Shown piece after piece: positions 1 through 45,298 of a DNA stretch of 45,298 bases. Made by a program: the position numbers and the translations under genes. The notes below the pieces were generated by a model, which worked only from the letters and a program-made list of their open reading frames with translations, made no database searches and had not been told where the DNA came from. The DNA is taken from positions 1-45,298 of the forward strand of contig JAENWE010000055.1 of assembly GCA_016650185.1 (NCBI GenBank). Reading direction: 5' to 3'. This DNA is from Vicinamibacteria bacterium. GTDB lineage: Bacteria > Acidobacteriota > Vicinamibacteria > Fen-336 > JAGNNV01. Each line of letters starts with the position of its first letter. Within the stretch, counting starts at the first letter, position 1.

Positions 1-11
1 CCCCACCCTCG

Positions 12-581
12 ATGAAGGACATCATTCATCGCGTCCCCGAGCCCAGGCTCGACGAACAATCTCTCTCTCGGGGCAGCGAAATCCCTGATTTCCCGTCCAT
101 CTATAAGGCCTCCGGCATCAAGGACCCGAGCCACGGCTTCACCGCCTACAAGGTCCTCGAAATTCTCTCCTCGCCCGACTTTGAAGGCCTCGATGGAAGG
201 GCCAAGGCGGCGGCCCTGTCGGGGTTCCTGCGTATGAATCCGGCAGGGCCGGTCCCGATCGAAGACGTCATCCAGGACGCTCTCGCACGGGACAACGCCC
301 TGGATGGGTTCGAGGGCTTCCTGCGCATGAAGCTGGATGCGCGAAAGGCGGATCGGGAAAAGGAAAACGCGTCCCTCCAGGCCGGCATCGACGAACTCGC
401 CCGGAAGAACCGTGAAAAAATTCAGGAGAATCTCGAAGCGATCGCCAAGGAACTGGAGCGTTTCGCCTCCTGGCAGGCCAGAAAACGGATCGAAGAACAA
501 AAGCTGTTCGAAGCGGTGGGGCCGTTCGTCGAAAAGAACCCGGTATCGGTTGGTAATTCTTCACCGGAACCAAGGGGTTAG
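12..581 (+). CDS. hypothetical protein with C-terminal coiled-coil; first visible gene of the PspA cassette (true 5' end may lie upstream of the window)
   Basis: 189-aa ORF from ATG 12. The frame is open to the window edge. It lies on the same strand as the PspA gene, 65 nt upstream. The C-terminal third is charged and heptad-like (KADREKENASLQAGIDELARKNREKIQENLEAIAKELERF). No family recognised by eye. Confidence 0.55.
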   Translation: MKDIIHRVPEPRLDEQSLSRGSEIPDFPSIYKASGIKDPSHGFTAYKVLEILSSPDFEGLDGRAKAAALSGFLRMNPAGPVPIEDVIQDALARDNALDGFEGFLRMKLDARKADREKENASLQAGIDELARKNREKIQENLEAIAKELERFASWQARKRIEEQKLFEAVGPFVEKNPVSVGNSSPEPRG

Positions 582-646
582 GCGGCCCGAAGCGCCCCAA
601 GCCCCCCCATCGCACCACACGCGCTCAACCAAGGAGGACATCCGCA

Positions 647-1402
647 ATGTTCGGTCGGCTCGGCAGAATGATCAGATCCTGGATCGGTTTCTTCATCTCG
701 TTCGGCGAGGACCCGGAGGTGATGCTCCAGGAATCGATCGAAGAGATGCGCAACACTCTTCCCAAACTGAACCAGATCCTGGTCACCACCCGGGCCACAG
801 TCATCCGGCTCGAGCAGGAGAAGGACGAGATGGAGCGAAAGGAGAAGCAGCTCATAGCCTCCATTCAGGCGGCGCTCAAGGAGGGCAGTCCGGAGGCCCG
901 GCGAATCGCTGAGGACGACGCCTCCACCCTCCAGCAGATTCGCGGCGAACTCACCGCCACCCGCGAGCAGTTCATGGCGGCATCGAACGCTTTCGAGAAC
1001 GCGCAACTGACGGTTGACGACATCAAGGGCAGGCTCAAGACCAAGATCGAGCAATGCCGTCGGGCCATCCAGGAATCGAAGAAGGCCGCGGTTCTGAAGA
1101 CCGCCTCGGCCGCTCTGGCGGAACTCGATACCTACGGAACCGCCTCCACCGCTGAGAAGTACCTCGACGAAATCAAACAGCGGGTCGCCGAGGGCAAGGC
1201 CTCGGTCGAGATCGCGACCGGCGGTCTGGATGTGGATCGGATCAAGATGGAGCGCAAGGCGCGCCAGATCCAGGCCCAGGGCATCCTCTCCGAGTTCGAA
1301 GTGGAGATGGGACTCAAAAAGCCCGACGCGGTGGCGGTGGCGGCCCCCTTTCCCGAAGCGGCTCCCGCGCAACCGCAGAAGACACCACAGGCTGGATCGT
1401 AA
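647..1402 (+). CDS. pspA: PspA/IM30 (Vipp1/LiaH) family protein, ESCRT-III superfamily
   Basis: 251 aa. The N-terminus MFGRLGRMIRSWIGFFISFGEDPEVMLQESIEEMRNTL matches the PspA/IM30 signature (amphipathic helix, then EDPxxxLxQxIxEM), followed by ~200 aa of continuous helical/coiled-coil sequence. AAGGAGG lies 9 nt upstream of the ATG. Confidence 0.85.
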   Translation: MFGRLGRMIRSWIGFFISFGEDPEVMLQESIEEMRNTLPKLNQILVTTRATVIRLEQEKDEMERKEKQLIASIQAALKEGSPEARRIAEDDASTLQQIRGELTATREQFMAASNAFENAQLTVDDIKGRLKTKIEQCRRAIQESKKAAVLKTASAALAELDTYGTASTAEKYLDEIKQRVAEGKASVEIATGGLDVDRIKMERKARQIQAQGILSEFEVEMGLKKPDAVAVAAPFPEAAPAQPQKTPQAGS

Positions 1403-1411
1403 AGCTCCTCA

Positions 1412-2344
1412 GTGCTTGAGAAGTACCCTGTCCTCAAGCGAGCCCTCGCGAACCAGTACCAGGTGATCCTGGTGGGGGCCGCGGCCACGCTCGCGGTCGC
1501 CACCATCTCGCCTCTGCCCTTTCTGCTCTTGCTGGGCGGCGAGTTCATGGTGATGCCGTTCATGTTTGAGCGCCTCAAGCGACGGCTTGAAATTGAAAAG
1601 AAGTACGCCGCGCGCCAGAGCGAGAGCCTTTCCCAGAACGAGCGTTACGATCAGCTCCATCCCGATCAGAAGCTCCGTTACGACGGCCTCAAGAAGCTCT
1701 GCCGGCAGATTCAGGGCAACTACCGTGGCCTCACAACCGCAAGCCAGGGGATCCTCGCGGAGTACACCGACAAATTCGAGGCCATCCTCGCCACCTGCCT
1801 GCGCCGGCTCTGGCTGGTGCGAAAGTACGATTCGATGATTCACGCCTTCGACGTGGACAAGGTCAAGTCGGAAACCGAGAGGCTGACGGAGTCCCTGGCC
1901 GGGGACGGACTCTCGCCACGGGTCGCGGAGGCCTGGAAGCAGAACCTGGAGATCAAACAAAAACTCCTGGCCGCGGTCGACCGCAATATCGCCAACCGCG
2001 AAGCGCTGCTGGCGGAGCTCGACTCGCTGGAGTCGTTGTTTCAGTTGCTGCTCCAGAAGTCCCTCGCGGCCACCGACGCTCAGGCCTTTTCTCAAGAGAT
2101 GGACGATCTGCTGTCCCAGGCCGATCAGGACGAGGCCAGCGTCAAGGAGATGGAACAGCTTCTCGGTTCGATGCCGGAGCTTTCCGGAATCCCATCCATC
2201 TCCGATGAAGTCGGGAAACCGCTGCTCGAGACACCGGAGGAGCTTCAGCCCTTCATCTCCAAGCGCGTGTCGCGGGGCCCCGATAGAAACCGGACGAGTC
2301 CCGGCGCTCCGGCCCCCCCCAGACGAGGAGAGCGTTCGCGATGA
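1412..2344 (+). CDS. membrane-anchored helical/coiled-coil protein of unknown function
   Basis: 310 aa with a GTG start 9 nt after the pspA stop (start uncertain, no SD). Hydrophobic hairpin near the N-terminus (ILVGAAATLAVATISPLPFLLLLGGEFMVMPFMF), then ~230 aa predicted helical, an acidic stretch (QADQDEASVKEMEQLL) and a basic Pro/Arg tail. Its stop overlaps the next gene's start (ATGA at 2341-2344). Confidence 0.7.
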   Translation: MLEKYPVLKRALANQYQVILVGAAATLAVATISPLPFLLLLGGEFMVMPFMFERLKRRLEIEKKYAARQSESLSQNERYDQLHPDQKLRYDGLKKLCRQIQGNYRGLTTASQGILAEYTDKFEAILATCLRRLWLVRKYDSMIHAFDVDKVKSETERLTESLAGDGLSPRVAEAWKQNLEIKQKLLAAVDRNIANREALLAELDSLESLFQLLLQKSLAATDAQAFSQEMDDLLSQADQDEASVKEMEQLLGSMPELSGIPSISDEVGKPLLETPEELQPFISKRVSRGPDRNRTSPGAPAPPRRGERSR

Positions 2345-4092
2345 GCACAGTCCCTCCCAATTCGTTCATTGAAACCCTCCCCGGCTGGGCCGCCGAACTG
2401 GTGCGCGCGGTTCGAGCCAAGCAGGCGAATGCCTTCCTCATTCACGGCACGGTCGCGGACCTGGTGCCCGTGCGCTCGTCAGCAGGACTGCGTTTTCTGT
2501 CGCTCGAGTCTTTTCTTCAGCAGGAGCTCTTCGCCGGCTGGCCCGCGCTCATCACCTATAACCGGGCCGAAGGTCTGGGATTTTCGTCGCCCGACGCTCG
2601 CGGACATTTTCAAGAGAAGCTGAAAAGCTACGACGCCGTGCACGGCACGTCCTACGCCCAGGCCCTTCCCCGCGACCCCGGCAATGCCTTCGCGTTGCTC
2701 GATTCATATTTCCGAAGTTGCGCCATGGCCCAGCCGCCTCGGCCGGTGGTCATGATGCTGCCTTTCGCCGACACCGTGGTGCCCGCGGGCGATGCCTCGT
2801 ACCGGACGCCCGAGGATCGAGCCGTGCTCGTCTACCTGCGCAAATGGTCGCAGGACCCGACACTTCTGGCCAAGAACATCGTCGTCGTCCTGGTCACCGA
2901 GACGCTCGCCGAGATCGACCCCAAGTTGCTGCGCGCGAACGCGGCTCGCGAAGTCGAAATCGTCCGCCCCGATCAAAGGGGCCGTCTCGAGTACCTCGAA
3001 GCGGCCCGCTCCACCGAGTGGTACGCGAAGATGTGCGAGCTCGAACCGGCCCGGCTCGCCGAACTCACCGCGGGCATGACACGGGTGCAACTCGGCCAGA
3101 TTCTCGACGGCGCGGACGCGGGCGCCATGAAGATCACCCGCGACGAAGTGAGGCGCATCAAGAAGGAGGTCATCGAAACCGAGGGCCTCGGACTGCTCGA
3201 GTATGTGGAGCCCAAGTACGACCTCTCCATGGTGGCCGGGATGCCCGCGGTCAAGGAACGGTTACGGCGCGCCGCCCGCGCCATCGCCCGCGGCAATCCC
3301 GCGGCGGTTCCCATGGGCTACCTGATCTGCGGCCCGGTGGGCAGCGCGAAAACCTTTCTGGTCGAGTGCTTCTCGAACGAGATCGGGTTCCCTTGCGTGA
3401 AGTTGAAGAACTTCCGGTCGATGTGGGTCGGGTCCACCGAGGCGAATCTGGAGCGAATCCTCAAGATCCTCTCTTCTCTGACGCCGGTCGGCGTGATCAT
3501 CGACGAGGCCGACGCGGCTCTCGGGAATCGAGATGCGGGTGGCGACTCAGGCACCCAGAACCGTGTCTTCGCCCAGATCGCCGCCTTCATGGGCGACACC
3601 CGCAACCGCGGGAAGATCCTGTGGTTCCTGATCACCTGCCGGCCTGACCTCCTCCCCATCGACCTGAAGCGCCAGGGCCGCGCCGAAGAGCACGTGCCGC
3701 TCTTCTATCCGGAAACCGCGAGCGAGTACGACGAGATCTATCGGGTCATGCTGAAGAAGCTCGCAATCAAGACCACAGTGACCGATGTGTCCAAGGTCGC
3801 CGACGAAAGAGCGCTGATGGGACTGTCCGGTTCCGATCTCGAGGCTGTTCTGGTGCGCGCGACCCTGGAGGCCGAGGCGGAGGGCGTTTCAGAGGTCAGC
3901 GAGGCGCACCTGAAGCGAGTCTTCGCCGATTTCATTCCCCCCAGCAATTCGCGCGAGCGGGAGATGCAGATTCTCTGCGCGGTGCTGGAGTCGACGAGCC
4001 GCGAACTGCTGCCTCAGAAATACCGTGACATGGAAAGAGGCGAGATCCAGGCCCGGATCCAGGAAATCAAGATCGAACTGCGCCTGGCCTAG
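2341..4092 (+). CDS. AAA family ATPase, classic clade: degenerate N-terminal AAA-like domain plus C-terminal AAA domain
   Basis: 583 aa. C-terminal half has Walker A-like GPVGSAKT, SMWVGSTEANLERIL (cf. SKW[FL]GESE of Cdc48/Vps4-type AAA), Walker B VIIDEADA, and second region of homology ITCRPDLLPIDLKRQGRAEEHV. N-terminal half has AAA-like spacing but no P-loop (FLIHGTVADLV; VVMMLPFADTVV; VVVLVTETLAEIDPKLLR). Confidence 0.9.
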   Translation: MSTVPPNSFIETLPGWAAELVRAVRAKQANAFLIHGTVADLVPVRSSAGLRFLSLESFLQQELFAGWPALITYNRAEGLGFSSPDARGHFQEKLKSYDAVHGTSYAQALPRDPGNAFALLDSYFRSCAMAQPPRPVVMMLPFADTVVPAGDASYRTPEDRAVLVYLRKWSQDPTLLAKNIVVVLVTETLAEIDPKLLRANAAREVEIVRPDQRGRLEYLEAARSTEWYAKMCELEPARLAELTAGMTRVQLGQILDGADAGAMKITRDEVRRIKKEVIETEGLGLLEYVEPKYDLSMVAGMPAVKERLRRAARAIARGNPAAVPMGYLICGPVGSAKTFLVECFSNEIGFPCVKLKNFRSMWVGSTEANLERILKILSSLTPVGVIIDEADAALGNRDAGGDSGTQNRVFAQIAAFMGDTRNRGKILWFLITCRPDLLPIDLKRQGRAEEHVPLFYPETASEYDEIYRVMLKKLAIKTTVTDVSKVADERALMGLSGSDLEAVLVRATLEAEAEGVSEVSEAHLKRVFADFIPPSNSREREMQILCAVLESTSRELLPQKYRDMERGEIQARIQEIKIELRLA

Positions 4093-4120
4093 CAGCCCGT
4101 GGTGATGGACCGGGCGCCAT

Positions 4121-5464
4121 TTATCTCCTGAACGATCGTATTTCCTGAGAAAGGTCGGCAGGAAGACCATGATCCGCGAGGATGACCTCGGCGGTCTCGA
4201 CCCCCGAAAACAGAGCGGTGCCGGTCGACACGATGGAAGGGAAGGTCCGATAGTTGCCGGCGAAATAGACGTTCGGGAAACGAGACGAACGGGGAGGCGG
4301 ATTCCGATAGCCTCGGCCAAAGACGGGGGAGTACATGGGCACTCGCGCGACGTTGGTCCAAAAAGGCTCGAGGTCAAAGCCGAAGATAGCCTGGAAATCC
4401 TCGAGGTAGAGGCTGATCAGTTCCTGATCGGATTTCGCGAACAGCGGCCTCGATCGATTGTTGAGGTGGGTCACGAAGTTGACGCATGAATCGCCCGGCG
4501 CGCCGATCGTAGGGTTCAGGGAGTTCAACAGGAACACGCCGCAGGCCGCTCGATCAAGAGAGGCGAGGTTCATCCAATAGAAATCGGGTGACACCTTCTT
4601 CTTCGAGGCGCAGATCACGGAGACAAGCGCGGTGTAGCGGATATCCGCGAGCTGCGGCGTCGTCTCCTCGGGAGCCAGGCCCATGTAGACCTCCGCAGGA
4701 ATCGTGCTGACCACGATGTCCGCCTCGATCTGCTCTCCATTCACGAGTTCCACCGCACGGACCTGATCGTCTGACTTGAGCAGCCCCGCAACCGCGGCGG
4801 ACGTGCGAAGGGCGACACCTTGCTCCGCCACGAGTTGCGTGATTCCTTCGCAAAGCACCTTGGTCCAGTTGGCGCCGGGAATGTACCCGAGGGGCGCCGA
4901 GCCTTCTCGATGATGAAGCCGGGCCCCGAGCCAGGCCCCGCTGACCTCCTGGCAGGGCAGTTCGAATTTCAGGCGAGAGAGCGGCTCAAAAAGCGCCGCT
5001 CGAACTCCCGGCCCCGACCAGGCATCGAGCAACTCCACGGCGCTCTTGTCCTGCCAGTCGGACCAGTCGCTCTTGCCGAATGCGCGCGCCATCATCCAAG
5101 TGAAGCGTGCCTTGTCCGCAAGGGACATCGGAAAGGCGAGAAAGTCCGCGGGGTTCGCGAGGTTGTACAGTCGCTCGTTCACCCTGAACAACATCCGGAT
5201 TCGGCGCCATTCGACGCTCGAAAGCGCGCCAATCCGGTCGAGAAAGAAAAGAAGCGTTCGATCCCGATGGAGAATGTGGTGGTAACCGAGCGGGTAGAAG
5301 TGGCCCTCCCGCTCGAAGCTGCCGGCCAAGCCGCCCAAGGTTGGCCCGCGCTCCACCACCGTGACCTCAAAGGCTTTCGTGCGCGCCAGCGCATACGCAA
5401 CCGACGCCCCGGAGAGGCCCCCACCGAGGACGACAACGCGAGGCAGAGGGCGAGAGCCGGTCAA
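4121..5464 (-). CDS. NAD(P)/FAD-dependent oxidoreductase (amine oxidase / phytoene desaturase-like)
   Basis: 447 aa, TTG start. N-terminal dinucleotide-binding fold RVVVLGGGLSGASVAYALA...VTVVERGPTLGGLAGSF. The length and C-terminal FAGNY...STGTALFSG are typical of flavin amine-oxidase-fold enzymes. Confidence 0.8.
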   Translation of the reverse strand: MTGSRPLPRVVVLGGGLSGASVAYALARTKAFEVTVVERGPTLGGLAGSFEREGHFYPLGYHHILHRDRTLLFFLDRIGALSSVEWRRIRMLFRVNERLYNLANPADFLAFPMSLADKARFTWMMARAFGKSDWSDWQDKSAVELLDAWSGPGVRAALFEPLSRLKFELPCQEVSGAWLGARLHHREGSAPLGYIPGANWTKVLCEGITQLVAEQGVALRTSAAVAGLLKSDDQVRAVELVNGEQIEADIVVSTIPAEVYMGLAPEETTPQLADIRYTALVSVICASKKKVSPDFYWMNLASLDRAACGVFLLNSLNPTIGAPGDSCVNFVTHLNNRSRPLFAKSDQELISLYLEDFQAIFGFDLEPFWTNVARVPMYSPVFGRGYRNPPPRSSRFPNVYFAGNYRTFPSIVSTGTALFSGVETAEVILADHGLPADLSQEIRSFRR

Positions 5465-5492
5465 GGAAAGACCAGAATCAGAATGGACGCCG

Positions 5493-5722
5493 CTAGCCCG
5501 GATTATTCATGAGGAATCGTCGCGAGACGTGCCCCGAGGGCAGGCTGCGCGCTTCGAGACCGTGTCAATGGCGGGCAAGCGCAGTGACGAGCGACGCAAC
5601 AGTATTGAACATACTGTGAGAAGACGAGGAGCGAGCAGCGCGCAGCCTCCCCTCGGGGGACGCCCGCCAGTGGCGCGGTATCGGACGTCGTAGCAGATTC
5701 CCTCATGAATAGTCCGGGCTAG
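5493..5722. repeat. ~230-bp long imperfect inverted repeat (MITE-like element or large structured RNA)
   Basis: Outer arms 5494-5518 (TAGCCCGGATTATTCATGAGGAATC) and 5696-5721 (GATTCCCTCATGAATAGTCCGGGCTA) are complementary except for one G-U position and one bulge. Inner arms 5531-5552 and 5638-5659 are complementary at 20/22. Apical hairpin ACAGTAT-TGAAC-ATACTGT at 5599-5617. CTAG at both ends. The ORFs across it are Arg-rich and not protein-like. Confidence 0.7.
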
Positions 5723-6609
5723 GAGGGTGCGTAGAGCAGGTCGAGCAATTGTCGCTCGACGGCACGGAATTCGGCGGAGGACTTGAGCGAGATCTCGCGG
5801 TTGGCGAAGGCCGGCACGTTCACCCGGTGCAAGATTCGCGCTGGCCGCGCGGAAAGAACGTAGACGGTATCGGCGACGAACACCGCCTCGGACACATCGT
5901 GGGTGATGAATATCGTGGTGTTGTCCTCGGTTCGAGCGACGTCGAGCAGGAGGCCTTGCATCCCCCATCGGGTTTGCGGATCCAGGGCGCCGAAAGGCTC
6001 ATCCATCAAAACCAGTCGGGGCTGGTTGATGAGGGTGCGCGCGAGGGCCACCCTTTGCTTCATTCCGCCGGAGAGATCCTTCGGATAGCGACTGGCGAAG
6101 TCCATCAGGCCGACCGATTTCAGGTACTTATTGGCCCGTTCCGTCCTTTCCTTCGCAGGAACACCACGGAGTTTCAGGCCGTACTCGACGTTTTCGCGCA
6201 CGCTCAGCCACCCGAAGGAAGTGTAGGTCTGAAAGACCATGCCCCGATCCCGACCCACGCCGGTGACGAGTTCGCCGTCGACGTGGACGGTGCCCTTAGT
6301 AGGGGGCATGAGCCCGGCCACCGCCTTCAGGATCGTCGACTTGCCGCAGCCGGACGGACCAAGGAAGCACACGATCTCCCCCACCCCGGGCCGGTCGTCG
6401 ATCTCGAACGACACATCTTTCACGGCCTCCGTTCGTTGGCCTTCGCGGTCAATGTAGGTCACGCACAATCCGCTGGCGCGGAGCTTGGGCGCTTTCGCTT
6501 TCAGATCGGGGCGATAGCTCGCCTGGGCCGTGCCCTGACCGATGGTGAGCGCGACGGTTCCGGGCTCGCCAGCCTGCGGAACGGAGACCGGCGGATCGCT
6601 GGCGCTCAC
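5719..6609 (-). CDS. ABC transporter ATP-binding protein (NitT/TauT-type: nitrate/sulfonate/taurine/bicarbonate family)
   Basis: Walker A GPSGCGKST, ABC signature LSGGMKQRVALARTL, Walker B LVLMDEPFGALD, and an H-loop (ITHD). The ORF track extends to 6714, but a GTG at 6609 overlaps the permease stop by 4 nt (GTGA), which is the likelier start. Confidence 0.9.
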   Translation of the reverse strand: MSASDPPVSVPQAGEPGTVALTIGQGTAQASYRPDLKAKAPKLRASGLCVTYIDREGQRTEAVKDVSFEIDDRPGVGEIVCFLGPSGCGKSTILKAVAGLMPPTKGTVHVDGELVTGVGRDRGMVFQTYTSFGWLSVRENVEYGLKLRGVPAKERTERANKYLKSVGLMDFASRYPKDLSGGMKQRVALARTLINQPRLVLMDEPFGALDPQTRWGMQGLLLDVARTEDNTTIFITHDVSEAVFVADTVYVLSARPARILHRVNVPAFANREISLKSSAEFRAVERQLLDLLYAPS

Positions 6610-7400
6610 GCCGTCTTCTCTTTCCAGCGGAAGGCGATGTTCCAGAACAGCCGGATGGCGCCATCGGTGAGCAGGCCAATGCCGCCGATCACGAAAAGGC
6701 CGGCAAACGACCATGACGCCTTCTGATGAGTCCGCGCCAGTTCGACCATGTACCCGAGGCCGTGCTCCGGGTTCACCGCCTCGGCAAGGATGACGTAAGT
6801 CCAGGAAATCGCATTCATGACCCGGAAGGAATCGCAGATCTCGGGCAGGGCCGCGGGCACCAGGACGGTGCGGATGACCTGGAACTTGGAAGCACCGAGG
6901 GTGAGAGCCGTCTGCACAAGTTCTTCAGGAACCGACCGAACGGCCGTCACCACCACCGGAAGCAGATACACGAAAACGCCCAGAAAGAGGAACGCGATCT
7001 TTTGCTTTTCATAGATCCCGAACCACAGGATGAGCAGAGGGATGAAAGCGGAGATCGGCATATACCGCAGAGGCGACACCACCGGTTCAAAGAGCCGATT
7101 GACCGCCTCGAACGATCCCATCAACACGCCCAGCGGCAGGGCCAGGGCCGAGGCCAGCAGGAAGGCCATGCCGATCCGCCTGGACGAAATAAGAATCGCG
7201 TCCCACAGATCGTACTCGATGAAAAGCTGCAGGATCCCGCGCAGCACCTCGGTGGGCGAAGGCAGGAAATCAGGCGGCGCGAAACCGCCGTAGGACAAGC
7301 CGCACCAGGCGCCGAACAGAACGATGGGAGAAACCAGCCCCAGGGCGAAGGAGGCGCCCTGGGGGAGGTTGGTGCGAAGACCGAACAGGTCTCGAGCCAT
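6606..7400 (-). CDS. ABC transporter permease (NitT/TauT family, SsuC/TauC-like)
   Basis: 264 aa, about 6 hydrophobic segments, with an EAA-loop-like region (LTLGASKFQVIRTVLVPAALPEI). Lies between the SBP and ATPase genes on the same strand. Confidence 0.9.
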   Translation of the reverse strand: MARDLFGLRTNLPQGASFALGLVSPIVLFGAWCGLSYGGFAPPDFLPSPTEVLRGILQLFIEYDLWDAILISSRRIGMAFLLASALALPLGVLMGSFEAVNRLFEPVVSPLRYMPISAFIPLLILWFGIYEKQKIAFLFLGVFVYLLPVVVTAVRSVPEELVQTALTLGASKFQVIRTVLVPAALPEICDSFRVMNAISWTYVILAEAVNPEHGLGYMVELARTHQKASWSFAGLFVIGGIGLLTDGAIRLFWNIAFRWKEKTA

Positions 7401-7439
7401 GTCAGTTCAACCGGAGATCGCCGCTTGGAAACCGCTCGG

Positions 7440-9068
7440 CTACTGAGCCAGTACGACTTTGATTTCCGTGCGCCGGTTGAGCTGACGACCGGACTCGGTG
7501 GCATTACTCGCCACCGGCTGGGACGAACCCCGACCAATGGTCTGGAAACGCGACGCCTCGATGTTCGGGAAGTTCTTCAAAATGTAGCTTTTCACGGCCA
7601 GGGCCCGCCGCTCGGAGAGAGTCATGTTCGCGGGCGCGGAGCCGGTGGAGTCTGTATTGCCCTCGACCCTGAGATAGGTGGCGCCGAAGGACGTCATGGT
7701 GTCGCCAAGCGCATCCAGAACAAAAAAGGAACCAGGCATGATGTCGTCGGAGCCGGGAGTGAAGTGGATATCGATCTGCTTGTTGATGATCGCGCGGTCC
7801 TGGGACGAGGGCGCTTTCGCCGCGACCTTGGCCTCTTCGACCTTCTCCCCGGGGTAGGCGGGAGCGAGGGCGGAGATAAACCGGGTGTCAACCCAGTCCT
7901 TCGCATTGACGGCCCGGGTCACGAGGCCCTTCTTCCGCCAGATCACGAAGGCGGTATCGAAGAGAGTCTCGTAGTGCGCCCGACCGCCGGTAAGGCCGTA
8001 GAACTGCGCATTGTCGGCGAAGGCGGTGAGCTTGAGGCCGGAGAGCATCCCCGACACTGTCTCGTTGTCGAGCTTCAGGGCCTTCCCCACCACCGCGTAG
8101 GAGTTGGCGGGATCCCGGCGCATCATTTCGATCCCTTCAAACCAGCCGTGCACGAAGTCGCGCACGGACTCGGGAGCGGAGTCGATCACGTCCTGCCGCG
8201 CGATCAGAGTGTCGGCGATGATATTGGTGGCGGCGGTCGTGGACACCAGAACGTGGGCCTCGTCCTCCCGCGCGGTGACCGCCCCCGAAAGATCCGGCTC
8301 CCAGGTGACGGCGGCATCGACCTGCTTTGCCTTGAACATGGCGGCGGCGGCGGGCGCATCCTGAGTGAAGATGATGTTCTTTTCCACCGCAGTGCGGTCT
8401 TCGGGGGAGAGCCCGGACTGGGAGAGGAGATAGAGAAGCAGGAAGTGCGAAGGGGTGAACTGGGTGCAGGCGATCTTCTTGCCTTTCAGTCCCTCGATCG
8501 AGGTGATAGAGGAAAGAGACACAATGCCGTCCCCGCCGCGCGACCAGTCCTGCATGAGGATCGATTTGGCGTTCTGGTTCTGTTCGGCCAGGATGGAGGC
8601 CTCGCGCGCCCAGTTGTCCACGGTGTCCCACATGATGTCGACGTCGCCGTTGCGGAACGCGGCCAGTTTCGCCGCCGGGTCCTCGAGCAGGACGAACTTC
8701 ACGTCAAGACTGAACTTCTTCTTGTAAAGCGATGCCGCGGAGCCCGCATCCAGCCCGCCGTTGGCAACGATCCCGGGAGCATGACCCGCCCAGGTATTGA
8801 TCGCGACCACAAGAGGGCGGCTGATCTTGCCGCCGCTGGCCAGGACAGAGGCGGTGACGCCGTTGGACCCGGCGTTACGGCCAGGATCGGATGGCGCGTT
8901 TCTGAGCGCGCCGAAATCATCGGTGCTGGTCGCGGTCTGGGTCGGAGAACTTTCCTTGCCCCCGGTCGCCCATTTCTTGATATCGGCTCCGAAGTTCTGA
9001 AAACCGAAGTAGATGATGGTGAGTCCCAGCAGCACCATGATCAGTTTGCCAAGGGGTGTGATCTTCAT
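7440..9068 (-). CDS. membrane-anchored NMT1/TauA-like ABC substrate-binding domain fused to a C-terminal OmpA-like peptidoglycan-binding domain
   Basis: Start chosen at ATG 9068 (MKITPLGKLIMVLLGLTIIYFGF, GGAGG ~8 nt upstream) rather than the track's 9167. The central ~330 aa look like an SBP (PLVVAINTWAGHAPGIVANGG..., KIACTQFTPSHFLLLYLL). The C-terminus (LRVEGNTDSTGSAPANMTLSERRALAVKSYIL...NRRTEIKVV) is a clear OmpA_C motif set. Confidence 0.85.
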   Translation of the reverse strand: MKITPLGKLIMVLLGLTIIYFGFQNFGADIKKWATGGKESSPTQTATSTDDFGALRNAPSDPGRNAGSNGVTASVLASGGKISRPLVVAINTWAGHAPGIVANGGLDAGSAASLYKKKFSLDVKFVLLEDPAAKLAAFRNGDVDIMWDTVDNWAREASILAEQNQNAKSILMQDWSRGGDGIVSLSSITSIEGLKGKKIACTQFTPSHFLLLYLLSQSGLSPEDRTAVEKNIIFTQDAPAAAAMFKAKQVDAAVTWEPDLSGAVTAREDEAHVLVSTTAATNIIADTLIARQDVIDSAPESVRDFVHGWFEGIEMMRRDPANSYAVVGKALKLDNETVSGMLSGLKLTAFADNAQFYGLTGGRAHYETLFDTAFVIWRKKGLVTRAVNAKDWVDTRFISALAPAYPGEKVEEAKVAAKAPSSQDRAIINKQIDIHFTPGSDDIMPGSFFVLDALGDTMTSFGATYLRVEGNTDSTGSAPANMTLSERRALAVKSYILKNFPNIEASRFQTIGRGSSQPVASNATESGRQLNRRTEIKVVLAQ

Positions 9069-9251
9069 GTGTTTCGCCTCCGCGGTAGGTTGTAGTTCAG
9101 ACTCTATCTGAAGTGGTCGGCGCGCCAGAGTGCTCAGCCGCGTCAGCGGGACGGAATCGCGGGGCACGCAGTTCGGACCCCAAGGTCAGGCGGAGACGGG
9201 ACGGTTTCCGATCCTGGTAATTCCAGGGTGCGCTCCCCTATCCTTGTCCCG

Positions 9252-10472
9252 ATGTCGCAGCGCGTGATCGTGATCGGCGCCGGCCTCTCCGGCCTCCGCG
9301 CGGCCAGCCTGATTGAAGGCTCCGGCCGCGAAGTGATCGTGCTTGAAGCGTCGGACGGCCCCGGAGGACGCGTGCGCACCGACATCGTCGACGGATTCCA
9401 GCTCGATCGGGGATTTCAGGTTCTGCTGACCGAGTACCCTGAGGTCAAAGCCGCGCTCGATCTCAAAGCGCTCGACCTGAAGCCGTTCGCTCCCGGCGCG
9501 ATGATCTTTCGAAACGGCGCCTTCACCGCCCTCTGCGATCCACTGAGATGGCCTCTCGAGGGAGCCCTCGGCCTGTTCGGACCTCCGGGCCGGATTTCCG
9601 ATCGCCTTCGCCTGGCCACTTTTCGAGCGCGCCTCTCCCTGGCCTCCGAATCGCAGCTGGCCCGGGCGGTCGGAACTCCATTCATCGATGTGCTCCGCCG
9701 TCACGGGTTCTCAGCCGACTTCATCGACGCGTTCTTCAGGCCCTGGTTCGGCGGCATCACTTTGGACCGTTCCTTGTCGGCTGACGCCGCTTTTTGCGAG
9801 TTCGTCTTCAGGTGCATGGCCAAGGGACAAGCGGCCATTCCCGCCCTCGGCATGGGCGCGGTCGCCCATCAGCTCGCGAACCGACTCCGCCAAGGAACCC
9901 TGCGGCTCGGAAGCCGCGTCGCGTCCATCGAGGGATCGCGGGTCCGACTCGGGTCGGGCGAAGTCTTCGAGGGCGACACGATTGTCGTGGCCACCGAAGG
10001 GCCCGAGGCCGGAAAACTCCTCAGAATGGCGGACACGGGATCGAGGTCGGTGACCTGTGTCTGGTTCGCGGCGGCGGTCGCTCCCTTCAGCGGTCCATGG
10101 CTCGCCCTTAACGGAGAGAGCGAGGGTCTGGTCAACAACCTCGCGGTCATGACCAACCTGGCCCCGACCTACTCTTCGGACTCACGCGCTTTGATCGCGG
10201 CCACCATTCTCGGCCCGATCGCTCCGCCCGACGACCCGGCGCTCCAGCGCTCGGTCCTGGCTCAACTCCGCGAGTGGTTTGGCGTGGCCGTGGATGAGTG
10301 GACGCTGATCCGCGTGGACCGAATCCGCCATGCCCAGCCCTTGGCCACGAAAGCGAAGGGCTTCCTCAGGCCCGGGTTGTACCTGGCCGGCGATCATACG
10401 CAGCAGCCCTCGGCGCACGGCGCTCTGCGCTCCGGGCGCCTGGCCGCCGAGGCCGTCCTGGCCGCGGGCTGA
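9252..10472 (+). CDS. NAD(P)/FAD-dependent oxidoreductase (flavin amine-oxidase fold)
   Basis: MSQRVIVIGAGLSGLRAASLIEGSGREVIVLEASDGPGGRV is a dinucleotide-binding motif, with C-terminal LYLAGDHT...GALRSG. The track start is 9228 (GTG); ATG 9252 places the GxGxxG at the usual distance from the N-terminus. Confidence 0.8.
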   Translation: MSQRVIVIGAGLSGLRAASLIEGSGREVIVLEASDGPGGRVRTDIVDGFQLDRGFQVLLTEYPEVKAALDLKALDLKPFAPGAMIFRNGAFTALCDPLRWPLEGALGLFGPPGRISDRLRLATFRARLSLASESQLARAVGTPFIDVLRRHGFSADFIDAFFRPWFGGITLDRSLSADAAFCEFVFRCMAKGQAAIPALGMGAVAHQLANRLRQGTLRLGSRVASIEGSRVRLGSGEVFEGDTIVVATEGPEAGKLLRMADTGSRSVTCVWFAAAVAPFSGPWLALNGESEGLVNNLAVMTNLAPTYSSDSRALIAATILGPIAPPDDPALQRSVLAQLREWFGVAVDEWTLIRVDRIRHAQPLATKAKGFLRPGLYLAGDHTQQPSAHGALRSGRLAAEAVLAAG

Positions 10473-10511
10473 GGAGCGCTGGCGTCAACCGGGGCGAGGC
10501 CAATGATCCGT

Positions 10512-11141
10512 TCAGGAGGAGGCGCCGTCCTTCCCGTGCCTGAGTTTGAAGAGCAGCGCAGCCACCTCGGCTCGCTTGATGTGATCGCTCGCGCGATTGA
10601 CCACGAGCCTCGCCGAAGTGGTGGTGATTTCGTCCACGACTTCGAGGCCGTTCTCCCTCAGGGTTCGTCCGGTCTCGACCATGTCCACGATGCAGTCGGC
10701 GAGGCCAAGGCCGGGAGCGATCTCAACCGAGCCCTGCAGCTTCACGATCTCGGCAGCCAGCCCCCGGGCTTCGAAGTACACGCGAGCTACATTGGCGTAC
10801 TTGGTGGCCACGCGCAGCGTGGTGGGCCAGGATTCGGCAAAACCGCTTGAAGTCGGCGCGGCCAGGACCATGCGGCATCGGCCGTACCCCAGGTCGAGCG
10901 GCACCAGGACGTCGCTCCCCGTCTCTTGAAACACATCGCTCCCACAAACTCCTAGATCGGCGACGCCGTGTTCCACGTACACCGGAACATCCATGTCCTT
11001 CACGAAAAGAAATCGAAGGCCGCCGACTTCCACAATGAGTTGCCTCGTGTCCAGAGGCGGGAAAGGCAGACCGCCTTTCGAAAAGAGCGCCTCGGCACCT
11101 GTGAGCAAACGACCCTTGGACAGGGCGATGGTGAGGCTCAC
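10512..11141 (-). CDS. hisG: ATP phosphoribosyltransferase, short form
   Basis: 209 aa. MSLTIALSKGRLL..., DMDVPVYVEHGVADLGVCGSD and IVDMVETGRTLRENGL are typical of short HisG. 4-nt overlap with upstream hisZ. Confidence 0.9.
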   Translation of the reverse strand: MSLTIALSKGRLLTGAEALFSKGGLPFPPLDTRQLIVEVGGLRFLFVKDMDVPVYVEHGVADLGVCGSDVFQETGSDVLVPLDLGYGRCRMVLAAPTSSGFAESWPTTLRVATKYANVARVYFEARGLAAEIVKLQGSVEIAPGLGLADCIVDMVETGRTLRENGLEVVDEITTTSARLVVNRASDHIKRAEVAALLFKLRHGKDGASS

Positions 11142-12241
11142 GCGACGCCCCCGAACCTGATCCTTCGGCCGGAAGAGCGAAGGTCGCGCGCCCGCTGAAG
11201 CGAGCGGCCGAGGGTCTCGCCCGCCACGGGTGTCGCCGGAGCCGCTTCGCCGGATCCGCCCCCAAGCTGGCGTTCGACGAGGAGGGCCAGTCGATCGAGA
11301 CCCAGCATGAAGCCGATCGCGGGCATGGGGCGACCCAGCCGCCCAAGCAGGCTGTCGTAGCGACCGCCGCCACCCACATCGAAGCCGAGGCCGGCGCCGT
11401 AGATTCGGAAAACCAGACCCGTGTAGTAATCGAGTCCGCGACTCTCGGAAAGGTCAAGGGCGACCCGGCCACCGAGGCCGGCATCCTCGAGCGCATTCGT
11501 AACCGCCTCCAGGTCGTCGAGAGCAGCTCGGGCGCGCTCGATGCCGCCGAGGGCCGTGCGAGCCTGGTCGAGGGAGAGCCTGATGCCATCGTCCTCGGCC
11601 AGACCGACGAGGGCAAGGCGCGCGAGCTCGGATCCACCGACACCCGCAAGCGCATCAGCGACCGCTCGAGGATCGCGCCGGCTGAGACTCTTCACCACGA
11701 CTTTGCGCCTCGAATCCTCAACCGGAAACCCCGCTTCGTCAAGCAGCGAAGTGACCACTCCGGCGTGGCCGAGGGCGATGACGAAATCGGTGACTCCCAC
11801 CGCTTCCAGGCACTCGATGGCGATGGCCATGACCTCGATATCCGCCACCGGGCCTCCGCCACCCAGAAATTCGAGCCCCATCTGATGGAACTCGCTCTGC
11901 CGGCCCGCGCGCGGCGGCTCGTAACGCACGACTTCGCCGGAGTAGTACAGCCTCAACGGAGCCTCGACGTGGCGCAAGCGCCCGGCCGCGATCTTCGCCA
12001 CCAGGCTGGTGAAGTCCGGCCTGAGGGCCAGGGTCGTGCCCTCGCGGCCGGTGAAGGTGTAGAGCTTCGACGCGAGCGATGGGTCGAACGTGGCCGCGTC
12101 ATCGAAAAGGGGGGGCACAATCTCGTCGTAACCCCAGCCTTCGAAGGTCGAAACCACTTGGGCTTCAAGCGCGCGGCGGGCGCGGGCCTCGTCGAAGCTG
12201 AAACACGATGCCCCCTGAGGCAGTTGGAGGCGGGTGGGCAT
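11138..12241 (-). CDS. hisZ: ATP phosphoribosyltransferase regulatory subunit (HisRS-like)
   Basis: 367 aa. Class-II aaRS-like motifs without an anticodon-binding domain (LRPDFTSLVAKIAA, LRLYYSGEVVRYE, EFHQMGLEFLG, GGGGRYDSLL). Translationally coupled to short-form hisG. Confidence 0.88.
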   Translation of the reverse strand: MPTRLQLPQGASCFSFDEARARRALEAQVVSTFEGWGYDEIVPPLFDDAATFDPSLASKLYTFTGREGTTLALRPDFTSLVAKIAAGRLRHVEAPLRLYYSGEVVRYEPPRAGRQSEFHQMGLEFLGGGGPVADIEVMAIAIECLEAVGVTDFVIALGHAGVVTSLLDEAGFPVEDSRRKVVVKSLSRRDPRAVADALAGVGGSELARLALVGLAEDDGIRLSLDQARTALGGIERARAALDDLEAVTNALEDAGLGGRVALDLSESRGLDYYTGLVFRIYGAGLGFDVGGGGRYDSLLGRLGRPMPAIGFMLGLDRLALLVERQLGGGSGEAAPATPVAGETLGRSLQRARDLRSSGRRIRFGGVA

Positions 12242-12298
12242 GGCGCGGCGGATTCTATCCGGTCGAGTCGAAAGGACTCTTCAGGAGGCAAGGCTTCG

Positions 12299-13015
12299 CT
12301 ACCTTCGAAGCAAGGCAAGGTAGGCGCGGATTCGGGCCGCGTTGGCGCCCACGTCGCTACGACCCACGCGGGACTTCGAACGCACATCGATGCGGGATCC
12401 TCGACCGGTTTCGGCCACCCGGATGACCACATCATCCTTGAAGCCGAACCACGCGGTCGTCGCGATGGCTTCTATGCGCCCTTCCTCGGGGCGTTCAGCC
12501 ACAATCTCCCAGCCCATGCCGCGAGCGGCAGCCGCGGCCCTGGCGAACGCCTCCGCAGGCGCAATCGACATATCGAGCGGCGCGAGGTCCGGGTAGGCCC
12601 TCCGCTGCTGCACGGCCACGGAGGAGCCCGAGTACTCCGGAGGATTCACGGCGAGGGCGGCCTGGCGCAAAGGGATCAGGTCGACGAAGGCCGGCGGATG
12701 GTCGGTGTCGGTGGTGATGTCATGGATGGCGGGCGCCCCGCGCGCCTTCGCAACGAGTACCGCAGGACCCGCCATCAAGGCCAGGCTCACCGCGACGATC
12801 ATCAACCACGCTTTGGGGTTCGCCCCTCGGAGTCGGGGAACGATCAGGGCCACGAGGCCGATGGTGAACGAGGCGATGGCCAGGAGAAGGCCGCCCGCGA
12901 ATAGAAGGAGGCCGGTCCGGAAGCCGAAAAAACCCACGCGGGTTCCCGGACCGGAGATCAGAATCAACCCGCTGGAGAGCGAAATCAGAGCGATGCAGGC
13001 GCGCCGAATATTCAT
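12299..13015 (-). CDS. DUF1499-like membrane protein
   Basis: 238 aa. N-terminal hydrophobic segments, then a C-terminus (FGFKDDVVIRVAETGRGSRIDVRSKSRVGRSDVGANAARIRAYL) resembling the DUF1499 signature. Confidence 0.65.
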   Translation of the reverse strand: MNIRRACIALISLSSGLILISGPGTRVGFFGFRTGLLLFAGGLLLAIASFTIGLVALIVPRLRGANPKAWLMIVAVSLALMAGPAVLVAKARGAPAIHDITTDTDHPPAFVDLIPLRQAALAVNPPEYSGSSVAVQQRRAYPDLAPLDMSIAPAEAFARAAAAARGMGWEIVAERPEEGRIEAIATTAWFGFKDDVVIRVAETGRGSRIDVRSKSRVGRSDVGANAARIRAYLALLRR

Positions 13016-13030
13016 ACTCGTCCGCAGCGC

Positions 13031-14956
13031 CTAAAGGCGATGATGCCGGTACGCGTCGACGAGGCTGGCCAACAGCGCGATGTCCCCGCGAATCCTCTGG
13101 CCCTCTTCCGTGTCACCCACCAGTCTCGGCGTCTGAAACTCCCGGATGCTGGCGGTGGTTGGGATGATGTCGACCCCGTCCCGAACCGCCGCCGCCACCG
13201 ACTCGAAGTGATGATGCCGGGCCAGAAAGGTGCGATCCGCCTCGAGGACCAGGGTATAGCCGTGGTCGCCGTACGCCTCGGAAAAGGCTCCGTCGATGGT
13301 AATGGCGTTTCCTCCGCGCTTCAACGGCGACTCCCCCTTGTCGATCTTCACCGGCACATGCCCGTTCACGATCAGCCCCCCTCGATCACAGCCAAACTCC
13401 TCGAGCACGCGCTCGCAGAACTTTCGCTCATGAATCAAAGTGAAATAGGGATTCTTGGTTTCCTTGTGAGTAGCCACGTCCGCGATGAGATCGCGCTCGA
13501 AAGTGGTGATCCGGTCCTTCCCGAACAAGGGCGACAGAGGGCCGTTCCACAGGTACCACAAGAAATCGAGATCCGGCAGGGCTCGATGGGTCAAGGCCCG
13601 GGCCACCACATCGTCGATGGCATCGAAGAGCTGGCGCCCCGCCCGAGGCTGCCCGTCCACGGGCATGGACAGAAACTGGCCCGCATCGTCCACGGGAACG
13701 CATCCGTGAAAGATGAGATGGTTGTCCCGCTGCAGCCAGCTCGACCCATGGGCCACCAGGAACTTGGCGTGATCCCACAGTAACGGGCTGGACAGGACAG
13801 AGGCCCGCATCCGATCGATGCACTGCTGCTCTTCCGCGCTCAAGGCCTCGGGATCCTTAGGGTTGATGGTCGGGAAAGTCCGGTCGCGCAACTCGCAGAT
13901 CTTGCCGTCGACGTTGACCGTGCCCTTTTCGAGGTCGATGGTCCGAAGGATGCGCCGGTGGTCGAGGGCCCACTCCGGATGGCGAGCGATCATCTGGCCT
14001 TCGAGCTTGAACTGCAGCACCGCCGCGGCCTTCTGCATCCGGGCCATGGTGAGGGGTTCGCGCAGACCGGTCCCGCGCGCGGCGAATCGCTCCGCGGGGT
14101 CATCGCCGTAGACCGTGCGGACCAGCCACTCGAGCGGTTGCAGCGTGATCCCATAACCCTCCTCGAGTTGGGAGAGGCGGCGGTAGCGGATGGACACCCG
14201 AAGGAGGTGGGCGATGAGTGCCTCGTGCCCGAGAGCGGCGCCCATCCAGGCGATATCGTGGTTGCCCCAGGTGATCGCCACCCGTGGCTGGTGTCGCAAG
14301 TACTCGATCACCCGGTCGCCTCTGGGGCCGCGGTCCACGCAGTCGCCCGCGACAATGACCTCTCTCACGGTCAGGTTGCGAACCACGCGGACCACGAGAC
14401 GAACGAAGTTGGCTTCCCGACCCTGCTCAAGGAGCGGATCCACGATGGCCGCGACGTACGCGGGACCGCGCGCGGAAAACGATTCATGAAGCATCTCGCG
14501 GAGAATTTCCGCGTACTCGGGAGGAAAGACCTCGGCCACTCTTTGAATGCTGGTGCGGCTCGACAAAGTCCGAATGACGGCCAGCAGGTCGCCAAGTACC
14601 CGGAGCACGAACGCTCTTCGGGCTTCAGTCGAAATTCCCGGCAGCCGCTCCTCCAGAGCCTCCGCTGGATAGAACAGGATCGACAGAAGCTCCTCGCGAT
14701 CGGCCTTCGATCGATCCGCGAACACCCGGTCGACCAGCGGTCGCAACGTTCCCGAAGCGTTGTTGATAATGTGCCGGAGCTTCACATCTTCACCGTGAAC
14801 ATCGCTCACGATGTGGATCGACCCCTTGTGAAGCGTGAGTTCGGCGGTCAGGCGGGCGATCTCCGCGGTCGCGGCGTCGGCGTCCTTGAACTGCCTCGAC
14901 AGGGCGCGTAGCGCGGCTATTTCGGATCCAGAGGGCGAGGAAGAGGCGTTTGGCAT
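13031..14956 (-). CDS. fbp: fructose-1,6-bisphosphatase class 3
   Basis: ~641 aa from ATG 14956. Metallophosphoesterase motifs IVSDVHGE, GDCVDRGPRGD, WGNHD and IFHGC, with overall length and layout like Bacillus-type Fbp. The track start 15130 would overlap the EAL gene, and that extension is not protein-like. Confidence 0.88.
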   Translation of the reverse strand: MPNASSSPSGSEIAALRALSRQFKDADAATAEIARLTAELTLHKGSIHIVSDVHGEDVKLRHIINNASGTLRPLVDRVFADRSKADREELLSILFYPAEALEERLPGISTEARRAFVLRVLGDLLAVIRTLSSRTSIQRVAEVFPPEYAEILREMLHESFSARGPAYVAAIVDPLLEQGREANFVRLVVRVVRNLTVREVIVAGDCVDRGPRGDRVIEYLRHQPRVAITWGNHDIAWMGAALGHEALIAHLLRVSIRYRRLSQLEEGYGITLQPLEWLVRTVYGDDPAERFAARGTGLREPLTMARMQKAAAVLQFKLEGQMIARHPEWALDHRRILRTIDLEKGTVNVDGKICELRDRTFPTINPKDPEALSAEEQQCIDRMRASVLSSPLLWDHAKFLVAHGSSWLQRDNHLIFHGCVPVDDAGQFLSMPVDGQPRAGRQLFDAIDDVVARALTHRALPDLDFLWYLWNGPLSPLFGKDRITTFERDLIADVATHKETKNPYFTLIHERKFCERVLEEFGCDRGGLIVNGHVPVKIDKGESPLKRGGNAITIDGAFSEAYGDHGYTLVLEADRTFLARHHHFESVAAAVRDGVDIIPTTASIREFQTPRLVGDTEEGQRIRGDIALLASLVDAYRHHRL

Positions 14957-15081
14957 AGCGCCTTTGACCTTAGCACCGTGCCCGTCGGTCGGGAGGCCTG
15001 CGGCTTGGACTCCACTCGGAGGCCCGGCCCTCTCCGCCAGGGCGCCGTGGTCCTTGACTTCGCCCCCGGCGCGGCTTTCGA

Positions 15082-15912
15082 CTAGAGAGGCCCGGGTCGT
15101 CCGAACAGATATCCCTGCATCAAATCGCACTCAAGGGCCAGGAGGGTGTCCCGCTCGCCTTCTGTCTCAACGCCCTCGACAATGCATCCGATTCCGAGCT
15201 GTCGGGCCAGCGCGGCCAGGGACCCCACGATTTTTCTCTTGATCGGCTGCGTGTCCACGTCGCGAATGAGAGCTTGGTCAATCTTCACGAACTGCGGGTC
15301 CATGAGGGCAAGGCTCGACAGACCCGCATAGCCTCCGCCGAGATCGTCGATGGCGAAGCGGTACCCCTGGTCGCGCAATGCGCTCGATCGCTGGCGCACC
15401 TCGGGGAGTTCGCTGATGGGAGCGCGCTCGGTGACCTCAAGAACAACACGGCTGGCGAACTCGGACAGGGCGTCCTGGTCGTCGCCCAAGGAGCCCATCA
15501 GTTCTTCTACGTCCACATTCACGAAAAGGGTGAGGTCCGGGTCTCGGCGCAACGCCTCTGCCGCGCGCGCATGAACCACTCGCCCAAGATCCCCCACCAT
15601 CCCGATCGAAACGGCAAGGGCCAGAAGGTCGCGCGGGTCGCTCACCAAGACCTCGCCGTTCCGCGCCAGGGCCTCGAAGGCAAAGGCCGGCTCATCGGGG
15701 TGGGACAGCGAGACGATGGGCTGAAAGGCCAGCCACAAGGTGTCGAGCGCCTGTTCGAACAGGGCCCGCCGCCCCAGCGCATCCAGGGCCTTCCACGACT
15801 CGGCCTTCCTCCATGACTGGGCGGCGCCGATCGATGGGCCGCGAGACAGGGAAACCGGCCGGGTTATGAAGTCGGTATCGGTGTTGGACCCGGCGATCTC
15901 AAAAGGAGACAT
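15082..15912 (-). CDS. stand-alone EAL-domain protein (putative c-di-GMP phosphodiesterase)
   Basis: 276 aa with a complete EAL motif set: FQPIV, EALAR, FVNVD, EVTER, DDLGGGYAGLSSL, KIDQALIRD, EGVETEGE, QGYLFGRP. Confidence 0.9.
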   Translation of the reverse strand: MSPFEIAGSNTDTDFITRPVSLSRGPSIGAAQSWRKAESWKALDALGRRALFEQALDTLWLAFQPIVSLSHPDEPAFAFEALARNGEVLVSDPRDLLALAVSIGMVGDLGRVVHARAAEALRRDPDLTLFVNVDVEELMGSLGDDQDALSEFASRVVLEVTERAPISELPEVRQRSSALRDQGYRFAIDDLGGGYAGLSSLALMDPQFVKIDQALIRDVDTQPIKRKIVGSLAALARQLGIGCIVEGVETEGERDTLLALECDLMQGYLFGRPGPL

Positions 15913-15924
15913 AGTTGAAGGGAG

Positions 15925-15949
15925 ACATACTGTATGTATACATACTGTA
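15925..15949. promoter_or_regulatory. AT-rich candidate operator: 14-bp perfect palindrome GTATGTATACATAC inside a 10-bp direct repeat ACATACTGTA-N5-ACATACTGTA
   Basis: Read directly. The palindrome is at 15932-15945 and the direct repeats at 15925-15934 and 15940-15949. It lies in the 53-bp gap immediately upstream of the EAL start (15912) in an otherwise GC-rich context. Confidence 0.45.
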
Positions 15950-15965
15950 CCCTTACCGAGTCAAC

Positions 15966-16688
15966 CTATTTTTCTAACTTTTTTTCGGAGCCCTCTGAAT
16001 GGGCGTCCCCTCCCAGACTGCGCAGGCCTTCGGGGAGAGTCTGTCGATCGGTGGCCGCGGCCGATCGCATGAGCTGCCGGAACGATTCGACCTGTTCATG
16101 GTCGAGCGCGCGAAAGTCGTGGAGCGAGTCCCCAAAGGTCTGATAAGGCTCGGCGTGCGTGGGCTCGATGGATGCGCGGGTGCGACTGCCCCTGATGCTG
16201 CGGACCACCAGACGTATGCCAAAACCGATGACCGCGAGCCTGAAACGGAAACGCTCCTGGTAGCTGTTCAGGAGTTCATGGAGCCAGGTGGCGATTCCAG
16301 TGAGGGATCTCATTTCGGCCAGCTTGAACTGCGAGGGCCGAACCGGCGGAACCGGAACAATAGCCTCCGCCATGCGCGCATAGACCGAAAGGGCTCGCAG
16401 ACGCCGCTGACGATCTTCTGCGGCCTCTTCGATGGTGTCCGCGGCAATAGCTAGAAGTCGGACGGCCTCGTCATAGGAAAGCGAAGCTTTGCGCTTGAGA
16501 GCGAGGTCGTAGGTATGGCCGGCGATCTCGGTGTCTTCAGCCAGGCGGTCTCGGAGGGTCTCGGTCGCTTTCTCGGCCTGCCCGGAGAGAACGAAATCCC
16601 ATCGCCTGAGCGCGCGATTCCGATCGAACCGGCCGAACACCAGAACAACCACGCCGGCGGCCACGGCGGCGAGGATGACGGGGATCAC
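15966..16688 (-). CDS. hypothetical protein with N-terminal membrane anchor
   Basis: 240 aa, GTG start abutting the stop of the upstream gene (TGAGTG). N-terminal TM MIPVILAAVAAGVVVLVF, and the rest is helical/charged. No family recognised. Confidence 0.6.
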   Translation of the reverse strand: MIPVILAAVAAGVVVLVFGRFDRNRALRRWDFVLSGQAEKATETLRDRLAEDTEIAGHTYDLALKRKASLSYDEAVRLLAIAADTIEEAAEDRQRRLRALSVYARMAEAIVPVPPVRPSQFKLAEMRSLTGIATWLHELLNSYQERFRFRLAVIGFGIRLVVRSIRGSRTRASIEPTHAEPYQTFGDSLHDFRALDHEQVESFRQLMRSAAATDRQTLPEGLRSLGGDAHSEGSEKKLEK

Positions 16689-17327
16689 TCAGGCGTCTTC
16701 ACGCCAGGCCGCGTAAGCGAGATATCCGACCGAGGTGTCGTAGGCGGTCGCGTTCAGCAAATTCAGATTCTCGATCACCCCCCAACCCAATCGGCCAATG
16801 AGGTCGATATAGACCACAAAGATCACCAGGTAGGGCACGTATCCAAGAATGATGGATCTGGTGAAGGCGGGCACCGGGATCTGATACCAGACGATCAGCA
16901 GAGCCACGAAGGCCAGGCACCAAATCCCGGCTGTAGTGATCCCCGGCTGGTAGCGCGCCATGTCGGAGTAGTCCGTATTGGGAGGGGTCAGCAGGAAGAC
17001 GGTCAACGATGAACCCGCAACGGCGAGGGCCAGGAAGCCCCGGACGCGATTTGCGATTCCAGAGAAGGCCGTGAACGCCCGGAAGGAAAGCTCCAAAGAC
17101 AGCGCGAACAAGAGGGAGTCATAGATCCCTTGCTTTACGATGAATGCTTCAGGCGTGTAGAAGGAATCGGGGAAGAGGAGAATGAGGGCGGTGAACAACG
17201 TGGCGGCGGCGGCATAGGCCGAGAACACGAATGACTGGCTGATTTTCCCTCGCCGCACAATTCCCGCACACATCGCGGCCAGAAGCCCGAGGCTGAGTAC
17301 AACGAGGGCGCGGTTAAGGGTTCCCAC
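16689..17327 (-). CDS. hypothetical polytopic membrane protein (~6 TM)
   Basis: 212 aa, hydrophobic throughout (e.g. ALVVLSLGLLAAMCAGIV, GIWCLAFVALLIVWYQI, YVPYLVIFVVYIDLIG). No family recognised. Confidence 0.65.
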   Translation of the reverse strand: MGTLNRALVVLSLGLLAAMCAGIVRRGKISQSFVFSAYAAAATLFTALILLFPDSFYTPEAFIVKQGIYDSLLFALSLELSFRAFTAFSGIANRVRGFLALAVAGSSLTVFLLTPPNTDYSDMARYQPGITTAGIWCLAFVALLIVWYQIPVPAFTRSIILGYVPYLVIFVVYIDLIGRLGWGVIENLNLLNATAYDTSVGYLAYAAWREDA

Positions 17328-17351
17328 AGACTGTTCTACCGTTGGCCGATA

Positions 17352-17960
17352 TCACGCAATGAGCGGCTTCGAGAGGCGAGGCACCTTCTTGCGCGCGATG
17401 CCAAACGCGGCGAGGCGCATGTAGAGCGTCCGTCGCGTAACCCCCAACTCCCGCGAGACGCGGGCGATGTTCCAATCGTTCTCCTCGAGGAGCCTCTGGA
17501 TTCCGGCGCGGTTGGCATCGACCCGATTCACGGTCGCAACTCGTGGTCCCGCCGACGCCTCGAGGGCGCCCACCGCCTTGGCCATGGCCAGCAGAAACGG
17601 ACGCAACTCCTTGGGCTCGGCCGACCCGGGGCTCTCGAGATAAACCCAGCCGAGCTTGGAATCGCCGTCTCCGGTGATCGGTGCGAGGGCGAAGCCCGGC
17701 GAGGAAACGACCTCGCCCTTCGCCAGGCGGGCACGATGATCCTGAAAGCGGATGGGCAGGCTGCTCAGTCCGGCCAGGGATAGCCGGTACGAAAGGAACA
17801 CATTGGCGTTCTCGCCCTGAGGGACCAGAACGGCGCCTCCTTCAGCTCCAGCAACCTCGCACATCTTTGACAGCAGCCGATCGGCGGACCGACGAGGATC
17901 GTCGGCCACGAGACTTTCAAGCATGGATCCCAGATTGTTCATAAGGCTGGATTCTGCCAT
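17352..17960 (-). CDS. transcriptional regulator: GAF-like sensor domain plus Fis-type HTH (HTH_8), with no AAA/sigma-54 domain
   Basis: 202 aa. The C-terminus AGIQRLLEENDWNIARVSRELGVTRRTLYMRLAAFGI is a typical Fis/NtrC-type HTH. The N-terminal ~140 aa are compatible with a small GAF-like fold (inference). Confidence 0.75.
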   Translation of the reverse strand: MAESSLMNNLGSMLESLVADDPRRSADRLLSKMCEVAGAEGGAVLVPQGENANVFLSYRLSLAGLSSLPIRFQDHRARLAKGEVVSSPGFALAPITGDGDSKLGWVYLESPGSAEPKELRPFLLAMAKAVGALEASAGPRVATVNRVDANRAGIQRLLEENDWNIARVSRELGVTRRTLYMRLAAFGIARKKVPRLSKPLIA

Positions 17961-17988
17961 AACACGCCGCTACCGCAAAACGGCAACG

Positions 17989-18004
17989 AATACTCTATGT
18001 ATAC
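17989..18004. promoter_or_regulatory. second copy of the AT-rich motif (TACTCTATGTATAC), upstream of the GAF-HTH regulator gene
   Basis: 17991-18004 TACTCTATGTATAC matches 15928-15941 TACTGTATGTATAC at 13/14. It lies 31 nt upstream of the regulator start (17960) in the divergent intergenic region. Confidence 0.4.
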
Positions 18005-18088
18005 TTTCCCACAGTCGGCCAGCCTTTGGTCCAACAGTAGTCAGCAAAACAACAAGAAAACACCTACCTAAATTAAGGAACACTCAAC

Positions 18089-18232
18089 ATGAAAGCTTTC
18101 TGGACGATCTTCTTCCTCGGTTCAATGCTTCTCGTCGGACTCGACGTCCAGGAGCGACGACATGCCTCCCAGCCCAACCCCACCGTGCCCATCGCGGGTG
18201 ACGCGACCGGCGCTCCGACTCCGCGGCCGTAG
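18089..18232 (+). CDS. candidate small (47-aa) signal-peptide or membrane peptide
   Basis: ATG 18089 is preceded by AAGGA ~10 nt upstream. Product: MKAFWTIFFLGSMLLVGLDVQERRHASQPNPTVPIAGDATGAPTPRP. Third positions are mostly G/C. It is too short for the ORF track, and no homology could be assessed. Confidence 0.35.
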   Translation: MKAFWTIFFLGSMLLVGLDVQERRHASQPNPTVPIAGDATGAPTPRP

Positions 18233-18506
18233 GCCTAAAGAACCGATCCGGGCGACGGCGCGGACCCACGGCTTGGGCGAAGCTGATACGACGAGTACTT
18301 CGCTCAACGGGGGCGCTAGCGCCGATGCCCGGACGGACGGACGGCAGGGGACGATGTTTTGCACCGCGTTCGCCGAGCCCCATATGGCCTCCCCGGCCGA
18401 GGGTTCCCAAAAAATCGCGTCCATCCCGGGTTGCCAAAGTGGGCCGGGCAGAATAGCGTTGTCTACACAAGCCGCCGTTTGGACGCTTTCTTCCCTGGAG
18501 AAATAA

Positions 18507-20570
18507 ATGCCGACCATCGACCTCGATCAGCTTTCCGTCAACACCATTCGCACGCTGTCCATGGACGCGGTGCAGCAGGCGAACTCCGGTCATCCCGGCA
18601 CGCCCATGGCCATGGCCCCTGTGGCGTACACGCTCTGGCAACGGCATCTCCGTTTCGACCCCAACGATCCCATCTGGCCGGACCGCGACCGCTTCGTGCT
18701 TTCCATGGGCCACGCGTCGATGCTCCTTTATTCGCTCCTGCACCTCGCCGGGGTGAAAGCGGTCAATCCCAAATACGAAGCGCTCGGAGACCTGTCCGTT
18801 CCGCTCGATGACATCAAGCGCTTCCGTCAACTCGACAGCCGATGCCCCGGCCATCCGGAATATCGATGGACCTCGGGCATCGAGACCACGACCGGGCCGC
18901 TGGGTCAGGGCGTCGCCACCAGCGTGGGAATGGCCATCGCCTCGAAATGGATGGCTGCCCGATACAACCGTCCAGGTTTCGATCTGTTCACGAATCGCGT
19001 CTATGCCCTAGCCGGTGACGGCTGCATGATGGAAGGGATTTCCCATGAAGCCGCGTCGCTCGCGGGCCACCTGCAACTCGACAACCTCTGCTGGATCTAC
19101 GACAACAACAAGATCACCATCGAGGGAGACACCTCTCTCGCCTTCAGCGAAGATGTGGCCACCCGTTTCATCGCCTACGGCTGGAACGTAACCCGAGTCG
19201 GAGACGCGAACGATCTCGGCATGCTCGATCGCGCGTATCAAAACGCCAAGCAGACCAAGGGACGGCCCACTCTGATCATCGTGGACAGCCACATCGGCTA
19301 CGGCGCGCCCAGCAAGCAGGACTCGCACTCCGCCCATGGAGAGCCGCTCGGGGCTGAAGAGATCAAGGGAACCAAGCGTTTCTACGGCTGGCCCGAAGAC
19401 GCGAAGTTCCTGGTGCCCGACGGCGTCACCGATCATTTCGCGAAGAACATGGGCGCCCGCGGCGCATCGCTCAGAAAAGACTGGATGGAGAAACTCGTCG
19501 CCTATCGCAAAGAGAACCCCGCGCTCGCCGACGAGCTCGACCGCATGCAGAAGCGGCAACTCCCCGACGGCTGGGACAAGGACCTGCCGGTCTTCCCCAC
19601 CGACGCCAAGGGCCTGGCTGGACGCGACGCCTCGCAGAAGGTTCAGAACGCGATCGCCAAGAACGTGCCCTGGTTGATCGGCGGCTCGGCCGATCTCGCT
19701 CCCTCCACCAAGACCCGGCTCACTTTCGAAGGCGCGGGTGACTTCTCGGCCGAAACCTACGGAGGGCGCAACTTCCACTTCGGCATTCGCGAGCAGGCGA
19801 TGGGCGCGGTGATGAACGGCATGTCGCTCTCGAAAGTGCGGCCCTATGGCTCGGGCTTCCTGATCTTCAGCGACTACGGCAAGGCGCCCATCCGCCTCGC
19901 CGCGATCATGGAAATTCCCGTCATCTACGTGTTCACCCACGACTCCATCGGCGTGGGCGAGGACGGCCCCACCCACCAACCCGTCGAGCAGGTGCTGTCG
20001 CTTCGCGCAGTTCCCGGCCTGATCACCATCAGACCGGCGGATGCGAATGAGGTCGCAGAGGCCTGGCGGTTCGCGATGCCTCAGAAGCACGAACCGATCG
20101 CCCTCATCCTCACTCGACAGGCCCTCCCCACCGTGGATCGAACGAAGTACGCCGCGGCGAGCGGCCTCACCAAGGGCGCCTACGTTTTGGCGGATTCCGC
20201 GGATGGAAAACCGGATGTCATTCTGATGGCGACCGGCAGCGAAGTCTCCCTCTGCTTGGAAGCGCACGAACAACTGACCACAGAAGGAGTCAAGAGCCGG
20301 GTAGTCAGCATGCCCTCCTGGGAGATCTTCGAGCATCAGTCGCAGGAATATCGCGATCAGGTGTTGCCGCCCTCGGTGACCGCCCGGGTCTCGGTCGAGC
20401 TCGGGACCACTCTGGGCTGGAGCCGGTACGTGGGCAGCACCGGAAAGGCGATCGGCATGAAGACCTTCGGCGCGTCTGCGCCGCTCAAGGAACTGCAGAA
20501 GAAATTCGGCTTCCGGCTTGAGGACGTGGTGGCTGCGGCCAAGGACCAGATCGCGGGAGCGAAGAAGTAA
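18507..20570 (+). CDS. tkt: transketolase
   Basis: 687 aa. N-terminus [36 protein letters not shown] and the ThDP motif [13 protein letters not shown] are classic Tkt. GGAGA lies upstream. Confidence 0.95.
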
Positions 20571-21013
20571 TGCGAATCGTGGTCGGCTCCGATCATGCCG
20601 GGTTCCCGCTCAAGCTGGAAATAGCGGAGGCTCTGCGCAAGGAAGGTCACGACGTCATCGACGTTGGGACCCATTCAACCGAGGCGGTCGACTACCCGGA
20701 TTCCGCCGAGGCAGTGGGCCGGGCGGTGACCGACGGCCGCGCGGAACGCGGTGTCCTGATCTGCGGAAGCGGCGTCGGGGCCTCGGTGGCGGCAAACAAG
20801 GTGAAAGGCGTGCGCGCCGCCATCTGCCATGACGCCTACTCGGCTCACCAGGGCGTCGAGCACGACGACATGAACGTGCTCGTTCTGGGGGGCCGAATCG
20901 TGGGGCCGGCCCTGGCCGGAGAGCTCGTCAAGGCCTACGTGGGCGCGAAATACACCGCGGAAGAGCGCCACGCGCGCCGCCTCGCGAAAGTTATCGCCCT
21001 CGACAACCGCTAG
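20570..21013 (+). CDS. rpiB: ribose-5-phosphate isomerase B
   Basis: 147 aa. [15 protein letters not shown]...[17 protein letters not shown]... is typical of RpiB/LacAB. The start overlaps the tkt stop (TAATG). Confidence 0.93.
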
Positions 21014-21138
21014 CGCGTTCAGGAGTTCCGGGCCGGAAACACGTTGCGCCAGACCGGCTGGTGAGCGCGCTCACGTCATTCCACCAAGACGTGTGGCTAG
21101 AGTGGCCTTGTCGATTCTTTCGACGGAGGTCAAACGCC

Positions 21139-21606
21139 ATGCGACACACTCAATCGTTTCTCATCCTGCTTCTGGCCGCGAGCCCCGCCGCCGCCGCCGA
21201 TAACGGCGTGGCTCAAACCAGAGCGCTCCTGGAGATCGAGGGCCTGCTCAATCGCGTCGCAACGGCAGAGAAAGTAGGCGACGCGGCCGCCCTCGCTCAG
21301 TGCTATGAGGGCGACGGAATCCTCCTTCCTTCATCCGGTGAACCGGTCATCGGCCGAGACGAGATCGCCCGACGCTATCAGGCCATCTTCAGCGGGAACA
21401 CTCAGCGGCTGGTGCTGGAATCCGAAGAGCTTTGGGTCCTGGACGACCTGGCCGTGAGTCGCGGAGCGGCTCGGGGTCCGGCCCCTCGACACAAGGCTCA
21501 AGGTCCGATCCGCAACCGCTACGTCATGACCCTCAAGCGGCACGGAGAAACCTGGGAGATTCGCAGCCTGGTCTGGAACTCCGGCTCCCGCGTGGCCAGC
21601 CGATAG
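21139..21606 (+). CDS. secreted SnoaL-like / DUF4440 (NTF2-fold) protein
   Basis: Start at ATG 21139 (GGAGG 8 nt upstream) gives the signal peptide MRHTQSFLILLLAASPAAAA. The remaining ~135 aa have the pattern of NTF2-like DUF4440 proteins (...GDGILLPSSGEPVIGRDEIARRYQ...TLKRHGETWEIRSLVWN). Confidence 0.65.
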   Translation: MRHTQSFLILLLAASPAAAADNGVAQTRALLEIEGLLNRVATAEKVGDAAALAQCYEGDGILLPSSGEPVIGRDEIARRYQAIFSGNTQRLVLESEELWVLDDLAVSRGAARGPAPRHKAQGPIRNRYVMTLKRHGETWEIRSLVWNSGSRVASR

Positions 21607-21622
21607 CCTTCTCTACGTCCCG

Positions 21623-23374
21623 TCAGCGCACTTCGAAGCCGTAGGGCAGGCGCGCCCAGATCGTTCTGGACTGCTTCAACACACGCGCACGGAACCGATC
21701 AGCCAGCATCTCCGGCCTGAGGCTTCCGCGCGCGGAGATTCCGATCCCGTCCCAGCCATCGGCATCTTCGAAGAATCGATCGAAAGCGCTCTTGGCCGCG
21801 GGGAAGACGACCACGGCCACATCCTGGCCTGAGGCAATGTTGGCCTTGTCCTTGGCCAGCAAGAGCGCCCGGTCAAAGCCTCCCAGTTCGTCCACCAGAC
21901 CCACCCTTTTCGCCTCGGCGCCGGTCCAGACCCGGCCTTGGGCGATCTCGTGAACCCCCTCCACGTCCATATGACGGTTCTCGGCCACCAGAGCGAGGAA
22001 CCGGTCGTAGAACCGGGAGGCGAGTCCCTCGACCTTGGCCTGGTCCTCGGGAGACCAGCGCCGCGACGCGCTCGCGAACGAACCGCCTTCGCCAAAATCA
22101 ATGTAATCGTTGGTAATGCCGAGCTTGTCGAAGAGGCCCTTCAAAACGAACTTGCCGAAGAAAACGCCGATCGATCCGGTGATGGTGGTGGGATCGGCCA
22201 CGATCGCGTTCGCGGGCGCCGAGACGTAGTAGCCGCCGGAGGCTGCGTAGTCGCTCATGCTGACGATGACCGGCTTCTTGGCCACCGTGTTTTCCACTTC
22301 GCGGGCGATCACGTCGGAGGCGGAACCGGAGCCGCCGGGGGAATTGACCCTCAGAACCACGGCCTTGACCGCATCGTCCTCCGCGGCATCTCGGAGCGCC
22401 TTCGCGATGGTGTCGGAGCCGGCGACCGGGCCTGATCCGAACCCCGCATCCTGGCTCTCCCCGGAGAGGATTTCCCCGTCCACGAAGATAAGCGCCACCT
22501 TTGGGCGGGCGTCGAAAACGCCAGCCTGGTCCCGGAAATCCCGGAGGTAGCGATAGGTGTCTCCGGCCGCGTCAAGCGCCTCCGCGGGATAGTCCAGCCG
22601 GTCGACCAATCCGGCATCGAGCGCGGCCGAGCCGTCATAGGGACCCGCCGAGATCAGGGCCTCGATCTCCGCCTCGGTCTTCTTTCGCGAGGCCGCGACG
22701 GACGAGATGTAATCCCGATAGATCCCGCCGATCAGAGACCGCATCTGCTCGCGGTGCGCGGGCGTGAACTTCTTCTCGGTAAACTGGTTCGGCGCGTTCT
22801 TGTACTTCCCCATGGCCACGAACTGCGCTTCGACCCCAAGCTTGTCGAAGGCGCCCTTAAGGAACATCACCTCGGCGGAGAGTCCATGGATCTCGAGAAT
22901 GGCCTCCGGCAAGGCCACGATCTCATCGGCGGCCGAGGCGAGGTAGTACTCCATGTTCCCGCTGTCTTCCAGGAACGCGGTCACCTTCTTGCCCTTGGCG
23001 CGAACCCGCAGGAGGGCGCCGCGAAGCTCGTAGGCGCGAGCCCAGCCGAGGTCAGTGCCGCCGATCCGAACGAACACGGTCTGGAGGCCGGCTGCGTCCG
23101 CGGCCCGGTCCAGGGCCCGGATGATGGCGGGGAACGAAGGGGCCGAGTCGCCGGAAAAAGCGAGTTGAAAGGTGGGCGCCGGATTCTCGGCGAACGAACC
23201 TTCGAGAGACAGAGACAACACGTGCGAGCTCGCATCCGACTGTCGCGCGGAGGTCGAATGTCCCTGGCTCTGAACAAAGTATGCGAGGCCGCCGAGCACC
23301 ACCGCGGTGAAGGAAGCCACGAGGACGAGCCCCACCGCGATCCAAAAGAACCGTCTTCTGCGAGACATCGCCAT
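21623..23374 (-). CDS. sppA: signal peptide peptidase SppA, 67K type (two S49 domains)
   Basis: 583 aa. N-terminal TM, then two ClpP/S49-like halves. The second carries SMSDYAASGGYYVSAP and GRVWTG, typical of SppA. Confidence 0.88.
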   Translation of the reverse strand: MAMSRRRRFFWIAVGLVLVASFTAVVLGGLAYFVQSQGHSTSARQSDASSHVLSLSLEGSFAENPAPTFQLAFSGDSAPSFPAIIRALDRAADAAGLQTVFVRIGGTDLGWARAYELRGALLRVRAKGKKVTAFLEDSGNMEYYLASAADEIVALPEAILEIHGLSAEVMFLKGAFDKLGVEAQFVAMGKYKNAPNQFTEKKFTPAHREQMRSLIGGIYRDYISSVAASRKKTEAEIEALISAGPYDGSAALDAGLVDRLDYPAEALDAAGDTYRYLRDFRDQAGVFDARPKVALIFVDGEILSGESQDAGFGSGPVAGSDTIAKALRDAAEDDAVKAVVLRVNSPGGSGSASDVIAREVENTVAKKPVIVSMSDYAASGGYYVSAPANAIVADPTTITGSIGVFFGKFVLKGLFDKLGITNDYIDFGEGGSFASASRRWSPEDQAKVEGLASRFYDRFLALVAENRHMDVEGVHEIAQGRVWTGAEAKRVGLVDELGGFDRALLLAKDKANIASGQDVAVVVFPAAKSAFDRFFEDADGWDGIGISARGSLRPEMLADRFRARVLKQSRTIWARLPYGFEVR

Positions 23375-23455
23375 GGTCTGGTCCGTTTCTGCTCCTAGAG
23401 GGCTATTCGGCGGCGATCGACGAGGGCGCTTGAGCGTGCGCCGGCCGCGGGCCGA

Positions 23456-24193
23456 CTATAGGGTGCTGAGGGCATCCATCTTCTGCCGCGCGTCCTGGAC
23501 GTACGGACTCTGAGGATGCCGATTGACCAAATCGGCATAGGCGCGACGGGCCGCAACCTTGTCACCCGACGCTTCGAGGGCGGAAGCCAGTCCAAAAATA
23601 AGCCGGTCCTTCGGAAGACCCGAGGCCGCGTCGTCGATGAGGGCCTTGTATTGGCTCGCCGCATCCTGGGCCCTGCCGTCCTGCAAGACGAGATCGGCGA
23701 GTCGCAGCCGGGCCATGGCGGGCTCAAGAGCGCCCGGATCGCGCCGGTCGGCCACTTCCTTGAGCGCCGCTTCCGCCTCCTGGATCCGGCCCAGTTCGGC
23801 CAGACACAGAGCGGAATAATAGCGGGCCCGCTTGCCGGCGGGCATCGACGAATAGCCTTTGGCCACGTCATCGAACATGGTCTTGGCCTTCTCGAACTTC
23901 TCGGCAGAGGTCTGAAAGGTCTGGCCGGCGCTCCCCGGCGCGGGAGCCAAGGCCCCCACCTCGGCGTGGAAGACCTCGGTGGCCCGGGCGAAGGCCGACT
24001 CGGCCTGGGAGACGCGGAACTTCTGCCCGTAGTAGAGGCCGCTCAGAACCAGCACCAGCCCAAGAACGGCAAGGGCGGCTTTCACCACTTCGGGCCGGAT
24101 CATGAACCCGCGGGCCCCTTTTAGCGCGTCACCGATCTCGTCGCGCTGAAGTTCTTTCTTAAGTTCCTTGTCCAAAGCCGTTTCACCTGTCAA
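23456..24193 (-). CDS. membrane-anchored tetratricopeptide-repeat protein (YfgM-like)
   Basis: 245 aa, TTG start (uncertain). Single TM AALAVLGLVLVLSGLYY followed by TPR-like helices (ARYYSALCLAELGRIQEAEAALKEV...). Confidence 0.7.
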   Translation of the reverse strand: MTGETALDKELKKELQRDEIGDALKGARGFMIRPEVVKAALAVLGLVLVLSGLYYGQKFRVSQAESAFARATEVFHAEVGALAPAPGSAGQTFQTSAEKFEKAKTMFDDVAKGYSSMPAGKRARYYSALCLAELGRIQEAEAALKEVADRRDPGALEPAMARLRLADLVLQDGRAQDAASQYKALIDDAASGLPKDRLIFGLASALEASGDKVAARRAYADLVNRHPQSPYVQDARQKMDALSTL

Positions 24194-24204
24194 ATCGAAG
24201 AGAG

Positions 24205-24281
24205 TGGTGTGCCCGGAGGGACTTGAACCCCCAACCTTGAGCTTAGGATGCTCCTGCTCTATCCAGTTGAGCTACGGGCGC
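24205..24281 (-). tRNA. tRNA-Arg (anticodon CCT), CCA encoded
   Basis: Hand-folded cloverleaf of the reverse complement: GCGCCCG TA GCTC AACTGGATA GAGC A GGAGC ATCCTAA GCTCA AGGTT GGGGG TTCAAGT CCCTC CGGGCAC A CCA. 77 nt. One C2:A71 and one G27:A43 mismatch. Confidence 0.8.
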
Positions 24282-24353
24282 ACGAGAGTGCGACGCCGGA
24301 GTTTACCTTCGGCGCGCATCGAATGCGGCGCGCGGCCGCTTTTTAGCACCCAA

Positions 24354-24872
24354 TCAGTAGTGGATGAGACTGGTGACCACGTGAGGGGCGAGTCGGGGCC
24401 GCCCATTCAGAAAATCGAGCTCGATCAGAAAGGAAAACCCCGCGACCATACCCCGGGAACGCCCTACCAGACGTCCGGCCGCCTCCGCCGTTCCTCCGGT
24501 GGCGAGAACGTCATCCACGATGAGCGCCCGTTGCCCGGTGATCAGCGCATCCTCGTGCATCTCGATCGAGTCTTCCCCGTATTCGAGAGCATAGGTCTCG
24601 CGAACGGTGGCGCGGGGAAGTTTCTTTGGCTTCCGAATGGGCACAAAACCGCACTGTCGGCGTTGGGCCAGGGCCGCTCCGAAAATGAAACCACGGCTTT
24701 CGATGCCGATGATGAGGCCGTACTCGATGTGGCGAGTGAGTTCGTCGAGCTGCTCGATGGCGGCCGCGAAAGCGGGGCCGCTGGCCAGCAGAGGGGTGAC
24801 ATCGCGAAAGACGACCCCTGGCTTCGGGAAATCGGGGACATCGTGAATCAGGTCCTTCAGGTTGAGAGTCAT
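24354..24872 (-). CDS. apt: adenine phosphoribosyltransferase
   Basis: 172 aa. DFPKPGVVFRDVTPLL and the PRPP motif ALIVDDVLATGGTA. Confidence 0.93.
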   Translation of the reverse strand: MTLNLKDLIHDVPDFPKPGVVFRDVTPLLASGPAFAAAIEQLDELTRHIEYGLIIGIESRGFIFGAALAQRRQCGFVPIRKPKKLPRATVRETYALEYGEDSIEMHEDALITGQRALIVDDVLATGGTAEAAGRLVGRSRGMVAGFSFLIELDFLNGRPRLAPHVVTSLIHY

Positions 24873-24935
24873 GGCCGCCGAGTTTATGGCCAGTGAACCT
24901 TGACCCTGTTCGGAAGCGACAACTAACCTTCAGGG

Positions 24936-25604
24936 ATGCTCAGCCCGATCACCGACCGTCGCATGCGGTTCGCTCTGGGCCTGGGCTTCGCCCTCCCCTT
25001 CGCGGCCTGCACGTCGGCGCCGACCACCCCAGCCACCCCGAACATCGTCTTGATCGTGGCCGAAGGAACGGGGTTTCCCTTCGAAGATCCCGCGTTTTCG
25101 AAGTCCCCCGCCCTCGGACGGCTGCGCCTCAACTCTCGCCCCTTCGACCTTATGTTCAGCGACGATGCGGCCTGGTCCGATACGCGGGCCACTTTGCTGG
25201 GCGGAGTTGAGGGAGGGAATCTGGTCAACGCCCTCAAGACGAAAGGGTACCTGACCGCCGCGGTGACCGCGAACGGGAAGGCGGCCGGCGGTTTCGACCA
25301 AATGACGCAGGCGAGATCATCGGAGGTCGCAACCCAAATCCTTATGGCTTCGACGCCGCGGGAGAGCGCCCGACCTTCGCCTTCGCGGCGCTGGATTTGC
25401 GCGAGGTTCCTGCCGAGGCGCCGACGCCTGAGATCGAAGCGCCTCCGCTGGAGGTACCCGCCATCGCGATCGCGGATCGTGCGCCCCTCGATCCGGCGGG
25501 CTTTCTCGTCACTCCGCCGCCCCGCGAGCCCGCGGATCGAAACGGTCTGGCGGCGCGACGCGCGGCGGCGTTCCGCCTGCTGGACCAGCAGATTGATGAC
25601 TTGA
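24936..25604 (+). CDS. 5' part of a two-domain sulfatase gene: lipoprotein signal plus degenerate sulfatase N-half. Only ~24936-25310 looks coding in this frame.
   Basis: MRFALGLGFALPFAAC is lipobox-like. NIVLIVAEGTGF replaces the sulfatase NIVLIxxDDxG, and AAWSDTRATLLGG replaces C-x-P-x-R-xxxxTG. After ~aa 125 this frame turns Arg-rich nonsense, while the -1 frame becomes protein-like and continues into 25397..27475. Confidence 0.55.
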   Translation: MLSPITDRRMRFALGLGFALPFAACTSAPTTPATPNIVLIVAEGTGFPFEDPAFSKSPALGRLRLNSRPFDLMFSDDAAWSDTRATLLGGVEGGNLVNALKTKGYLTAAVTANGKAAGGFDQMTQARSSEVATQILMASTPRESARPSPSRRWICARFLPRRRRLRSKRLRWRYPPSRSRIVRPSIRRAFSSLRRPASPRIETVWRRDARRRSACWTSRLMT

Positions 25605-27475
25605 TCAAGGGTCTTGAGAAGCGTGGGCAGCTTACGAGAACCATCATCGCCCTTGTTTCCACCGGCCCTGCGCCGCGTCCTCAAAGGGCCGCGCCCCCGC
25701 GCCCGGATCTGCTCTTCGAGGATTGGTTACGCGGGCTGGCCCTGATCCAAACTCCGGGGATGAATCAGCCCGGCCAGAGCGCGGCCACCCTGGCCCTCCT
25801 CACGGACGTGGCGCCCACCCTCGCTTCACTCGCCGGAGCGTCGTCAGGCCTGGATGGAAAACAGGCTGGCCTCGACCTCAGCCCGGCGGTTCGTGACCCG
25901 AAGCACGTCGTACGAAAGGCGCTGCTGGCCAGCGCGACCCGCATGCCGCCGCGGATCGGCCGCAGCGTGAGGTCCAACCGATTTCGGTTCACGCAGTGGC
26001 CGGACGGAAGCGAGGAACTCTTCGATGAGCAGGCCGACCCGCACGAGTGGACCAATCTCGCGAGCGCTCCGGCGATGCAGGCGCAGAAACGCGAACTTGC
26101 GCAACGCCTCGAACGCAAGACCTCCTTAGCCCCCGCCGCTCCCGCACGTCCGACCTCGGGGCGACGGCTGAATGTCGTGATGATCATCGCCGACGACCTC
26201 ACCGCGCAGTACCCTCAGCTCGGAGACGTGAAGACGCCCAACCTGGATCGCTTGCGGGCACGCGGCCGGTCCTACGAGAAGGCCTATGCGCCGGCTCCTT
26301 TCTGCACTCCTTCCCGGGCGGCTTTCCTCTCGGGGCTCTCCCCCGCCCGCCTGCAGCTGCAGCACGAGGATCCGTTCAAGGAGATCTTCACACCGCGCGT
26401 AAGGCTTATGCAGGAGCAGTTTCAAGACGACGGCTATTTCACGGCCTCGGTGGGCAAGGTCTGGGATAGCCAGCCGGGTGAGACACGCGGCTGGGACCTC
26501 AACGAGTGGGCCCCTCCGCTGCCTGCGGGCAAGGTCGAATCCCCGGCGCGGCTCATGAAGAACATGCCGGTCGAAGGCGGCCCAACCACGAACGAGGACG
26601 ACGTCGAGGGAGACGGGAGGCGGGCCCGGTTCGCGGTGAAGGTCCTGGAGGAGAAGCGAGAGAAACCGCTATTCCTGGCCCTCGGCCTGGTGCGACCGCA
26701 TGTGGCCTGGATCGCGCCGCAAAAATACTTCGACCTGTACCCGCCTGACCGAATCAAGTTCTCGCCCGCGCCGGCGAACGATCTGGACGACATTCCCGCC
26801 ATCGCGGTCAAGAACCAGGCGCAGGCGCTGCCAAGGTTGATGCTCGCGGGACGTGAGCCCGGGGGACTGTCGAACGATCCGGAGGAAGCGAGGCGCGGCC
26901 TTTCCGCCTACTTCGCCTGCGTCACGTTCATGGATGCTCAACTCGGGGTCGTCCTGGACGCGCTCGATCGCGGCGATCGCTGGAAGGACACCATCGTGGT
27001 CTTCTTCGGCGACAACGGCCACCACCTCGGGGACCATGGCGGTCTGTGGCGCAAGAACACGCTCTTCGAGGAATCCCTGCGCGTACCGATGGTGGTGGCG
27101 ATGCCGGACCTGCCTCAGCCCGGCGTGGCCACGAACGCTCTCGCCGACCTGATCGACATCTATCCGACCCTCGTTGATCTGACCGGCATCGCCCGGCCCG
27201 GGAACCTCGATGGAGTCTCGCTGAAGCCCACCCTCCTGAACCCGAAAGCGTCGGTGCAGGACACGTTGATTCAGTACCGTCCCATCGAACCCGCCAGAGT
27301 GGGCTACTCACTTCGGACCACCGACTATCGCTACACCCTGTGGCCCGATGGCTCCGAGGAGTTGTACGACCTTCGCGTCGATCCCGCCGGTTTTCGGGAT
27401 GTTTCGAAGCAGGACGGCCGTCGTGAGACGCTGGCTTCGCTGCGGAAGAGCATCGAGTCGATGGTCCACGACTGA
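25397..27475 (+). CDS. sulfatase: C-half of a degenerate sulfatase domain followed by a complete, catalytically intact sulfatase domain
   Basis: The second domain has NVVMIIADDL, the FGly motif FCTPSRAAFLSGL, and FFGDNGHHLGDHG. Both halves end with the same module (RFTQWPDGSEELFDEQADPHEW and RYTLWPDGSEELYDLRVDP). The listed TTG start is probably artificial, since the frame is protein-like upstream to ~25300. Confidence 0.85.
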   Translation: MREVPAEAPTPEIEAPPLEVPAIAIADRAPLDPAGFLVTPPPREPADRNGLAARRAAAFRLLDQQIDDLIKGLEKRGQLTRTIIALVSTGPAPRPQRAAPPRPDLLFEDWLRGLALIQTPGMNQPGQSAATLALLTDVAPTLASLAGASSGLDGKQAGLDLSPAVRDPKHVVRKALLASATRMPPRIGRSVRSNRFRFTQWPDGSEELFDEQADPHEWTNLASAPAMQAQKRELAQRLERKTSLAPAAPARPTSGRRLNVVMIIADDLTAQYPQLGDVKTPNLDRLRARGRSYEKAYAPAPFCTPSRAAFLSGLSPARLQLQHEDPFKEIFTPRVRLMQEQFQDDGYFTASVGKVWDSQPGETRGWDLNEWAPPLPAGKVESPARLMKNMPVEGGPTTNEDDVEGDGRRARFAVKVLEEKREKPLFLALGLVRPHVAWIAPQKYFDLYPPDRIKFSPAPANDLDDIPAIAVKNQAQALPRLMLAGREPGGLSNDPEEARRGLSAYFACVTFMDAQLGVVLDALDRGDRWKDTIVVFFGDNGHHLGDHGGLWRKNTLFEESLRVPMVVAMPDLPQPGVATNALADLIDIYPTLVDLTGIARPGNLDGVSLKPTLLNPKASVQDTLIQYRPIEPARVGYSLRTTDYRYTLWPDGSEELYDLRVDPAGFRDVSKQDGRRETLASLRKSIESMVHD

Positions 27476-27488
27476 AAGACCGCGGCGG

Positions 27489-27764
27489 TCAGCGAATTTC
27501 GAAACCCTGGAAGCCCCTGGGCTTGATCAACGTCACCGAGGCATCGTCGACCCGCCCGAACGAAGGACCGCGACGCAAGTCCGCTTCGAAAGTGCTCAGA
27601 GCGTCCTGGGCGCCCTCAGCGTGCACTTCGACCGAGCCGTCAGGCAGGTTCCGCACGAAGCCCGAAACCCCGTGAACTTCGGCGCGCTGTCGGGCGAAGT
27701 AGCGGAACCCCACGCCCTGGACCTGTCCGCGGACCACCGCTTGAAATGAAACGATCTCAGCCAT
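27489..27764 (-). CDS. acyP: acylphosphatase
   Basis: 91 aa. VRGQVQGVGFRYFA...GFVRNLPDGSVEVHAEG is the acylphosphatase signature. Confidence 0.92.
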   Translation of the reverse strand: MAEIVSFQAVVRGQVQGVGFRYFARQRAEVHGVSGFVRNLPDGSVEVHAEGAQDALSTFEADLRRGPSFGRVDDASVTLIKPRGFQGFEIR

Positions 27765-27836
27765 CTCGGAGGACCTGATTCTAAGAGCATCGAGGCGCTC
27801 TGATGTAGACTCCTCCTCCGTGTTCGTTTGATCGAT

Positions 27837-27914
27837 CGGGGCGTGGCTCAGCCTGGCTAGAGCGCCTGGTTCGGGACCAGGAGGTCGGAGGTTCGAATCC
27901 TCCCGCCCCGACCA
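27837..27914 (+). tRNA. tRNA-Pro (anticodon CGG), CCA encoded
   Basis: Hand fold: CGGGGCG TG GCTC AGCCTGGCTA GAGC G CCTGG TTCGGGA CCAGG AGGTC GGAGG TTCGAAT CCTCC CGCCCCG A CCA. All stems are Watson-Crick. 78 nt. Confidence 0.92.
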
Positions 27915-28447
27915 TCTCCCAGCTGGGGGGCCGCATCAGCCGACGGACTTCAGTGCTTGGCCCCCCAGACCCCCGTTCGCTGCGGCGGGAGTGAATCCCG
28001 CCTTCGCTCAGGTGGCCCGGACCGATAGTGGACTTCGAGTTGATCTTCCATCACCGACCTGCCGAGGGAATAGGCTGGGGCGGCAATGCCCCGGGGGGAA
28101 GCGGCAGGTTGAAACGCGGTTCAGGCACTGGCGGCTCCTTTGGAAAGAGGCGGACGGCTCGCGCCCTCCCTCCCCACCAGAGGCCCGCGGGAAGGGGGGG
28201 TCCCTGTGAAGACCGCCGCGAGCGCCGCCAAGCATGTGCCATTGCGATGAGAGCCCCAGCGGTTCTTGAAAAGACGACCCACAGGAGTCGTTTGTCAAGC
28301 GCGACAGCCAGACCCGCGGAATGTCGCCGAGACAGTGGCGGACCGACTGCCCAGCCACGCTTGCACTTCCCGCGCAGACCACCACGCGGCCAACGCTAGC
28401 CCCACGTAGACCTCCAGCCGTCCACGCCCTGATCCCAACAGTGGCCG

Positions 28448-28479
28448 CCCACTCTAGACGGCGGGAGAGAGTGGGTTTT
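28448..28479 (+). terminator. intrinsic-terminator-like hairpin on the + strand (8-bp stem, 12-nt loop, TTTT)
   Basis: CCCACTCT (28448-28455) pairs with AGAGTGGG (28468-28475) and is followed by TTTT (28476-28479). No + strand CDS lies upstream of it, only the tRNA-Pro and the gene-free stretch. Confidence 0.35.
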
Positions 28480-28535
28480 GGCACGCTCGCGCCACGGCGA
28501 GCGTCGCTCACGACTCTTGAAGCTGCGCTCAACCT

Positions 28536-30398
28536 CTAATGCGTGCCCGTACGCCGAGCCGAGTCGAACACTCGTTCCAAGGTCCCTTTCCAGCTCGTAG
28601 GTGTATCAGCTCCCTCGACGCCGACGAGGCTGAGCATTTCGCCGCCCTCCACGCAGTGCCGCACCCGGACGTGCACGTCGTTGATGACCCATGACGAAAC
28701 CGCGACAGTGCGTGTCCCTGTTCGCAATTCTTCGACCTTCTCGAGCTTGGCCTGGACGCCGGGAGTCACCGTGGCCTCGAGCATGGCCTTGAGGCGCGCG
28801 AGGAACTCGGGGCCCTGGGTCGGTCCTGTCCAAGGCTCGACGCCGATGGTGAACGACGCGGGATCGTAGCGCCGGTCGCCAAACACATAGTTCCATTCGC
28901 CCGCACCGCCTGCCTCTCCGGGGGTCATCGCCAGGGTCTCGGGCACGTCGATCTGCCAGGAGGTGGGCGCGAGCGCCACGGTCCGCCAACCCGGGCCGTC
29001 ACGCAGTCCCCAGGGCCGGCCCGTCACGATGGCAAGGGCGAGGCAGAGAGGAACGCCAACGGCCGCGACGGTGGCGGCGATCTTGACGGTCCGGTCCTTC
29101 GCCGACGGCGGCCGTCCCTCCTCGCGCTCCTTCCCCACCAGCCTGCCTGAGAGAAGGGTCCATCCGAGAACCGCCCCGACCAGCCCGCCCCCCAGGTGCG
29201 CCGCCATGTCAACACCGGGCAGAAGGGAGACTCCGAGGTTCAGCAGGAGCGTGGTCCTGAGGGCCTTGTTCAAGCCGGCCAGAACGTCGTCTGGGAGGAG
29301 GCCATGGCCCTGCCGGGCCAAAGTCCAGGTGGCGGTCATGAGGCCCCAGTTGGCGCCGGAGAAGCCTACCGACATGCCATGCGGGTGGCCGAAGGTGCTG
29401 GCGACCGTCCCGCCCAAGGCGGACGCCACCAACACGATCAGGAGCCGCGCCGGACCCACGAGTCTTTCAAGCAACACTCCAAAGGCCAGGATGCTCACGT
29501 TCCCGGCCAGGTGGGTGAAGGAGCCGTGGAGGAGAGGGGCCGAGAGAAGGCGCCAGGGCTGGGTGGGGACCATCTCGGAAATCAGGGCGCCCATTCGGGG
29601 CAGGGCCAGGCCTGGATCACCGAGGCCCCACCACAACTGCGCCACGAAGACCAGGGCCAGAAACGCCATGACCGCCAAAGAGACGGCTGCAGAGCTCTTG
29701 CGGAACCTGGTCAAAGCCCGGTCCTCCTCTGGGTCGGGTGGCCGCTCGAGAATCTGTCGCTGACTCTCTGTCAGTGCTGCCAGTTCACCCTTCCGAGCCT
29801 GCTGAGCCACTCGTTTCAGGGCACCGTTTTCCTGCGGAAGCGTCGCCACGAGCGAGAGCGCAGGCCGGTCCAGCCAGACGGATCCGTCGCATCCGAGTTG
29901 CATGACGGTCACCCGCGAGGAAGAAACAGCCCTGCGGGTTGCCTGGATCTTCTCCCTCGCCTTCTCATCTCCTCCAACAACGATGAACGTGGATGGCGCC
30001 GACGCCTCGCGCCGAAACTGCGCAAGCCGTTCACCCAGAGCCGCTAGAGCGCCCGGCTCATCCTGGTCGAAGAGCCAGAGACTGACCTCCCGTCGTGTCT
30101 CCGGCAGCACCACCCGGGTTTCACATAGATCGCTTTTTGCAATTCGAGCCCCCGTCCGGATCTCGACGCCCGCGCAGAGAAGTTCCTTCAGCAGTGCGTC
30201 GCGCAGACGCTGTGGCGAGGCGAGGGCCGCGGGCGGAGGACGACGCGACCTCCACCAGCGGGCGGCGGCGCGGCGGCATCGGTTGAGGACGTAGGCGCCA
30301 AAGGCGCCAATCGCAAGAAACCCGATCGTAATCGCCAAGAGAAACAGCCATCCCTTGACCGGCACGCCGAGGATCTCTCGCTGCAGGACCGCGCTCAT
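28536..30398 (-). CDS. rhomboid family intramembrane serine protease with extra N-terminal TM, ~200-aa cytoplasmic domain and ~150-aa C-terminal extracytoplasmic domain
   Basis: Start set at ATG 30398 (MSAVLQ..., AGGAG 12 nt upstream). The 78 aa upstream in the track ORF are Arg-rich. Rhomboid core motifs: LLHGSFTHLAGN, catalytic GFSGANWG, and AHLGGGLVG. Confidence 0.85.
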   Translation of the reverse strand: MSAVLQREILGVPVKGWLFLLAITIGFLAIGAFGAYVLNRCRRAAARWWRSRRPPPAALASPQRLRDALLKELLCAGVEIRTGARIAKSDLCETRVVLPETRREVSLWLFDQDEPGALAALGERLAQFRREASAPSTFIVVGGDEKAREKIQATRRAVSSSRVTVMQLGCDGSVWLDRPALSLVATLPQENGALKRVAQQARKGELAALTESQRQILERPPDPEEDRALTRFRKSSAAVSLAVMAFLALVFVAQLWWGLGDPGLALPRMGALISEMVPTQPWRLLSAPLLHGSFTHLAGNVSILAFGVLLERLVGPARLLIVLVASALGGTVASTFGHPHGMSVGFSGANWGLMTATWTLARQGHGLLPDDVLAGLNKALRTTLLLNLGVSLLPGVDMAAHLGGGLVGAVLGWTLLSGRLVGKEREEGRPPSAKDRTVKIAATVAAVGVPLCLALAIVTGRPWGLRDGPGWRTVALAPTSWQIDVPETLAMTPGEAGGAGEWNYVFGDRRYDPASFTIGVEPWTGPTQGPEFLARLKAMLEATVTPGVQAKLEKVEELRTGTRTVAVSSWVINDVHVRVRHCVEGGEMLSLVGVEGADTPTSWKGTLERVFDSARRTGTH

Positions 30399-30691
30399 GG
30401 ATGTTCTTTGTCTCCTGCGCCACGCGGGCTGACTGCGTGCCACCGAAGATCCACAGGTGCGCGAGCAGCGGCCGACACTTGTAGGAGCAGTGTACGCCAG
30501 TTTCGGCTGACTGCGGGATCGGCCCCGATGAGTCTGACCAGTGCCATCAAGACTGAGAGGTTTGGGACCGACCTGCGGCGAGCGTGATACCGGGAATCCA
30601 GGCCGAAGGCAGTATCGGCGCCGGTTGGACACGCGCTGGAATCCCTGACGAAACCCGGTTAATCTCGGAACCGAATGCTATTGGCCCAAGT

Positions 30692-32608
30692 ATGACCCAG
30701 CCGCAACGGAATCCCGGTGCCGTCTGCTCCCGGTGCGGAGCCAGGATCAAGGGCGACAGTGCGGCCTGCTTCGAGTGCGGGCATTCCCGGCACGCCGCCA
30801 GTCTGAAGAAGGGGCAATTGATCGACGGTCGCTATGAACTGATAAGCGAACTGGGCCAGGGTGGAATGGGCACGGTCTATAAAGCCTACGACCGCACGCT
30901 CGACGAAAAGGTCGCGCTGAAAGTTCTTTCGGAAACTGCCGGAGATTCGGCGGAGGCCGACCGGAGATTCCGCGCTGAGATCAAGCTCGCGCGCAGGATC
31001 AGGCACGCGAATGTTTGTGGCATTCACGAGTACGGTGAGAGCGATGGCATCAAGTACATCGTGATGGAGCTTGTAGTTGGAGAGGATCTAAAACAGTACT
31101 TGCGCGCCCGGGGGAAATTATCGACCCACGACGCCGTCGGCCTGGTGCGCCAGATCTCTGACGGGCTTCAGTCGATCCACGACGCAGGAGTCATTCATCG
31201 GGACCTCAAGCTTGCCAACGTCATGAGGGACAGCACCGGCCGGTTGCGCCTGATGGATTTCGGACTTGCCAAGGGCATGGGCGATGCGAAGGCCACGGCA
31301 ACCGGGATGATCCTCGGCACGGCCGCGTACATGAGTCCGGAACAGGTGATGGCCGGGACGGTCGACTCCAGAACTGACCTCTATTCCCTGGGAATCATGA
31401 CCTTCGAGTTGCTGACCGGACGCGTCCCCTTCCGGGAAGCAGATCCGATGGTCCTTTTGAGTCGGCAGCTCCACGAAGCGCCGCCGCTCGATGACCCGGA
31501 TATTCCTGCTGCCCTTGTGCCCGTCCTCGCCAAGGCCCTGGCCAAAGCGCCCGAAGAACGCCACGCGAGCGCCGTTGACTTCGCCTCCGAGTTGACCCGG
31601 GCGTCCGGTGCTTCTCTCGGCGCGGCAGGGCCGGGCATGGAGCTGGGGGCTGGCGAAGCAACCACGGCGCTTCCTGCAGCCGCCTCGCGATCCATCAGTC
31701 GGCCCGCACCTTCGACCACCTCGACGGAGGCGAGAGGAAGGGTCGCCCCGCCGGCGCCACGATTTGAGCCCACCCTGGCCTTCGTGCAGCGATCCGGCGT
31801 GTCTCGGCCGCCCGAGGCACTGAGCCGGGGCACGACAGGAGCACCACAAGCGCCTAGATCCCCTGGAGCTGACGGACCGCGCTCCGGCGTGACGTCGGCG
31901 GCGCGGGCGTCCAAAGCCCCGGCGGCGCGCCATCGTTGGGGTCTTGGGATGGGTATTGCCGCAGGGGCGATCATGGCCGTCGGGCTCGGCGTTTGGCTGG
32001 CCTTTCGGGCGGTGGAGATGGCATCCTCGATGACGACATCCGACCGCCCGTCGGTGACCACATCTCCGATCGCAACCAACGCTCAGCACGATCAACCGAT
32101 CGCAACGATGCCCGTGAACCCTGAGCCGTCGATGCCGCCTCCGTCGACTCCACCCCCTCAAACCGCGGCTCCGACCCCGCGGCCACAGAGCAGCGCCACG
32201 AGGCTACTCGACCCTTCTCGAGCCCGGGGCGGCGTGGATTTCTCAGGAAACTGGGTCGGCAAGGCCACGGAGAAGACGCCGGAAGGCGTCGTTACCTTCG
32301 ATGTCGACGCCTTGCTCCGATCGAATGATCCTACCTTCGGCGGCCGGATGAAGGTCGACAGCCCGGCGGGCCCTCTCGACGTTTTGATCAACGGCGAAGG
32401 TGTGGAGGTGACGGTCACGGCGGTCAACGGCAAGCCAACTCTCTGTGTGACGGTGGACCAGTTCAACCTGACGACTCTGGCCACCGGAGCGCGCCAGTCA
32501 CAGACGGGCAATACTTACTACTTTCAGTTTGCTGGTGAGCGACTTTTGGGCTGGGACAAGAGCGGTGCCGTCACCATCGAGCTGAAGCGCCGAAGCCCAA
32601 ATCGCTGA
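30692..32608 (+). CDS. Hanks-type Ser/Thr protein kinase: N-terminal zinc ribbon, kinase domain, Pro-rich linker, one TM, C-terminal ~124-aa unrecognised domain
   Basis: CSRCGARIKGDSAACFECGH; kinase motifs GQGGMGTVY, VALKVL, HRDLKLANVM, DFGLAK, SPEQ; TM GMGIAAGAIMAVGLGVWLAF; C-terminal domain VDFSGNWVGKATEK...ELKRRSPNR. ATG 30692 was chosen over the track's 30584 (uncertain). Confidence 0.88.
   Translation: MTQPQRNPGAVCSRCGARIKGDSAACFECGHSRHAASLKKGQLIDGRYELISELGQGGMGTVYKAYDRTLDEKVALKVLSETAGDSAEADRRFRAEIKLARRIRHANVCGIHEYGESDGIKYIVMELVVGEDLKQYLRARGKLSTHDAVGLVRQISDGLQSIHDAGVIHRDLKLANVMRDSTGRLRLMDFGLAKGMGDAKATATGMILGTAAYMSPEQVMAGTVDSRTDLYSLGIMTFELLTGRVPFREADPMVLLSRQLHEAPPLDDPDIPAALVPVLAKALAKAPEERHASAVDFASELTRASGASLGAAGPGMELGAGEATTALPAAASRSISRPAPSTTSTEARGRVAPPAPRFEPTLAFVQRSGVSRPPEALSRGTTGAPQAPRSPGADGPRSGVTSAARASKAPAARHRWGLGMGIAAGAIMAVGLGVWLAFRAVEMASSMTTSDRPSVTTSPIATNAQHDQPIATMPVNPEPSMPPPSTPPPQTAAPTPRPQSSATRLLDPSRARGGVDFSGNWVGKATEKTPEGVVTFDVDALLRSNDPTFGGRMKVDSPAGPLDVLINGEGVEVTVTAVNGKPTLCVTVDQFNLTTLATGARQSQTGNTYYFQFAGERLLGWDKSGAVTIELKRRSPNR
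32234..32608 (+). repeat. coding copy K of the ~124-aa 'FSGNW' domain (kinase C-terminus); inverted relative to copy R2
   Basis: About two-thirds amino-acid identity to peptidase repeat R2 by hand alignment (~80/124). Includes a 31-nt identical stretch TGGATTTCTCAGGAAACTGGGTCGGCAAGGC. Confidence 0.85.
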
Positions 32609-32929
32609 AGCGGGCCCTGGAATAGTCAGTTCTAATCGAACCCCCTTCGGGCCCAGGAAGCCAACGAGAATGCCCTTGTTGCGGCAGGCCTTGGTAACGT
32701 TGGCGCTGAGGGCAAGAAGCGTCAGTACGCTGGCGCATCGAACGAACATCGCCAGCTCCCAGAGCCATGGCGCCCTGGATCCCAGGGCGTGGGCGGCGAA
32801 ACCGGTAGTAGACGGAGCGCGCCCAATGTGTTCAGGGCGTCGGCAAGTGTCAGCGGAAAAAGGAGAGCGGTTCCGACCGCCGGGAGCGTAGGGGCAACAA
32901 GCGGGCTGTTCGGTCAAGTCCCCGTCGGG

Positions 32930-33304
32930 TCAACGATTTGCGCCTCGGCGCTCGAGCTCGACGGTTACGGTGCCGCTCTCGTCCTGGCCCACAAGGCGCC
33001 CAGCAACGAGCTGGAGGTAGTAGGTGTTGCCCGGCTGCGGCTGACGCTCTCCCGTGGCCAACATCGTCATGATGAGCTGCCTCACGGCCAGACGGAGCGT
33101 TGGCTTGCCGTTAATCGTCGTGACCGTCGTCTCGACGCCGTCGCCGTTGATCAAAACGTCAAGAGGGCCCGTCGGGCCGTTGATCTTCGTCCGGCCGCCG
33201 AACGTGGAACCACTCGATTGGAGCACGGCGTTGACCTCGAAGGAGACGACGCCCTGCGGCGACTTCTCGGTTGCCTTGCCGACCCAGTTTCCTGAGAAAT
33301 CCAA
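32930..33304 (-). repeat. coding copy R2 of the 'FSGNW' domain (peptidase C-terminus); copy R1 lies at ~33347-33712
   Basis: LDFSGNWVGKATEKSPQGVVSFEV...VELERRGANR. Even the antisense ORFs of the two loci in the track are visibly alike (32158..32511 vs 33054..33356). Confidence 0.85.
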
Positions 33305-34585
33305 TTTGCTCTGGACAGTTGGCGGATTCTGGCCAGTCGCAGGCGCGCCCTGCTGAGCAAGGTCGATTCCTACATCGCCGGTCTCGTCCTGGCCGACTAG
33401 ACCATTGGCCGACCGCTGCAAGTAATAGGTGTTGCCGATGTCCACGTAGCGCTCGCCAGTGGCAAGAACCGTGAAGGCGATCTGCTGGACCGCCAAACGC
33501 AAGGTCGGCTTGCCTTGAATAGTGACCACCGAGGACTCGACACCCTGGCCGTTCAGCAGTACCTCGATTGGGCCTTGGGGGGTGGGTATCTTCGTGCGAG
33601 CACCGAACGTGGTGTTTCCAGTCTGATCAATCAATGCATTGACATCGTAAGTGAGGACACCTTGCGGCGTCCTCTCTGTCGCTCTGCCCGCCCAGTTTCC
33701 GGCGAAGTCGCCCGCTCGTCCCGGGGCTCCTGCCTGCGGCGCGGGTGCGGAGCTACGCTGGGCGCCCGAGATCTCAAACGGGGCCATTGTCCTGGCCCAG
33801 GCCTTCTGGTAGGACGTGAACTCCCTTGGACACCGTACCGCACGCTCCTCGGGGAGCTGGATAGGCACGAGGATCGAGAATTTCTCCGGGTTACTTCCGT
33901 AAACCGTGCACATGATGTTGAAGAACCGCTGGGGCTCGAGCGAGTGCTCGTCCGCGTAGTGACCGGCTTGTATCGCTTTTTGGAGCGCCGCGGGCAGGCC
34001 AGCTTCAGGTTTGGCTTCAGAATAGAACGCGGCGGCAGACAACGCGATTTCTGGGCTGCCGGACGCGATCGCCAAGAGCGTCGCGAACTGGTCGACCGCG
34101 TCTTCCTCCCTTGCCGTCACGCCCAGATCCAGCTCGCCGAGTGAATAGTGACCAAGTTCATGGGCGAGGACGAAGTAGATGTAGTTGCGGGTTAGTAGGA
34201 GAACTTGGCTCGGGGTCTTACCCGCCTCAAGAAACCTCTTGGCGACCACGTTGACATACTCATAGCAGATGTGGACTCCGTGATCTTCAGGGTTGTAGAA
34301 AGCGTTCACGATCCCACACTGCTCGACGGTGACCTTGACGGGCCGCGGGAACCGCCACGTTTCTCCCATGGCTTTGACGAGCTCTGGAAAGGGGCAGCCG
34401 ATTGGGTGGTCGGGGCGGCAGTCGAATATCTCCTTCTGGAAAATTCTCAGCCCTTCGTCTGCCGGCGGCCGGACCACATAGCTTGGGACGCCGTAGTCGG
34501 CAAGGGCTACTGCGGGCGGCATGAGGGCGAACGCCGCGGCGAAGGCAAGGTGCGACAGGGTCAGTAAGACAGTGCGGCGTTCCAT
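32930..34585 (-). CDS. secreted putative zinc metallopeptidase (DUF4344-like, HELGH) followed by two tandem 'FSGNW' domains
   Basis: Start at ATG 34585 (AAGGAG upstream) gives the signal peptide MERRTVLLTLSHLAFAAAFALMPPAVALA. NAFYNPEDHGVHICYEY...FVLAHELGHYSL...EEDAVDQFA...DEHSLEPQRFFNIMC fits my recollection of the DUF4344 putative peptidase pattern. Two ~122-aa repeats follow. Confidence 0.8.
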   Translation of the reverse strand: MERRTVLLTLSHLAFAAAFALMPPAVALADYGVPSYVVRPPADEGLRIFQKEIFDCRPDHPIGCPFPELVKAMGETWRFPRPVKVTVEQCGIVNAFYNPEDHGVHICYEYVNVVAKRFLEAGKTPSQVLLLTRNYIYFVLAHELGHYSLGELDLGVTAREEDAVDQFATLLAIASGSPEIALSAAAFYSEAKPEAGLPAALQKAIQAGHYADEHSLEPQRFFNIMCTVYGSNPEKFSILVPIQLPEERAVRCPREFTSYQKAWARTMAPFEISGAQRSSAPAPQAGAPGRAGDFAGNWAGRATERTPQGVLTYDVNALIDQTGNTTFGARTKIPTPQGPIEVLLNGQGVESSVVTIQGKPTLRLAVQQIAFTVLATGERYVDIGNTYYLQRSANGLVGQDETGDVGIDLAQQGAPATGQNPPTVQSKLDFSGNWVGKATEKSPQGVVSFEVNAVLQSSGSTFGGRTKINGPTGPLDVLINGDGVETTVTTINGKPTLRLAVRQLIMTMLATGERQPQPGNTYYLQLVAGRLVGQDESGTVTVELERRGANR

Positions 34586-35029
34586 CTTTTCTCCTTTTGC
34601 ATCAGCCGCGTTGGACCACGCGTCAGTGCTGCCCGAACGGCTTGAATTTGAAGCGAGAATGACCGGTGCATGAAAACCGTTTGACAGAACAGCACCGCAC
34701 CCCACGCATCACGTTGGGACGCACACACTCACCGACGCTCCTACCAACGCTCCAGAACTCAGGCGACACAGCGTTTCGCGAGTGTTTCGGGCCGTCACAA
34801 AACCAAGGCCACACTCTACGGTCGCCGCGATTCCGACGCCGATCGATCGGGCCGCCTAGTTTGTCGCCTTCCGCGTCGCGCCTCACATGATCACAATAGC
34901 AGAAGCGACACTGGAAGTTCTGGCGTATCGCACCATCCAAAATGTAACCCTCAGGCGTTCTCATGGCCCTTGGGTTTCCGGACCTTGGCCGTCAAATGGC
35001 AAGGCAGAGTGCCTTACTTCCCCCACCCG

Positions 35030-35250
35030 AAGCCTTGCCATGGCGTCCAAGTCCCGTTGCGAGGTGGTGTCCTTACCGAGCGGTGTGATGGAGACGCGCG
35101 CTCCCCCAACTTTCCTGAATAATAGACATCGTCCCCGAGGTTGGCGCCTCGGCTGAGGCCCGACAGGACGACGTGGGCTTGGTGGGAAGCAGGTTCGCGA
35201 GGGCAAGGATCACGCAGTCCGTTTCGGCGAGACGGAAGGAAGCGGCGCCG
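35030..35250 (-). pseudogene. decayed, internally deleted surE paralogue fragment
   Basis: Three different minus-strand frames carry pieces of SurE: DCVILALANLLPTKP, VVLSGLSRGANLGDDVYYSGK and VSITPLGKDTTSQRDLDAMARL (real SurE: DCVILALANLLPSKP / VVLSGINRGANLGDDVYYSGT / VSITPLGKDTTLHGDMDAIARV). 35184-35221 is identical to 38087-38124 over 38 nt. About 130 codons are missing between GGAR and VSITPL. Confidence 0.8.
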
Positions 35251-35298
35251 GTGCGGGTCGTGATAGGTTGCCGGGGCTTCGCCTCGCTGCCTTGACAG

Positions 35299-37506
35299 GT
35301 GTTCACGATGCGCCCATTTTTCCCGTTCAGCGCTGGTCTGCCGCGACCCCTTGGCGCCAACCCTCGTGAAGGCGGCGTCAACTTCGCGCTTTACACCGGT
35401 CATGGGACCGCCGTAGAACTCCTGCTCTATGCGCGAGCGCACGATCCCGAGCCCGCCCAGACCATACGGCTCGAGCATCGCCAGCATCGCTCGGTCAACA
35501 CCTGGCATGTCTTCGTTCTCGGCGTGGGCCATGGACAGTGCTACGCCTGGCGAGTGCACGGACCATGGAATCCGTCAGGCGGGCACCGCTTTGACGCGAC
35601 GCTTTCGCTGCTCGATCCATACGCTCGCCTCATCGTGCCGCGCACTCCCGAGGACGCGGCGCACGAACCCGAGCACGGCGCGTCACGATCGGGGCGTTAT
35701 ATCAGCGTCGTAGTCGACCCCAGGGGCTTCGACTGGCGGGATGTCACACCCCCCCGCGTCCACCCGTCCGAACGCATCATCTACGAGATGCACCTCGCAG
35801 GTTTCACCAAGGACCCCAGTGCCGTGGCCAGCCGCCCCGGCACCTTTGATGCGCTCATCGAGCGCATCCCCTGGATCGTCGAGCTGGGCGTCACGACCGT
35901 CGAACTCCTTCCCATCTTCAGCTTCGATCCGCATGCCCCCGATCGTCATGACCCCACGACTGGAGAATCGCTGCGCGACTACTGGGGCTATAACCCTCTG
36001 GGCTTTTTCTCGCCCCACCACGCCTACCTCGACCGCGAGCCGACGGGGGCCGACTCCGTACAGGCGCTGCAGGAGCTCGTGCGCGCCCTGCATGGGGCCG
36101 GCCTGGAGGTTTTCCTCGACGTGGTCTTCAATCACACCGGCGAGTTCGGGCTCGATGGTCCGACTCACGGTTTCCGCGGCATCGACAACGCGACCTACTA
36201 TCTGGTGAGCGGCGACGGCTCGGGGCGCTATGTGGATTTCAGCGGGTGTGGCAACACCGTGCGCTGCGGCCATCCCGCGGTCCGCCGCATGATTCTGGAC
36301 AGTCTGCGGTACTGGACCACGTACTTCCACATCGACGGCTTCCGTTTCGACCTCGCCTCGATCCTCTCTCGCGACGACCAGGGTCGTCCGGTCGAGCACC
36401 CGCCCCTGCTCTGGGAGATCGAGGGCGACCCGGTGCTCGAGAACGCGACCCTCGTGGCCGAGGCGTGGGACGCGGGCGGGCTTTATCAGGTCGGGCGCTT
36501 CCCGGGCGAGCGATGGTGCGAATGGAACGGGCTCTTCCGCGACGACGTCCGGCGCTTCTGGCGCGGCGAACCGAACCTGAGCGGCGCCGTGGCCCAGCGG
36601 ATGCTCGGCAGCCCCGACCTCTACGAGGCGCAGGATCGTCAGCCCTCGCAGGGCGTGAACTTCGTGACCTGCCACGACGGCTTCACCTTGGCCGATCTCG
36701 TGTCGTACGAACACAAGCGCAACCTTGGAAACGGCGAGGACAATCGCGACGGTGGGGAGACGCGGACCGCCATGAACTGCGGCGTCGAGGGACCGACCGA
36801 CGACCCGGCGGTGAACGCTCTGCGGCGGCTCATGACCAAGAACCTGTTGACCACACTCTTGATCGCGCAGGGCACGCCGATGCTCCTCTCGGGGGACGAG
36901 ATCGGCCGCACTCAGCGGGGTAACTCCAACGCCTGGTGCCAGGACAACGCCGTGTCCTGGACGGACTGGGGCCTCCTGCGCGCGAACGCCGACCTCTATC
37001 GCTTCGTGTGCCTGCTCATCCGCTTCCGGCGGTCCCATCACAGCCTGCACCGCTCGCGCTACCTGCTGGGCCACGACGCGCCCGAGGGCCACGATACCCC
37101 GGGCTACACGCGGGTCCGATGGCATGGCCTTGAGCCAGACCGGGCGGATTGGGGCCCTGAGAACCGGCTCCTCTGCTACACACTGACCCCGGCCGAAGAC
37201 GACGTCGCCCTCCACATCATGCTCAACGCCGGCGCGGATGTGGTGGAGGTGGTTCTCCCCAGGGAGCCGCGCGGCGGCGCCTGGCTGAGGGTGATCGACA
37301 CATCGCTCTCCTCACCCGATGACATCGGGCCACTCGGGAGCTACAAGTCGATCAAGGGCCAGGCGTACTCAGTCGTCGGGCGCTCGGCAGTGGTGCTCAT
37401 CGGCAATGCCTCGCTGCATTCGGCGAGCGAACGCGCGACGCAGGCCGTCGTCGTCCCTGGCTCGCTCCGGGCTGACCCGGCCCGCCACCGGACCGTCACG
37501 GAATGA
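35299..37506 (+). CDS. glgX: glycogen debranching enzyme GlgX (GH13)
   Basis: 735 aa (GTG 35299; alternative ATG 35308). PLGANPREGGVNFALYT..., GH13 regions DVVFNHT, GFRFDLAS, EAWD and FVTCHDGFTL. Confidence 0.92.
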   Translation: MFTMRPFFPFSAGLPRPLGANPREGGVNFALYTGHGTAVELLLYARAHDPEPAQTIRLEHRQHRSVNTWHVFVLGVGHGQCYAWRVHGPWNPSGGHRFDATLSLLDPYARLIVPRTPEDAAHEPEHGASRSGRYISVVVDPRGFDWRDVTPPRVHPSERIIYEMHLAGFTKDPSAVASRPGTFDALIERIPWIVELGVTTVELLPIFSFDPHAPDRHDPTTGESLRDYWGYNPLGFFSPHHAYLDREPTGADSVQALQELVRALHGAGLEVFLDVVFNHTGEFGLDGPTHGFRGIDNATYYLVSGDGSGRYVDFSGCGNTVRCGHPAVRRMILDSLRYWTTYFHIDGFRFDLASILSRDDQGRPVEHPPLLWEIEGDPVLENATLVAEAWDAGGLYQVGRFPGERWCEWNGLFRDDVRRFWRGEPNLSGAVAQRMLGSPDLYEAQDRQPSQGVNFVTCHDGFTLADLVSYEHKRNLGNGEDNRDGGETRTAMNCGVEGPTDDPAVNALRRLMTKNLLTTLLIAQGTPMLLSGDEIGRTQRGNSNAWCQDNAVSWTDWGLLRANADLYRFVCLLIRFRRSHHSLHRSRYLLGHDAPEGHDTPGYTRVRWHGLEPDRADWGPENRLLCYTLTPAEDDVALHIMLNAGADVVEVVLPREPRGGAWLRVIDTSLSSPDDIGPLGSYKSIKGQAYSVVGRSAVVLIGNASLHSASERATQAVVVPGSLRADPARHRTVTE

Positions 37507-37576
37507 TCACGGAGGCCCCCTTCGGCCCGCGCCCCGCGCGAGCGCAGGGCGGACCTTCAGCATCCCATTCGCAGGA

Positions 37577-38335
37577 CTAATTCCCAGCCAGAACCCGCGC
37601 GATGGCGTCCATGTCTCCATGGAGGGTGGTGTCTTTGCCGAGCGGTGTGATCGATACGTAGCCCGCTCGAATCGCCGCCATGTCGTCGCCTTGCGCTGCA
37701 TCCCACTTGTCGAAGGGCTCCGCGATCCAGTAGAACTTGCGGCCCCTGGAGTCCTCGGTCACGGAGACGCCGGATGCGTGTCCGCGCATGCCCTGCCGTG
37801 TCACCTTCACTCCCTGGATCTCCGAGGCCGGACCGTCCGGCACGTTCAGATTGAGCAGCACTCCCGGCGTGGGCGGCGTGCTGAGCAGCATCTCGCACAG
37901 GCGACGCGAGTGTTTCGCGGCTTCGGTGAAATCGAGCGGACGGTTCCGCGTCACCAGAGAACAAGCGCCGGCCGGGATGCCCCAAAAGGCCGCCTCGCGC
38001 GCGCCGCCCACCGTTCCCGAGTAGTAGACATCGTCGCCGAGGTTCGCTCCCCGGTTGATACCGGACAAAACCACCTGGGGCTTCGAGGGAAGCAGGTTCG
38101 CGAGGGCAAGGATCACGCAGTCCGCAGGGGTTCCATCCACCGCGAAGGTGTTCTCGTCAATTTTTTCGACGGTGAGAGGCCCCTTGATCGTAATACCCTG
38201 CCCGCAAGCGCTCCGCTCCCGGTCGGGGGCAATGACCACCACGTCGCCGAGTTCCGACACCGCCCCACGCAGGGCCAAAAGGCCGGGGGCGCGGTATCCG
38301 TCGTCGTTCGTGATCAGGATGAGGGGTCGGGACAT
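37577..38335 (-). CDS. surE: 5'/3'-nucleotidase SurE
   Basis: 252 aa. ILITNDDGYRAPGL, GTPADCV and SGINRGANLGDDVYYSGTVGGAREA are canonical SurE. Confidence 0.93.
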   Translation of the reverse strand: MSRPLILITNDDGYRAPGLLALRGAVSELGDVVVIAPDRERSACGQGITIKGPLTVEKIDENTFAVDGTPADCVILALANLLPSKPQVVLSGINRGANLGDDVYYSGTVGGAREAAFWGIPAGACSLVTRNRPLDFTEAAKHSRRLCEMLLSTPPTPGVLLNLNVPDGPASEIQGVKVTRQGMRGHASGVSVTEDSRGRKFYWIAEPFDKWDAAQGDDMAAIRAGYVSITPLGKDTTLHGDMDAIARVLAGN

Positions 38336-38402
38336 CCCTTCAGCCTATCGGGTTTCGTTGGACCCACCAAGGGCGCCCAGGCATCTGGCAAGATGGACTC
38401 CC

Positions 38403-40010
38403 ATGAAGCGCCGCGATTTTCTCAAACTCGCCGCCACCGCGCCGCCGCTCGCCCAGCGCGCCCTGGCTCAAACGCCGAACCGGGAGTTCGACTTCATCGT
38501 GGTCGGCGCGGGCTCCGCGGGCTGCGTCCTCGCCAATCGACTGTCGGCCAGTCCCGCCACCCGGGTCCTGCTTCTCGAAGCCGGCGTCTCGGGAGAGTCG
38601 GATCCAAACGTCACGACGCCGGGGCGTTGGACGTCCCTTATGGGATCTGCCTACGATTGGGCCTATCGAACGGAGACGGAGAGTGGACTTGAGGGTCGAG
38701 CGATCCAGTTTCCGCGCGGCAGGGCCCACGGCGGGTCAAGCGCCATCAACGCCATGGCTCACATTCGGGGCCACCGGGTGAGCTTTGATCGCTGGCGCCG
38801 CCTGGGGAGCAAGGGCTGGGGGTATGACGACTTGTTGCCCCTGTTCAAACGCTCAGAGCGCAACGATGATGGAGCCTCCGCCTACCGGGGTGGAGAGGGT
38901 CCGCTCGCCGTCTCTCATTGCACGGATCCGCATGATGGCCACCACGCGTTTCTGGCGGCGGCGGCGCAGCACGGATTCCAGGCCGACGCCCGCTTCGACT
39001 TCAACGGGCCGGCGCCCATGGACGTGGCCGGCTTCTACCAGAAGAACATCCTGAACGGTCGCCGGCACAGCGCCGCCGCCGCTTTTCTGGCGCCCATCCT
39101 CGACCGTCCCAATCTCGAGATCAGGTCGGCGGCGGAGGTGGCTCGACTGCTCTTCTCCCGATCCCGCGTCGTGGGCGTCGTCTATCGCCTTGGCGGGGCC
39201 GAAAAGGAGGCGAGAGCAACGCGCGAAGTGGTCCTATGCGGAGGTGTGGTCGAGTCGCCGAAGCTGCTGATGCTTTCGGGGATCGGACCGGCCGATCACC
39301 TCCGCGCTCACGGTCTCAAGGTGATCGTCGATCTTCCCGGCGTGGGAGAGAACCTGCAGGATCATCTGAAACTCTCGATCCGCTGGGAAGGCAAGACGGT
39401 CTTGCCCGGATCGACGGTTACGGCCGGGCTGTTCACGGGTCTCGAAAGTTCACCCGCCGCAGGGGTTGAAGCCGCGCCGGACCTTCAGTTCTACATAGGC
39501 AGGGGTCTAGACCAGCCGGACCGCTTCGTGACGATCACGGTGTCGCACGTCGCCCCCAGGTCGAGAGGCACGATCCGCCTTCGGTCCGCGGATCCGAGGG
39601 GTGCGCCCCTCATACGGGGAAATTACCTCCACAATCCTGAGGACGCGGCGGCCTTGGCACGGGGCGTTCGGCTGGCCAGAACATTGGGCGTGTCTTCGGC
39701 CTATGACCGCTTGCGGGGTGAGGAGATCGCGCCCGGCCCCGCGGTGAAATCGGAAGCTGACCTTGTCGCCTTCGCGCGCCAGGCCGCGGACACCATTTAT
39801 CACGCGGCGGGGACTTGCCGGATGGGCCCCGCGGACCAGCCGGACACCGTAGTGGATGCCGAGTTGCGGGTGAAGGGTGTTGCTGGCTTGCGCGTCGCCG
39901 ACGCGTCGATCATGCCCGAAGTGGTGGGCGCCACCACCCACGCGGCCTGCGTGATGATCGGGGAGAAGGCGGCCGACCTCCTCCTGAACCTCACCACAAA
40001 GGAAGGTTGA
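38403..40010 (+). CDS. GMC family oxidoreductase (choline/alcohol dehydrogenase-like) with Tat signal
   Basis: Start at ATG 38403 gives MKRRDFLKLAATAPPLAQRALA (twin-arginine motif). FDFIVVGAGSAGCVLANRLS and the C-terminal YHAAGTCRMG...VVDAELRVKGVAGLRVADASIMP are GMC signatures. The track's 38055 start overlaps surE. Confidence 0.88.
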   Translation: MKRRDFLKLAATAPPLAQRALAQTPNREFDFIVVGAGSAGCVLANRLSASPATRVLLLEAGVSGESDPNVTTPGRWTSLMGSAYDWAYRTETESGLEGRAIQFPRGRAHGGSSAINAMAHIRGHRVSFDRWRRLGSKGWGYDDLLPLFKRSERNDDGASAYRGGEGPLAVSHCTDPHDGHHAFLAAAAQHGFQADARFDFNGPAPMDVAGFYQKNILNGRRHSAAAAFLAPILDRPNLEIRSAAEVARLLFSRSRVVGVVYRLGGAEKEARATREVVLCGGVVESPKLLMLSGIGPADHLRAHGLKVIVDLPGVGENLQDHLKLSIRWEGKTVLPGSTVTAGLFTGLESSPAAGVEAAPDLQFYIGRGLDQPDRFVTITVSHVAPRSRGTIRLRSADPRGAPLIRGNYLHNPEDAAALARGVRLARTLGVSSAYDRLRGEEIAPGPAVKSEADLVAFARQAADTIYHAAGTCRMGPADQPDTVVDAELRVKGVAGLRVADASIMPEVVGATTHAACVMIGEKAADLLLNLTTKEG

Positions 40011-40014
40011 CCGA

Positions 40015-43000
40015 CTAAAAAGTCGCCCGCAGGCCGATCTGAATCTGCCTCGATGAGGTAACGGTTGATCTGATCCGCCCGAACGTGCTGAGGGGCGCCT
40101 CGGTGCTGGCCGCGCCGGTGAAGGCGAGAAGCGCTGGGGAGCCGAAATTCGCTCGATTGAGAATGTTGAAGGCCTCCAAGCGGACTTCCAACCGCCCGCG
40201 GTTGGAAAGCGCATGCAGGGGTATGAATCGGACCAGGGCGAGGTCGACGGTTCGAAGGTCGGGGCCGCTGAAAGCTCCTCGACCGGAATCGCCGAAAGTG
40301 CCCGGCTCCTGCAGGACGAAGGCGGCGGGGTCGAACCACTGAGCCGGGTTGCCAAGGACGGCGCTTTGCGCGGTCCGGCCGGGGGCGAGCGACGGCCTGT
40401 CCACACCGAGCCCAGGTCCCAAGGACGGGGACCAACGCGATCGCGACCGATTGCTGGCGATGAAGACGGTGAGCGGATTGCCGCTGCGGTACCGTCCGAT
40501 CATCGATAGCTGCCAGTCGTCCCGGAAATTCCAGGTCCCGGTCAGAACCAGGTTGTGGGTGGCGTTGAAATCAGCCGGCCCCTTGTTCGTATCCAGACCG
40601 AAGGGTTCAGGGAAGGCGGACGTGGTGCCGTTGGTCGCATCGGAAAAGAACGTCGAAGCCTGGGTGGTGTCGATGGTGCGGGCAAGGGTGTAGGAGGCTT
40701 GAAGCCTCAGGCTCTTCGTGTTGTGGCGCAGATCGAAGATCCCGGCGTTGTACCAGGACTCGCCGTCGCTCGTCTTTTGTTCGATGACTCCAAACGCGGT
40801 GTTCGGTCGTGCTGCGGTGGCCGAATAGAAGACAGTGCCGTCGGCGCGCAGCTCGGGCGTCGGAACGTTGACGTCGCCGCTTCGAAGAAGGTGCGAACCT
40901 CGGGAGCCCGCGTAACCTACGGTGAGGACCGTGTTGCTCCAGAGTTCTTTCTGTACATTCAAGTTGAAGACGTGGGCCCGGGGGTTGTCCAGGTCCCATT
41001 GGACCGGTCGAATGGAATTCGCGACTCCCCGGGCGAAGGGAGGTTGCGGGAAGGTCGGATTGGCGATGACCGCTCGGGGGCTGGCCGGCGGATTCGTAAT
41101 AGTCACGATGAGGTTTTGCTGGTTGTTCACGTTGTAGTAGAGGCCATAGCCGCCGCGGAGAGCCAGCTTTCCATCACCTCGGGCGTCCCAGGCGAAGCTG
41201 ACGCGCGGTGACACATTCAACTTCGGCGAACTGCCGTAGGGCGCTCCGACGGTTGGCGCCAGGTCCTCCAACGACACGAGTGTCGAATCCCGCCCAAGGG
41301 CGTCCTTCGGGAGCGTCGTCATCTCGTAGCGAAGACCGCCGTGAACGGAGAGACGGTCGGAGACGCGGAACTCGTCCTGAAAATAGGCGCCGAATAGGGT
41401 GAAGCTCCACAGTCGCTCAAGAGAGGCTTCGGGGGTGAGGCCGATGAAACGAATAGGGGTGTTGCGCAAGAAACCCTCAAGGCTGCCAAAGGCGTAGATC
41501 CCGAGACTGAACGTGGGATTGAGAAGGTCGTTCTTGTATCGCTCGACGAGCGCTCCGCCTTTGATCAGGTGATTCCCACGGGCCTGGACGAAGGAATATT
41601 CGGCGCCGAGCACGCGTTGCTTGATGATGAGGTCTCCCGAGGTCTGCGGGCCGAAGCGGCCCGGGATGCCCCCGATATCGATGCCGCCCACGAGGGGCCG
41701 GCCCTCCACGAAAGGCGGCAGAGGACTCGACAGATTGGCCTCGACAGTCTGGCCGATGCGGGTGGAACTCAGGGAAAGTCGCAAGGTGTGGAGTCGGGTG
41801 CCCGAGGTGGCGTGCCGGAATTCCGCGGTCGCGAACTGATTGGTGGAGAGGAAGGTGCGCGGAAACTGGGGAAAGTCGGTCGGCAGATACTGGTCCGCGG
41901 TGTCGCGGGTATAGCGAACAAACATCTGATCGCTGTTGCTCAGGTTGTGATCGAGGCGCGCCTGGAGGAAATTCTGGCGGATCGTCTGATCAAACGGAAA
42001 GCGCAGCTCGGCCAGACCGCCGCCCAGAGAAGGGCCGTTGGGGAGGGGAAAGACGTCGAGGTAGGGACGCACCGCGGGGGCCACACCCACCTCGATCAGC
42101 TGCATCGGATTCGCGGGGTTGGGTAGAAGCCCGTTTCGAGCGGCCAGATCGGGGACCACGGTGGAGATATTCCTCCCCAGGTTCTCCCGAAGGCCTTCAT
42201 AGCCCACGAAGAAAAAGGTCTTGTCCTCCTTGATCGGACCGCCCAGGGTCGCCCCAAACTGATTGCGGAGGAAGTCCGGTTTCACGCCCTGGTCGAAGTA
42301 GTTGGGCGAATCGAGGGCTTCGTTGCGGTGATATTCGAAGAGGCTGCCTTGCCAGTCGTTGCCGCCTGACTTTGTGGCCACCAGAATCTGGCCGCCGAAG
42401 TTGCGGCCGTATTCGGCCGAATAACTGTTCGTCTCCACCCGAAACTCTCGAACCGTCTCGGTTCCGAGCGTCGTGCCCGCGGCACTTCCCGCCGGGCCGT
42501 TGGTGAAGTCGTTCAGAGGCGTTCCGTCGAGCATATAGACGTTGGATCGCGGATCGAGGCCGTTGATCGACGCGCCCACTCCGTGAGCCACCACGGAGCC
42601 CCCATCGCGATGAGAGAAGGCCACCACTCCGGGCTGCAGGAAGGCGAGGTCCGTGTAGTTCCGGCCGTTCAGCGGCAGGTCCTTGATCTCCTGTTCGCCC
42701 ACCAGAAACGACAGCTCGCCCGTCCCCGTTTGAACCTTCGATCCCTCGGCGACCACCGTCACCTCTTCGGTCCGCGCCCCGGGCTCGAGTATCAGGCTCA
42801 CCGTGGCGGGCACACCCAGCACCACCAGCACATCGGGCCTTACCGCCGGCTTGAAACCATCGAGAGTCGCTCGGACCTCAAACCGACCCAAGGGCAGGAC
42901 CGGCATCACGAAGCGCCCGTTGGAACCCGAGACGACTTCACGGATCAAACCCGTTTCCATATGTCGCGCCACCACGGCGACACCCGGAAGGGCGGCGCCG

Positions 43001-43110
43001 GAAATATCCCGCAGCGTTCCTTCGATGGAACTCGAAGTTGCCTGAGCGGAAGCGCCTGCCGGGGACATCAGAAGAAGACCGAGGACGAGAACTGTTGCTG
43101 TCCTATTCAT
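40015..43110 (-). CDS. TonB-dependent receptor with N-terminal carboxypeptidase-regulatory-like domain
   Basis: 1031 aa. Signal peptide, IEGTLRDISGAALPGVAVVARHMETGLIREVVSGSNGRFVMPVLPLGRFEVRA (CarboxypepD_reg), a plug region (DLPLNGRNYTDL), a long beta-barrel, and a C-terminal aromatic residue (…GLRATF). Confidence 0.88.
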   Translation of the reverse strand: MNRTATVLVLGLLLMSPAGASAQATSSSIEGTLRDISGAALPGVAVVARHMETGLIREVVSGSNGRFVMPVLPLGRFEVRATLDGFKPAVRPDVLVVLGVPATVSLILEPGARTEEVTVVAEGSKVQTGTGELSFLVGEQEIKDLPLNGRNYTDLAFLQPGVVAFSHRDGGSVVAHGVGASINGLDPRSNVYMLDGTPLNDFTNGPAGSAAGTTLGTETVREFRVETNSYSAEYGRNFGGQILVATKSGGNDWQGSLFEYHRNEALDSPNYFDQGVKPDFLRNQFGATLGGPIKEDKTFFFVGYEGLRENLGRNISTVVPDLAARNGLLPNPANPMQLIEVGVAPAVRPYLDVFPLPNGPSLGGGLAELRFPFDQTIRQNFLQARLDHNLSNSDQMFVRYTRDTADQYLPTDFPQFPRTFLSTNQFATAEFRHATSGTRLHTLRLSLSSTRIGQTVEANLSSPLPPFVEGRPLVGGIDIGGIPGRFGPQTSGDLIIKQRVLGAEYSFVQARGNHLIKGGALVERYKNDLLNPTFSLGIYAFGSLEGFLRNTPIRFIGLTPEASLERLWSFTLFGAYFQDEFRVSDRLSVHGGLRYEMTTLPKDALGRDSTLVSLEDLAPTVGAPYGSSPKLNVSPRVSFAWDARGDGKLALRGGYGLYYNVNNQQNLIVTITNPPASPRAVIANPTFPQPPFARGVANSIRPVQWDLDNPRAHVFNLNVQKELWSNTVLTVGYAGSRGSHLLRSGDVNVPTPELRADGTVFYSATAARPNTAFGVIEQKTSDGESWYNAGIFDLRHNTKSLRLQASYTLARTIDTTQASTFFSDATNGTTSAFPEPFGLDTNKGPADFNATHNLVLTGTWNFRDDWQLSMIGRYRSGNPLTVFIASNRSRSRWSPSLGPGLGVDRPSLAPGRTAQSAVLGNPAQWFDPAAFVLQEPGTFGDSGRGAFSGPDLRTVDLALVRFIPLHALSNRGRLEVRLEAFNILNRANFGSPALLAFTGAASTEAPLSTFGRIRSTVTSSRQIQIGLRATF

Positions 43111-43170
43111 TCGTTGCTTGTTCCCTGTCAGTTTCGTGCCGCGTGACGGCTTGGATCCGACCAGGCCTGG

Positions 43171-44481
43171 TCAACGGCGCTCGGCCTCGGCGGTTTTCGT
43201 CGAGCCGGACGCCTTGATGTCGTAGACCAGCAGACGATCCTGATCTCGAAGAAAGAGCTTCCCATCCGCGATGGCCGGATGGGGCCAGTTGAGCGGCGAC
43301 CCGTTGGGAATTTCGAACTGTCCCTTTTCCTTGTAGCCCGCAGGCGTCGCCTCAATGAGCATTACGAGACCGTTCTCGTAACGGAAGATCAAATGAGAAT
43401 CCGCATAGGCGACCGCGGCCGAGCCCTTGCCCGCGTTCCTGATATCCCCGCCCCACACCTTGCGCCCGGTCGCAAGTTCGACACAGATGGGCAGCCCCAT
43501 GCGATGCCCCTGGCCGGCATAGACATGGCCGCCCACCAGCACCATGCCCCCGTGGTGGTTCTGGAAGGTCTTCCCGTCGAGGAAGTACTGTTCGGTGGCG
43601 AAGACACCGTCGCCCGCCCTCGCGAGCTTCACCAGGGCGCTGCCCTTCTGGTAGCCGGTGGCGGCGAACACATAATCACCCATGACCAATGGGCTGGAGA
43701 TGTTCGCGGTTTCGTTCGCCACCTTGTTGTACGTCCAGAGGAACTTGCCGTCGGCCGCTCGGACAGAGACCACACCGCGGCCCATCATCTGAACGTACTG
43801 CTTCACCCCGGCGCCGTTTGAAATGACGATGGAGGAGTATCCGGCGCCATCTCGGCCGGCCGGGCCCAGTGCTCCGGATTTGGTGCGCCAGACTTCCCTG
43901 CCCGTCGCCTTGTCGAGGCTGACCATCAGGGCGTTCGCCGCACCCGGCGTCACCACCAGGCGGTCACCATCAACCAGAGGCGACTCCGCCCACTTCCAAC
44001 TCGACATTACGTTCCCGCCGAAGTCGTCGGGCAGGCTCTTCTTCCACCGGACCTTGCCGGTGGCGGCTTCGAGCGCCATCAGATCGCCCTCCGTGCCGAT
44101 GGCATAGATCAACTCGCCATCCGCCGTGGGCGTCCCGCGAGGGCCGGCGTAACCATCCTCGGTCCAGGCTGGACCGATGCGCGTCTTCCACTCGATCCGC
44201 TTCTTATCGAGCGAAAGGCCGATCACAAACTGATCGGGGCCGATGTCTCCCATGGTGAAGACGCGACCATTCTGAACCGACACGCTGGAGTAGCCGCCTC
44301 CGATGCCGCTCACCTGAAAGGCCAGCTTCGGACCGCCTTGGGGCCACTGCTGGAGCAGCCCCGATTCGTGCGAGATCCCATCGCGATTGGGTCCGCGAAA
44401 CTGCGGCCAGTCAGCCTCCGCACTCGCGCCCTGCGCGGTCAGCACGATGAGGGTGAGGATTATTGGGGTAATACGCTTCAT
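43171..44481 (-). CDS. PQQ-like beta-propeller repeat protein (BamB/outer-membrane-protein-assembly-factor-like), secreted
   Basis: Start at ATG 44481 (MKRITPIILTLIVLTAQGASA). DWPQFRGPNRDG follows the signal, with repeated G.v.a.d..tGk..W blades. Confidence 0.82.
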   Translation of the reverse strand: MKRITPIILTLIVLTAQGASAEADWPQFRGPNRDGISHESGLLQQWPQGGPKLAFQVSGIGGGYSSVSVQNGRVFTMGDIGPDQFVIGLSLDKKRIEWKTRIGPAWTEDGYAGPRGTPTADGELIYAIGTEGDLMALEAATGKVRWKKSLPDDFGGNVMSSWKWAESPLVDGDRLVVTPGAANALMVSLDKATGREVWRTKSGALGPAGRDGAGYSSIVISNGAGVKQYVQMMGRGVVSVRAADGKFLWTYNKVANETANISSPLVMGDYVFAATGYQKGSALVKLARAGDGVFATEQYFLDGKTFQNHHGGMVLVGGHVYAGQGHRMGLPICVELATGRKVWGGDIRNAGKGSAAVAYADSHLIFRYENGLVMLIEATPAGYKEKGQFEIPNGSPLNWPHPAIADGKLFLRDQDRLLVYDIKASGSTKTAEAERR

Positions 44482-44520
44482 TTCGAGATCCTGGAGCCGT
44501 TCAAAAATATGACGCAACCG

Positions 44521-45298
44521 TCAGCCAAAACACAGAATACGTCCGTCGCTCGCCGCGACCAGAAGCCGGTTCTCCGCAATCGCCGGAGACGTGGATACGG
44601 GCACACCTGTCTCGTACGAGAAAACGCCCTTGCCTGTTCTGACGTCCACACCCCGGATTCGGCCGTCATGGGACCCAAAAAAAATCCGTGAGCCTTGAAG
44701 GGCGGGCGAGGAGTCGATCTTGCCTTGAGTTTCGAAGGTCCACGCGAGCGTTCCCGTCTTGACCTCGATCACATGAAGGGCCTTGTCGCGCGATCCGATG
44801 AAGGCCAAGCCGCTCGCGACGACCGCGGAAGAATAGAAAGGGAAGAGCTTTTTCGGCGTATACCGCCAGACCACCGCCTTTCGGTCGATGTCGATGGCGA
44901 CGACATCGTTGCTGAAAGTTCCAAAAACGGCCATTCCGTCGGCAATGGCTGGAGACGCGGCCGTGTACCCGCCGAAACGAGTTTCGCCTCTTACCCGCCC
45001 CGTGGCAAGATCGAGGCCCCGGAAATGACCGTCGCAACCGGCGACGTACGCCACACCGTCCACGATTCCACAGGTCGCGTGAATCTGGGCGTCGCTCTGA
45101 TACGCCCATCGGCGCGCGCCGTCGCTCACGTTCAATGCGTGGAGCGTTCCGTCGTAAGAACCCACAACCGCCACCCCCGAGGCGACCGCCACCGACGCCT
45201 TGATCTCCGCCTCTTGTTCGGTCTTGTGGAACCAGATCTCCTTGCCGTCCGCCAGGTCAAACGCATGGATGACGCCCCCGAGGTCGGCGATGAAGACC
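44521..45298 (-). CDS. second PQQ-like beta-propeller repeat protein, 5'-truncated by the window edge
   Basis: The frame stays open and propeller-like upstream of the track's GTG 45192 (…VFIADLGGVIHAFDLADGKEIWFHKTEQEAEIKASVAVASG…). The blades repeat (LHALNVSDGARRW, FRGLDLATGRV, VVAIDIDRKAVVW, LHVIEVKTGTLAW, IRGVDVRTGKG). Confidence 0.8.
   Translation of the reverse strand, partial: VFIADLGGVIHAFDLADGKEIWFHKTEQEAEIKASVAVASGVAVVGSYDGTLHALNVSDGARRWAYQSDAQIHATCGIVDGVAYVAGCDGHFRGLDLATGRVRGETRFGGYTAASPAIADGMAVFGTFSNDVVAIDIDRKAVVWRYTPKKLFPFYSSAVVASGLAFIGSRDKALHVIEVKTGTLAWTFETQGKIDSSPALQGSRIFFGSHDGRIRGVDVRTGKGVFSYETGVPVSTSPAIAENRLLVAASDGRILCFG

Follow-up and report, generated by a model that had tools for sequence, protein, structure and literature searches.

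Bacterial receptor Ser/Thr kinases, such as PknB/Stk1 with its PASTA repeats and PknD with its beta-propeller, place an N-terminal cytoplasmic catalytic domain before one TM helix, a low-complexity linker and a C-terminal outer domain. Extended rhomboid proteases of the GluP/YqgP type contain a cytosolic N-domain, a Ser/His catalytic core, a seventh TM helix and an outer C-domain, and YqgP carries TPR repeats. Membrane proteases also act in regulated intramembrane proteolysis, as in the RseP/RasP anti-sigma cascades and in the action of AarA on TatA. Rhomboids prefer substrates of type I/III, with an N-out orientation (PMC7232013, PMC2941825), and some type II proteins, such as Star, can be cleaved as well (PMC2941825). 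The DUF4344 family (PF14247) of putative zinc metallopeptidases is listed as a domain in the literature, and no member is known to have a tested activity; the domain is also found in Xanthomonadales T4SS antibacterial effectors (PMC6536674).

Here, we analyze a locus of an uncultured soil-type bacterium, in which a rhomboid, a kinase and a peptidase gene lie in a row at 28536-34585 (Table 1) of a 45,298-nucleotide stretch of DNA, which we call the window. As in regulated intramembrane proteolysis, the gene of a membrane protease adjoins that of a single-pass signaling protein, and an earlier note had proposed that the three genes form a proteolysis-coupled signaling module. Compared with those systems, however, the window's gene pair is not kept elsewhere, the candidate substrate is oriented the wrong way for a rhomboid, and neither an anti-sigma factor nor a released effector domain is present. 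We conclude that the locus is probably not three-part: the kinase's ectodomain appears to have been captured from the peptidase and reused as a sensor, with the rhomboid as a bystander.

Table 1. Features of the rhomboid-kinase-peptidase locus (positions in the window)
Feature	Position	Strand	Details
Extended rhomboid intramembrane serine protease	28536..30398	-	620 aa; PF01694 and catalytic motifs
Divergent intergenic region, rhomboid/kinase	30399..30691	.	293 bp
Single-pass Hanks-type Ser/Thr kinase, N-in/C-out	30692..32608	+	638 aa; Pkinase profile, motifs, TM
Cytoplasmic CxxC-x10-CxxC zinc ribbon, aa 12-29	30725..30778	+	GC3; kept in closest kinases
Kinase catalytic domain, aa 48-290	30833..31561	+	Pkinase profile, motifs
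Gly-rich TM helix, aa 416-438	31937..32005	+	Hydropathy; positive charges on N-side
Left arm of inverted repeat I1: kinase ectodomain and stop codon	32235..32608	+	374 nt, 80% identity
Spacer between convergent genes, with terminator-like hairpin 32866-32881 (- strand)	32609..32929	.	321 nt
Right arm of inverted repeat I1: peptidase repeat 2 (aa 430-551) and stop codon	32930..33303	-	374 nt, 80% identity
DUF4344 peptidase with signal peptide, convergent to kinase	32930..34585	-	551 aa
Peptidase repeat 1 of module, aa 294-412	33350..33706	-	50% identity to kinase copy
DUF4344 putative zinc metallopeptidase domain, HELGH at aa 142	33791..34387	-	PF14247
Sec-type signal peptide, aa 1-29, ending ...AVALA/DYG (cleavage ALA/D)	34499..34585	-	Read from sequence

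RESULTS

Three genes with complete catalytic motifs or strong profile matches

The rhomboid gene model is identical to the NCBI model. Its Pfam match (PF01694, MEROPS S54; 86.9 bits; cut-off 22.6) spans aa 279-416, and the profile of its subfamily matches GlpG structures with an E-value of 3e-13. The family's motifs, WR in loop 1, HxxxxHxxxN in TM2, GxSG with the catalytic Ser in TM4 and AHxxG with the His in TM6, are complete (WR282, H291/H296/N300, GFSG345-348 and AHLGG400-404), and their positions are invariant in an alignment of 13 subfamily members; with all catalytic motifs present, the enzyme looks active. An extra TM helix (aa 18-39) and a cytoplasmic stretch of ~195 aa are followed by a 6-TM core, a seventh TM helix (aa 442-460) and a 158-aa periplasmic C-domain, in agreement with the earlier description of an extended rhomboid with an extra TM helix, a ~200-aa cytoplasmic domain and a ~150-aa outer domain. 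The layout is that of the GluP/YqgP type, and some members of the subfamily carry the JGI label 'rhomboid protease GluP'. Unlike that type, the window rhomboid has an additional N-terminal TM helix, no Pfam family, TPR repeats included, matches its N- or C-domain, and its subfamily is predominantly from Myxococcota. No orthologue above 38% identity was found in any database.

The divergent spacing between rhomboid and kinase, given earlier as 293 bp, is exact, and the start codons on either side are backed by GC3. No sigma-70-like site was found in this region, an absence that says little in this phylum.

The kinase matches the Pkinase profile (PF00069) with 175.7 bits (cut-off 31.7) and retains all catalytic motifs (GQGGMGTV55, VALK74, HRDLKLAN169, DFG189 and SPE215). 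Its zinc ribbon (C12xxC...C26xxC) is shared by its nearest relatives, the kinases L088-L090 and L098; Pfam zinc-ribbon matches are sub-threshold. GC3 is 0.80 across the ribbon stretch, which supports a gene start at the ATG at 30692. As an N-terminal domain, the kinase domain must be cytoplasmic; the positive charges before the TM helix agree with an N-in/C-out topology, and a Pro/Thr/Ser-rich outer linker follows the helix. The single-pass Hanks kinase with a cytoplasmic zinc ribbon that the earlier note had read here is thus present. It shares with PknB/Stk1 and PknD the N-terminal cytoplasmic catalytic domain with all Hanks motifs, the one TM helix, the low-complexity linker and the C-terminal outer domain. 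The best-matching NCBIfam model is PknB/Stk1 (NF033483) with 296.8 bits, below the equivalog cut-off of 450, and the match is confined to the kinase half of the model; Pfam finds no PASTA domain. The window kinase differs from these receptors in its N-terminal zinc ribbon and in its sensor, a beta-meander module without a name whose other carriers are all secreted enzymes.

The peptidase matches the DUF4344 profile with 172.2 bits (cut-off 29.6). Invariant positions of the family are HExGH, EEDAxD, H186 and two Cys, and among 17 homologues H114, E115 and H118 (alignment numbering) do not vary; a solved structure of a DUF4344 relative was sought and none was found. An AAGGAG ribosome-binding site, identified by reading the sequence, lies 5′ of the signal-peptide start. 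The protein is exported and is a putative zinc metallopeptidase. It has the strong profile match, HExGH, EEDAxD, two Cys and export in common with other DUF4344 proteins, and what sets it apart is the rare module at its C-terminus, present twice, a trait shared only with its orthologue P0023 (59% identity), known from one other genome only.

A rare beta-meander module links the kinase to the peptidase

The C-terminal 122 aa of the kinase align with peptidase aa 430-551 at 65% identity (E 2e-54) and with aa 294-412 at 50% identity (E 2e-39). As judged by these alignments, the similarity is far beyond chance, and the reading of the third gene as a signal-peptide-bearing HELGH metallopeptidase with two repeats homologous to the kinase ectodomain is confirmed. 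There is no further copy of the module in the window.

An AlphaFold2 (AF2) model (pLDDT 91.5) folds the module as an all-beta, up-and-down meander of ~120 aa and 11 strands, the first of which bears a G-x-W motif. Pfam contains no match at E<=1, and Foldseek returns no PDB match at E<=1e-3. The top Foldseek neighbors are weak, comprising FABP-like, LprG and lipocalin barrels with TM-scores of 0.3-0.48, and the best E-value is 5e-3 (Rv0813, TM 0.38). Like calycin, FABP-like and LolA/LprG-like barrels, the module is a small all-beta meander, and it is at most a candidate member of these families.

The module is known in four proteins only, of which three are secreted enzymes. Among 1.84 billion representatives, a profile search found it only in the peptidase cluster and the window kinase; a further carrier is P0028, a secreted transglutaminase-like protein. 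Pattern-based scans of GTDB species genomes and JGI metagenomes gave no match. The expectation that the shared outer domain is specific rather than generic is borne out by this rarity in both profile and pattern searches. Judged by its place in exported enzymes and by a fold that resembles a barrel, the module is probably a targeting or ligand-binding module.

The kinase copy is the inverted twin of peptidase repeat 2

The kinase ectodomain and peptidase repeat 2 form the arms of an inverted repeat around the spacer of the convergent genes. The similarity of the arms begins abruptly at the first codons of the domain and ends at the stop codon. Their identity is homogeneous along the length, without mosaic tracts (p 0.21), and a 31-nt identical run lies at the 5′ edge (p 0.06). 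Comparison of the arms shows that the two genes are related by descent: the peptidase segment from the first codon of repeat 2 through the stop codon recurs in inverted form as the last 122 codons and stop codon of the kinase gene.

At synonymous sites, the kinase copy and repeat 2 differ by a dS of 0.335, while every other pair of copies lies between 0.9 and 2.4, including the orthologous repeats at the peptidase orthologue's locus (L006). On this measure, the kinase copy is shown to be young relative to the other members of the module, or to have been homogenized recently with repeat 2. The dN/dS between the arms is 0.64, compared to 0.13-0.45 for other pairs, with the low value of 0.13 for repeat 1 and its L006 orthologue; the higher ratio could be a sign of relaxed constraint and not of adaptation to a new role. 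Of the 50 columns without variation among the other five copies, the kinase copy retains 44, compared to 32 of the 69 variable ones (Fisher 2e-6). All six changes at invariant columns are conservative, and the GC3 of the kinase copy is 0.75. This pattern of substitutions shows a copy still under purifying selection at the positions that define its fold.

The three genes are not syntenic elsewhere

Among 80 loci of the rhomboid subfamily, none has a DUF4344 gene or the shared module near the rhomboid. Kinases are not enriched there either, their density within 2.5-3 kb being no higher than further away (p 0.27-0.67). Three loci that were inspected have unrelated neighbors; at a few distant loci of the subfamily (L082, L085 and L074), a divergent kinase does lie directly upstream of the rhomboid. 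From the kinase's side, a rhomboid or DUF4344 gene lies within 6 kb of 0 of the 80 closest kinases, and distant DUF4344 genes have a kinase or rhomboid neighbor at 0 of 4 loci. Close relatives are very few, so this absence of synteny is shown mainly at long evolutionary distance.

At L006, there is no rhomboid within 10 kb of the peptidase orthologue. As in the window, the peptidase gene faces a convergent Ser/Thr kinase gene, with no second kinase in 21.6 kb; this arrangement is poorly explained by chance and hints at a functional tie between kinase and peptidase. The L006 kinase is, however, built differently, with multiple TM helices, a GAF domain and a C-terminal kinase domain, and without the module. 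Its kinase domain is 40-42% identical to the window kinase, no closer than unrelated myxobacterial kinases.

DISCUSSION

The lack of synteny elsewhere means that the rhomboid part of the proposed module fails. A single system, in which the rhomboid sheds the kinase ectodomain or cleaves the peptidase precursor, could draw on the divergent arrangement of rhomboid and kinase only 293 bp apart, on the complete rhomboid motifs, on a kinase TM helix that is Gly-rich and so helix-destabilized, and on the divergent kinases at L082, L085 and L074. In the surveys of rhomboid, kinase, DUF4344 and L006 loci, however, the three genes never co-occur. Both the kinase and the peptidase's signal peptide are oriented N-in/C-out, opposite to the type I/III preference of rhomboids (PMC7232013), which argues against either as a substrate, and the cleavage site of the peptidase is of the usual signal-peptidase I kind. 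Given the cleavage of type II proteins such as Star and the Gly-rich TM helix of the kinase, cleavage of the kinase by the rhomboid keeps a small probability. We consider such a system highly improbable; the rhomboid looks like an unrelated neighbor that is not part of a signaling system. In another reading, the kinase and peptidase work as a pair without the rhomboid. The ectodomain would bind the peptidase repeats, homotypically or as a decoy, or sense the products of the peptidase, and the level or activity of the enzyme would feed back on phosphorylation. The adjacency of the genes, their common module, the selection on the kinase copy and the convergent sole kinase at L006 are consistent with this pairing. 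The different architecture and unremarkable identity of the L006 kinase speak against it, as do the distant DUF4344 genes without a kinase neighbor, and the fast surface divergence of the kinase copy argues against a conserved homotypic interface. We regard the pairing as quite unlikely.

The origin of the kinase copy can also be read in more than one way. If the kinase's module were old, the low dS would be due to concerted evolution, with gene conversion between the arms of the inverted repeat, and not to recent duplication. The exact restriction of the similarity to the homologous coding segment, from domain start to stop codon, and the identical run at its 5′ edge fit such conversion, but the arms lack mosaic tracts, the neighboring kinase at L006 lacks the module, and another kinase with the module was found in no collection searched. 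This account is credible but on balance unlikely. The C-terminal copy could instead be a decaying, functionless by-product of rearrangement, or the fusion a chimera of metagenome assembly, considering that the dN/dS exceeds that of all other pairs, that the contig comes from a MAG and that the gene is found on one contig only. This is very unlikely: the substitutions fall mostly outside the invariant columns, the frame is open throughout with GC3 of a coding type, and arms that differ by 20% are not a collapsed or duplicated read artifact. Moreover, the junction is in frame, and without the copy the TM helix and Pro/Thr linker before it would lead to no outer domain.

We therefore return to capture of the ectodomain as the probable history. 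A narrow, Vicinamibacteria-related lineage would attach the module to the C-termini of exported hydrolases, having placed it twice on a DUF4344 metallopeptidase and once on a transglutaminase-like protein. A local inverted duplication would then have carried peptidase repeat 2 with its stop codon to the 3′ end of the kinase gene, in frame, and a Hanks kinase with a zinc ribbon, by capturing this copy behind its TM helix, would have become a receptor kinase. Its ectodomain may recognize the ligand or surface to which the hydrolases are directed, either the same or by now a diverged one, and ligand binding would modulate Ser/Thr phosphorylation in the cytoplasm. The rhomboid would evolve independently, as one member of an extended-rhomboid subfamily found mostly in myxobacteria, and lie upstream by chance. 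We also entertain, as a speculative extension to which we give little credence, that the module couples extracellular hydrolysis to signaling. The kinase would then read the ligand, in the envelope or the environment, to which the peptidase is targeted, or bind the peptidase itself, its activity would report substrate or occupancy, and the convergent kinase at L006 would be a real partnership. Ectodomain shedding by the rhomboid, as an addition to this coupling, is much less likely.

The locus does not reveal a new rhomboid signaling system. On the preferred reading, it is a clean, datable case of a bacterial receptor kinase that gained a new sensor, and the route is a short inverted duplication of a neighbor's last domain, including the stop codon, that was joined in frame to a TM helix already present. 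The locus also defines a family of extracytoplasmic domains that had no name, with a confidently modeled fold and a very narrow distribution. Should the kinase and the secreted hydrolases recognize the same target, the locus would offer a lead to what this orphan receptor kinase binds and to the range of substrates of the uncharacterized DUF4344 peptidases.

Three neighboring genes, two of them with a shared domain

The window spans an entire 45,298-nt contig from a metagenome-assembled genome of Vicinamibacteria (Acidobacteriota). We defined the genes from the list of open reading frames, Pfam and NCBIfam scans, hydropathy and motif checks, and GC content by codon position. The result bears out in every particular what an earlier note had observed: a rhomboid protease, a Hanks kinase and a secreted metallopeptidase, with the noted domains, where the kinase and the peptidase share one domain.

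Features of the rhomboid–kinase–peptidase region
Feature	Position	Strand	Description
tRNA-Pro(CGG)	27837-27914	+	about 620 nt past the rhomboid stop codon
Rhomboid	28536-30398	-	620 aa; PF01694, 86.9 bits
Kinase	30692-32608	+	638 aa; MBK5254860.1; complete Hanks catalytic domain, 175.7 bits
Inverted repeat, kinase arm	32235-32608		374 nt
Antisense ORF	32498-32917	-	mechanical call; internal Met, then a hydrophobic stretch; no evidence of being a gene
Spacer	32609-32929		321 nt, between the convergent genes
Terminator-like hairpin	32866-32881	-	within the spacer
Peptidase	32930-34585	-	551 aa; MBK5254861.1; DUF4344, 172.2 bits; HELGH at aa 142
Inverted repeat, peptidase arm	32930-33303		374 nt

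The rhomboid has 100% identity to database protein P0001. Its catalytic motifs are all present (WR282, H291/H296/N300, GFSG345-348 and AHLGG400), and judged from these motifs the enzyme looks catalytically competent. Hydropathy places an additional transmembrane (TM) helix at its N-terminus (aa 18-39); the residues right after it are strongly basic, and we consequently assigned the next ~195 aa to the cytoplasm. Beyond the core, a seventh TM helix (aa 442-460) precedes a 158-aa outer domain.

The kinase begins with a C12xxC...C26xxC zinc ribbon, followed by the Hanks domain, a long low-complexity linker, a single Gly-rich TM helix (aa 416-438), a Pro/Thr/Ser linker and a C-terminal domain of 122 aa. 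The NCBI model of this protein is 596 aa long and begins downstream of the ribbon. However, the third-position GC content of the ribbon stretch is 0.80 (30692-30829) versus 0.53 farther upstream, and a CxxC...CxxC pattern immediately before the catalytic domain is also found in the closest JGI metagenome kinases; both favor the ATG at 30692 as the true start. Given this start codon, exactly 293 bp separate the starts of the rhomboid and the kinase.

The peptidase is preceded by an AAGGAG ribosome-binding site and carries a signal peptide that ends in AVALA, before DYG. Two repeats lie C-terminal to its DUF4344 domain. Searching PDB sequences with the peptidase gave no match, and a fold search with the modeled DUF4344 domain found no significant PDB neighbor.

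Outside these three genes, the window encodes unrelated housekeeping functions (FBPase, transketolase, SppA, a sulfatase, an isoamylase and a TonB-dependent receptor). An Rfam scan of the intergenic regions for RNA elements returned two tRNAs only, and a promoter scan, uninformative for this phylum, returned no sigma-70-like sites. We rejected the reading of the three genes as a genomic island at tRNA-Pro: neither an att-like repeat nor an integrase is present, the GC content is unremarkable, and no direct repeat of the tRNA-Pro 3′ end occurs within 27700-35400.

A rare extracytoplasmic module

By BLASTP, the last 122 residues of the kinase are 65% identical to aa 430-551 of the peptidase, its repeat 2 (E = 2e-54), and 50% identical to aa 294-412, its repeat 1 (E = 2e-39). 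The window holds no further copy of this module, and Pfam contains no match to it even at E ≤ 1. A profile built from the three copies and compared by HMMER with 1.84 billion cluster representatives matched only the window kinase, the peptidase cluster and, weakly, one unrelated repeat protein. The representative of the peptidase cluster, P0023, is an orthologue with 59% identity and likewise has two repeats. A search with the whole peptidase added one module carrier, P0028, a protein of 699 aa with a signal peptide, a transglutaminase-like core, for which the Pfam matches fall slightly short of the threshold, and one C-terminal module copy. The core of P0028 (locus L087, 662-2761) has the Cys/His residues. 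Its module copy is nearest to repeat 2 of the P0023 locus, L006, and both share an insertion before TFGGR, which indicates that the module has moved between genes more than once.

No relatives of the module turned up in pattern-based scans of 185,579 GTDB species genomes and of the JGI metagenomes. A word-index protein search with the 122-aa domain was also empty, though its database contains four carriers, and this result is a failure of sensitivity. Because the profile, pattern, Pfam and fold searches found so little, we conclude that the module is a new extracytoplasmic domain of very narrow distribution.

AlphaFold2, applied to six module copies, predicts eleven consecutive beta-strands (pLDDT 91.5, pTM 0.82). 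A Foldseek comparison of this model with the PDB had no hit at E ≤ 1e-3; the best neighbors, all of them weak (TM-scores 0.3-0.48: FABP-like Rv0813, LprG, Cap15, CRBP and lipocalins), are small ligand-binding barrels. Three of the four module carriers are exported enzymes with the module at the extreme C-terminus. This is the usual place of a targeting or binding module, and we read the module's role in the same way.

Origin of the kinase copy

The convergent 3′ ends of the kinase and peptidase genes form an inverted repeat whose arms are 80% identical across the 321-nt spacer. Along the nucleotide alignment, similarity sets in with the domain's first codons, where 31 nt in a row are identical, and breaks off at the stop codon. 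According to Nei-Gojobori estimates, the kinase copy and peptidase repeat 2 differ by a dS of 0.335 and a dN of 0.214, while every other pair of copies, including the orthologous repeats of the window and L006, has a dS between 0.9 and 2.4. This lowest dS points to repeat 2 of the neighboring gene as the source of the kinase copy, and to an origin after the L006 lineage had split off, unless the two copies were recently homogenized. Such homogenization, by recent gene conversion between the kinase copy and repeat 2, would also produce a low dS; however, identity along the arms is even, a mosaic test is not significant, and no other kinase has the module. Because of the even arm identity and the lack of another module-bearing kinase, the sequences lead us to favor a single capture event over gene conversion.

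The kinase copy is not decaying: among the columns without variation in the other five copies it retains 44 of 50, compared to 32 of 69 variable columns (Fisher, 2e-6), and its six changes at invariant columns are all conservative. With the invariant columns retained, the raised dN/dS of 0.64 would reflect rapid change at variable positions, presumably on the surface.

Neighbors of the peptidase and the rhomboid

The peptidase orthologue is found at one locus only, L006, on a 285-kb contig that has nothing else in common with the window except a kinase domain. There, the orthologue is convergent with a Ser/Thr kinase, the sole kinase in the 21.6-kb locus, and their stop codons are 5 nt apart. 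A real partnership between peptidase and kinase would account for this recurrence, but a single recurrence cannot separate chance from a real tie, and we treat the partnership as a minority hypothesis. We rejected the L006 kinase as an orthologue of the window kinase: its N-terminal region is multi-TM, it has a GAF domain, its catalytic domain sits at the C-terminus, and it lacks the module. At just 40-42% identity, its kinase domain resembles that of the window kinase no more than those of unrelated myxobacterial kinases do. A CBASS operon (SMODS cyclase, E2-CBASS and SAVED effector) and an AAA_15/DUF4276 gene pair occupy L006 1-8290, 2-9 kb upstream of the peptidase, in what looks like a defense-island context, which the window lacks.

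The rhomboid's nearest relatives are 31-38% identical. They share a cytoplasmic N-domain with a conserved VGGD, 6+1 TM helices and an outer C-domain of ~150 aa with RPW after TM7, and these shared traits place the rhomboid in an uncharacterized extended subfamily. The two accessory domains are without sequence matches in Pfam and in the PDB. The GTDB species set contains 177 relatives, almost all in Myxococcota; the loci were scanned with a 5-sequence alignment, as a 13-sequence alignment was too divergent. Three neighborhoods that we inspected contain unrelated genes.

The earlier note had proposed that the three genes form a proteolysis-coupled signaling module, and their genomic distribution does not support it. 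Across the best 80 of the 177 rhomboid loci (1.13 Mb), DUF4344 and the module each occur in 0 of 80, and L006 has no rhomboid within 10 kb of its peptidase. Around the 80 closest JGI metagenome kinases (up to 49% identity, 0.69 Mb), the rhomboid, DUF4344 and the module are absent within 6 kb, and four more distant DUF4344 genes have neither a rhomboid nor a kinase as neighbor. A kinase domain lies within 8 kb in 30 of the 80 rhomboid loci, and the 33 kinases amount to one per 34 kb, which is ordinary for such kinase-rich genomes. Kinase density within 2.5-3 kb of the rhomboid is not significantly higher than farther out (p = 0.27-0.67; a ratio of 1.3-1.4 after related species are collapsed). 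In six Sorangium species (loci L009, L016, L018, L020, L030 and L037) the gene just upstream of the rhomboid, on its strand, encodes a kinase, an arrangement conserved within the genus, and in three other myxobacterial MAGs (L082, L085 and L074) the immediate upstream gene is a kinase gene on the other strand. Taken together, these cases are not above background.

The earlier note had also named the kinase or the peptidase precursor as a plausible rhomboid substrate, and here membrane topology argues against it. The preferred substrates of rhomboids are single-pass proteins whose N-terminus lies outside, of type I/III (PMC7232013; PMC2941825). The kinase is oriented N-in/C-out, as is the peptidase's signal peptide, for which a standard signal-peptidase site is present. 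Because this topology is opposite to the rhomboid's preference, cleavage of either protein is unlikely, rather than impossible, since exceptions such as Star exist (PMC2941825).

A receptor kinase probably formed by domain capture

Altogether, we find a receptor-type Hanks kinase that carries, as its sensor, a recent inverted copy of the final domain of the secreted DUF4344 peptidase next to it, and the module that it uses is new, rare and, by prediction, confidently folded. In the working model that we consider most likely, the module binds a ligand or a surface, and the kinase would have co-opted that recognition for signaling. On the favored reading, the locus presents a bacterial receptor Ser/Thr kinase that arose through domain capture.

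Follow-up and report, generated by a model that had tools for sequence, protein, structure and literature searches.

The window, a stretch of 45,298 nucleotides from a metagenome-assembled Vicinamibacteria contig, holds two convergent genes that end in copies of the same domain. On the forward strand lies a gene for a Hanks-type Ser/Thr kinase (30692..32608), whose probable start is the ATG at residue 37 of a reading frame spanning 30584..32608 and open from its first position. By frame numbering, the kinase domain occupies residues 84-326 (Pkinase, PF00069, E 1.8e-51) and contains the HRDLK and DFG motifs, and zinc-ribbon matches precede it at residues 46-74. The corresponding NCBI protein (MBK5254860.1) was called with a later start and has lost the zinc ribbon. 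A hydropathy scan finds a single stretch with KD>1.6, a putative transmembrane helix from W452 to F474 (31937..32005, forward strand), which lies between KAPAARHR and a Pro/Ser/Thr-rich linker of about 75 residues (32006-32227). By the positive-inside rule, the kinase would have its N-terminus inside and its C-terminus, including the domain copy described below, outside the membrane.

The gene on the reverse strand (32930..34585) encodes a DUF4344 metallopeptidase. Its frame is open to 34705 (32930..34705), and its probable start is M41, where homology begins with P0001, a database cluster representative to which the window peptidase is 59% identical. The catalytic domain (PF14247, E 2e-50, bit score 172, cut-off 29.6) covers residues 107-305 (33791..34387, reverse strand), and its HExxH motif HELGH (residues 182-186; 34148-34162) is conserved in P0001. 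Residues 41-69 (34499..34585, reverse strand) form a predicted signal peptide, MERRTVLLTLSHLAFAAAFALMPPAVALA, with cleavage placed between ALA and D by hydropathy and by conservation that begins directly after this point; the mature N-terminus ADYGVPSY is conserved in P0001. Given the one transmembrane helix of the kinase and the predicted signal peptide of the peptidase, all three domain copies are expected to act outside the cytoplasm.

A domain present three times and assigned to no known family

A preliminary description of the locus had noted an unrecognised domain of about 124 residues, 'FSGNW...GNTYY', at the kinase C-terminus and twice in the peptidase, within 32234-33712. Reading frames, pairwise alignments and a profile HMM bear out both the three in-frame copies, each of about 120 residues, and this span. 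The kinase copy, K, forms the extracytoplasmic C-terminus of that protein (32237..32605, forward strand, alignment span 32228-32608; frame residues 552-674; HMM domain E 1e-71), containing DFSGNW and GNTYY and ending ELKRRSPNR before the stop codon at 32606-32608. Alignment and HMM place the second, C-terminal peptidase copy, R2, at 32930..33307 (reverse strand, residues 467-591 plus the stop codon), where it ends ELERRGANR, and the first copy, R1, at 33308..33712 (reverse strand, residues 332-466, including a linker of about 14 residues to R2). In local alignments, K and R2 are identical at 80/124 positions (64.5%, BLOSUM62 score 428), exactly the earlier count made by hand, R1 and R2 at 73/122 (60%) and K and R1 at 60/120 (50%); K and R2 are thus the closest pair, with the shared C-terminal RRxxNR ending that had been pointed out. 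When run against the entire window translated in all six frames, the three-copy HMM recovers K, R1 and R2 (domain E 1e-68 to 1e-72) and no fourth copy, the next best hit having E>1.

The preliminary description had placed the domain in no known family, and we likewise find no confident assignment to an existing one. Pfam-A yields no family at E<=1 for any of the three isolated copies, NCBIfam yields none for R2, and PDB sequence searches with single sequences and with a profile return nothing meaningful. Searched exhaustively with HMMER, 1.84 billion cluster representatives yield only P0001, a peptidase with two copies, and P0002, the window's own kinase. A third match was rejected as a member; it consists of DUF5666 repeats, with an hhalign probability of 2.9%. 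The domain is a real, undescribed family of very narrow distribution, its known carriers being two uncultured organisms, that of the window and that of P0001 (locus L001).

The kinase copy arose by inverted duplication

At the DNA level, K and R2 form an inverted repeat of 374 nt with 80% identity, far beyond chance. The left arm (32235..32608) comprises K and the kinase stop codon, and the right arm (32930..33303), to which it is 80% complementary, the peptidase stop codon and R2. The repeat terminates exactly at both stop codons, and beyond it identity falls on both sides to the random level of 0.28-0.31 within 90 nt. Between the convergent stop codons, outside the arms, lies a unique spacer of 321 nt (32609..32929) with no Rfam match; it contains one terminator-like hairpin (reverse strand, 32881-32866), no more than expected from shuffled sequence.

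Comparison with P0001 orders the events. The window's R1 and R2 are 71% and 67% identical in amino acids to their respective counterparts in P0001, so the R1-R2 tandem existed before the two lineages separated. K and the window's R2, in turn, are 80% identical in nucleotides with a dS of 0.34, whereas every other pair has a dS of at least 0.9; these two copies share an xxNR tail that is missing in P0001, and the kinase adjoining P0001 lacks the domain altogether. These data show that the ancestral state is an R1-R2 tandem at the C-terminus of a DUF4344 zinc peptidase with a signal peptide, and that K derives from R2 in the window's lineage, through inverted duplication of the last 374 bp, R2 plus stop codon. 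The inverted copy was joined in frame to the kinase gene, at the 3' end of this convergent neighbour, and is now the kinase's only ectodomain, behind the transmembrane helix and the Pro/Ser/Thr-rich linker, in the place where its closest Acidobacteriota relatives carry PEGA (PF08308). In those kinases (P0021, P0022, P0024 and P0025), PEGA likewise forms the very end of the protein, following zinc ribbon, kinase domain, transmembrane helix and linker, but it is a domain of about 70 residues without sequence relation to K, and Pfam finds no PF08308 match on the window kinase.

How firmly can this history be read from the DNA? Inverted chimeras occur in assemblies, and the window is a metagenome-assembled contig; such chimeras, however, produce near-identical arms, whereas here 73/369 positions differ, unevenly across the three codon positions (32/13/28), and the two arms are the in-frame ends of different genes, which makes an artefact extremely improbable. 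The low dS between K and R2 could alternatively mean that two older copies were homogenised by gene conversion, with no recent duplication. A different concern is that K might be a neutral passenger of the local inverted duplication, slowly decaying, while only the peptidase copies matter. In line with this, the dN/dS of K and R2 is 0.57, above the 0.13-0.30 of the orthologous pairs; K has accumulated 18 unique changes against 7 in R2, and eight positions invariant in the peptidase copies are altered in K, including R to C and L to V in the 'TLRL' strand. Yet the frame of K is intact over 123 codons with its stop at the identical position, pN is below pS between K and R2, if only marginally in this test for purifying selection (p=0.022), and the substitutions avoid core positions: where the four peptidase copies all agree, K retains 47/55 positions, as opposed to 31/64 where they vary (Fisher p=2e-5). 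Moreover, K is confidently folded by AlphaFold2 (see below), and it is the only ectodomain that the kinase has. We consider a passenger origin quite unlikely. K is under purifying selection on its fold core and nonetheless evolves faster than its parent, and the high dN/dS together with the marginal test could mean that constraint on it is partly relaxed.

An all-beta fold without close relatives

AlphaFold2, working from very shallow alignments, predicts for K an all-beta meander of 11 strands without a helix (pLDDT 92.9), all five models agreeing in strand number (pLDDT 91-93, pTM 0.83); an independent three-sequence run for R2 gives the same strand layout (pLDDT 89.3). The suggestion of an all-beta fold is thus upheld by the models, and the domain probably adopts an up-and-down meander of 11 antiparallel strands, likely barrel-like in shape. 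It had further been proposed that the barrel might be lipocalin- or calycin-like. Here, a faint resemblance stands (best Foldseek E 4e-3, TM 0.39-0.57) but a confident assignment does not: with two independent high-confidence models, Foldseek returns nothing from PDB or BFVD at E<=1e-3. The weaker matches are up-and-down barrels, namely Rv0813, LprG and Cap15, as well as nitrobindin, Gid4 and nitrophorin, and those in BFVD are a Cap15-type effector and a lipocalin.

Conceivably, then, the domain belongs to a known superfamily of up-and-down barrels from which it has diverged very far, be it the calycins (nitrobindin/Rv0813/lipocalin), the LolA/LprG-like barrels or the S-2TM-beta barrel of Cap15, and would bind a hydrophobic or nucleotide-like ligand as these do. 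Calycins are closed, up-and-down antiparallel barrels of 8 or 10 strands, in which an Arg or Lys ending the last strand packs on a Trp. The domain shares with nitrobindin and Rv0813 (PDB 2fwv, 3wjb) and with lipocalins and nitrophorins both an up-and-down topology and the G-x-W signature of strand 1, which here opens with F-[SAT]-G-[NS]-W, G and W being invariant in 5/5 copies; conservation among these five sequences from two organisms cannot separate structural from ligand-contacting residues. Rv0813, which has the best E-value, is among the top matches of both models (E 4e-3 to 1.3e-2, prob 0.96-0.99), but its superposition is poor (TM 0.28-0.40, 0.39/0.28 in the calycin comparison; rmsd about 12 Å); nitrobindin has E 0.03 and TM 0.40, and nitrophorin TM 0.40-0.42; superpositions of Rv0813, LprG and nitrobindin as a group reach TM 0.2-0.4 with rmsd 10-12 Å. 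The expected basic residue is found in K and both R2 copies (EL[KE]RR) but not in the two R1 copies (DLAQQ, DLGPQ), and neither a Pfam clan match nor any sequence-profile signal from Pfam or PDB connects the domain to calycins or the other barrels. The lipid-binding half-barrels LolA, LolB, LprG and RseB, which are periplasmic, have 11 antiparallel strands and bind envelope lipids, recur in the Foldseek lists (LprG, E about 1e-2). They are, however, unclosed barrels of 180-280 residues plugged by a helical lid, whereas the domain models comprise 120 residues without a helix, and TM reaches only 0.19-0.34. Among solved structures, the best global superposition is with Cap15 (PDB 7n34, 7n35; TMq 0.46-0.52, TMt 0.53-0.57, prob 0.93-1.00, rmsd 4.5-6.4 Å), likewise a small, helix-free, up-and-down antiparallel barrel, and one that binds a ligand. 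Yet E-values are 0.02-0.17 and identity 10-13%, and Cap15 has 8 strands and recognises cyclic dinucleotides in CBASS from the cytoplasmic side, behind two N-terminal transmembrane helices. The hosts here are a signal-peptide-bearing peptidase and a single-pass kinase, with no CD-NTase gene adjoining the two. Eleven strands without a helix also set the domain apart from 8-stranded lipocalins, 10-stranded FABP and nitrobindin, and helix-lidded LolA. On balance, we regard descent from one of these barrels as doubtful.

Discussion

What might the domain do on two such different proteins? Its likeliest function, we infer, is that of an extracytoplasmic binding module: on the peptidase it might target the enzyme to its substrate or to an envelope component, and on the kinase it might act as a sensor. 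If it is a binding module on both, the extracytoplasmic ligands that kinase and peptidase recognise would be identical or related. Beside the catalytic domain, other DUF4344 peptidases bear accessory domains of several kinds (PPC, MG2, duplicated catalytic domains and others), which fits an exchangeable targeting module; these belong to other folds and families, none related to the domain described here, and hhalign gives A3 a probability of 1% against the unassigned C-terminal domain of P0012. The logic may resemble that of PASTA domains, where one extracytoplasmic binding domain, also found as C-terminal tandem copies, is common to an envelope enzyme (penicillin-binding proteins such as PBP2x) and to bitopic Hanks-type kinases (PknB-type). 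This is an analogy of function and not homology: PASTA is an unrelated alpha+beta fold of about 70 residues, widespread in Gram-positives, with known muropeptide and beta-lactam ligands.

Alternatively, the domain may be a homotypic protein-protein module, K binding R1 or R2, or copies dimerising, so that the kinase senses or recruits the peptidase itself. The domain occurs in the products of two neighbouring genes, which come together in one compartment, it is tandem in the peptidase, and a convergent Ser/Thr kinase adjoins both known domain-bearing peptidases (in the window and at L001) but 0/3 distant DUF4344 loci. The kinase at L001, however, has no copy, which means that R1-R2 cannot originally have served to pair with one on a kinase, and K has diverged faster than R2; we judge a homotypic role unlikely, if still worth weighing. 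The calycin superfamily includes the serralysin inhibitors, which are small beta-barrels, and one of them, 1smp_I, appears in the Foldseek list at rank 37, which recalls yet another scenario, whereby the C-terminal barrels regulate the peptidase intramolecularly, as inhibitor, pro-domain or folding chaperone, and K is a receptor or decoy for its active site. That match is weak (E 0.31, TM 0.22-0.26, prob 0.14) and absent from the top 50 of a second search, a two-copy tandem is unusual for a pro-domain, and the peptidase displays no evident cleavage site or N-terminal trunk that could plug the active site. A regulatory role of this kind appears very improbable.

We thus favour an explanation in which an undescribed all-beta domain, ancestral in tandem on the peptidase and passed to the kinase by inverted duplication, serves both as a shared extracytoplasmic binding module; taken as a whole, it strikes us as a roughly even call. 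A bolder version, a tentative possibility well short of that, takes the fold to be a new one for ligand binding and the locus to show a receptor kinase that came into being recently: through the inverted duplication of the peptidase's substrate-recognition module, the Ser/Thr kinase would have been wired to sense precisely what this secreted neighbour binds or releases. If true, kinase and peptidase would be an enzyme-sensor pair that assembled itself in Acidobacteriota, and the limits of the duplication could still be read from the DNA.

The reach of our reading is limited, the domain being known from only two uncultured organisms. If it is right, Pfam-type databases would gain a new domain family whose fold is predicted with confidence and for which no relatives can be detected. 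The locus would also be an unusually clean natural case of a receptor kinase acquiring a sensor domain, by a 374-bp inverted duplication of the terminal domain of a convergent neighbour, in which both breakpoints and both products are intact and acceleration after duplication is measurable in the new copy. Orphan Ser/Thr kinases are many in Acidobacteriota. Should this kinase sense the peptidase's ligand, that could offer a first way into the function of DUF4344 peptidases and of one such orphan kinase.

Three Copies of an Undescribed Domain on Two Convergent Genes

The domain closes two convergent genes whose junction lies between 32608 and 32930. On the forward strand, the open reading frame 30584..32608 encodes a Hanks-type Ser/Thr kinase (Pkinase, PF00069, E 1.8e-51, aa 84-326; weak zinc-ribbon matches at aa 46-74 in a Pfam search), which ends in one copy of ~120 aa beginning with DFSGNW (K). 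On the reverse strand, 32930..34705 encodes a putative zinc metallopeptidase with a DUF4344 domain (PF14247, E 2e-50, aa 107-305) and an HELGH motif, which ends in two copies (R1 and R2). Their database records are MBK5254860.1 for the kinase and MBK5254861.1, a 'hypothetical protein', for the peptidase. Pairwise alignment yields amino-acid identities of 80/124 for K/R2, 73/122 for R1/R2 and 60/120 for K/R1, and when all six frames of the 45-kb window were scanned with an HMM of these copies, no further one was detected. Reading frames, alignments and HMM scan thus confirm the number and coordinates of the copies in the preliminary description, whose hand count of ~80/124 for K/R2 was also correct.

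Open from 30584, the kinase frame overlaps the 5' end (30632) of a divergent rhomboid reading frame; translation more likely begins with the ATG at 30692. NCBI places the start further in, giving a protein of 596 aa from MIDGRYEL that has lost the CxxC...CxxC zinc ribbon (aa 46-74 of the reading frame), an element shared by the closest kinase relatives and by the kinase of L001, the metagenome contig described below. A single hydrophobic helix (W452-F474) is preceded by basic residues and followed by a ~75-aa linker rich in Pro, Ser and Thr, so that the positive-inside rule predicts an extracytoplasmic K, an arrangement known from bitopic kinases of the PknB type. For the peptidase, M41 is the most likely start, and the predicted signal peptide ends after ALA and before D, exactly where homology to P0001, the peptidase encoded on L001, begins. 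From the kinase topology and the signal peptide, all three copies are therefore predicted to be extracytoplasmic.

Predicted Fold

No isolated copy matched Pfam-A at E<=1, and R2 matched nothing in NCBIfam. Against PDB sequences, a single-sequence query gave noise only (E>=0.6, for example nitrite reductase at E 0.6) and a profile query gave 0 matches at E<=10. The preliminary description, which could assign the domain to no known family, is borne out by these searches and by Foldseek; it is a real, undescribed domain family.

AlphaFold2 reached a pLDDT of 89.3 with a three-copy alignment (2/5 models confident), and with a five-copy alignment targeting K all five models reached pLDDT 91-93 (pTM 0.83). 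Both runs predict the identical arrangement of 11 antiparallel strands with tight turns and no helix, in agreement with the all-beta fold suggested beforehand, and alignment and model place the invariant glycines (e.g., NG.G, GNTYY) mostly within or beside short inter-strand turns. With either model, Foldseek returned nothing from the PDB at E<=1e-3. Up-and-down barrels or half-barrels recur as weak matches, namely Rv0813 (E 4e-3, although TM is 0.39 and rmsd 12 A), LprG (E ~1e-2, TM ~0.3), nitrobindin, Gid4, RseB, LolB, nitrophorin and the Cap15 barrel, which superposes best (TMq 0.46-0.52, TMt 0.53-0.57, E 0.02-0.17). A BFVD structure search gave nothing better than the PDB matches, its closer superpositions being an unnamed protein (TMq 0.49), a Cap15-type effector (TMq 0.48) and a lipocalin. 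The models thus support a small antiparallel meander or barrel as the fold class; assignment to any particular superfamily is not supported.

Distribution

When 1.84 billion representatives (50% clusters of ~15 billion proteins) were searched exhaustively with HMMER, three proteins were retrieved: the window's own kinase (P0002), a 552-aa peptidase with two domain copies (P0001) and P0003 (E 1.7e-6). The last was rejected as a carrier, being a DUF5666 repeat protein with an hhalign probability of 2.9% whose score arises because four weak partial matches add up. P0001 is encoded on L001, an ENA metagenome contig of 285 kb, and over its full length shares 59-61% identity with the window peptidase. 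Back-translated motifs scanned against GTDB species-representative genomes and JGI metagenome contigs recovered no relative. A word-indexed protein search with the 125-aa R2 alone also returned nothing; because the same collection contains the window peptidase (100% identical), the kinase copy (a shared exact word of 13 residues) and P0001, this null reflects a sensitivity limit for short queries, not absence. From the exhaustive search and motif scans, the domain is therefore known from only two uncultured organisms. Lineage-specific orphan domains are common in metagenomic Acidobacteriota.

Probable Inverted Duplication and Capture by the Kinase

How might a kinase and a peptidase have come to share the domain? 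Across the two organisms, the closest pairs are orthologues (71% amino-acid identity for R1 of the window and of P0001, 67% for R2), and the R1-R2 tandem is therefore older than the split of the two lineages. The copy nearest to K is the window's own R2, with 80% nucleotide identity and a dS of 0.34, whereas dS is at least 0.9 in every other pair. K and R2 form an inverted repeat of 374-nt arms (32235-32608 and 32930-33303) that runs from the first domain residue to exactly both stop codons; within 90 nt outside, identity falls to a random 0.28-0.31. The two also have a C-terminal tail, xxNR, that P0001 lacks. The local history of the domain is clearly legible in the DNA. The simplest reading is that, once the lineages had split, the kinase gene would have acquired, in frame, an inverted duplicate of the peptidase gene's 3' end. 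The same likeness may have arisen through gene conversion between older copies, but no other domain-carrying kinase is known. An assembly artefact is excluded because the arms diverge by 20% with codon-position bias.

Neither is K likely to be a neutral passenger: this is argued against by its reading frame, intact over 123 codons, by its confident AlphaFold2 fold and by its retention of 47/55 positions at which the four peptidase copies do not vary, compared with 31/64 variable positions (Fisher p=2e-5). K has nevertheless accumulated 18 unique amino-acid changes versus 7 in R2 (outgroup R2 of P0001, p=0.043), and its dN/dS relative to R2 is 0.57 versus 0.13-0.30 in orthologous pairs. Judged by substitution patterns, K appears constrained but accelerated, which fits either adaptation to a new host protein or partly relaxed selection.

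The nearest relatives of the window kinase have the same layout of zinc ribbon, kinase, transmembrane helix and linker (kinase domains 49-57% identical) and end either in a PEGA domain at the exact position of K or in TonB_C or HEAT domains; the new domain was not detected among the 120 relatives listed. The L001 kinase (11665-14622, reverse strand), convergent to P0001, is built differently: its kinase domain is C-terminal, behind a multi-TM N-terminal region with faint matches to GAF, and it has no copy of the new domain.

The unique 321-nt spacer between the arms matches no Rfam family and holds no convincing small ORF; its one terminator-like hairpin is not above shuffle expectation. ORFs of up to 168 aa that run antisense to the copies or across the spacer (32498-32917 and 32158-32511 on the reverse strand, 32789-33295 and 33054-33356 on the forward strand) are typical high-GC shadow ORFs. 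In BLAST those antisense to K and R2 resemble each other and the antisense frame of L001 because K and R2 are inverted copies, a likeness that could confuse automated calling of repeats or genes.

Genomic Neighbourhoods

A convergent Ser/Thr kinase immediately adjoins both known domain-bearing peptidases (30692-32608, forward strand, in the window). The two kinases differ in architecture and their catalytic domains are only 39.5% identical; this generic match and the peptidase (60% identity) are the only synteny between the window and L001. A kinase neighbour as a general DUF4344 feature was rejected, with 0/3 distant loci (L002, L003, L005) showing one. Acidobacteriota being rich in kinases, the adjacency could be due to chance, or it could reflect a functional link older than the domain capture.

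Divergent from the window kinase lies a 698-aa rhomboid-family protein (28536-30632, reverse strand; PF01694 at aa 357-494) with an N-terminal region of ~350 aa and an extracytoplasmic C-terminal region of ~180 aa, both lacking any Pfam match. Rhomboid protease, receptor kinase and secreted metallopeptidase thus stand side by side as three envelope-related genes; L001 has no rhomboid neighbour. The genes of the neighbourhood (e.g., 40015-43110, reverse; 25397-27475 and 35299-37506, forward) are ordinary for Acidobacteriota, among them a CarboxypepD_reg-TonB-dependent receptor, a sulfatase, a GlgX-type isoamylase, SurE, a GMC oxidoreductase, SppA and a BamB-like protein, and no mobile-element genes were found among the neighbouring proteins scanned against Pfam. 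L001 carries a CBASS-type operon at 1-2322 (SMODS nucleotidyltransferase, E2-CBASS, SAVED-HNH effector), ~8 kb from the P0001 peptidase, and Cap15, the domain's best superposition, is a CBASS effector barrel. This is probably a coincidence, given that the peptidase is a secreted protein and that no operon of this kind lies close by in the window.

A Putative Binding Module

DUF4344 peptidases differ in their add-on domains (PPC, MG2, a duplicated catalytic domain), and such variability is typical of substrate-targeting modules. To our knowledge, DUF4344 has no characterised member. DUF4344 is listed among those found in Xanthomonas antibacterial T4SS effectors (PMC6536674), as one of their domains. 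Among other DUF4344 peptidases, P0005 has two complete catalytic domains in tandem, P0010 an unassigned beta-rich C-terminus of two ~110-aa repeats (aa ~390-607) and P0012 one unassigned C-terminal beta-rich domain (aa ~265-394), which was rejected as a relative of the new domain (hhalign probability 1%). DUF4344 seems to act as a hub to which uncharacterised accessory modules attach.

As the best reading, we infer that the new domain may be a binding module, which would serve targeting on the peptidase and sensing on the kinase, with both proteins recognising the same ligand, much as PASTA domains provide PBPs and PknB with a shared ligand. At the level of the predicted fold, this is compatible with a candidate ligand binder diverged from the calycin, LolA or Cap15 type: strand 1 has an invariant G-x-W reminiscent of the calycin signature, although the matching basic residue of the last strand is absent in both R1 copies. 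A homotypic interaction module is less likely as the ancestral role, since the L001 kinase is domain-free. The case for an inhibitor or pro-domain is very weak, as the one serralysin-inhibitor match in Foldseek (E 0.31) did not recur in the top 50 of a second search. With two carriers known, the domain will strike a specialist as neat, not surprising; conceivably, a shared extracytoplasmic ligand would be what joins kinase and peptidase.
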